From an uncultured Methanosarcinales archaeon (GTDB lineage: Archaea; Nanobdellota; Nanobdellia; Woesearchaeales; DATDXC01), in NCBI GenBank assembly GCA_964510025.1, contig CAZDZV010000014.1, forward strand, positions 1-34,635: DNA of 34,635 nucleotides. The letters run 5' to 3'. This document shows, one piece after another, positions 1 to 34,635 of this stretch; the stretch's first letter is position 1, and every line of letters begins with the position of its first letter. The notes beneath the pieces were generated by a model. The model did not search any database and was not told the origin of the DNA. It was given only the letters and a program-made list of their open reading frames with translations. The position numbers and the translations under genes are program-made.

Positions 1-342
1 CATCTTGAACAGGCCTATGTTTGCACCGCCTGCTCCGAAAATACCGACGTCTTTATATTTAACAGAATAGCCATGGATATTCTTCATGCCGTAAAGCTCA
101 GCTAGGAAATCAGCAGTTGCTACAGTTTCATGGTTTCCGGGGATGAGCAGCACCTTTTCATGCCTTTTTTTGAAGGGTCCTATGATATTATCTGTCGAAG
201 TCTCTGCCATTGTAAGGTCTCCGCAGAGTACCACAAGATCGACCTTCTCCCTTTTGGCCCTCTCTGCGAGCCTTTCAGCCAGGCTCACATCACCATGTAT
301 ATCTCCTGCTGCCAGGATCCTAAGCGGTTTTTTGTTTTCCAT
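1..342 (-). CDS. Calcineurin-like metallophosphoesterase (3' end runs off the window)
   Basis: Not in the ORF track. Hand translation gives MENKKPLRILAAGDIHGD...DLVVLCGDLT...LLIPGNHE, i.e. the DxH, GD and GNHE motifs. Confidence 0.85.
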   Translation of the reverse strand, partial: MENKKPLRILAAGDIHGDVSLAERLAERAKREKVDLVVLCGDLTMAETSTDNIIGPFKKRHEKVLLIPGNHETVATADFLAELYGMKNIHGYSVKYKDVGIFGAGGANIGLFKM

Positions 343-433
343 AGCGATATTGAGCAGGAACCTATTTAAAAATTTTTCCTATAATAGAAAAATTAAAATA
401 AAAAGGCCGATATAACTGACCAGGTGACTGAAT

Positions 434-1849
434 GTGGATAAAAAAGACTTTTTGCTGATAGCGGCCTTAGTCATGACAGCCATCCTGGCCTATTTTCCGC
501 ATTTCAACTATGCCTACCCTATGCATCTGGATGAGTGGTATCATCTGGGAAAAGCAGCCAGGATAAAAGAAGTTGGAATGCCATACCTGTCCCGTCATGG
601 AAACGTCCAGGTAGGGTTTGATCTAATCCTGGTAGCCCTCTCTTCTTTTACAGATGTTATCCAGATATACAGGTTCCTTCCTGTGATAAATATCCTCATC
701 ATATCAGCATTCCTTTTCTACAGCCTGCGCAAAAAATACAACTACTGGATAGGCCTTTTCTCTCTTGTTTTCTTGGCATCTCTTAAGAGCAATGTCAACA
801 TTCTGGGGCTTTGGTTTTACGTTCCGGTTACTGCATCCATAGTGTTCAATTACTTGGCCTTATTCAAGCTCGAAGAGGTGATCGAGCATGATAATCCCAA
901 GGGGCTCTATCTGGTCATTCTCTCCCTGTTCATTATAGCATTTATACACCAGTCAAGCTTCTTGGTGATACTTCTGACAGCTACAGTATATTTGTCTGTC
1001 AACCATGCATTTGTTGTGAAGAATAGGGGATATTTTTACCCATTTATCCTGCTTGCAATCCCGGCCCTGATAATGTTTCGGGCATTTGGAAGCAATTTTG
1101 GAAATTTCCTTGGCAGATTCCTCTGGGGGCCTATAGTCCCGCAGATAAACTATAATCCCTTTTTATTATATGGTGTTGTGTCTTCTTTGTTTGGGTTTAT
1201 CGGTTATTATAAGGCATACAGGCAAAAAAAGCTCCTGCCTTTTAGGATTTATACTGTTATTTCTCTTGTAAATATATTGATTTTTCCTTTGACCAATTTC
1301 ACCGTCTTCTCTGCATACCAAAGGTACATCTATCATTTCATGCTTGGCATGGTGCCTTTCAGCGCAGTTGGATTTTATCATTTTGTCGACTTTTTAGGCA
1401 AGAAATTGAAAAGAAAAAAAGTCATCATCGCAGCAGCAGTAATAGTAAGCTTATTGCTGATATTTGGAGGATACTGGCATCTCAAAGATGGTGTCAAGCT
1501 GTATAAGCCCATAAGGCAGGATGAGCTTACAGCTCTTAAGGACCTGGAAGATTATCCAGGCGGGTTTGAAAAAAGGGTACTTGCCCCTCTAAGGATAGGC
1601 ACAACTGTTAAGGCTGTTACCGGACACGAGCCCGCCCTCACATTGTATGACTATAAGCTAAGGGGACAACTAAACCGATTCTACGACGGAAGTTGCGCCA
1701 CAAAAATGGCTCTTCTGAAAAATGACACTTTCGGCTATCTGCCGATATATTATATTTACTCGCCTAAGCCTATAGGCTGCAACTTCACACGGCAGATATA
1801 CTCAGAAAGGGATATCAATATCTATATAGTTGACCGGTCTTTGGTTTGA
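434..1849 (+). CDS. Multi-pass membrane protein, probable GT-C fold glycosyltransferase (PMT/ArnT/STT3-like)
   Basis: About 10-12 hydrophobic segments, a DE motif in the first loop (MHLDEWYH) and a soluble C-terminal domain. Confidence 0.6.
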   Translation: MDKKDFLLIAALVMTAILAYFPHFNYAYPMHLDEWYHLGKAARIKEVGMPYLSRHGNVQVGFDLILVALSSFTDVIQIYRFLPVINILIISAFLFYSLRKKYNYWIGLFSLVFLASLKSNVNILGLWFYVPVTASIVFNYLALFKLEEVIEHDNPKGLYLVILSLFIIAFIHQSSFLVILLTATVYLSVNHAFVVKNRGYFYPFILLAIPALIMFRAFGSNFGNFLGRFLWGPIVPQINYNPFLLYGVVSSLFGFIGYYKAYRQKKLLPFRIYTVISLVNILIFPLTNFTVFSAYQRYIYHFMLGMVPFSAVGFYHFVDFLGKKLKRKKVIIAAAVIVSLLLIFGGYWHLKDGVKLYKPIRQDELTALKDLEDYPGGFEKRVLAPLRIGTTVKAVTGHEPALTLYDYKLRGQLNRFYDGSCATKMALLKNDTFGYLPIYYIYSPKPIGCNFTRQIYSERDINIYIVDRSLV

Positions 1850-2748
1850 AACCAGCTGATTGATCTATGTAGTCCCTCTTTAATATCGACTTTAGGTTCA
1901 TACCCCAGCTCTTTTTTGGCCTTGGATATGTCAGCAACAAACCTGACGATTTCGCCGGGCCTGTTTTCCTTGATGATAATCCTGCTTTTGGAGCCCATCT
2001 GATTCAATATCTCTTCAGCGACATTGATTAGCGAAACACCTTTTCCTGTTGCAATATTGAACACCTGATTCTTGGCCTTATTGGTGTTCTTCAAGGACTT
2101 CAGCAAACCTGATACAGCATCATCTATATAGGTAAAATCAAAAATCTTGTCTTTCCCGTAGATGACCAGGTCGTTATCTTTTTTCGATAGCCGGATAAAT
2201 AATGGAACTGCCCTGTCAGACTCATCATACATGCCATAAACATTGGAAAATCTTAATATGACAAAATCCATGCCATAGCACTGGCTGTATGCGTGCACAA
2301 GAGCTTCCCCCCCGATCTTAGATGCAGTATACGGGCTTTCACACTTCCTTACATAGCTTTCATCTTCTGAATGGACTATCTTGTCCTCTGAATTCCCGTA
2401 TACCTCTCTGCTTGATGCGAAGATAAATTTGCCAATATCCTTCCTTCTGCAGAATTCTAGAATGTTGAATAGCATCTCAAAATTATCTCTTGCCTTTGAT
2501 GGTTCTACTACAAGATTATAAACGCGTGCGTTTGCAGCGAGATGTATCACTGTGCCAAATTCTCCGGTTATCTTGTCTGAGATCCCCTTTTTGCTCAGGT
2601 CTAGGATGGTCGTAAGCTTGTTTGCCTTTTTAAGCCACTTGTTGGGCCTTATATCAACACCATGTGCATCATAGCCCATTTCCAGCAGCTTTTCAAAAAG
2701 CCTGGTGCCCATGGTGCCGCTTGAACCTGTTATTAATATTGCCATCAA
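1822..2748 (-). CDS. NAD-dependent nucleotide-sugar epimerase/dehydratase (extended SDR)
   Basis: ITGSSGTMG Rossmann motif, HLAA, ASSREVYG, YxxxK (YTASK) and LRFSNVYG. Confidence 0.92.
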   Translation of the reverse strand: MMAILITGSSGTMGTRLFEKLLEMGYDAHGVDIRPNKWLKKANKLTTILDLSKKGISDKITGEFGTVIHLAANARVYNLVVEPSKARDNFEMLFNILEFCRRKDIGKFIFASSREVYGNSEDKIVHSEDESYVRKCESPYTASKIGGEALVHAYSQCYGMDFVILRFSNVYGMYDESDRAVPLFIRLSKKDNDLVIYGKDKIFDFTYIDDAVSGLLKSLKNTNKAKNQVFNIATGKGVSLINVAEEILNQMGSKSRIIIKENRPGEIVRFVADISKAKKELGYEPKVDIKEGLHRSISWFQTKDRSTI

Positions 2749-2778
2749 GAACGAGGTAAGTGAACGCTTTTTTAAACT

Positions 2779-3351
2779 TTATCTTTCTCTGACCACAGGT
2801 TCATCCCCTGCTACATCCACTACAGTTGAAGGTTTTCCGTGCTTTTCCCCTTCATAGATCATGAATTCCATCTGAGATGATATCTTCTGGTCAAGATTGT
2901 CTTCTGAAGTCATAAAATTTTCATTGGTGACATTGGCAGATGTTGTTATTATCGGCAGATTGATTTCCTTCACAAATTCGCTGAACCAATGATCAGGTAT
3001 TCTAACTCCTATAGTATCCATATCCATGTTGACATTAGGGGCTATTGACCCTTTTTTTTTCAGCTTCAGTACTATTGTATAGGGTCCTGGCAGCTTCTCA
3101 AGCCATTTTTCAGCCTTGTCATTGACAAAGCAGTTCTTTTTTATCCACTGCTTTGAAGGAGCTATGATAGAAAATGGAGAATCATATCTGTTTTTTGCTT
3201 CTCTTACCTTAAAAACCGATTCTTTGTTTGTAGCATCACACCCTATACCATATATCGTATCTGTTGGATGGATAAAGAGACTGCCTTTCCTTATCCTAGA
3301 ATACAGTATGTCTTTCTGGACATGCAACTCGTCCTTTGAGATTATATCCAT
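2779..3351 (-). CDS. tsaC: Threonylcarbamoyl-AMP synthase, Sua5/YrdC/TsaC family (single domain)
   Basis: PTDTIYGIGCDA, KNR, PGPYT, GVRIP, TTSAN and PSTVVD motifs. Start moved to the ATG at 3351. Confidence 0.9.
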   Translation of the reverse strand: MDIISKDELHVQKDILYSRIRKGSLFIHPTDTIYGIGCDATNKESVFKVREAKNRYDSPFSIIAPSKQWIKKNCFVNDKAEKWLEKLPGPYTIVLKLKKKGSIAPNVNMDMDTIGVRIPDHWFSEFVKEINLPIITTSANVTNENFMTSEDNLDQKISSQMEFMIYEGEKHGKPSTVVDVAGDEPVVRER

Positions 3352-3397
3352 ACAGCACGGCAATGCAGAACAATTTAAATAGTTTATGTTTGTGCTG

Positions 3398-3517
3398 CTA
3401 AAGCAAATTTCCCATATTTCTCTTTCGTGTAGACTGTTGAAAATTCAGCATATCCAGGAATATCATCCTTTTTTTGTACTCATACCAGCCTAGATATTCA
3501 TTTTTCCTGAATTTCAT
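3398..3517 (-). CDS. Putative 39-aa microprotein
   Basis: MKFRKNEYLGWYEYKKRMIFLDMLNFQQSTRKRNMGNLL. Its ATG overlaps the upstream stop (TGATG). Confidence 0.35.
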   Translation of the reverse strand: MKFRKNEYLGWYEYKKRMIFLDMLNFQQSTRKRNMGNLL

Positions 3518-3633
3518 CACATCCATCGGTCTGAAAACTGATAGTCAAAGGAATCTGCCTTGCATGTTCTTAGTGTAAGGCTTCTTATTTGACTGTAAAA
3601 CAGATCCTTGATCTTAGCATGGCTTGTATCCAT
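3517..3633 (-). CDS. Putative 38-aa microprotein
   Basis: MDTSHAKIKDLFYSQIRSLTLRTCKADSFDYQFSDRWM, preceded by a strong GGAGGTG ribosome-binding site. Confidence 0.5.
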   Translation of the reverse strand: MDTSHAKIKDLFYSQIRSLTLRTCKADSFDYQFSDRWM

Positions 3634-3645
3634 TTGCAGCACCTC

Positions 3646-3798
3646 CTAATCATCACAGATATTTATTCCCATATTCTTCATAAAATCCGCCTTTAGACTG
3701 CTTGATGGTATAATCTGGCCCATCGTAGCCTCGCAACATCCTGCGCACATCTCAAAATAAGGTTGTATCTTTCTTCCACATATAGTGCATCTAGCCAA
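3646..3798 (-). CDS. Putative 50-aa zinc-finger microprotein
   Basis: TTG start after GAGGTGA. Sequence MARCTICGRKIQPYFEMCAGCC... has CxxC-x10-CxxC. Confidence 0.6.
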   Translation of the reverse strand: MARCTICGRKIQPYFEMCAGCCEATMGQIIPSSSLKADFMKNMGINICDD

Positions 3799-3814
3799 CT
3801 TTATCACCTCTTAT

Positions 3815-3860
3815 TTAAAAAAAATAGGCAGGAGGGGGTGGTTAGGGAATTTTTCCTGCC
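3815..3860 (-). terminator. GC stem-loop followed by a T-run (terminator- or attenuator-like)
   Basis: GGCAGGA (3827-3833) and TCCTGCC (3854-3860) form an inverted repeat, followed by TATTTTTTTT on the minus strand. Confidence 0.35.
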
Positions 3861-4054
3861 GAATCAAAAAAAACAATAAACTAATACTTGGCCTGCTTAT
3901 TTAAATATTTCACGCATACACCTGTCCAGTGTCCAGTGCAGTTAATAAATCCTGTTTCTCCAGAATTTCTTATAGATAGGTCCTATTACACTAGACATCA
4001 AATATCAGAACAAAACAGCAAGATTTAATAATATCAGGATACCCATAAGAAAAA

Positions 4055-4327
4055 ATGAGGCAAGCCAGAATAATTGTTAAAGGGAGGGTCCAGGGCGTTT
4101 TCTTTAGGCATAATACCAGCAGGAAAGCCAGAGAGCTTGGATTAAAAGGATTTGTCAGAAACCTTGATAACGGTGATGTTGAGATTCTAGCTCAGGGTAA
4201 AGAGCAGGACTTAGATGAGCTGATAAGGTTCTGCCATAAAGGGCCTCCTGCATCCGATGTACAAAAGGTGGATGTCAGCTATGAGGATTTCAAGAAGAAT
4301 TTCCATGATTTTTCAGTAAGATACTAG
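4055..4327 (+). CDS. acyP: Acylphosphatase
   Basis: GRVQGVFFR and GFVRNLDNGDVE signatures, GPP motif, 90 aa. Confidence 0.95.
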   Translation: MRQARIIVKGRVQGVFFRHNTSRKARELGLKGFVRNLDNGDVEILAQGKEQDLDELIRFCHKGPPASDVQKVDVSYEDFKKNFHDFSVRY

Positions 4328-5379
4328 AATTCTGTAAGCTTCTTTGTCTTTGCATAATTTATGACTGTAAAATTACCCTCTGCGCCGCCCTCGACTTTTT
4401 TGCATTCCACAAACTTGCCCTCTTCAAGCTTCTTTATCTTTCTGGTAAATGTCTTATAGGCCTGTTTTCCGCCCCTATCCTTGAAAACCCTGTAGAGCTC
4501 ACCCATCTTCATGCCTGAATTTGATTTGACGATAGTCAGGATCGACTTGATATCATCGTCTAAATTCTCAGAATTCATGATATTGACATTTTCTGTCTTT
4601 TCTACTGCAAGTTTGGCATCTGCCAGAGTGATTCTTTTTGCTGCTTTGTCTTCTGCGAAATTGCCGGCTTCCTTAAGCATGAACAGACCGGTCCGGATAT
4701 CCTCGATCTCTGCTGTCTTCCTGGCGATAAGTTCAAACGCCTCTTCGTCAAAGCAGTCTCCCACAAAAGCATATTTTATTCTGTGCCTCAGGATGCCTTT
4801 TGTTTCCTGGAGATTGTAAGGCTTGAACTCAAGAGCGTCAAGCATTAGTCTGGATTTTAGCCTCTGGTCCAGCTTGTTGAGGAAGCTTTTATGGTTTGTG
4901 ATCAATATTATGGTTTTCCTGTATATCTCCTCTAAAATCTGGTATATAAGGTCCAGATTCTCCATCTTGTCTATCTCATCGAAGCAAAAAACAGCAGATC
5001 TCTTGTTCAATATCTCCTTAATAACCTCGAACAAGTCCTCAGTTTTCTTGTTTTGGATGAACTTATAGTCCAGCAGGCTGCATATCTCAACTACAGCCTT
5101 GAAATTGGTATTTTTCTGCCAGCAGTTTATATAGATTGGTATGACTTCCTCATCTGTCTCTTCTTCGTTGAGGGCATCCAGGANNNNNNNNNNTGGCTTG
5201 CCGTAGATGAAAAGGTTCTTCCCGTTTCTTTTCTGGAACAGCGGTTTTATGCAGCTTGCTATATACCTCTGCTGCGATTCTCTGTAAGGGACAAGCTTAG
5301 GCATATAGCTATAGTCAAGAGGGACATCGTCCCTGATCAAAGATTCATCAGATCCCAGCATATGCTTAGACATACTCAT
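4324..5379 (-). CDS. cdc6: Orc1/Cdc6 family AAA+ replication initiator
   Basis: YMPKLVPYRE, IYINC, Walker B FDEID, FKPYN and DIR sensor motifs, plus a C-terminal wHTH. Walker A (YGKP...) is interrupted by the N gap. Confidence 0.88.
   Translation of the reverse strand: MSMSKHMLGSDESLIRDDVPLDYSYMPKLVPYRESQQRYIASCIKPLFQKRNGKNLFIYGKPXXXXLDALNEEETDEEVIPIYINCWQKNTNFKAVVEICSLLDYKFIQNKKTEDLFEVIKEILNKRSAVFCFDEIDKMENLDLIYQILEEIYRKTIILITNHKSFLNKLDQRLKSRLMLDALEFKPYNLQETKGILRHRIKYAFVGDCFDEEAFELIARKTAEIEDIRTGLFMLKEAGNFAEDKAAKRITLADAKLAVEKTENVNIMNSENLDDDIKSILTIVKSNSGMKMGELYRVFKDRGGKQAYKTFTRKIKKLEEGKFVECKKVEGGAEGNFTVINYAKTKKLTEF
5184..5193. other. Scaffold gap (10 N)
   Basis: Run of n characters inside cdc6. 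Confidence 0.99.
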
Positions 5380-5404
5380 AGGTAATGAAGCTTATTTTTA
5401 AAGA

Positions 5405-5683
5405 TTATCTATTTCTGAAAATCTTTTGCCCGCAGTTATGGCAGAAATTCTGCACTTCATGCAGGGCAGCTCCGCAGTTGTAGCAGAAGCCTTTGGCAGA
5501 TCTGGGCTGATGCCTTTTTTTCGGTTTTTTCATATGATCCATAGCCAACCTGACTATGCCAAAAACAAAAAAACCGACGCCGACCCAGAGAAAAAGCTTC
5601 AGTTTGTCAGGGTCCACATAAAGGCTGTAGAGTGCCACCACAATGCCGACTACAGTATACACAATCGCATGAATCATGCTCAC
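5405..5683 (-). CDS. Small two-TM protein with C-terminal zinc ribbon
   Basis: Two hydrophobic helices, then CYNCG...CHNCG. Overlaps the serS stop by 4 nt. Confidence 0.8.
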   Translation of the reverse strand: MSMIHAIVYTVVGIVVALYSLYVDPDKLKLFLWVGVGFFVFGIVRLAMDHMKKPKKRHQPRSAKGFCYNCGAALHEVQNFCHNCGQKIFRNR

Positions 5684-6954
5684 CTCTTTATGATTTTTAA
5701 GCCGCCCATATAGGGAACCAGGACAGAAGGAACCTTAATGCTTCCGTCTTTCTGCTGGTAGTTCTCTATGATTGCCCTGAGGGTTCTTCCAGTAGCTATA
5801 GCAGTGCTGTTCAGTGTATGGACATATTCCTTGTCCTTCCCAAACCTTATATTAAGCCTGACTGCCTGGTAAGAGGTGCAGTTGCTGCAGCTCACTGCTT
5901 CCTTGTATTTGCCTTCTCTGGGCATCCAAACCTCTAAATCATATTTTTTTGCAGCGACGATTCCTATATCGCCGGTGCAGATATTTACGATCCTGTAGGG
6001 CAGCTTCAGTTTCCTAAACAATTCTTCAGCATTTGAGATCAGCTGTTCATGAAATTCCTTGCTCTTTTCCGGTCTGCAAAATATGAACTGTTCGATCTTA
6101 TTGAATTGGTGAACCCTGAAAAGACCTTTCTCATCTATGCCATGGCTGCCGATCTCTTTCCTGAAGCAGGAGCTTATTCCGCAATACTTTAGTGGAAGCT
6201 CTCTGGCTTCAAAGGTCTTGTTCATCATCAGTGCCCCTATAGGGTGCTCGCTTGTCGCTATTAGAAAAAGGTCTTCCTTTTCCCCCTCTACCCTGTACAT
6301 CATTGTCTCAAAATCAGCCAGGTCAGTCACTCCTTCATAGGGCTTCCTTCTTAGCATAAAGGGCGGTTCAACAAGCTTAAACCCTTTCTTTACAAGAGAG
6401 TCTATCGCAAATCTCTGGAGGGCCTGTTCCATGAGGGCAATTTCTCCCATGAGATAATAAAAGCCTTTTCCGCTTACTTTGGTGGCCTGGTCAAAATCAG
6501 CCAGGCCAAGCTTTTCCAAAAGCTCGCCGTGGGGTACTAGCTTAAACTTAAAGCTTGGCTTATCGCCCCATTTTCGGGTTTCCTTGTTATCAGAACTGTC
6601 CTTGCCGAAGGGAACAGAGTCATCGAGAATGTTTGGAAGCCGCATGAGGTAGTACTTGATATCCTTCTGCAGATTTGCGATCCTGTCATCTGTGCCCCTT
6701 ATCTTTTCAGGCAGGACCTTTGCTTCCTTTATCTTTTGAGAGACATCCTTTTTCTCTTTCTTCAGCTTGTTAATCTCCTGTGCGAGCCTGTTTCTCTTGT
6801 GCCTTAGCTCCTGGTTTTCTTGCAGAAGATTCCTGTACTGCTCGTCTTTTTCCAGAATAACATCTATCCACTGGATCTTTTCGTCATCCTGCCTTTTCTC
6901 CAAATCTTTTCGGACAACATCAGGATTTTCCCTTACAAATCTTATATCGAGCAT
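5680..6954 (-). CDS. serS: Seryl-tRNA synthetase (bacterial/eukaryal type)
   Basis: MLDIRFVREN N-terminus, coiled-coil arm, ATSE, motif 2 FRKE...GLFRVHQFNKIEQF and HTLNST. Confidence 0.97.
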   Translation of the reverse strand: MLDIRFVRENPDVVRKDLEKRQDDEKIQWIDVILEKDEQYRNLLQENQELRHKRNRLAQEINKLKKEKKDVSQKIKEAKVLPEKIRGTDDRIANLQKDIKYYLMRLPNILDDSVPFGKDSSDNKETRKWGDKPSFKFKLVPHGELLEKLGLADFDQATKVSGKGFYYLMGEIALMEQALQRFAIDSLVKKGFKLVEPPFMLRRKPYEGVTDLADFETMMYRVEGEKEDLFLIATSEHPIGALMMNKTFEARELPLKYCGISSCFRKEIGSHGIDEKGLFRVHQFNKIEQFIFCRPEKSKEFHEQLISNAEELFRKLKLPYRIVNICTGDIGIVAAKKYDLEVWMPREGKYKEAVSCSNCTSYQAVRLNIRFGKDKEYVHTLNSTAIATGRTLRAIIENYQQKDGSIKVPSVLVPYMGGLKIIKR

Positions 6955-6993
6955 ACCCTGTTGTTTATGCCAATATATATTTAAAGATTTTGA

Positions 6994-7494
6994 TTATAAA
7001 AACATCTCAAGAATCAGCATTGCAATCGCTCCCAAGATGAATCCCAGCAAGAAGTCCTTTAATCCTTCAAGCATGGTCTGGCGCCTGGTTTGTTTCCTTT
7101 CTATCTTTTCAGATATCCTTTCCAGATCATCCTCAACATCATCTGATTTTTCCGAAAGGGGTTCCAGCTCATCCGGGACATCGGACAGCGGTACTACTGC
7201 CTCCTCCTCATACGCGCTTGCCTGGCTAAGCCTTTCCTTCACCAGCCTGGCTGCTTCTTCCTTGCTTCCGGCATGCGCTAATAGTTCTGCAAGCCCTTCA
7301 TCCTTCAGCACATCCCTTATCCAGCTACAGAAATCATTTTTCTGATCATTGACATGATAGCTGAATACCTCATCATCCATAATAGCGAGCTGTTCGTGCA
7401 GCTCATCCAGATTCCTGATAGCTGTGCCATTTTTCAGAAAGAAATAATTATCTGGTTTAATATTCTCTTCCAATCTATCACCCCAATCATTCAA
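6994..7494 (-). CDS. DUF5752-like domain protein with C-terminal membrane anchor
   Basis: FFLKNGTAIRNLDEL...FSYHV...KNDFCSWI, an acidic linker and a terminal hydrophobic helix. Confidence 0.65.
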   Translation of the reverse strand: MNDWGDRLEENIKPDNYFFLKNGTAIRNLDELHEQLAIMDDEVFSYHVNDQKNDFCSWIRDVLKDEGLAELLAHAGSKEEAARLVKERLSQASAYEEEAVVPLSDVPDELEPLSEKSDDVEDDLERISEKIERKQTRRQTMLEGLKDFLLGFILGAIAMLILEMFL

Positions 7495-7981
7495 TTATCT
7501 TTTGTAAACGGCTGATTCTGTTTTCCAGCTGTCTGATTACCGCCTGCTTTGTCTTTGCCTTGTCTAGGCTCCTAGCCAGCGTCTGGTCGCCTACTACGTG
7601 CTCTACCCATCTTGCGAAATCATTCTTATCCTTATTCACGTGGTGGCTGAACCCCTTCTCTTCCATGGCAGCGAGAGCCTGAGAAAGCTCACGCAGATTC
7701 TTCAGGACCTGCCCGTTCTCCAGAAAAAACTTTTTGTCCTCCGGGACATCGTTCAGGAAGATCTGTGCCTGTTTCTTACCGATTCTCGGCATGTTCTCAC
7801 CTCTTTCTAAAGACTCTCTTATCTCCAAAATCTCCTTTGTGACAATGCTTTTTGACCAGCCAACAGATATGAGGGCATCCTCTACATCCTGATCATCGAC
7901 ACCCCTGGTTAGGTTTGAGTATATATAGCTTGTAAGCCTTTTTAGGTCCCTCCAGCTGTATCTGCTTCTTTTAAAAAACAT
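7487..7981 (-). CDS. DUF5752-like domain protein with extra N-terminal helical domain
   Basis: FFLENGQVLKNLREL...FSHHV...KNDFARWV. Paralogous to the neighbouring ORF. Confidence 0.65.
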   Translation of the reverse strand: MFFKRSRYSWRDLKRLTSYIYSNLTRGVDDQDVEDALISVGWSKSIVTKEILEIRESLERGENMPRIGKKQAQIFLNDVPEDKKFFLENGQVLKNLRELSQALAAMEEKGFSHHVNKDKNDFARWVEHVVGDQTLARSLDKAKTKQAVIRQLENRISRLQKIIE

Positions 7982-9176
7982 TTTTAGGCACCTCTACCTT
8001 TCTTTGCAGCCTTAGCTGCAGATCATTGAGGATGTTCATAAAGGCGATAAATGAATCATGCGGGCTGTCGTAGGGATTGAAGTATTTATGGACATCGCCA
8101 TCATTGAACCATTTGGTGCACATATAGTAAAAGTTGTCTGAAGTCTGCAGCCTCCTCCAGTCCTCGAGCAGTCCGGCATCATTTGTCCTCTTTACATTTT
8201 TTTCAAGCTCATACAGCCTGCCAATGGCTAGTTGCTGCATCTTGTTTCCGATCCAGGCAGAAAGGTCCCTCTCTACATCTGCCCAGGAGATAAGATGAGG
8301 GATATCAAGATCTGACACGGCTTCATATGACTTAACGAGCTCAGAAGGCAGCTTAAAATCATTGTCTGGATGCTTCAGGAGCTTTCCAGGCAGATGCCGC
8401 ATGAACTCGAATATCCCCGTATCCTCCCATTGGTGCTCCCCGAATGTTTCATAATCCATGAATAGATTGACGCAGTTTCCGTTCCCGTTTATAGAATTTA
8501 TCCACTGCACATATTTATCGACGGTCAATGGGAATTCTTTCCAGCCTCTGTTGGAAAACCTGAATGCGATGTCATCTGAAAGTCTGTAGTTTTTCAGCAG
8601 AAGCTTTATTCTGTTGGTTGTAACAGGCTTATAAAGGAAATTCGGCGATCTCCAGCCCAGGATATGGTCCGCTCCTTCAGACAATATGCCGCTGTATCCC
8701 ATATCTTCTACAAACTTGGCGAGCTCGTTATTATATATAAGTTCAGTATTTCTGAAAATATCTGGTTTTGCTCCGAAAAGTTTTTTTATCTTCATGCTAT
8801 GCAGCTTGACCTGCTCCTTAAACTCCTCTTTGGAATACAGGAAAGCCAGCGAATGGTGGTATGTCTCATCCAGTATCTCTACCCGCCCTGTGTCAAAAAG
8901 CCTTTGGAAAGATGCCAGAACATCCTGGTTGTAATGCTCAAACTGGTCCAGGACAACTCCGCTGAAAGAATAGGATATCTTGAATTCTGGATGTTTCTTG
9001 AGCAGTTCCAGCATAAGCTTATTTGTAGGAAGGTAGCATTTGCTGGCTACCTTGTTCAGTACTGCCCTGTTCTTTACCTCATCGAAGTAGTTGTGATCAT
9101 TTCCTATATCGAATACAAGGTAGTTCCTCATGCGGTATGGCTGGTGGACCTGGAAGTAAAAGCATATCGATACCAT
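7971..9176 (-). CDS. Glycoside hydrolase family 57 (alpha-amylase type)
   Basis: VHQP, ETYHHSL, FRNTEL (nucleophile Glu), MDYETFGEH (acid Asp) and SWAD. Start moved to the ATG at 9176. Confidence 0.92.
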   Translation of the reverse strand: MVSICFYFQVHQPYRMRNYLVFDIGNDHNYFDEVKNRAVLNKVASKCYLPTNKLMLELLKKHPEFKISYSFSGVVLDQFEHYNQDVLASFQRLFDTGRVEILDETYHHSLAFLYSKEEFKEQVKLHSMKIKKLFGAKPDIFRNTELIYNNELAKFVEDMGYSGILSEGADHILGWRSPNFLYKPVTTNRIKLLLKNYRLSDDIAFRFSNRGWKEFPLTVDKYVQWINSINGNGNCVNLFMDYETFGEHQWEDTGIFEFMRHLPGKLLKHPDNDFKLPSELVKSYEAVSDLDIPHLISWADVERDLSAWIGNKMQQLAIGRLYELEKNVKRTNDAGLLEDWRRLQTSDNFYYMCTKWFNDGDVHKYFNPYDSPHDSFIAFMNILNDLQLRLQRKVEVPKNVF

Positions 9177-9177
9177 G

Positions 9178-10392
9178 TCAGACCCCCACCCGATCATATA
9201 TGTCTATGCATTTTCGTGATGCATCTGTCCAGCTGAATCTGCTGACCTCAGAAAACCCGTTTTCAGACAAGGATTCATGGGCTTCCTTGTACCTCAGGAC
9301 ACCGATGATTTGGCTTGCCATTCTGTCTATATCCCAAAAATCCACCTTAAGACAGTTGCTAATGACTTCAGAAACACCTGACTGTTTGGATATTATTACA
9401 GGGGTTTTGTTGCGCATTGCCTCTAGGGGTGTGATGCCGAATGGTTCAGAGACAGAAGGCATTACATATAGGTCTGCCATCTGGTAGATCCTGTCTATTT
9501 CAGCTGAACGTAGAAAGCCTGTAAAGAGCACCTTGTCCCCTATACCAAGTTCAGCTGCCCTTTCTACCATAGACAAGGCCATATCCCCTGTTCCAGCGAC
9601 GACAAATCTTACGTCAGGGTCATACTCTAGTACCCTCTTTGCTGCATATAGGAAATAGTCTGGTCCTTTTTGCAGCGTTATCCTGCCCAGAAAAAGCACC
9701 ACCTTGTTGTTCTCTTTCAGCCCAAAATTCCCTGCATCAAAGCTTGAATCGTTGAACTCAACAGCATTATGTACCACATGGATCTTGCTTGCATCTATCC
9801 CATAGTGCTCTATGACTTTGTTTTTCGTAAAATTGCTTACAGCTATTATCACATCAGCTGCCTGCACCCCTTCCCTTTCCAGGTTGTAGACTATTGGATT
9901 AACGCCGTTGCCTCCTGTCCTATCAAACTCTGTTGCATGAACATGCACAACCAGGGGCTTGTTGGATACCTTTTTTGCAGCAATGCCTGCCTGATAGGTC
10001 ATCCAGTCGTGGCAGTGTATCAGATCATGCTCCTCGTTGGCAGCTATCAGAGAGGCCTTTTGTGCATACCTATATACCTCTGCAAACAGATTTTCGCCAT
10101 AGATCTCCTTTTTTCCCTTTGTTCCTTGTCGTAAAAGCAGTGATTTAGCATATTGCTGAGACGTCATATAGCCGGCCAGAGGCGTCTTTATCCCTTTCAG
10201 CTTTATCTTAGCGAGATTCCCGGCTGACAACAGTTTTACAAAATCAGCTTTGGCATCCTCAGGTACATGGGGCAGTACAAAAGTAACATCTATGCCGTTG
10301 TTGGCAAGCCCTTTAGTCAGGCCATAGCAGGCAGTCCCTAGGCCTCCGCTGTTGAAAGGTGGGAATTCCCACCCGAACATCAGTACCTTCAC
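9178..10392 (-). CDS. GT-B glycosyltransferase family 4 (glycogen/alpha-glucan synthase-like)
   Basis: MFGWEFPP...GGLG, HCHDW, GRITLQKG and EPFGITPLEA. Confidence 0.9.
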   Translation of the reverse strand: MKVLMFGWEFPPFNSGGLGTACYGLTKGLANNGIDVTFVLPHVPEDAKADFVKLLSAGNLAKIKLKGIKTPLAGYMTSQQYAKSLLLRQGTKGKKEIYGENLFAEVYRYAQKASLIAANEEHDLIHCHDWMTYQAGIAAKKVSNKPLVVHVHATEFDRTGGNGVNPIVYNLEREGVQAADVIIAVSNFTKNKVIEHYGIDASKIHVVHNAVEFNDSSFDAGNFGLKENNKVVLFLGRITLQKGPDYFLYAAKRVLEYDPDVRFVVAGTGDMALSMVERAAELGIGDKVLFTGFLRSAEIDRIYQMADLYVMPSVSEPFGITPLEAMRNKTPVIISKQSGVSEVISNCLKVDFWDIDRMASQIIGVLRYKEAHESLSENGFSEVSRFSWTDASRKCIDIYDRVGV

Positions 10393-10700
10393 AGGTCGAT
10401 CACCTTGTCATCTTTTTCTTCCATGGGGATGATGCCGATAGACTTGATATATTCCTTACCAAGATCTGAAAGCTCGTATATTTTTGCATATTCAGAATCG
10501 AGTACATTGTTTACCAGCCCTTTCCCATTCAGGTAGGTGAGATGCAGCTCAACCGATTTCCAGTTGATCCTTATCTCATATGATATCTGGTTTATGGTCT
10601 TCTTGCCAGAGGACAGGCTTATCAGAATCATCTCCCTGAGATGTTTAAAAGTCCTTTTGCCGTTAGAATTTTTTCTGATAAATCTAGCTCCCACTTTCAA
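10389..10700 (-). CDS. Winged helix-turn-helix regulator (ArsR-like)
   Basis: KTINQISYEIRINWKSVELHLTYLNGKGLV...YELSDLG. First gene of the GT4/GH57 operon, 4-nt overlap. Confidence 0.75.
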   Translation of the reverse strand: MKVGARFIRKNSNGKRTFKHLREMILISLSSGKKTINQISYEIRINWKSVELHLTYLNGKGLVNNVLDSEYAKIYELSDLGKEYIKSIGIIPMEEKDDKVIDL

Positions 10701-10807
10701 ACTTCCCCCTATTTTAGACGTAGGTTCTTACTATAATAGAAATAATTGAAAAGCTACTATTTAAATAAAGGGGAAATTATAGTGGCAATTAAGACTAGAT
10801 AGTATTA

Positions 10808-11815
10808 CTATATAAGATGCATGACAATTGCCAAAGCCTGGCTCCAGCCAAGTGGGCTGTTTTCATTATGCCTGCTGGAGTTTGCATAATACAGTTCAGG
10901 AAGCTCCCCTCTTCTGTTCATGACGCTCAGTGTTTTTCGCATATAATAAGAATACTTATCAGGTCTGCCCATGAGCTTGTAGATGATAGCCAGCCAAGGA
11001 AATCCCTTTGTCCATTCAGCCTCAGAGCCAGGCCCGTGGCCATTGGCATAATATTTATCTCCGATGTACCTGATCACTCCTTTTTCCCTTACAAGGTATT
11101 TCTCAATATTCCCGACTATTTGCTTCTTTGTGGTGCTATCAACTACATCATAGGGGTATATCAGGGAAAGCAAAGCCAGGTCTACCTCCTTAGTTGGGGA
11201 TTCATTTGGCAGCATTTCTTTCAGTGCTTTTTCTCCTTTTTTTATGACCTTTTTTTTCACATGCACTATCTTGCTTATCTTTTTCAGGCCAGCCACACAG
11301 GCCCCTATGCTTGAAGCATGTATCTCCTCATTTTCTTCCCACATGCCATTGTCGCTGTCATGCCAGTATTCTATAGACTCAAGGTAATCCACAACCTTTT
11401 GTACTATCCTCAAGTCGTCCTTGTTCCTTAAGACTCTGATTCCCTTTTGTTCTAGAGAACCTATCATGAAAAGAAGCGCTCCAACAGCATCGTTCTGCTT
11501 GTTGCCCCATTCTTCAGTGAGCTCGTCCATTGTAAAAGGATCATATCTGGCATGGATGTATTGAAAATGATATTGCGGCTTTTCCTTTATCGCCCAGTCG
11601 ATCTTATATTCATGCTTGAGCAGAACGTCTAATAGGGCCCAGTAAGTTTTTTTGAGCCTAAGGTTGCTTTTTATTGCCTCCAGACCCAAAGACTCATATA
11701 CGCAATCCCTGATCCAGGCAACATTATAGCCAGTCTTCACAGTCATCTTAGAGGCAGAAAATAGCCCGTTAGAGTACTGCAGGTTTTTTAGGATCTGAAT
11801 GCTTTTTTGTAACAT
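10808..11815 (-). CDS. Glycoside hydrolase family 15 (glucoamylase-like, stand-alone catalytic domain)
   Basis: AWIRD, QNDAVG, GMWEE, GVIRY, LPELY and PLGWSQA. Confidence 0.85.
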   Translation of the reverse strand: MLQKSIQILKNLQYSNGLFSASKMTVKTGYNVAWIRDCVYESLGLEAIKSNLRLKKTYWALLDVLLKHEYKIDWAIKEKPQYHFQYIHARYDPFTMDELTEEWGNKQNDAVGALLFMIGSLEQKGIRVLRNKDDLRIVQKVVDYLESIEYWHDSDNGMWEENEEIHASSIGACVAGLKKISKIVHVKKKVIKKGEKALKEMLPNESPTKEVDLALLSLIYPYDVVDSTTKKQIVGNIEKYLVREKGVIRYIGDKYYANGHGPGSEAEWTKGFPWLAIIYKLMGRPDKYSYYMRKTLSVMNRRGELPELYYANSSRHNENSPLGWSQALAIVMHLI

Positions 11816-11839
11816 GATACTACTATATAATAGTATAAT

Positions 11840-11858
11840 TAGTATATAAATCTTTCGA
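11840..11858 (-). promoter_or_regulatory. Archaeal BRE-TATA promoter for GH15
   Basis: CGAAAGATTTATATA on the minus strand, about 30 nt upstream of the ATG. Confidence 0.55.
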
Positions 11859-11992
11859 TTTTATAACTACCAAATGGTAATTAATTAACCAAAAAAGGCT
11901 TTATTGGTTTTGTGGATATTACGCTAACACTATTTTACACTATTTTTATAAAGCTATATCTGAAATGTTAGATAAAAAGGGGTGGTGATAGG

Positions 11993-13777
11993 TTGATTAA
12001 GGCTAAAGCAGAATTTCTGTTCGAGGTTTCCTGGGAGGTCTGCAATAAAGTAGGCGGTATATACACAGTTGTAAAGAGCAAAGCAGAGCTCATGAAATCC
12101 CACTACGAAAATTACATCCTTATCGGACCGTATATAAAGGAAAAGGCTGATGTTGATCTTAAAAAAGAAAGGGCTCCTCCAGATATTCAGCAGGTCTTCG
12201 AAAAGCTGAAATCGGCAAATATTCGGTGCTATTACGGCAAATGGCAGATCAAAGGTGAACCTGATGTCATATTGGTCGATTTCTCAAAGCTGATCGATGA
12301 AAAGAACAAGCTCAAGGAGCAGCTTTGGAACGATTACAGGATAGATTCGCTGAGGTCGGGCTGGAGTTTTGAAGAGCCTGTAATATGGTCTGCAGCAGTA
12401 GCAAAATTACTAGAAGAGCTTTGTCTGGTGTATAATAACAAAAAGATTGTGGCACATTTTCATGAATGGATGGCTGGCTCTGCGCTTTTGCACCTTAAGA
12501 AAAGAAATGTGGGTATATCTACTGTATTTACAACACACGCCACTATGCTTGGGAGGACGCTGGCTGGCTCTGGCCAGGACCTTTATGCAAGGCTCGATCA
12601 GATCAACCCTGAGGAAGAAGCCTATAAATCATCTATAGAGGATAAATTTACAACTGAAAGGGCCTGCGCAAAGGCTGCTGACGTATTTACGACTGTAAGT
12701 GAGATAACATCCATTGAAGCAGAAAAGATACTGGGCCGGAAGGCTGACGTCCTGGTGCTGAACGGCCTGGACATAGCCAAATTTCCTACGATGGAGGAAG
12801 TGGCAATAAAGCACGTTACCTGCAGGGACAAGATCAGGGAATTTCTCATATTCCATTTCTTTCCGTATTATACATTTGATCTCAACCACACTATGCTGCT
12901 GTTTATTGTAGGCAGATATGAGTACAGGAACAAGGGCATTGACATATTTATAGAAGCATTGACCAGGCTTAATGAAAGGCTGAAAAAAGAGAAGAGCAAG
13001 AGGACTGTTGCTGCATTTTTCTGGATACCGCAGGAAACTAAGGGCGTGAAGACCGAGCTTCTGGAAAACAAGAACTATTACAGGCATATAAAGAATTTTG
13101 TAAATTTCAACTCAGAGAAGATCCTGGCAAACCTTATCTATGACCTTGTCTCCCACAAGCATATATCTAAGGAACACTTATTCACTAAGGACTTTGTCCT
13201 TGCATTGAAGAAAGACCTCCTTCAGTTTAAGAGAAAAGGCAATCCGCCTTTTGTAACCCATAATATCAGCAACGAACAGAATGATGAGATAGTGCAGAGC
13301 CTGGTACGGCACGGCCTGGACAACAAGAAGGATGACAATGTCAAGACCATACTCTACCCCGTCTATCTGGACGGCAATGATGGCCTAATTAATTTGCCGT
13401 ACTATGACGCTATGGCAGGCTGCCACCTTGGACTATTCCCTTCCTACTATGAGCCATGGGGATACACCCCTCTTGAAGCAGCTGCCTTGGGTGTTCCATC
13501 TGTAACCTCTGATCTCTCAGGATTTGGCATGTTTATAAAGCACAACCTGAAGCACAATATGGATGACGGGATATTTGTGCTTAAAAGATACCAGAAAACA
13601 GATGAAGATGCAATCAAGGAGTTTACAGAGCTTCTCTATAAGTTTTGCAAGAGAAACAAGAATGAAAGGGCAAAAAACAAGCTGAGTGCGAAGGAATTCT
13701 CTGGCCTGGCTGACTGGAAGATACTGATTGAGAACTACATTAAAGCCCATAATTTAGCACTCGAAAAGCACCCATAA
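11993..13777 (+). CDS. Glycogen synthase, GT3 family
   Basis: FEVSWEVCNKVGGIYTV, AHFHEWM, FTTHATMLGR, GRYEYRNKG and FPSYYEPWGYTPLE. RBS GGGGTGGTGA. Confidence 0.93.
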   Translation: MIKAKAEFLFEVSWEVCNKVGGIYTVVKSKAELMKSHYENYILIGPYIKEKADVDLKKERAPPDIQQVFEKLKSANIRCYYGKWQIKGEPDVILVDFSKLIDEKNKLKEQLWNDYRIDSLRSGWSFEEPVIWSAAVAKLLEELCLVYNNKKIVAHFHEWMAGSALLHLKKRNVGISTVFTTHATMLGRTLAGSGQDLYARLDQINPEEEAYKSSIEDKFTTERACAKAADVFTTVSEITSIEAEKILGRKADVLVLNGLDIAKFPTMEEVAIKHVTCRDKIREFLIFHFFPYYTFDLNHTMLLFIVGRYEYRNKGIDIFIEALTRLNERLKKEKSKRTVAAFFWIPQETKGVKTELLENKNYYRHIKNFVNFNSEKILANLIYDLVSHKHISKEHLFTKDFVLALKKDLLQFKRKGNPPFVTHNISNEQNDEIVQSLVRHGLDNKKDDNVKTILYPVYLDGNDGLINLPYYDAMAGCHLGLFPSYYEPWGYTPLEAAALGVPSVTSDLSGFGMFIKHNLKHNMDDGIFVLKRYQKTDEDAIKEFTELLYKFCKRNKNERAKNKLSAKEFSGLADWKILIENYIKAHNLALEKHP

Positions 13778-13778
13778 A

Positions 13779-14735
13779 ATGGAACTCAGAAAAGACTATA
13801 TACTTGAAAGATGGGTCTATCTGGCTACAGACAGAAAGAAAAGGCCCAAAGAATTCAGGAAAGAGGAGCAAAAACAGGATTCAGCTGTTTGTTTTTTCTG
13901 TCCCGGCAATGAGCATCTTACTCCACCGGAGATAGGAAGGATAGAAGAAAACAGCAGATGGAAGATAAGGTGGTTTCCCAATAAGTTTCCTGCTGTGAAG
14001 CAGGAGGGCAATCCGAACATTTGGACAGACAACACTTTCTTTACCTATTCAGCAGGCTACGGAAAGCATGAGGTGATAGCTGAGACACCTGACCATGAGA
14101 AGCAGCTTTGGGACCTTCCCAAGGAGCATCTCAAGCAGGTTTTGGGGGTCTATAAGCAGCGTATTGATGACATCTCCAGGGAGCCTGGAGTTAGGTATGT
14201 GCTTGTGTTCAAGAACCATGGAAGGGAAGGCGGAACATCATTAGTCCACACGCATACGCAGGTCACAGGCATTAATCTTGTTCCCCCTCTTGTGAAGGAA
14301 GAAGTAGAGGCATCAGCACGTTTTGAGAATTGCCCGTATTGCAGCATAATCGAGACAGAAAGAAAAAGCCTTAGGAGGTGTTTTGAAAACCGGACATTCC
14401 TGGCTTTTTCACCTTATGCATCCCGATTTAATTTTGAGATATGGATTTTTCCTAAAAGGCATGTTACAACTATGGCTGAGCTGAATGAAAATGAGCTCGA
14501 TGATTTAGCTGACATGATGCGCAGTATCCTCACCAAGCTAAAGGAGCTCAACGCTCCCTACAACTTTTTCCTGCACTATGCTCCTCAGGGAAAAGACCTC
14601 CATATGCACATTGAGGTTACCCCGAGGTTCGCAACGTGGGCTGGCTTTGAGCTGGCATCCGACGCAATAATAAATTCTGTTAGCCCTGAAGATGCTGCGA
14701 GATTTTACCGGGGAGAAGATGACATTTCTGAATAA
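13779..14735 (+). CDS. galT: GalT-like sugar-1-phosphate nucleotidyltransferase
   Basis: ELRKD, RKKRP, CFFCPGNE, NKFPA, HEVIAE, FKNHG..GGTSLVHTHTQ (HxHxQ) and AGFEL. Confidence 0.88.
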   Translation: MELRKDYILERWVYLATDRKKRPKEFRKEEQKQDSAVCFFCPGNEHLTPPEIGRIEENSRWKIRWFPNKFPAVKQEGNPNIWTDNTFFTYSAGYGKHEVIAETPDHEKQLWDLPKEHLKQVLGVYKQRIDDISREPGVRYVLVFKNHGREGGTSLVHTHTQVTGINLVPPLVKEEVEASARFENCPYCSIIETERKSLRRCFENRTFLAFSPYASRFNFEIWIFPKRHVTTMAELNENELDDLADMMRSILTKLKELNAPYNFFLHYAPQGKDLHMHIEVTPRFATWAGFELASDAIINSVSPEDAARFYRGEDDISE

Positions 14736-16464
14736 AGGTTTCTTGATCACGAACAAGTCAGGTGGCTATTGTTCATTGGGCATCGACAGCCGCTATAGCG
14801 GCGTCTTCTTCAGAGTGAAGGACAGAATGTTCAAAATCATTGATGACATAAAAGTCCCTGGCATTACAACAGAGATACATGATTATTCTTGGCGTGTCAA
14901 GAGGCGAAAAAACAGCCTATCTGAATCCTTCTGGATGCCTATGCATACCAATACCCTGGTTTATGAGCTGAGCAGCCATGAGCATATTGACCTTCTCCTT
15001 GATATAAGAGAAGCCTATGATACAAGGAATTGGGGGAAGAAATATGATATTTTTGTTGAGAATGGAAAGATAATTGTGAAATTTACTAAATTCCAGGATT
15101 ACCGCGATGGAGATAGTGGCCAAGAAAAGGAATATGAGCTGTATCTTGTTATTGAAGGTGACGATGATCTTCATTATAAGGAGACGCAAAACTGGATAAA
15201 GAAGGAGTATTCATCAGACAGAGAAAGAGGCTCCTTGCCCTACGAGATGTATATATTTGACTCTATGAAGCTTCTTTCAAAGAAGCTTGTGTTTTCAGTG
15301 TCAGAAGATAAGGGTGAAGCTGTAAAGGCAGCAGAGAAGGTTATTAAAAATATGGGCGAAATTAAGGAAATGCAGAAAAAATACCACAAGCTTCACAGCA
15401 AAGGCAGCGCAGCCCTGAGGCATGCAATCAATAGCCTGGACAGTCTGCTGGTAAGGCACAAGGCAGGAATTGGTTTGTATGCCGGCCTTCCCTGGTTCTT
15501 CCAGTTCTGGACAAGGGATGAGGCCATCTCACTGAAAGCCCTGATGCTTGAGAATGAATTCAGTGCTGCCAGGGATATATTGATGCGCCAGCTGAATAGC
15601 GTGGATCATGGCAAAATGCCCAATAGGGTGCCTGCCACAGAGACAGGCACAGCTGATGCACTTGGGTGGCATTTCGAAAGATGGCATGACTTGATAGACC
15701 TATTGTCCAGGAAAGGACTGCTCCAGAAATATTTTACAAAAGAGGAAATGGTTGAGGTTACATCAAAGCTTAAGGCCGTACTAGGCCAGGATTTCAAGAA
15801 CAGCACAGAAGACCTGCTTGCTGTAAGTTCAGAAAAGGAAACCTGGATGGATACCATACCTAGGGAAGGCAAGCGAATAGAGATCCAGGCGCTAAGGCTG
15901 GTTATGTTCAAGCTGGTGGCTAGGCTGACTGGTGATGGTTTTTATCAGGAAATCGAAGAGAGAATGAAGAGGAAAGTCAGGGAGACTTTCTGGGACGGCA
16001 GCTTACTGCACGACAGCCCCGATGATGCTGCAGTCAGGCCGAATGTGTTTATAGCTGCTTACCTGTATCCGGGATTGCTGTCTCAAGATGAATGGGAGGC
16101 TTGCTTTGACAATTTGATCCCAAGGCTCTGGCTGGATTGGGGGGGTTTTTCCACTATCGATAAGGATGACCCTAAATTCTGTGGGGAGCATAGCGGTGAA
16201 GAGCCGGTAAGCTATCATAATGGTGATTCCTGGTTCTGGATCAATAATATGGCCGCTCTTGTCCTCCATAGGACAAATAGCAGGAAGTACAAAACATATA
16301 TCGAACAAATAAAAAGAGCATCGACAGAAGAGATATTGTCAAAAGGCCTTATCGGGCATCACGCAGAATTAAGCTCCGCAAAAGAGCTTAGGGGCCAGGG
16401 CTGTCTCTGCCAGGCATGGAGCAGTGCTATTTACATAGAGCTTATGCAGGAGCTCAGTAGCTAA
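14719..16464 (+). CDS. Glycogen debranching enzyme (amylo-alpha-1,6-glucosidase, GH133-like)
   Basis: AGLPWF..FWTRD, TWMD, IEIQAL, RPN, YHNGDSW and QAWSSA. Start moved to the ATG at 14719. Confidence 0.88.
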   Translation: MTFLNKGFLITNKSGGYCSLGIDSRYSGVFFRVKDRMFKIIDDIKVPGITTEIHDYSWRVKRRKNSLSESFWMPMHTNTLVYELSSHEHIDLLLDIREAYDTRNWGKKYDIFVENGKIIVKFTKFQDYRDGDSGQEKEYELYLVIEGDDDLHYKETQNWIKKEYSSDRERGSLPYEMYIFDSMKLLSKKLVFSVSEDKGEAVKAAEKVIKNMGEIKEMQKKYHKLHSKGSAALRHAINSLDSLLVRHKAGIGLYAGLPWFFQFWTRDEAISLKALMLENEFSAARDILMRQLNSVDHGKMPNRVPATETGTADALGWHFERWHDLIDLLSRKGLLQKYFTKEEMVEVTSKLKAVLGQDFKNSTEDLLAVSSEKETWMDTIPREGKRIEIQALRLVMFKLVARLTGDGFYQEIEERMKRKVRETFWDGSLLHDSPDDAAVRPNVFIAAYLYPGLLSQDEWEACFDNLIPRLWLDWGGFSTIDKDDPKFCGEHSGEEPVSYHNGDSWFWINNMAALVLHRTNSRKYKTYIEQIKRASTEEILSKGLIGHHAELSSAKELRGQGCLCQAWSSAIYIELMQELSS

Positions 16465-17128
16465 GATAGAATGGCTGTTCATACCCGAAGAACCTGTTCA
16501 CATATTTATATTTGATATATGTCTTATTGTGGCTGATAAGCACCTCTTTACCGACATCCTTGGTGACCATCACTCTTTTGGTCTTTACTACCGGCTTCGT
16601 AACCTCCACTTCTTTGCAAACCTCTATAACCGGCTCCTTGACAATAGGCCCTGTATCACAGTATATATGCTGGGTCGCATCGACATATTGCAAGGCCCAC
16701 CTGAATTCTCTCATCTGTTTGCTTGGTATTTTTTTTGTTATAGGCTGCTGGTCATACCTTTGATCCCCTATCTGGAAATACATGCCCACAGTCCATTCCC
16801 CTTCCAAATCTCCAAGGTTCTCAATGACAACGTAGCACTCGGCCCTTCTTGTTGGTACAGCCACGCCATCAGCTATCGTCTCAGAATAGTTGTATATGCC
16901 GTCCCAGAGCCTCACAGAATAAGGTATCACCTGCTTTTCGCACACCTCTTCTGTCACCATCTCTTCCTCGACATATTCCTGCTCTATCTCAAAGGGGATT
17001 TCTTCCTGGATATCTATTGTCTGTGAATGAGGCTCATATACAGTGTATCCTATTATATCAGCAGATGTGAAAATATAGAAAAGTCCGCCTGCAAGCATAA
17101 GAATCAGAATTAATATTTTCTTAGGCAT
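16454..17128 (-). CDS. Hypothetical membrane-anchored or secreted protein with extended beta stalk
   Basis: N-terminal hydrophobic helix. E/V/T-rich segments flank a Cys-containing beta domain. Confidence 0.7.
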   Translation of the reverse strand: MPKKILILILMLAGGLFYIFTSADIIGYTVYEPHSQTIDIQEEIPFEIEQEYVEEEMVTEEVCEKQVIPYSVRLWDGIYNYSETIADGVAVPTRRAECYVVIENLGDLEGEWTVGMYFQIGDQRYDQQPITKKIPSKQMREFRWALQYVDATQHIYCDTGPIVKEPVIEVCKEVEVTKPVVKTKRVMVTKDVGKEVLISHNKTYIKYKYVNRFFGYEQPFYLSY

Positions 17129-17218
17129 GTTACTTCAACCTGCATCTCAAGATATAAAAGCTTTTCTAACAAAAGCTTTAAATAAGATAGTTTTTTTGCT
17201 GCATATGGGGGTGTCAAG

Positions 17219-17551
17219 TTGAGAAAATTTTTTTGCCTATTGGCAATAGTCTTATTTATTCCTGTGGTCAACTCAGGTCTAGCTGACGCAAAGGATATTG
17301 CTGATGAGTTTGTAGTAAAACATGGCAAGTTCTATCATAGGTTCTCAGTGGTGGATGAAGTCAGGATATTCAGAAGATTGCATGTAGAGACGCCCAGTGA
17401 AATATCATTCATGTACCTGGTGGTTGCTGATACTGGAAGCAGGAATGTAGAAGGAAGATTTTTAGTCACTCTAAGCAAGCAGGACCTATCGGTGATATCG
17501 CTAGAGATCCTGAATAAAGACTCTACCAGAAAGGCCGGGTATCTTGCTTAA
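17219..17551 (+). CDS. Hypothetical secreted protein
   Basis: Signal peptide, GGGGGTG RBS and an upstream TTTAAATA box (17177-17184). Confidence 0.6.
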   Translation: MRKFFCLLAIVLFIPVVNSGLADAKDIADEFVVKHGKFYHRFSVVDEVRIFRRLHVETPSEISFMYLVVADTGSRNVEGRFLVTLSKQDLSVISLEILNKDSTRKAGYLA

Positions 17552-17593
17552 TAGCAAGATTTATATAACCCTTTATTTATAGTAACATACGAG

Positions 17594-18409
17594 ATGGTAC
17601 TGGAAGCCCTGCTAAATCCCATAAAAGCTGAGAGAAAGCCATGGGAAACCTTCTTCATAGGCATGTTGTATGCCTCCCTGGCTGTCATCGTTAGCTTGCT
17701 TCTGTTTCAGGATTTCTCAAGCATCGTGATAATATCGCTGACAGCTATGGTGAGCGTCCCGCTGATATATGGCGCTATCAAACTGGAGGAAAAAAAGGAC
17801 CTGGAATTCAGCGATGAAAACATCTTGCTGAAAGAGCACGGCAAAGCTCTTCTTGTCTTTGTGTTCCTTTTTTTAGGATTTGTTGCCGCCTTTAGTATAT
17901 GGTATATCGTGCTCCCGAATGATACAGCAGACACCCTTTTCCAGATTCAGATAAATACTGTCAATGAGATAAATAACCCAGTCACCGGAAATATGGTTAA
18001 TATTGCGTCCACCTTGGGAAAGATATTTTCCAATAATCTGAAGGTCATGGCCTTTTGCATCTTATTTGCCTTCTTTTACGGGCTTGGGGCTATATTTATA
18101 CTGACATGGAATGCCTCTGTTTTCGCAGTTGTCATTGGATCTCTCTTAAAGAACAGCTCTGGCCCCTATCTTGGGCTGCTGCCTCTGGTCGTCCTAAAAT
18201 ACTCTCTGCACGGCATACCTGAAATCCTCGCGTATTTCATGGCTGGGCTCGCCGGTGGCATAATATCTATTGCAATCATCAGGCATGATTTCGGCTCGAG
18301 AAAATTCAAGCATATATTGGTTGATTCGCTGGATCTGACCATAATTGCTCTTGTCGTTCTGGCGATCGCCGCCCTTATAGAGGTTTTTATATCTCCATTG
18401 GTTCTGTGA
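17594..18409 (+). CDS. SpoIIM/DUF95 family membrane protein
   Basis: IFSNNLKV, LTWNAS, HGIPE and AALIEVFISP motifs. Multi-TM. Confidence 0.85.
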   Translation: MVLEALLNPIKAERKPWETFFIGMLYASLAVIVSLLLFQDFSSIVIISLTAMVSVPLIYGAIKLEEKKDLEFSDENILLKEHGKALLVFVFLFLGFVAAFSIWYIVLPNDTADTLFQIQINTVNEINNPVTGNMVNIASTLGKIFSNNLKVMAFCILFAFFYGLGAIFILTWNASVFAVVIGSLLKNSSGPYLGLLPLVVLKYSLHGIPEILAYFMAGLAGGIISIAIIRHDFGSRKFKHILVDSLDLTIIALVVLAIAALIEVFISPLVL

Positions 18410-18419
18410 GGTGTTGATT

Positions 18420-18722
18420 ATGAAAAAAGAAATATGGACAGAAAACAAAGAGGAAGGTGAGATATCGGCCATAATGGGGGACATCAAGAGGGATACCCAA
18501 TCCATGATGGATGATATCAGGGAGGTGAATGATTTTCTTAATGATCTGGAGAAGCTGCTGCAGACCGAGAAAGTGGATAAAGAGCAGGTTATGGAGACAA
18601 TAAAGGCTATTAAGCTCAGGATAGGCGTCCTTGAAAAGGAGGACCAGAGGGAGCTTAGCGAGGAAGAGATAGCAGACAGCCTGATAAGCAAACTGAAGAA
18701 ATGGATGGACGCTTTTATATAG
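18420..18722 (+). CDS. Hypothetical acidic coiled-coil protein
   Basis: GAGGTG RBS, heptad pattern, same strand as its neighbours. Confidence 0.7.
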   Translation: MKKEIWTENKEEGEISAIMGDIKRDTQSMMDDIREVNDFLNDLEKLLQTEKVDKEQVMETIKAIKLRIGVLEKEDQRELSEEEIADSLISKLKKWMDAFI

Positions 18723-18723
18723 A

Positions 18724-18888
18724 ATGAAGACAGAAGACGCTGTTGTGGAAAATAAGGGGAAGATAAGGATGCTGGAGTTCCGTATTCAGGCCCTGATTAA
18801 TATCCTTAGCAAAGAAGGCGTGATAGTGAAAACAGACGTGAAAGAGGAATTTGACAATCTTCTGAAGGTTGATGAAAGTGAGGATTAG
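18724..18888 (+). CDS. Hypothetical 54-aa protein
   Basis: Not in the ORF track. MKTEDAVVENKGKIRMLEFRIQALINILSKEGVIVKTDVKEEFDNLLKVDESED fills the gap in the operon. Confidence 0.65.
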   Translation: MKTEDAVVENKGKIRMLEFRIQALINILSKEGVIVKTDVKEEFDNLLKVDESED

Positions 18889-19195
18889 CTGGCTGGCTCT
18901 GCTATTGATCCTTACCGCATGTTCAGGGATAACAGAACAGCAGGCTGCAGCAAATGCAGAGGAGTTTGTCAGGTCTAATGTGATATTCTATACTAACGAT
19001 GAAGAAGGCATGACAGATGTATATGATGTCTCGATTCAGGTGACAGAAATTTATAGGCAGGACAGGGACTGGATTGTCCAGCTTTACATCGAATCTAAAG
19101 TAGGTGAAGAAACCAAGAAAAGCGGGCTTATCGTCATTGTGGACGGAAAAACAAGAGAGATAAAGAAAGACAAGCTTGTTCCATTCAAGGTATGA
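18872..19195 (+). CDS. Putative lipoprotein, PepSY-like
   Basis: Lipobox LTAC, a helix followed by beta strands, and IVDGKTREI at the end. Confidence 0.65.
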   Translation: MKVRISWLALLLILTACSGITEQQAAANAEEFVRSNVIFYTNDEEGMTDVYDVSIQVTEIYRQDRDWIVQLYIESKVGEETKKSGLIVIVDGKTREIKKDKLVPFKV

Positions 19196-20247
19196 TGATG
19201 AATTGGCCATATCTTATTAACAGCCTTCCTCAGCTGGCGATTGCTATTATGTCTGCCATGGTGCTTTGGCGCCTGCTGAAGAATGAGGGTAATGAAACAT
19301 CATATCCTCTGGTTTTTATTGGCATCTTGTATTTCATTTCTGCGCTGCTTAATCTTGCATGGTTCACAGGCATTTTAGCTCCGGAATTTGTTGCCATAAA
19401 TTCTGCTTTAAGTGTGCTTCTTGCGATGCTTTTTATTTATCTTGGCTACCGGATAACAGAGAACAAAAACTGGCTCTCTATCCTTATTGTGCTGTTCATC
19501 ATATTGAACGCTGCATATTTTGTATTCCAAAATCCTCTGCTTGTTAATCTTATAGCACTATGCTCTATTCTAATCCTTTTTCTTGATCTTGAGATATTCT
19601 ACAACGGCACTGTCAAGGAGATAGGCGTTCTGGGCATAATCTTTTCCTTATTGTCCCTGCTGATTTTGCTTCTTTACGTGCTAGGTATAAATCTGCCCCT
19701 CTCAGCGCTTCCTGACTTTGCCATAGTCCTGCTGTTCCTAAAATTTAGGAGATATGAAAGCAAGACAATAAGATTCAAGAAGATATCTTCTATCCGCCTT
19801 CCTTTAAGGGTATTGAAATTCTCAGTTTTTATAACCATTCTCTCTGTTTTTTTGATGTTCGGTACATTGGCCCTGCATGAGATAGGCCATGCGCTTCCTG
19901 CCAGGTTCTATGGTTGCAGCTACAAGTCTGTCATCTATCAGTCCGGGCATCTGCCCCATACAGAGATAGAATGCCCTGCTGAAGCTAACAGGACAGTCAT
20001 GTTGTTGGGAGCTATAACTTTGACCAGCTTAATTGCGCTGCTTTTTTTTATGACTGGGGATAGGTTCATAGCAGCTGTATCCTTCCTGATCTTTGCTTTT
20101 GGGATTATAATAGCAAATAACGACTTCATTGCCCTTGATATATCCCACAGCCTGCTCTTCCTCCTGGACGCCTTTGCAGCTATAGTCATCATTACAGGAA
20201 TATCAAGGATAATCATGATATACTCTGGAAGATCAGCTGGACACTAG
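19192..20247 (+). CDS. Multi-pass membrane protein with C-terminal M50-like zinc metallopeptidase domain
   Basis: About 11 TM segments, LHEIGH (HExxH) at the end of a helix and a downstream NNDF. Confidence 0.6.
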   Translation: MMMNWPYLINSLPQLAIAIMSAMVLWRLLKNEGNETSYPLVFIGILYFISALLNLAWFTGILAPEFVAINSALSVLLAMLFIYLGYRITENKNWLSILIVLFIILNAAYFVFQNPLLVNLIALCSILILFLDLEIFYNGTVKEIGVLGIIFSLLSLLILLLYVLGINLPLSALPDFAIVLLFLKFRRYESKTIRFKKISSIRLPLRVLKFSVFITILSVFLMFGTLALHEIGHALPARFYGCSYKSVIYQSGHLPHTEIECPAEANRTVMLLGAITLTSLIALLFFMTGDRFIAAVSFLIFAFGIIIANNDFIALDISHSLLFLLDAFAAIVIITGISRIIMIYSGRSAGH

Positions 20248-21213
20248 GGCATCAATTCTTTCCATGATGCCTTTGCTTTTAATGGATAATAGCTGCTTGC
20301 TCTCTTCTATGGCATTTTGTATGGCATCCATATCATGTATAGACCTGAGATAAAGATGGTTATACTCCTTTACAAAAGCGTAGAAATAGCTGTCCAGCAC
20401 CTGATAATAAAAATCCATAAGGCTTTTGCTAAATCGGTCATGCAGCTTCATCAGTATCTCTATCAACTTTACGGTGCCCTTTTCCCCTAAGCCTGTTATG
20501 TATGGCTCATATGGGTCTCGTTTCTGGGCATCCATCTCCTTGAAGTACTCGATAAAAGGCAAAGATCTCATCCTGATGGGATTATAAAAAGAGATTATCT
20601 GCTTCTCGGATAATGCGTTGGTTATCTTATCGAGCAGTTCCTCAAATGACTTTCTGTGTTTTTCGAGATCTACGAGCTTATCCTGGAGAAGCTTCGCCTC
20701 CACTTTGGGAGCATAAAGCTTAAGCCTGGCTATTGACAGTTTTTTTTGGAAGCTTCTATCCTTCCTGTCCATAAGCGCTGCAAACATCACATTGGAGCTG
20801 TTCCTGGTCTTATTGCAGTACCTGCTAACGTGGGTGCTGATTGTTGCCTTTGTCTTTGCGATCCTTTCTTTATACTTCTGAATGGCTTTCTGGAGTCCGC
20901 TAGGCTCTTTCTCCTCTTTTTCACCTTCTTCAGCAGTTTCTTCACCCTCTCCGCTTTTTTCCGGTTCCTCAGCTTTTTTTTTCTTCTTTTTCTGGAGCGC
21001 TTCCTGCCGCTGCTTTTCTTCATCAATCTTCTTTCGGGCAATTAGTATCTGATTAAGATAAACGCTTATCCTGTCTATCAGGACCATGACATCATTCATG
21101 CAAAGCATAATATCTTCAAGGCTTTTCTTGGAGTTTGTCTTTAGCTTTCTCTTGTCTTCTAGCAAAGAATGGATATATTCCTCTCTCAGATGCTCTGGCT
21201 TAATTTCTGGCAT
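20233..21213 (-). CDS. Hypothetical helical, highly charged cytoplasmic protein
   Basis: 326-aa ORF with a K/E low-complexity insert. Last gene of the minus-strand operon. Confidence 0.75.
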   Translation of the reverse strand: MPEIKPEHLREEYIHSLLEDKRKLKTNSKKSLEDIMLCMNDVMVLIDRISVYLNQILIARKKIDEEKQRQEALQKKKKKKAEEPEKSGEGEETAEEGEKEEKEPSGLQKAIQKYKERIAKTKATISTHVSRYCNKTRNSSNVMFAALMDRKDRSFQKKLSIARLKLYAPKVEAKLLQDKLVDLEKHRKSFEELLDKITNALSEKQIISFYNPIRMRSLPFIEYFKEMDAQKRDPYEPYITGLGEKGTVKLIEILMKLHDRFSKSLMDFYYQVLDSYFYAFVKEYNHLYLRSIHDMDAIQNAIEESKQLLSIKSKGIMERIDALVSS

Positions 21214-21215
21214 TG

Positions 21216-21872
21216 CTAGTATATCACCCCCACCAATACTCCGTTAATTTGGTTGAACCTAACTTTCGATAGGCTATATAGCTTTTCGTTGTCGCCTTTC
21301 AGGAGCGCATACCACCCATCCTCATCTGAGCCGGTTTTGATGACTCTGTGTATGATTATATCATCTCCTTTTCTGTAGGATACGATGTCCCCTGCCTGCA
21401 CATCATCACTATCAGCTGGACGCATCTCAATGCCGTTGGCGCCCTGGTCGATCACTGGATCCATGGAATCTGTATCAGCAAAGCTCGACACAAAAAGTCC
21501 GGATTTTTGGATGATCAGCTTATCTCTGTACAGAAATATCTGCTCCCTCCCTATAAGGTCCTGCGGTGAAGGGACATCTCTGGGCAGAATATCCAGCATA
21601 TCGGTCTTTTCCTTCTGAGATGCTTCAGCAATATGCCTAATCAGCAGATCCATATCCTCCCTTAATTTCTCGTTCTCTTCGTATAGGAATGAATACTTAT
21701 CTTCCAGTAGCTTGCTCTCCTCTGCCAGCTGCCTGTTGTTGGCTCTTGTCTCGTTAAGCTCTGCTTCAGCTTGGCTGAGCTGCCCCTGCAGCACAAATAC
21801 ATAAAAAAAGCTGGCAAGGAATATCGCTATCAGAATGATTCCGTTGATGAATATCAGCTTTCTTTCCATCAT
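21216..21872 (-). CDS. S26 (Sec11/SipW-type) signal peptidase domain on a coiled-coil stalk
   Basis: TM helix, coiled coil, then TDSMDP (Ser), GDIVSY, IIHRV (His) and KGDN. Confidence 0.8.
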   Translation of the reverse strand: MMERKLIFINGIILIAIFLASFFYVFVLQGQLSQAEAELNETRANNRQLAEESKLLEDKYSFLYEENEKLREDMDLLIRHIAEASQKEKTDMLDILPRDVPSPQDLIGREQIFLYRDKLIIQKSGLFVSSFADTDSMDPVIDQGANGIEMRPADSDDVQAGDIVSYRKGDDIIIHRVIKTGSDEDGWYALLKGDNEKLYSLSKVRFNQINGVLVGVIY

Positions 21873-22369
21873 CCCTTCTCAAGATTTTTTTTGAGCTCGT
21901 CGATTTTAGACTTTGCCTGGCTGCATCTGGCCATTATCTCTTCCCTTCTGGAAGGGATTGCGTCTTTCGCCATTTCGGTTATATCTATATATATCTGCCT
22001 TGCTACGCCTTCGTTTCTCATCTTTATATGATACTCCATCTCATCAAAAAGTCTGTCTATTGATCTTGTTACGTCCGCTGCATCCCTTTTTATCTCTCTT
22101 TTGGCTTCCTCCATCCCGAGACTAAAATCTGGCTCTGGCCCTGCCTTATTTGAGAGAACTATCACCATTATCCCGGCTGTAACAGAGACCAGCACGACAG
22201 CAGCGATCATGATCTTCTCGTCCCAAGCCAGCATAAAGCCCAGTGGATAAAGGATGAAACTATATATAAGATAGCCTGCCACGCCTATCAGTACGAGGCG
22301 GAATATTATCTTTGCCTTATCTTTCTTTTTGTTGTCCTTTGGACGATAGTTTTCCTCATCTTCGCTCAT
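21869..22369 (-). CDS. Two-TM protein with C-terminal helical domain
   Basis: Two hydrophobic helices. ATGA overlaps with both neighbours. Confidence 0.75.
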   Translation of the reverse strand: MSEDEENYRPKDNKKKDKAKIIFRLVLIGVAGYLIYSFILYPLGFMLAWDEKIMIAAVVLVSVTAGIMVIVLSNKAGPEPDFSLGMEEAKREIKRDAADVTRSIDRLFDEMEYHIKMRNEGVARQIYIDITEMAKDAIPSRREEIMARCSQAKSKIDELKKNLEKG

Positions 22370-24738
22370 GACTTAACCTCCGATGCTGCTGCTGCGGGCT
22401 TTGCTCCTTCTGATTTTGCTTCTCCGGCTGCTTTGCCGCTCTTTGCATCTTCAACCTTTTTCTTGTATTCTTCTACCTTCTTGTTTACATCTTCCTTCTC
22501 CTTCTTAGGGAGAGTCACGCTCTGTATCTCGATTATCCTGTCGTTGACCGAGAAATAATCCTTGTTGCCTATAGCCTCGTCAATGTCCTTGAACAGCTTG
22601 TTTATCTGGTCCATGTTCTCCTTTATCTGGTCAGGCTCCATCTTGACTTCCGGCTCCTCTTTTTTAGGGGCAGCTTCTCCGCCGCCGGAAGCTGCCTCCT
22701 CCTTCTTGAGCTTCTCCTTTGCTTTCTTGGCTGCCTCAAGCTCTGCCTTCAGCTCATCCTCGCTTACCAACTTTATCTGCAGCTTCTTGGGCTTCTTGCC
22801 CACCTTGTCCCAGACCTTCTGTATCCTTGGGGTCAGCCCGTCTAGGTATATCTTGACCATGTTGAAGTTTCCGCTCTTTATCTTGTCCTTGGCCAGCTTA
22901 AGCTCCAGCTTGAGGTCAAAGACATCCTGCTTGAGCTCCTCAAGCTGTTCAAACTCGTATTCGAGCTGTTCCACGATTGCATTGTATTTGTTGTATTCAT
23001 CAAGCTCCTCGTCCTTCAGCCTTACAACTGAATGGAAGATCGGCCTGAATGTGACATAGAAAGGCTGGCCCCTGTTCCATGATGAGTTCTGGACCATGCC
23101 TGAGCCGACCGGAGCCTTTACCAGGGCCTGGATAAATTCCTCGCCGTACTGCATCTTGATCCTGTTCAGGTCACCCTCATCCCTTGTCTTCATCTGCACC
23201 AGGGTGTTGATGTTCGCCTTGATCTCACCTACGAAATCTGAGAGGACCTGGGAGATAAGCAAGATTCCTATCCCCCACTTTCTGAACTCCCTGCAGCCCC
23301 TTTCTATCTGGGTGAACCCCTCTCCGGAGCCGCCGAACTTAGGCAGGATTCTGTGGATCTCATCGAATGCCACTATATACTTTAGGCCCCTGAACTCTTC
23401 AAGCTTTGAGTGGAATATCTGCCTTATCATGTTGGCGACGAAGGTATCATAGTTCTTTGGGTCCAGGGTGTTGGTTGTGAAGACCTGGATCTCTCCGGGC
23501 TTCATGTATTTGAAGATATCGACAATCTCCCTATGGTCTTTGATGGCCTTTATGTTTCCAGGGAATGCCCTGGCATCCTTTTTTGGGTTTAATCCGAATT
23601 TAGTGTAGAAGCTCAGGAAATTCTTGTCTGTAAGCTTCCTTAGCATGCCAGACCACTGGGCTGTTGGGTCAAATACGCATACAGCCACGCCCTTAATAAG
23701 GCATTCTTCCACAATGTCCTGGGCAGAGATGGACTTTCCGCCGCCTGTCGAGCCTGCCACAATGCTATGGACAGTCAGCCTGTCCATGTCCAAAAAGCAT
23801 TTCTTCTTTGTTTCTGCAAAGTATCCGACAAAAAGGCTCCTCTCTCCTTCCTGGGGCATCTCTTTGTAGTCTACCGTTGCATGGAATCTTTTCTTTTTCT
23901 CTTTTTGCTTTTTTATGAAAAGAAACATGAAATATGAGACTGTGCAGAAAGAAAAAACAGTCACGATTGCCCATACAGGCATGATGCCACCCACTTTTTT
24001 AGCATACAACGGCCTTTCTACCATAAAAAGGCCCTTTACAACAGCTGTATAGCCTGAATAATGTGCCTCAACAGTCAATGCATAATCGCCCATGTCGAAG
24101 CTGTTAGGCACCTCAAATTCCCTAAGCAAAGAATGCGAATTTACCATAGAAATGGTCTCAGACGCTGACCAGTTGTTGCCGTCGCTAGTTTCATTATCTT
24201 CTTCCAGCTTGTTTATTTTATGGATGAGCGTTATATTGAACTCATTATCTGCCATCAGGTTATACAAGTCAATCTTGTAGTTAAGCTTTCTTCCGTTTGG
24301 CACAAGGTCCTGAAGAAGCTTAAGCTCTATCATCAGGGTTCCCACTGGGGAGTCTTCCAGGCTCTCTATCATGATGCTTATCGGGATGAGCTCGTTTATT
24401 CCCTCAGTTACAGCAAGTGATCCATTGAAACTCCTTGGCTCATCCTTCCCATAGACTATCAACTCTATTGCCCTCTCTGAATTTCCGGGTATCACCACTA
24501 TGCTCTCGCTAAGCTCGATGAGCTCTGCCACATCACCCATGATATCAAGATATATCTCAAGATCATTGCTCTTAAGATTGGTGAACGTAATCTCCCGCTT
24601 CATTATGTCCCCTGGCTGTATCTTTTCATTTACTTCGGCTGCTGAGATCTTGTAGCTCTCCTTGGCTATCTCAGCATAGCAGATGGATGTTAAGAGCAGC
24701 AACGCCATGGCCAGCTTCGCTAGTCTGCCGGGCATCAT
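22366..24738 (-). CDS. Surface protein-ATPase fusion B: signal peptide, Ig-like ectodomain, TM, HerA/DUF87/TrwB-like ATPase, coiled-coil tail
   Basis: Walker A GSTGGGKS, VFDP, Walker B AFDEIH and REFRKWGIGILLISQ (Arg finger and Gln sensor). Confidence 0.85.
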   Translation of the reverse strand: MMPGRLAKLAMALLLLTSICYAEIAKESYKISAAEVNEKIQPGDIMKREITFTNLKSNDLEIYLDIMGDVAELIELSESIVVIPGNSERAIELIVYGKDEPRSFNGSLAVTEGINELIPISIMIESLEDSPVGTLMIELKLLQDLVPNGRKLNYKIDLYNLMADNEFNITLIHKINKLEEDNETSDGNNWSASETISMVNSHSLLREFEVPNSFDMGDYALTVEAHYSGYTAVVKGLFMVERPLYAKKVGGIMPVWAIVTVFSFCTVSYFMFLFIKKQKEKKKRFHATVDYKEMPQEGERSLFVGYFAETKKKCFLDMDRLTVHSIVAGSTGGGKSISAQDIVEECLIKGVAVCVFDPTAQWSGMLRKLTDKNFLSFYTKFGLNPKKDARAFPGNIKAIKDHREIVDIFKYMKPGEIQVFTTNTLDPKNYDTFVANMIRQIFHSKLEEFRGLKYIVAFDEIHRILPKFGGSGEGFTQIERGCREFRKWGIGILLISQVLSDFVGEIKANINTLVQMKTRDEGDLNRIKMQYGEEFIQALVKAPVGSGMVQNSSWNRGQPFYVTFRPIFHSVVRLKDEELDEYNKYNAIVEQLEYEFEQLEELKQDVFDLKLELKLAKDKIKSGNFNMVKIYLDGLTPRIQKVWDKVGKKPKKLQIKLVSEDELKAELEAAKKAKEKLKKEEAASGGGEAAPKKEEPEVKMEPDQIKENMDQINKLFKDIDEAIGNKDYFSVNDRIIEIQSVTLPKKEKEDVNKKVEEYKKKVEDAKSGKAAGEAKSEGAKPAAAASEVKS
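22369..23916. repeat. 1548-bp direct repeat, copy 1
   Basis: Matches 24741-26288 (offset 2372). Shadow ORFs in other frames also translate identically. Confidence 0.93.
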
Positions 24739-27700
24739 TTTGACTTAACCTCCGATGCTGCTGCTGCGGGCTTTGCTCCTTCTGATTTTGCTTCTCCGGC
24801 TGCTTTGCCGCTCTTTGCATCTTCAACCTTTTTCTTGTATTCTTCTACCTTCTTGTTTACATCTTCCTTCTCCTTCTTAGGGAGAGTCACGCTCTGTATC
24901 TCGATTATCCTGTCGTTGACCGAGAAATAATCCTTGTTGCCTATAGCCTCGTCAATGTCCTTGAACAGCTTGTTTATCTGGTCCATGTTCTCCTTTATCT
25001 GGTCAGGCTCCATCTTGACTTCCGGCTCCTCTTTTTTAGGGGCAGCTTCTCCGCCGCCGGAAGCTGCCTCCTCCTTCTTGAGCTTCTCCTTTGCTTTCTT
25101 GGCTGCCTCAAGCTCTGCCTTCAGCTCATCCTCGCTTACCAACTTTATCTGCAGCTTCTTGGGCTTCTTGCCCACCTTGTCCCAGACCTTCTGTATCCTT
25201 GGGGTCAGCCCGTCTAGGTATATCTTGACCATGTTGAAGTTTCCGCTCTTTATCTTGTCCTTGGCCAGCTTAAGCTCCAGCTTGAGGTCAAAGACATCCT
25301 GCTTGAGCTCCTCAAGCTGTTCAAACTCGTATTCGAGCTGTTCCACGATTGCATTGTATTTGTTGTATTCATCAAGCTCCTCGTCCTTCAGCCTTACAAC
25401 TGAATGGAAGATCGGCCTGAATGTGACATAGAAAGGCTGGCCCCTGTTCCATGATGAGTTCTGGACCATGCCTGAGCCGACCGGAGCCTTTACCAGGGCC
25501 TGGATAAATTCCTCGCCGTACTGCATCTTGATCCTGTTCAGGTCACCCTCATCCCTTGTCTTCATCTGCACCAGGGTGTTGATGTTCGCCTTGATCTCAC
25601 CTACGAAATCTGAGAGGACCTGGGAGATAAGCAAGATTCCTATCCCCCACTTTCTGAACTCCCTGCAGCCCCTTTCTATCTGGGTGAACCCCTCTCCGGA
25701 GCCGCCGAACTTAGGCAGGATTCTGTGGATCTCATCGAATGCCACTATATACTTTAGGCCCCTGAACTCTTCAAGCTTTGAGTGGAATATCTGCCTTATC
25801 ATGTTGGCGACGAAGGTATCATAGTTCTTTGGGTCCAGGGTGTTGGTTGTGAAGACCTGGATCTCTCCGGGCTTCATGTATTTGAAGATATCGACAATCT
25901 CCCTATGGTCTTTGATGGCCTTTATGTTTCCAGGGAATGCCCTGGCATCCTTTTTTGGGTTTAATCCGAATTTAGTGTAGAAGCTCAGGAAATTCTTGTC
26001 TGTAAGCTTCCTTAGCATGCCAGACCACTGGGCTGTTGGGTCAAATACGCATACAGCCACGCCCTTAATAAGGCATTCTTCCACAATGTCCTGGGCAGAG
26101 ATGGACTTTCCGCCGCCTGTCGAGCCTGCCACAATGCTATGGACAGTCAGCCTGTCCATGTCCAAAAAGCATTTCTTCTTTGTTTCTGCAAAGTATCCGA
26201 CAAAAAGGCTCCTCTCTCCTTCCTGGGGCATCTCTTTGTAGTCTACCGTTGCATGGAATCTTTTCTTTTTCTCTTTTTGCTTTTTTATTATGACCACTAT
26301 GAAGAATCCTGTAGAGAAGAGCCCGATTATGGTGGAAAGCAGCCAAACAGGAAATATGCCGAACAGGTTGTACTTGTAGAAAGGGTCCTTGATTACAAAC
26401 AAGGTGTGGGCGCTTGACTCGTAGCCTGAATATTCTGCATCCACAGACAATATATAGTCTCCGAGCTCTATATCTTTGGGTATCTGGGCGTTTCTTAGCA
26501 GCGAGATGAATGTTGGCACCACAGTGGTCTGCTCGCCCAAGTACAGTATCTTGCTCTTGTTCATGTCTGTGAGCGTGAAGTTAAGATGCACATCAAATTC
26601 AGTGTCAGTCAGCAGGTTTACTATGTCGGTCTTATATCTGAAATCATGGCCCCTAAAAGCTGATTTTTGCAATGTATCTATCTTTATTATCAGGGACTTG
26701 AGGGGGATCTTTCCCTCCTTTATGATCTGCAGCTCTATAGGTATGAATGCCTGCATATCCCCTTTTATCTTGAGCATGCCTGAATAGAATCCTGGATCGC
26801 CTGTGCCGAGCAGCCGTACAACAAGCTTTGCGCTTGCGTTTTTGGCGATGACAGCATCATCCATACTAAGGCTGACATAAGGTGTTACGCTTCCAGAAAC
26901 CTCAAATTCCAGGTAAGATGAGACCTGCTTGAAGTTGTAGATTGTCAGGGATTCCTCAACAAAAGACCCCATCCGTACTTTCTTCTTGATAGCATCTAAC
27001 GAAGTATATATGTCCATGCCTGTCGGCCTCTCCTCGACATCTGCCTGCTGGGGTGTCGGTCCGCTTCCTGGCCCTAGACCAGGCCCTAGACCAGGCCCTA
27101 GACCAGGCCCTTCTTCAGGAGGCCTGTAGCTCCCCATATCAATATTATGCTTGAGCCTTTCTCCGTCAGTTATGTTATAGGCTTCAACATATGTATTATA
27201 GCCTTCCATAACAGCTATCAGATAGTGGCTTCCAGCTGCCACAATCACCGAATAGCTTCCATTTGCATCTGACGTGGTTATTTCCCCGTGGGTGTAGATA
27301 GATACGTTAGCCAGGACAGCATCTCCGCTTGTTATGTTTCCATATATGATGGCGCTGCGTACCCCTAATACGAAAAAGGAGAAGGGCTGCTTCAGCGGGA
27401 TAAAACTGATAGTATCATTTTCGATGTCCAGGTCGCTTATGTTCAGCTCTATCCATGCGTCGTCTGTTGAATTATAGTAGTAGGCAGTGAGATAGGACTC
27501 ATTGAACTGACCTGCAATGTCAGATTCATTGTAGCTTATCGTATATGTTGCGTTTTGAAGCGCTGATATGTTTATATTTGTGGAGAACTCATAGTATTTT
27601 CCCAGGTTTAGGAATCCTGGCAAAGCAACAGAGGAAGGCTTTGCAGTATAGAGCGCTCCTGTCAGCTTGCTGTCATTCTGGCTTATGTTCAGCAGGACAT

Positions 27701-29306
27701 CGACTGTTGTTGACACGCATTCACTGATATTAAACGTCTCCACGATATCTGCTGTAATATTTCTGGTTATGGTGACAGAACAGCTAGCCTCCGCTACTGA
27801 TGTCATGGTTATGTTATGCTCAGTTGTCTGGTTTGCTATCAAAGTAACATTGTTCAGGTACCTTTCATAGCCGTTTCTGGTTGCAACGATGAAATAGTTG
27901 CCTATAGGTGCTGTTATGTTATAGCTTCCGTTTTCATTTGAAGTGGCATTGTATGTTGTTCCGCCCAGATATACGGTAGCATTCACGATCGGGCTGTTGC
28001 CTGTATCCAGCACATAGCCATTTACGATGCTCTCTTCACCCTGAAGGTTGCTTATGAGGCTCAGGTTAATGTCATATGTGATCCATGCGAGCAAGGGCAC
28101 TGTTATCCTATCTACATGGGGCTCATACAGTGACTTAAAAGCTGTTATTGTCTTGTTTCCTTCGAACGCAACCAAGCTGTATGTTCCGTTCTCATCGGTA
28201 TATGTATGATTATCGCCCACAGAAACAGTGGCATTCTCAATAGGAAGCCCTGTGTCAGCATCTCTTACAGTTCCGTTAACGAAACCTATGCCGCTCGGTT
28301 CACCCAGACCGTAATTTGGTATCATGGTAAAATTATACTGCAGCGGATTGTCCAGGTCAAGGGTTATCTGGTCGGTATATGTCAGATAGCCTGTCATCCT
28401 TGCTTCAAAATGATGGTCTCCTTCTCTCGCTATCATGCTGTAATAACCTGTCGCAGAAGAGTTTGCCTGCCAGTTCGTGCCGACTGTGATATTGACCCCT
28501 TCGATAGGCAATCCTGTTATGTTGTCAAATACATAACCGTCAAGCACAACCTGCTGTATGTTTGAGCAGTTGCCGAAAGGATCTGAGATTGGATCACCAT
28601 ACGCATAATACCTAATGTAGGATCTGTTTACAGGCACTGGCAGCATGATCTGATAATTGTATAGGTCCCCATCATACCCTATGGCAAGTGTATTAACATG
28701 GGTCCCGAATAAAAAAACATCATTATTGTCCTTTATTACGAATAAGTCAAAATCCGTTCCATTATCCTTTCCAAGCTGCTTGGTGTGCGTGCCAATTGTA
28801 GTGATGTTCACCCCGCCCAGATTAACAGTGATATTTCCAGTGAATGTATTTGTCGGAGAATCTTCTTCGAGCGGATCGCTTCCTACGAAATTCTCAAGCT
28901 CTTCGACTGTGACTGCTGAGTACGGAAACGAGAGATTAGTATACCATGTCTCTGAAAAATAGATATCATTGCCTGTCTGCCCAAAACAGTCAAATTCAAG
29001 GTCACTGTTGTTTACTTCTGTCACGCTTAGGTTAAACCAAAAAGGATCCAGTTCCTCGTTAAGCTCCAGGGAGAATAATCCTGCTACACCTGCCCAGTAG
29101 GAGGTCGTTTCCCTGGGCCGGATTATTATCTGGGTGATGGTCCCTGCTGTTGCGTTCAGCTGATATCCCAGATATCCGATAAAATCTTTAGCAAAGAACA
29201 AGCCAAGGATAGACCCCATCAATATCAGGAGCACAAATACGCTGAACAGTATTTTATTATCCAGCAATCTCTTCCTCTTTCGATATATTCTCTTGTATCT
29301 AACCAT
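24735..29306 (-). CDS. Surface protein-ATPase fusion A (1523 aa)
   Basis: N-terminal TM, subunit-like domain, four carboxypeptidase-regulatory-like repeats (e.g. VNGTVRDADTGLPIENATVSV), many NxS/T sequons, a (GPGL)n linker, Ig-like domains, a TM and the same ATPase as fusion B. Confidence 0.85.
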   Translation of the reverse strand: MVRYKRIYRKRKRLLDNKILFSVFVLLILMGSILGLFFAKDFIGYLGYQLNATAGTITQIIIRPRETTSYWAGVAGLFSLELNEELDPFWFNLSVTEVNNSDLEFDCFGQTGNDIYFSETWYTNLSFPYSAVTVEELENFVGSDPLEEDSPTNTFTGNITVNLGGVNITTIGTHTKQLGKDNGTDFDLFVIKDNNDVFLFGTHVNTLAIGYDGDLYNYQIMLPVPVNRSYIRYYAYGDPISDPFGNCSNIQQVVLDGYVFDNITGLPIEGVNITVGTNWQANSSATGYYSMIAREGDHHFEARMTGYLTYTDQITLDLDNPLQYNFTMIPNYGLGEPSGIGFVNGTVRDADTGLPIENATVSVGDNHTYTDENGTYSLVAFEGNKTITAFKSLYEPHVDRITVPLLAWITYDINLSLISNLQGEESIVNGYVLDTGNSPIVNATVYLGGTTYNATSNENGSYNITAPIGNYFIVATRNGYERYLNNVTLIANQTTEHNITMTSVAEASCSVTITRNITADIVETFNISECVSTTVDVLLNISQNDSKLTGALYTAKPSSVALPGFLNLGKYYEFSTNINISALQNATYTISYNESDIAGQFNESYLTAYYYNSTDDAWIELNISDLDIENDTISFIPLKQPFSFFVLGVRSAIIYGNITSGDAVLANVSIYTHGEITTSDANGSYSVIVAAGSHYLIAVMEGYNTYVEAYNITDGERLKHNIDMGSYRPPEEGPGLGPGLGPGLGPGSGPTPQQADVEERPTGMDIYTSLDAIKKKVRMGSFVEESLTIYNFKQVSSYLEFEVSGSVTPYVSLSMDDAVIAKNASAKLVVRLLGTGDPGFYSGMLKIKGDMQAFIPIELQIIKEGKIPLKSLIIKIDTLQKSAFRGHDFRYKTDIVNLLTDTEFDVHLNFTLTDMNKSKILYLGEQTTVVPTFISLLRNAQIPKDIELGDYILSVDAEYSGYESSAHTLFVIKDPFYKYNLFGIFPVWLLSTIIGLFSTGFFIVVIIKKQKEKKKRFHATVDYKEMPQEGERSLFVGYFAETKKKCFLDMDRLTVHSIVAGSTGGGKSISAQDIVEECLIKGVAVCVFDPTAQWSGMLRKLTDKNFLSFYTKFGLNPKKDARAFPGNIKAIKDHREIVDIFKYMKPGEIQVFTTNTLDPKNYDTFVANMIRQIFHSKLEEFRGLKYIVAFDEIHRILPKFGGSGEGFTQIERGCREFRKWGIGILLISQVLSDFVGEIKANINTLVQMKTRDEGDLNRIKMQYGEEFIQALVKAPVGSGMVQNSSWNRGQPFYVTFRPIFHSVVRLKDEELDEYNKYNAIVEQLEYEFEQLEELKQDVFDLKLELKLAKDKIKSGNFNMVKIYLDGLTPRIQKVWDKVGKKPKKLQIKLVSEDELKAELEAAKKAKEKLKKEEAASGGGEAAPKKEEPEVKMEPDQIKENMDQINKLFKDIDEAIGNKDYFSVNDRIIEIQSVTLPKKEKEDVNKKVEEYKKKVEDAKSGKAAGEAKSEGAKPAAAASEVKSK
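24741..26288. repeat. 1548-bp direct repeat, copy 2
   Basis: Matches 22369-23916. Confidence 0.93.
27070..27110. repeat. 12-bp tandem repeat (GGCCCTAGACCA) x3 plus a partial unit
   Basis: Read directly. Encodes the GPGL linker on the minus strand. Confidence 0.95.
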
Positions 29307-29814
29307 TTTGTTTTTTCAATGCCCTATGATAGACAGTCCAGATGGTGCTGTCATCCCTCTTAAGCAGAAGGGCAATCTCATGAAAATTCAGATTGTAATT
29401 TTCTTTGAGGTACATGACAATAGCTTCAAGCGTAGAGAAGGTGCGGTTTTTTAGTAGTGAAGCAGGTATCTTGAACCTTGTTTTTGTTAGCGTAAAGGGC
29501 TTGGGTAGTTTTTTAACGGCATTCCTATATGTGGCCCATATTGTCCTGATGTTACGATTTAGCAGGTCTGCTATCTGCCTGTTCGTGAGATGATGCTCTT
29601 CAAAAAGATATTTTACAATTGCCTCAAGAGAGCTCAGCCTATCGCTAAAAATCGAGACAGGTATGGTTGCTCCAGGTTTGCCGATCAGTCTGTTGATGTC
29701 ACTATTGCTGAAATTATGCTCTTCTTTAAGGTGATTTATTAATATGTCTAAGATTTGAGAATTGTCAAGATCCATGATATTATTTTCTCTGGCCACCTTC
29801 AATTCTTTCCTCAT
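29299..29814 (-). CDS. Regulator with two tandem HTH repeats (sigma70 region 4/LuxR-like)
   Basis: Internal duplication: IPVSIF..RLSSLEAIVKYL...IADLLNRNIRTIW and IPASLL..RTFSTLEAIVMYL...IALLLKRDDSTIW. Confidence 0.8.
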   Translation of the reverse strand: MRKELKVARENNIMDLDNSQILDILINHLKEEHNFSNSDINRLIGKPGATIPVSIFSDRLSSLEAIVKYLFEEHHLTNRQIADLLNRNIRTIWATYRNAVKKLPKPFTLTKTRFKIPASLLKNRTFSTLEAIVMYLKENYNLNFHEIALLLKRDDSTIWTVYHRALKKQNG

Positions 29815-30394
29815 ATGTAAGTAAATTGTTAGTATTATGTAAAGAACTTGTATATAAATGTTTTTATTTTTTTATACTAATATACTTATTTGTATACTTA
29901 ATAAATCCTAATTTATTATTATGTAAATATTTAAACAATTATTTACCCATTATGTAAGTATTAAATTATTATTATGTAAATAGACTTACAAGATAATAAA
30001 TAAATTTAGATATTATTAGTATTACTAATATTTTTAATAAGATGAATATTATTAAAATTATTAATATTTTTAATATTATCAGTATTATTATAATGTATAA
30101 TCAGGGTATAACAAGCACACAACCCAAATAGTATTTATAGTACTAATAATAATATTATTATTAATAATATAAATATTATAAATATTCTTTATATTATTAG
30201 TATTATCTAGGTTTGTCATAAGCTGAAAAGCAAGACCACATAGCCAATAGTAATACTAATAGTATAAATAATACAAATATTATAGATACTATGGATATTG
30301 TAAATATTATAAATAGTTTAAATATTATAAGTAGTACTAGTAATATAATAAACACACTAATCGAGATTTTAGAAAGCTTTAAATAGTATTACAG
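29815..30394. promoter_or_regulatory. Very AT-rich divergent intergenic region with repeated TATGTAA and TACTAAT motifs
   Basis: No ORF. Minus-strand TATA near 29851-29858 (TTTATATA) and plus-strand GAAAGCTTTAAATA at 30372-30385. Confidence 0.65.
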
Positions 30395-30409
30395 TTGATA
30401 TTTTACAAA

Positions 30410-30589
30410 ATGCCAACACATTGTAGGATATGCGGAAATAGCTTTAAGGAAAGTCCGGACTCAGTGGTATTATGTGCCCATAAGAAAGGCGTGGTGCATC
30501 TTGGCTGTTGCATCGACAACTGCGCATGGGACAAGAAGCCATGCGAGCACTGCCATGGTGTCTATGACAAGCTTAATGTATCAGAATAG
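30410..30589 (+). CDS. Small Cys/His-rich zinc-finger protein (RING/PHD-like spacing)
   Basis: CxxC-x13-CxH-x5-HxxC-x11-CxxC. TATA box about 25 nt upstream of the ATG, so probably leaderless. Confidence 0.7.
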   Translation: MPTHCRICGNSFKESPDSVVLCAHKKGVVHLGCCIDNCAWDKKPCEHCHGVYDKLNVSE

Positions 30590-31045
30590 TCATTTCTTCT
30601 CTTCTTTCTTATCTTCCTTTGTGGCTTCGCTATCATCCTTCTTAGGTTTCTTCCTGCTTAGCTTATAGATACCATAAAAATAAAGCACAAGAGCTAAGAT
30701 GGCCGCTGCTATGATGTCAGATAAGATAAATAAAGGTGTATAGAAAAGCCTATACCTCCACAAGGCCAGATTCTGTTTCATAGAAAGCTCTTTCTCAGGT
30801 TCGCAGTCAGTCCACCAGCCTGAGCTAGGAACACCTGTCTGGTTCATAGTCACATTATCCCAATCCATAGTCTCATTGAGAACGATATTAGGGCAGCTGA
30901 TGTTTTTTTCGCTGAAATAAAGCACAGGTCCTGCTATGATTACCTTTCTAAGCAAAAAAAGATTTATAACAATGACAATTATGAGATATTTGCGAAAATT
31001 CTGCTTCAGATTATCTCGAAGGTCAAAATATTGCTTCCAGTTCAC
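30590..31045 (-). CDS. Hypothetical membrane protein with a small extracellular Cys loop
   Basis: 2-3 TM segments and a basic/acidic tail. Begins 1 nt after the transporter stop. Confidence 0.7.
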   Translation of the reverse strand: MNWKQYFDLRDNLKQNFRKYLIIVIVINLFLLRKVIIAGPVLYFSEKNISCPNIVLNETMDWDNVTMNQTGVPSSGWWTDCEPEKELSMKQNLALWRYRLFYTPLFILSDIIAAAILALVLYFYGIYKLSRKKPKKDDSEATKEDKKEEKK

Positions 31046-31046
31046 C

Positions 31047-33191
31047 TTAGTTCACCTTGAAATCGATCTGTTCATCTGCAGAGACAATCAGGCTTATCTT
31101 CAGGTCATCAGTATATGCCTTGATCCTATTCAGCTTCACTTGTTTTTCCCTAAGCCCTGGCAGCCCCATTATGACAAGATCAGATTCTCCTGAATTTTCA
31201 GATATGATCCGCCTCATGCTTCTGCGCTTATCCAGTATCACCCTCACGTCTATATTCTCGATCCTTGACTGTTTTACAACATGTTCAAGTCTGGATTTCT
31301 CCTTATCCATCTCTCCTTTCTTTCTTACAACATTCAGCAGCCTTATCACGGCATTTTTCCATTGGTCTGAATTGGTTATAAGGTAAGCGAGGAGCATCAT
31401 GAGGTTTCCGTTCGCTGGGGTGCTCCACCATACGTCCACTTTCTTGAAATCGCTGAAGCCTAGGTTATTTCTAAGTATTATGATGTTCTTGTTGATAGTG
31501 GCAGCATCTTCGAGCAGCCTTGAAAGCTTGAATCTCTCGTCCAGGTCGATAAATATGGTATTGAACGATATATCTCCAAGTTTCTCGCTCTGAAGGATGG
31601 TCCTAATGCTGGTTGAGAAATCATCGCTGATTATAACCTCTGGATAAAGGTCGATTCCTGAATCCTGAACAAATTCCTTCATCTGCTTCTCCAGCTTCTC
31701 ACCCCTCTTTTTCTGCCGGTTAATTTTCCCAGATACCAAAAAATACAGCTTTGTGATGCTGGCTTTTGCGTTTATCCAGTCAAGAATGTTGAAGATTACG
31801 TTCTTGTTGTCCTTATTGGCAGAAAAAGCCACTATGGTTGGCCTCCAGCTCTTCCTCGACCTGCCTGTATAACCTATCTTGCTGAGGGCCTTCTTCAGGA
31901 TCTGAAACCTCACGCCATCCCATACGCTCTCGCTTTTAGCGCTGCCTTTGGTCTTGAGGAGAACATAGAAAAGCAAAACCTGCGCACCTATACCTACTAG
32001 CATGACTGTTGGGTTGAATAGGTACATGACAGTATAGCACGCCAACATACCATACAGGTGTATTATCGGAAAACTTGAAAAAGACGGCCTGAAGCTGGGA
32101 TTTTTTGACACCTTTTCAAAAAACGCAGCGCCGTTTATCCAGCCATACACATTCAGGAACAGGATAGCAACCACCTGTGCCACAGTCTCAAGCTGCCCCA
32201 AGAAAATGATGCCGGTTGCTATTGAAAGGCTCAATAGCAAGGCTGCTCTTGGTTCATTGCTCTCGCCTATGCTTTTGCCCAGGAACGACAGCTTATTGGA
32301 AAACAGCTTATCTTGGACCATCGCCCTCAATGATCTCGGAGCTGTCATAAAACAGCTTAAGGCTGATGATGATGTTGCAAGCAGAACCCCCAGGATGACC
32401 AGCTGAGGAAATAAGGCTATGTCATGGATGATATATGGGTTGCTTACTAGGTCTGCAGCATTTGCTGCAAAGGATAATTTTGTCGCTAAAGCCAGGTACA
32501 CCATCATCGTGAAGATTATTGCAGAAAAAGTGCCTACGACAAGGCTTCTCCTTGGGTTCTTCAGGTCGCCGCTCATGCCTACACCTGCATCGATTCCTGT
32601 GACTGCAGGAAAAAACATCGCAAACCCCACCCAGAAAGGCAATATCAGAGGTGCACTTAGTGGGGCAACCGTAGGATTGGCTCCCAAAAATATAGAGGCC
32701 AATGAAAGGAGGATCATGGTAAATATGAAATATTGGATCTTGATGACAAAGCTTGCCCCCCTGAATACAAGGATGCCGAAGATTGCTATAGACACGAGCG
32801 CCAGGTTCATTTCTGACATAAAAACATTAAGCGCAGCTAAAATAGATGCGACAGCCCTGGCAAATGCCATGGCATAAAAACTTGAAGCTACTGTCTGTGC
32901 CAGAAACAGCTGTATGCCTATGCTCCCCCCTAATTCTCGGCCTAGACTCCGTGAGATAAGATAATAAAGGCCCCCTCCTTTCACATCTATATTGCTGGCG
33001 ATCGAAGATATCGAAAAAGCTGTTGCTATAGTTATGGAATGTGCGATCAGCACAACAAGTACTGTCCTGAAAAGCCCCAATCCCCCCACTACCTTAGGAG
33101 CAATATAGTACATGACAGCCCCGAAGATAGCCAGCGCAGAGGGAATGAACACTCCAGAAAAAGTTCCGAATCTCACTGGCTTAGCGCTCAC
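31047..33191 (-). CDS. Cation-chloride cotransporter (CCC/SLC12, APC superfamily)
   Basis: FGTFSGVFIP, GGGLYYLISRSLG.E.GGSIG, FFPAVTGI.AG..MSGDLKNP, SFRP, WRP and VDVWW in the C-terminal domain. Confidence 0.9.
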   Translation of the reverse strand: MSAKPVRFGTFSGVFIPSALAIFGAVMYYIAPKVVGGLGLFRTVLVVLIAHSITIATAFSISSIASNIDVKGGGLYYLISRSLGRELGGSIGIQLFLAQTVASSFYAMAFARAVASILAALNVFMSEMNLALVSIAIFGILVFRGASFVIKIQYFIFTMILLSLASIFLGANPTVAPLSAPLILPFWVGFAMFFPAVTGIDAGVGMSGDLKNPRRSLVVGTFSAIIFTMMVYLALATKLSFAANAADLVSNPYIIHDIALFPQLVILGVLLATSSSALSCFMTAPRSLRAMVQDKLFSNKLSFLGKSIGESNEPRAALLLSLSIATGIIFLGQLETVAQVVAILFLNVYGWINGAAFFEKVSKNPSFRPSFSSFPIIHLYGMLACYTVMYLFNPTVMLVGIGAQVLLFYVLLKTKGSAKSESVWDGVRFQILKKALSKIGYTGRSRKSWRPTIVAFSANKDNKNVIFNILDWINAKASITKLYFLVSGKINRQKKRGEKLEKQMKEFVQDSGIDLYPEVIISDDFSTSIRTILQSEKLGDISFNTIFIDLDERFKLSRLLEDAATINKNIIILRNNLGFSDFKKVDVWWSTPANGNLMMLLAYLITNSDQWKNAVIRLLNVVRKKGEMDKEKSRLEHVVKQSRIENIDVRVILDKRRSMRRIISENSGESDLVIMGLPGLREKQVKLNRIKAYTDDLKISLIVSADEQIDFKVN

Positions 33192-33220
33192 TTTAACAAC
33201 CTACATTTTTAGAAAAGCGA

Positions 33221-34078
33221 TTATACCAACTCTATGTAAAAGTAAAATGCAACTGGAGGTTGTGAGCCTGGCAAAGCTGACTGCGGCAGGATTATCTGGA
33301 AGTCGTATGTGTTGAAATCAAAGCCCCAGGACTCGTTCCTCATAAGTGAAGCATATACGATATCATAGTCTTTCTCTGCGCCGTCTCCTCCTTCTCCTGC
33401 TGCCTGGAACGTTCCGTCCGTGAGAACCACCTGGGTCCAGTTTCCGTCTGCATGCGGCGGGTCTGACTCTGTGTTGTTGTAGTTAAGGTAGGTTCCATAG
33501 CATTCACTTTCTGCTGGAGATGATATGGAATCATTGTCCTGGATAGGATTATCACCGACATAGAATCCTGGATTGCTGAATCCGGTGGTCGTAAAGGTAT
33601 TGTATAATGAGTCCTCATCAGAGGCAGTATGGTTGAAATTGGTATTCTCTTCTGATATCATGCTGCTGTTTGCGCAGCTTAGGTTTGCCCAGATTGGTAT
33701 GCCTCCTGCATAAGGATTTGTCAGCTCGTTTGGTCCTGCAGCATCATAGCCTTCTTTTGTTGCGTACAGCTCGCCGGTTGTTGTTACTAGCTCCCAATCA
33801 TATAGTGCGTAGCCGTTTGCGTCCTGCAATGCAAATTCACCATAGACATGCCCTACATAGCCCACCCACTTCATGGTTGGCTGGGATTCAGTAATATTCA
33901 GCTCATAGATATATCCTCTTGTCCCGTTTTGCTGGGTTCCGTTTGGATAATCATTGGTCATGTTCTGCACAACCTCTATTGCTGTGGGTGCAGAAGGGAA
34001 TACAGCAAATACAGCTGAAGCTGCCAGTATAGATATTAATATGAAGATGCAGATTTGGTCTAGGTTCTTATTTCTCAT
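33221..34078 (-). CDS. Secreted acidic glycoprotein (putative surface or filament subunit)
   Basis: Signal peptide ending AVFA, many NxS/T sequons, GYIYELN...WVGYVG and a C-terminal YDFQIILP...FYFYIELV. Confidence 0.8.
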   Translation of the reverse strand: MRNKNLDQICIFILISILAASAVFAVFPSAPTAIEVVQNMTNDYPNGTQQNGTRGYIYELNITESQPTMKWVGYVGHVYGEFALQDANGYALYDWELVTTTGELYATKEGYDAAGPNELTNPYAGGIPIWANLSCANSSMISEENTNFNHTASDEDSLYNTFTTTGFSNPGFYVGDNPIQDNDSISSPAESECYGTYLNYNNTESDPPHADGNWTQVVLTDGTFQAAGEGGDGAEKDYDIVYASLMRNESWGFDFNTYDFQIILPQSALPGSQPPVAFYFYIELV

Positions 34079-34220
34079 GTTTCAGCCCAAGCTTGATTAG
34101 CTTCTCGATATAATTAGAGACCTTCATCAGATTTTCTTCGCATATCTTATTTATCTTCTGGACTAATTCTTCGTCTAAAGTGATAGAAATTCTTACCTTT
34201 GTCCCTGAACCCTTCTTCAT
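34068..34220 (-). CDS. Ribbon-helix-helix (CopG/MetJ-like) regulator, 50 aa
   Basis: Not in the ORF track. MKKGSGTKVRISITLDEELVQKINKICEENLMKVSNYIEKLIKLGLKHEK. Overlaps the next start by 11 nt. Confidence 0.8.
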   Translation of the reverse strand: MKKGSGTKVRISITLDEELVQKINKICEENLMKVSNYIEKLIKLGLKHEK

Positions 34221-34480
34221 TTTGTAATACCCGTTATACTAATGATAATAATCTCATCTGTCATAATTTTCTTATAAATCTTAATTGTGTTACCTTTCCC
34301 ACTAATAAACTAAATGCCATTTATCTTACTAATCAGATAACAAATATATAAATCTTTTGCTTTTTTTGGTAATACGTATAGGATTTATCATACTAATGCT
34401 ACAAAAATGTATACTCATATATTTAATAGCTATAAAATATTATTAATAATATTAGTAATACTAATAATAAGAATAATATA

Positions 34481-34506
34481 AATAATAATAATAATAATAA
34501 TAATAA
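34481..34506. repeat. (AAT)8 microsatellite
   Basis: Read directly, in the AT-rich intergenic region. Confidence 0.9.
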
Positions 34507-34534
34507 AAGTATTATCAATAAAATATAGTAGACT

Positions 34535-34635
34535 CTATACCAGTTCTACATAGAAGTAAAATGCAACAGGTGGCTGCTCTCCTGGCAAAGCTGACTGCGG
34601 CAGGATTATCTGGAAGTCGTATGTGTTGAAATCAA
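34535..34635 (-). CDS. 3' end of a paralogue of the 285-aa secreted protein (partial)
   Basis: Translates as DFNTYDFQIILPQSALPGEQPPVAFYFYVELV*, against ...PGSQPPVAFYFYIELV* in 33221-34078. Confidence 0.88.
   Translation of the reverse strand, partial: DFNTYDFQIILPQSALPGEQPPVAFYFYVELV

Follow-up and report, generated by a model that had tools for sequence, protein, structure and literature searches.

Motors of the FtsK-HerA family form hexameric rings that translocate DNA or protein, and donor strands hold together surface fibres such as TasA/TapA/SipW, threads, cannulae and chaperone-usher pili. Among archaeal surface proteins, the SPEARE giants of Nanohaloarchaeota were described by Hamm et al. 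(2019; PMC6642349), who found similar intracellular sequences in Woesearchaeota and listed a version of 655 aa. A re-analysis (Reva et al., 2023; PMC10266531) disputes the SPEARE protease domain, proposes effector secretion, and places a second VirB4 ATPase with PF03135 downstream. As donor-strand fibres for comparison we took the archaeal bundling pili AbpA (PMC9245690) and tafi (PMC11821415).

The window, that is, the whole stretch of 34,635 nucleotides analysed, comprises positions 1-34,635 (forward strand) of contig CAZDZV010000014.1 of an uncultured Methanosarcinales archaeon (GCA_964510025.1; GTDB lineage Archaea; Nanobdellota; Nanobdellia; Woesearchaeales; DATDXC01), whose genome, G000 in our survey set and the host genome in what follows, is 97.7% complete. 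A first-pass annotation of the DNA had proposed a coupled minus-strand operon, and re-examination of the ORFs confirmed all of it: a tandem-HTH regulator (171 aa, 29299..29814), a large fusion (1523 aa, 24735..29306), a short fusion (790 aa, 22366..24738), a protein with two TM helices and a short helical tail (166 aa, 21869..22369), an S26-like peptidase on a coiled-coil stalk (218 aa, 21216..21872) and a charged helical protein (326 aa, 20233..21213), with successive overlaps of 8, 4, 4 and 4 nt and then a 2-nt gap. As a conserved unit the six-gene operon does not hold, the 326-aa protein being matched in 0/78 ATPase loci and the 2-TM protein in 2/301 genomes. Outside the operon, separated from it by 3.4 kb that encode an SLC12-type transporter and contain other ORFs, lies the gene for a candidate secreted fibre subunit (285 aa, 33221..34078, minus strand). 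"At least two" such paralogues had been placed there; this one is full-length, but the second is a fragment of the C-terminal 32 codons cut by the contig end (34535..34633, minus strand). A small minus-strand ORF upstream of the subunit (50 aa, 34068..34220), labelled RHH-like by eye, recurs with a subunit gene as a pair on another contig (C6), and the usual partner genes of the system sit on other contigs of the genome.

Both fusions carry a signal helix, one TM helix and a DUF87/HerA_C ATPase, and the Pfam matches over cut-offs and the conserved motifs bear out the earlier statement that a single TM helix leads to an intact P-loop ATPase. The large fusion runs from the signal helix through an anchor domain, carboxypeptidase-regulatory-like (Ig-type) repeats, a conserved pre-membrane stalk and the TM helix to the HerA-type ATPase and a helical tail, whereas the short fusion has a signal peptide, only the pre-membrane stalk, one TM helix and an identical ATPase and tail. 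A sequon-rich exterior had been attributed to both; this stands for the large fusion, with 44 extracellular sequons, but not for the 790-aa protein, with 4. Motif columns, which we take to be Walker A, Walker B, the strand-4 Gln and an arginine-finger-like motif with their usual roles, are conserved in 17 aligned relatives of the ATPase. The loci of such ATPases were found by an alignment-based scan, the single-sequence ATPase scan having returned nothing. Two other DUF87 proteins of the host genome outscore the fusions, and no nuclease partner appeared among the Pfam matches within the window.

Profile comparison shows the subunit and the N-terminal domain of the large fusion to be homologous (hhalign probability 99.3%, E 2.6e-20), as had been suggested for the secreted paralogues. 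Pairwise BLAST of subunit against large fusion gave no significant match, so that profiles were needed to detect this homology. The anchor domain (residues 44-245; 28572..29177, minus strand) corresponds to a subunit that lacks the distal Pro-containing arm. The subunits are secreted proteins of ~250 aa with cleavable-looking signal peptides and no membrane anchor; in the host genome 8 stretches match the subunit. Many subunit copies are near-identical, and the family comprises 1,251 clusters (E up to 0.001). Large adhesin-like proteins bear the same domain at their C-terminus without a donor strand, and contig C6 encodes a protein with such a C-terminal domain. Neither Foldseek against the PDB with two subunit models (E up to 0.001) nor a BFVD structure search with the subunit model gave a match, and VIA-align of two subunit models against 48,161 chains reached best Z values of 3.1 and 2.6 (the latter with rmsd 4.6 over 124 aligned residues; TasA/AbpA jelly-rolls were not among the matches listed), a null from which neither novelty nor difference of the fold follows. 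A Pfam scan of 150 subunits gave scattered matches only, and a PDB profile search a single match at E 0.61; in the ESM Atlas the subunit retrieved only unnamed Woesearchaeota/Nanobdellota clusters and the anchor domain no usable named match.

Among the neighbours, the tandem-HTH gene goes with the subunit genes, in keeping with the first proposal: its family usually sits in subunit clusters (12 of 14 loci), and at L045 and L156 it also lies directly upstream of the large fusion. The peptidase had been called a dedicated signal peptidase, a claim that did not survive: its subfamily is widespread in the phylum (205/301 genomes) and adjoins the ATPase in 3/78 loci, and at 11 other short S26 loci no subunit or ATPase gene was seen. 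It is probably a neighbour, and against the SipW model it scores 23 bits where 190 are needed. The 2-TM protein, a lineage-restricted accessory, trails a fusion-like tail in one other genome, and the helical protein showed no link to the system. A helical module that would join the 2-TM protein, the fusion tails and a partner protein X matched weakly (E 1.2e-5 and 0.007-0.013 against 8 proteins), was absent among the matches in 6,799 proteins and was not relied on.

We surveyed 301 genomes and 78 ATPase loci with flanks of up to 10 kb, often less. Subunits occur in 82 genomes, including 38 of the 52 that carry the ATPase; the other 44 have subunits but no ATPase match. In terms of size classes that we defined ourselves, subunits were found in 37/42 genomes with compact or truncated fusions vs 1/10 with giants only, although 4 of these 10 belong to other orders. 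None of 120 giant relatives has the subunit domain, and 116 have the pre-membrane stalk. Of the 56 genomes with an anchor-type domain, 54 have a single match to it. Standalone subunits lie within the flanks of 10/78 ATPase loci only. Nine complete anchor-domain proteins without an ATPase were seen in the 16 genomes fetched of 21 of this kind; such proteins occur next to subunit genes. As the genomes are kin, the co-occurrence statistics overstate the association. Of the co-occurrence that had been expected in gene neighbourhoods, subunit with ATPase was found at the level of genomes and HTH with subunit clusters, but the S26 gene and the operon order did not follow.

The donor strand sorts the domain into three classes. 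The arm is complete in all 90 standalone subunits examined. Of 76 ATPase-fused domains, 62 begin at the donor strand, the profile having failed to align over the strand region in the other 14, and 13 of 15 C-terminal domains lack that strand. In the subunit monomer model from a deep alignment (pLDDT 90.8, pTM 0.89), residues 1-45 are confidently placed with almost no paired strand, whereas a shallow-alignment model puts part of the arm in strands inside the monomer, and the arm may pair in cis. In the modelled anchor-subunit complex (ipSAE 0.72; best of three controls 0.00), the first strand of the anchor lies in register with the conserved Trp-Gly strand of the subunit, and the interface takes in the C-terminal strand. 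The predicted donor segment is residues 45-69 of the large fusion (29100..29174, minus strand; interface residues 8-32 of chain 2). The ipSAE mark is reached by 116/157 solved complexes and 2/215 mismatched pairs, figures of only rough validity for the alignments used here. The runs disagree, since one of the three scored 0.00 (the others 0.72 and 0.76), with contact agreement of at least 0% and partner pLDDT of at least 60. Weak covariation (pairs 31-47 and 31-50; z 3.6 and 3.1) fits the modelled register. The large fusion is thus predicted by the model to donate a beta-strand to the subunit; however, as anchor and subunit are cousins, the complex may mirror a subunit-subunit interface rather than this particular pair. 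The distribution suggests a base-shaft-tip fibre of fusion, subunits and adhesin-like proteins. As drawn, the proposed fibre leaves the anchor's own groove without an assigned strand.

The cytoplasmic halves of the two fusions form a direct repeat of 1,548 bp, 100% identical, which the first-pass annotation had missed. Copy 1 (24741..26288, minus strand) encodes residues 1007-1522 of the large fusion, starting where the TM helix ends and stopping shortly ahead of the next start codon, and copy 2 (22369..23916, minus strand) lies in the short fusion. Sequencing data contain it as one 1,548-nt contig at depth 13.4 vs flanks of 5.2-7.0 and, in a second run of the same study, 11.4 vs 4.9-6.4, with unique flanks and no alternative letters listed, in contigs that omit rare variants and may derive from the assembly's own samples. 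Nor was a deletion or circle joint between the copies listed, an event to which contigs are blind, and no RNA dataset was listed with the stretch, an absence that carries no information on expression. Comparable repeats occur in G028 (100% over 1,156 bp) and G049 (99.84% over 1,246 bp); the tract begins at the TM boundary in the host genome and G028, and inside the TM helix in G049. In trees, motors cluster by genome and pre-membrane stalks by fusion type, the ectodomains being old paralogues that cluster across genomes. Assembly breaks fall 20-126 residues inside the ATPase in ten genomes, and two distinct ectodomain genes terminate on the same 55 bases in G062 and G077. These trees, with the breaks in the assemblies of other genomes, speak for repeated gene conversion that homogenises the motor halves; shared halves and conversion in turn suggest, from sequence, mixed motor rings of long and short fusions. 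Motor identity is not universal, since in 10 of the 13 genomes or loci for which two motors are assembled these are no more than 64-85% identical as DNA. The repeat also interrupts metagenome assemblies at the ATPase, so that genome surveys under-count the system. An origin of the repeat as an artefact of assembly, or as a recent neutral duplication devoid of functional meaning, could draw on the nature of these contigs and on the many diverged pairs, but double depth between unique flanks in two runs, motors grouping within genomes under old ectodomains, a tract start at or in the TM helix in three genomes and a break point recurring in ten make it highly improbable.

Our best reading, with a probability of about 0.5, is that of a translocase of the HerA type with an adhesive fibre tethered to it, the whole being a compact modular host-contact apparatus of the SPEARE type with a donor-strand fibre and a HerA-type motor. 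Subunits would shed their signal peptide and, once outside the cell in vivo, self-assemble through donor-strand complementation, each slotting its N-terminal strand into the groove of the next. The large fusion would be the single base, its outermost domain donating the first strand and the Ig-type repeats spacing that domain from the membrane, and adhesin-like proteins without a donor strand would cap the tip. In the cytoplasm, the HerA-type domains of long and short fusions would form one ring; with conversion keeping the halves identical, one or few fibre-bearing protomers could mix with short ones. The motor would not build the fibre and would most likely pump a macromolecule through the membrane, DNA by family precedent or possibly protein, at the site where the cell is held to a host or surface by the fibre. 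The fibre of secreted paralogues on an ATPase fusion that had first been proposed is favoured by the homology, the co-occurrence in genomes, the donor-strand pattern and the passing complex model. Tentatively, and at somewhat under even odds, we would see here an unrecognised, adhesin-capped donor-strand fibre of Woesearchaeales on the tip of a HerA-type translocase, a polymer-extended replacement of the giant SPEARE stalk whose gene-converted mixed ring would transfer DNA or protein between archaeon and tethered cell.

Were the ATPase ring to export effectors, the subunits could polymerise into a hollow conduit in place of the giant one-piece stalk. Effector secretion as proposed for SPEARE (Reva et al., PMC10266531), the kinship of the motor with a 4,079-aa Nanosalina protein and the company that subunits keep with compact, not giant, fusions agree with such a conduit; we nevertheless hold it unlikely, as the nearly complete host genome has no PF03135 VirB4 partner, tip-type proteins without a donor strand suggest a capped fibre, and no tube-protein fold stood out in the structure searches with the subunit. 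The shared domain could also be a generic module for a surface lattice or adhesion, an S-layer-like coat or small oligomer with the fusion docked in it and no fibre; the near-identical copies, a heavy glycosylation potential and 44 genomes with subunits but no motor would suit a coat, but the three-class donor/acceptor pattern, the one anchor per genome and the modelled head-to-tail strand insertion fit a polar linear polymer and leave the coat quite improbable. An ATP-driven fibre, assembled, extended or retracted by hydrolysis and matured by the S26 enzyme, had been part of the original proposal. Motor and anchor do share one polypeptide, the anchor's N-terminal helix would, judging from the complex model, need cleavage for strand donation, and tafi (PMC11821415) and TasA systems have co-encoded peptidases. 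However, assembly or pulling by ATP is unlikely because complete proteins that lack an ATPase and neighbour subunit genes also have the anchor domain; the subunits, with cleavable-looking signal peptides, offer no membrane anchor for a cytoplasmic motor to act on, and the S26 distribution speaks against a dedicated maturase, so that we give this reading little credence.

To the question of how Woesearchaeota, for which a lack of cultured isolates has been noted (PMC8421398), attach to hosts and feed, the locus supplies concrete expressible parts: a motor, a candidate fibre subunit family without a fold match, and a base and tip that are defined. Whether fibres form, whether the anchor seeds them and what the motor moves are addressable in vitro without culture, and an undescribed fibre, if true, would widen the range of SPEARE surface proteins known from host-dependent archaea.

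The fusions do not map onto a type IV secretion, Ced or type IV pilus system, the outcome that would have spoken against the first-pass annotation. Their NCBIfam matches to CedD, TraC-F and TraD are weak. For Ced/Ted DNA import, CedD scores 26 vs 600 bits and the neighbours have one or two TM helices with no multi-pass partner; for type IV secretion, TraC scores 24 vs 567 bits, PF03135 is absent from the host genome and the ATPase is an ectodomain fusion. A 151-aa ORF matches TrbE weakly (E 0.051). As to a type IV pilus or archaellum, the three PF00437 matches of the genome lie on other contigs and the fusions have none. Literature searches found the SPEARE papers and nothing on the subunit family, the anchor link or the motor repeat, nor any FtsK-HerA motor with a donor-strand fibre physically attached; the available portions of PMC11420986, PMC11291902, PMC9563170 and PMC11329633 name no such proteins, and none of the looked-for terms is present in preprint 10.64898/2026.05.13.725050.

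The nearest sequences to the motor in the PDB are HerA proteins (9c1m, 8wiv, 4d2i; HerA-NurA and anti-phage HerA), but here the motor is membrane-anchored behind an ectodomain. With donor-strand fibres the system shares signal-peptide-processed, beta-rich subunits and, from models alone, predicted N-terminal strand donation; as in tafi, whose minor anchor and tip proteins (TafF, TafC) share the subunit domain, the domain recurs at base and tip, but the tafi anchor is modelled as strand acceptor (PMC11821415) and ours is a predicted donor. No sequence or fold match to the subunit was found among these fibres, and the word ATPase is absent from the main texts on tafi and AbpA (PMC11821415, PMC9245690). 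PF12389 (TasA family) has no match in the host genome and is missing from the families shown (25 of 30) for 150 aligned subunits, and, unlike TasA/SipW, no dedicated SipW peptidase is co-encoded. The first-pass annotation knew of no named system with this architecture, yet the ectodomain-TM-ATPase design is the published SPEARE type of DPANN archaea: signal peptide, Ig-type ectodomain, single C-proximal TM helix, cytoplasmic VirB4/TraG-like ATPase and helical tail, with a motor 47% identical (E 3e-113) to that of the Ca. Nanosalina giant P0246. Six proteins were looked up, none bearing the published accessions AOV94740.1, NAR1_1133 or SVXNc_0300. The original definition (laminin-G, serine protease, several thousand residues) does not cover fusions of 1523 and 790 aa that have no such Pfam match. 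They further differ from SPEARE in the missing VirB4 partner, in a tip of a polymerisation-type domain absent from all 120 giants, and in paired paralogues with homogenised motors; compact, tipped or paired forms are not described in the passages considered from PMC6642349 and PMC10266531, although the supplement of the former may list compact ones. The fusion design is thus already known, and what is new here, besides the finding that the six genes form no conserved unit, is the homology and donor-strand link, the latter predicted, between subunit and anchor, together with the identical motor repeat.

The window is contig C14 of G000, a 1.70-Mb genome that is 97.7% complete, and an ORF check recovered the six minus-strand ORFs and the overlaps reported in the first-pass annotation. 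The large fusion (1523 aa, 24735-29306, minus strand) and the short fusion (790 aa, 22366-24738, minus strand) each carry a signal helix, a single TM helix and a HerA-type ATPase; the sequon-rich ectodomain described there for both was, however, seen in the large fusion (44 extracellular sequons) but not in the short one (4). One of the secreted paralogues proposed upstream is the gene of a 285-aa protein, here called the subunit (33221-34078, minus strand), whereas the second is a mere fragment at the contig end. A stretch of 3.4 kb, in which a 714-aa SLC12/K-Cl cotransporter-like protein (31047-33191) is encoded, separates the operon from the subunit gene upstream of it. At 30590-31045, the gene of a 151-aa membrane protein with two helices is convergent with a small Cys/His-rich ORF of ~59 aa (30410-30589, plus strand) that is zinc-finger-like by eye; in genome G269, a weak homologue of the 151-aa protein (E 3.7e-5) is encoded close to the subunit cluster. 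Ahead of the HTH gene and of the subunit cassette, the intergenic stretches at 29815-30400 and 34240-34530 are very AT-rich with many short AT-rich repeats, and are possible regulator sites. A glycogen/alpha-glucan cluster (5683-16464; glycogen synthase, GalT-like, amylo-1,6-glucosidase, GH15, GH57 and GT4) includes two DUF5752-like genes (6994-7981); an in-house profile placed a small domain resembling these in fusion tails and neighbours at 74 of 78 ATPase loci.

The subunit profile matched 1,251 cluster representatives and 82 of the 301 phylum genomes searched (one unpublished genome, G246, included), and the subunit's atlas clusters belong to Woesearchaeota/Nanobdellota. G000 holds eight matches, on C14, C6 and C3. 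Subunit genes on C14 and C6 (33221-34229 in the window; 162-1173 and 3131-3995 of locus L123) share 89-97% DNA identity, an RHH-like ORF is duplicated together with one copy, and C14 may be a continuation of C6 across an assembly gap caused by the subunit repeats. The subunit is homologous to the outermost domain of the large fusion (the anchor domain, residues 44-245; hhalign 99.3%, E 2.6e-20) and also to a domain at the C-terminus of adhesin-like proteins that bear GLUG, CARDB or Ig domains. Standalone subunits have the full N-terminal arm (90/90); fused N-terminal domains begin at its last strand in 62 of 76, the other 14 aligning only further in, and 13 of 15 C-terminal domains lack this predicted donor strand, while some long proteins among the profile matches retain the whole arm. 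The anchor-type domain gave one match each in 54 of 56 carrier genomes (G246 again counted). With size classes of our own, drawn from ATPase open-frame sizes, subunits are present in 37 of 42 genomes with compact fusions versus 1 of 10 giant-only genomes, and the subunit domain was found in none of the 120 giants listed among the 143 ATPase matches of 2,667-5,000 aa. These counts agree with a polymer that takes the place of a giant stalk, although the co-occurrence is a pattern and not a test because the genomes are kin.

With a 150-sequence alignment, the subunit monomer was modelled at pLDDT 90.8, residues 1-45 being confident and almost unpaired; in a model from a shallower alignment, part of this arm was paired internally. 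The modelled complex of subunit and anchor domain reached an ipSAE of 0.72 (runs 0.72, 0.00 and 0.76) against 0.00 for the best control, with at least 0% of contacts shared between runs and a partner pLDDT of at least 60. Of 157 solved complexes, 116 attain this ipSAE mark, as do 2 of 215 mismatched pairs; for our own alignments these figures are a rough guide only. The best run predicts that the first strand of the anchor inserts beside the conserved Trp-Gly strand of the subunit, whose own arm stays free. As fold searches found no solved look-alike of the subunit, the model is unlikely to reproduce a complex that is already known, but the two chains are cousins. The simplest reading of the domain classes and the complex model would be a polar order of base, subunit and tip, in which the base donates its strand to a subunit and that subunit to the next, and an adhesin with an acceptor role only would form the cap.

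The six-gene operon of the window differs from the conserved ATPase neighbourhood, surveyed with in-house profiles at 78 loci from the best 80 of 572 confirmed stretches, where flanks are often short and some loci duplicate genomes among the 301. The usual partners are a single-pass protein, X (68/78), a small helical protein (61/78), a ~350-aa coiled-coil protein (54/78) and an RHH gene (44/78), and at 56 a long protein, which in nearly all cases is the fusion, carries a subunit-like domain; standalone subunits were found at 10, tandem HTH genes at 7, the window's S26 protein at 3, and neither the 2-TM protein nor the 326-aa protein at any of the 78. In G000, C3 carries X, the RHH gene and the helical protein, C6 carries the coiled-coil protein, and each site lies among subunit genes. 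Tandem HTH genes belong to 12 of the 14 subunit clusters that were inspected, and the 2-TM protein has matches in 2 of 301 genomes, sitting after a fusion-like tail in G269. A short Gly-aromatic motif directly follows the N-terminal helix in many Woesearchaeota proteins, which could be substrates of the S26 subfamily of the window (21216-21872; L111-L121).

That signal peptidase had been called dedicated, and ATP-powered assembly or pulling of the fibre had been proposed. Its subfamily, however, is present in 205 of 301 genomes (G246 included) and close to the ATPase at 3 of the 78 loci; C6 encodes another S26 protein, more canonical and separate from this subfamily. An anchor match without an ATPase match was obtained in 21 genomes, 16 of which were fetched: 7 have a contig that stops a short way into the ATPase, and in 9 there are complete anchor proteins without ATPase (L144, L146, L149, L150, L145, L147, L151-L153), several adjoining subunit genes, some with a C-terminal TM helix and others apparently just secreted; a conserved membrane protein of ~555 aa is frequently encoded beside them. 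Because such proteins exist, motor-driven assembly or retraction is the weaker reading and the fibre probably needs no ATP; the combination of ATP-driven assembly with a dedicated peptidase is improbable.

The motor halves of the two fusions are 100% identical over 1,548 bp (22369-23916 and 24741-26288), from the TM boundary to just short of the next start codon. In two sequencing runs of one study, which may be the assembly's own source, the repeat was one contig at ~2x flanking depth with no other letters listed, though contigs can hide a small number of variants. Repeats in G028 (100%, 1,156 bp) and G049 (99.84%, 1,246 bp) have a gene order opposite to the window; G218 has a scaffold gap in place of the large fusion's motor, in ten genomes the assembly stops at a point 20-126 residues inside the motor, and G062 and G077 each have two distinct ectodomain genes that terminate on an identical 55-base stretch. 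A tree of 28 rows joins the motors of one genome with each other in G000, G028, G049 and G277, whereas it joins pre-membrane stalks by type across genomes (99/96, 96/99 and 99/89). This pairing and the double depth make it highly improbable that the repeat is without meaning, a reading that concerns the repeat only. Against universal motor identity, the two motors are 64-85% identical in 10 of the 13 genomes or loci where both were assembled, a sample skewed by the failure of many identical copies to assemble, and one clade retains old, separate motor paralogues. The sequences point to recurrent gene conversion of the motor halves, from which we infer that long and short protomers would co-assemble in one ring. 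FtsK-HerA ATPases are DNA pumps, and the cargo of a mixed ring would, as the family default, be DNA. A secretion straw, as proposed for the giant SPEARE surface proteins of Nanohaloarchaeota, seems unlikely and a non-fibrous coat distinctly unlikely; at about even odds (0.5), we favour a self-assembling adhesive fibre anchored to a mixed ring of HerA type, which would translocate a macromolecule where the cell makes contact.

ATPase matches were found in 52 of the 301 genomes (E up to 1e-30), in open frames of a few hundred to 9,416 aa. One relative, G003 (L008-L010, G003:C69:22395-58691), has an ORF of 12,098 aa with a single TM helix and the same ATPase at its end; this contig further contains four subunit genes and two fusions, of 774 aa and 1,676 aa. 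The 120 listed giants, where named, are from Woesearchaeota, Aenigmarchaeota, Micrarchaeota and Nanohaloarchaea, and the motor is 47% identical across 371 residues to that of a Ca. Nanosalina giant. Most relatives of the window ATPase come from records with the title Woesearchaeota, Nanoarchaeota, unclassified archaeon or "uncultured Methanosarcinales", and these relatives, together with the subunit's atlas clusters, suggest that the window derives from a DPANN archaeon of Woesearchaeales type; many records with the locus (L032-L109) bear the title "uncultured Methanosarcinales archaeon", and one "Saccharibacteria", yet the locus matches Woesearchaeota records, so that these are probably mislabelled deposits. 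No named system with this architecture had been recognised in the first-pass annotation, but the fusion topology is that named SPEARE by Hamm et al. (PMC6642349), who mention Woesearchaeota relatives; in Reva et al. (PMC10266531), the cytoplasmic portion is re-annotated as a VirB4/TraG-like ATPase and effector secretion is proposed. Our literature search found no account of the fibre-subunit family, the predicted donor-strand link to the fusion or the homogenised motor pair. The locus is real: its motor-surface fusion is known, being of SPEARE type as judged from the published description and the Nanosalina comparison, and the subunit family, the predicted strand link and the homogenised motor pair are what it adds to that system.
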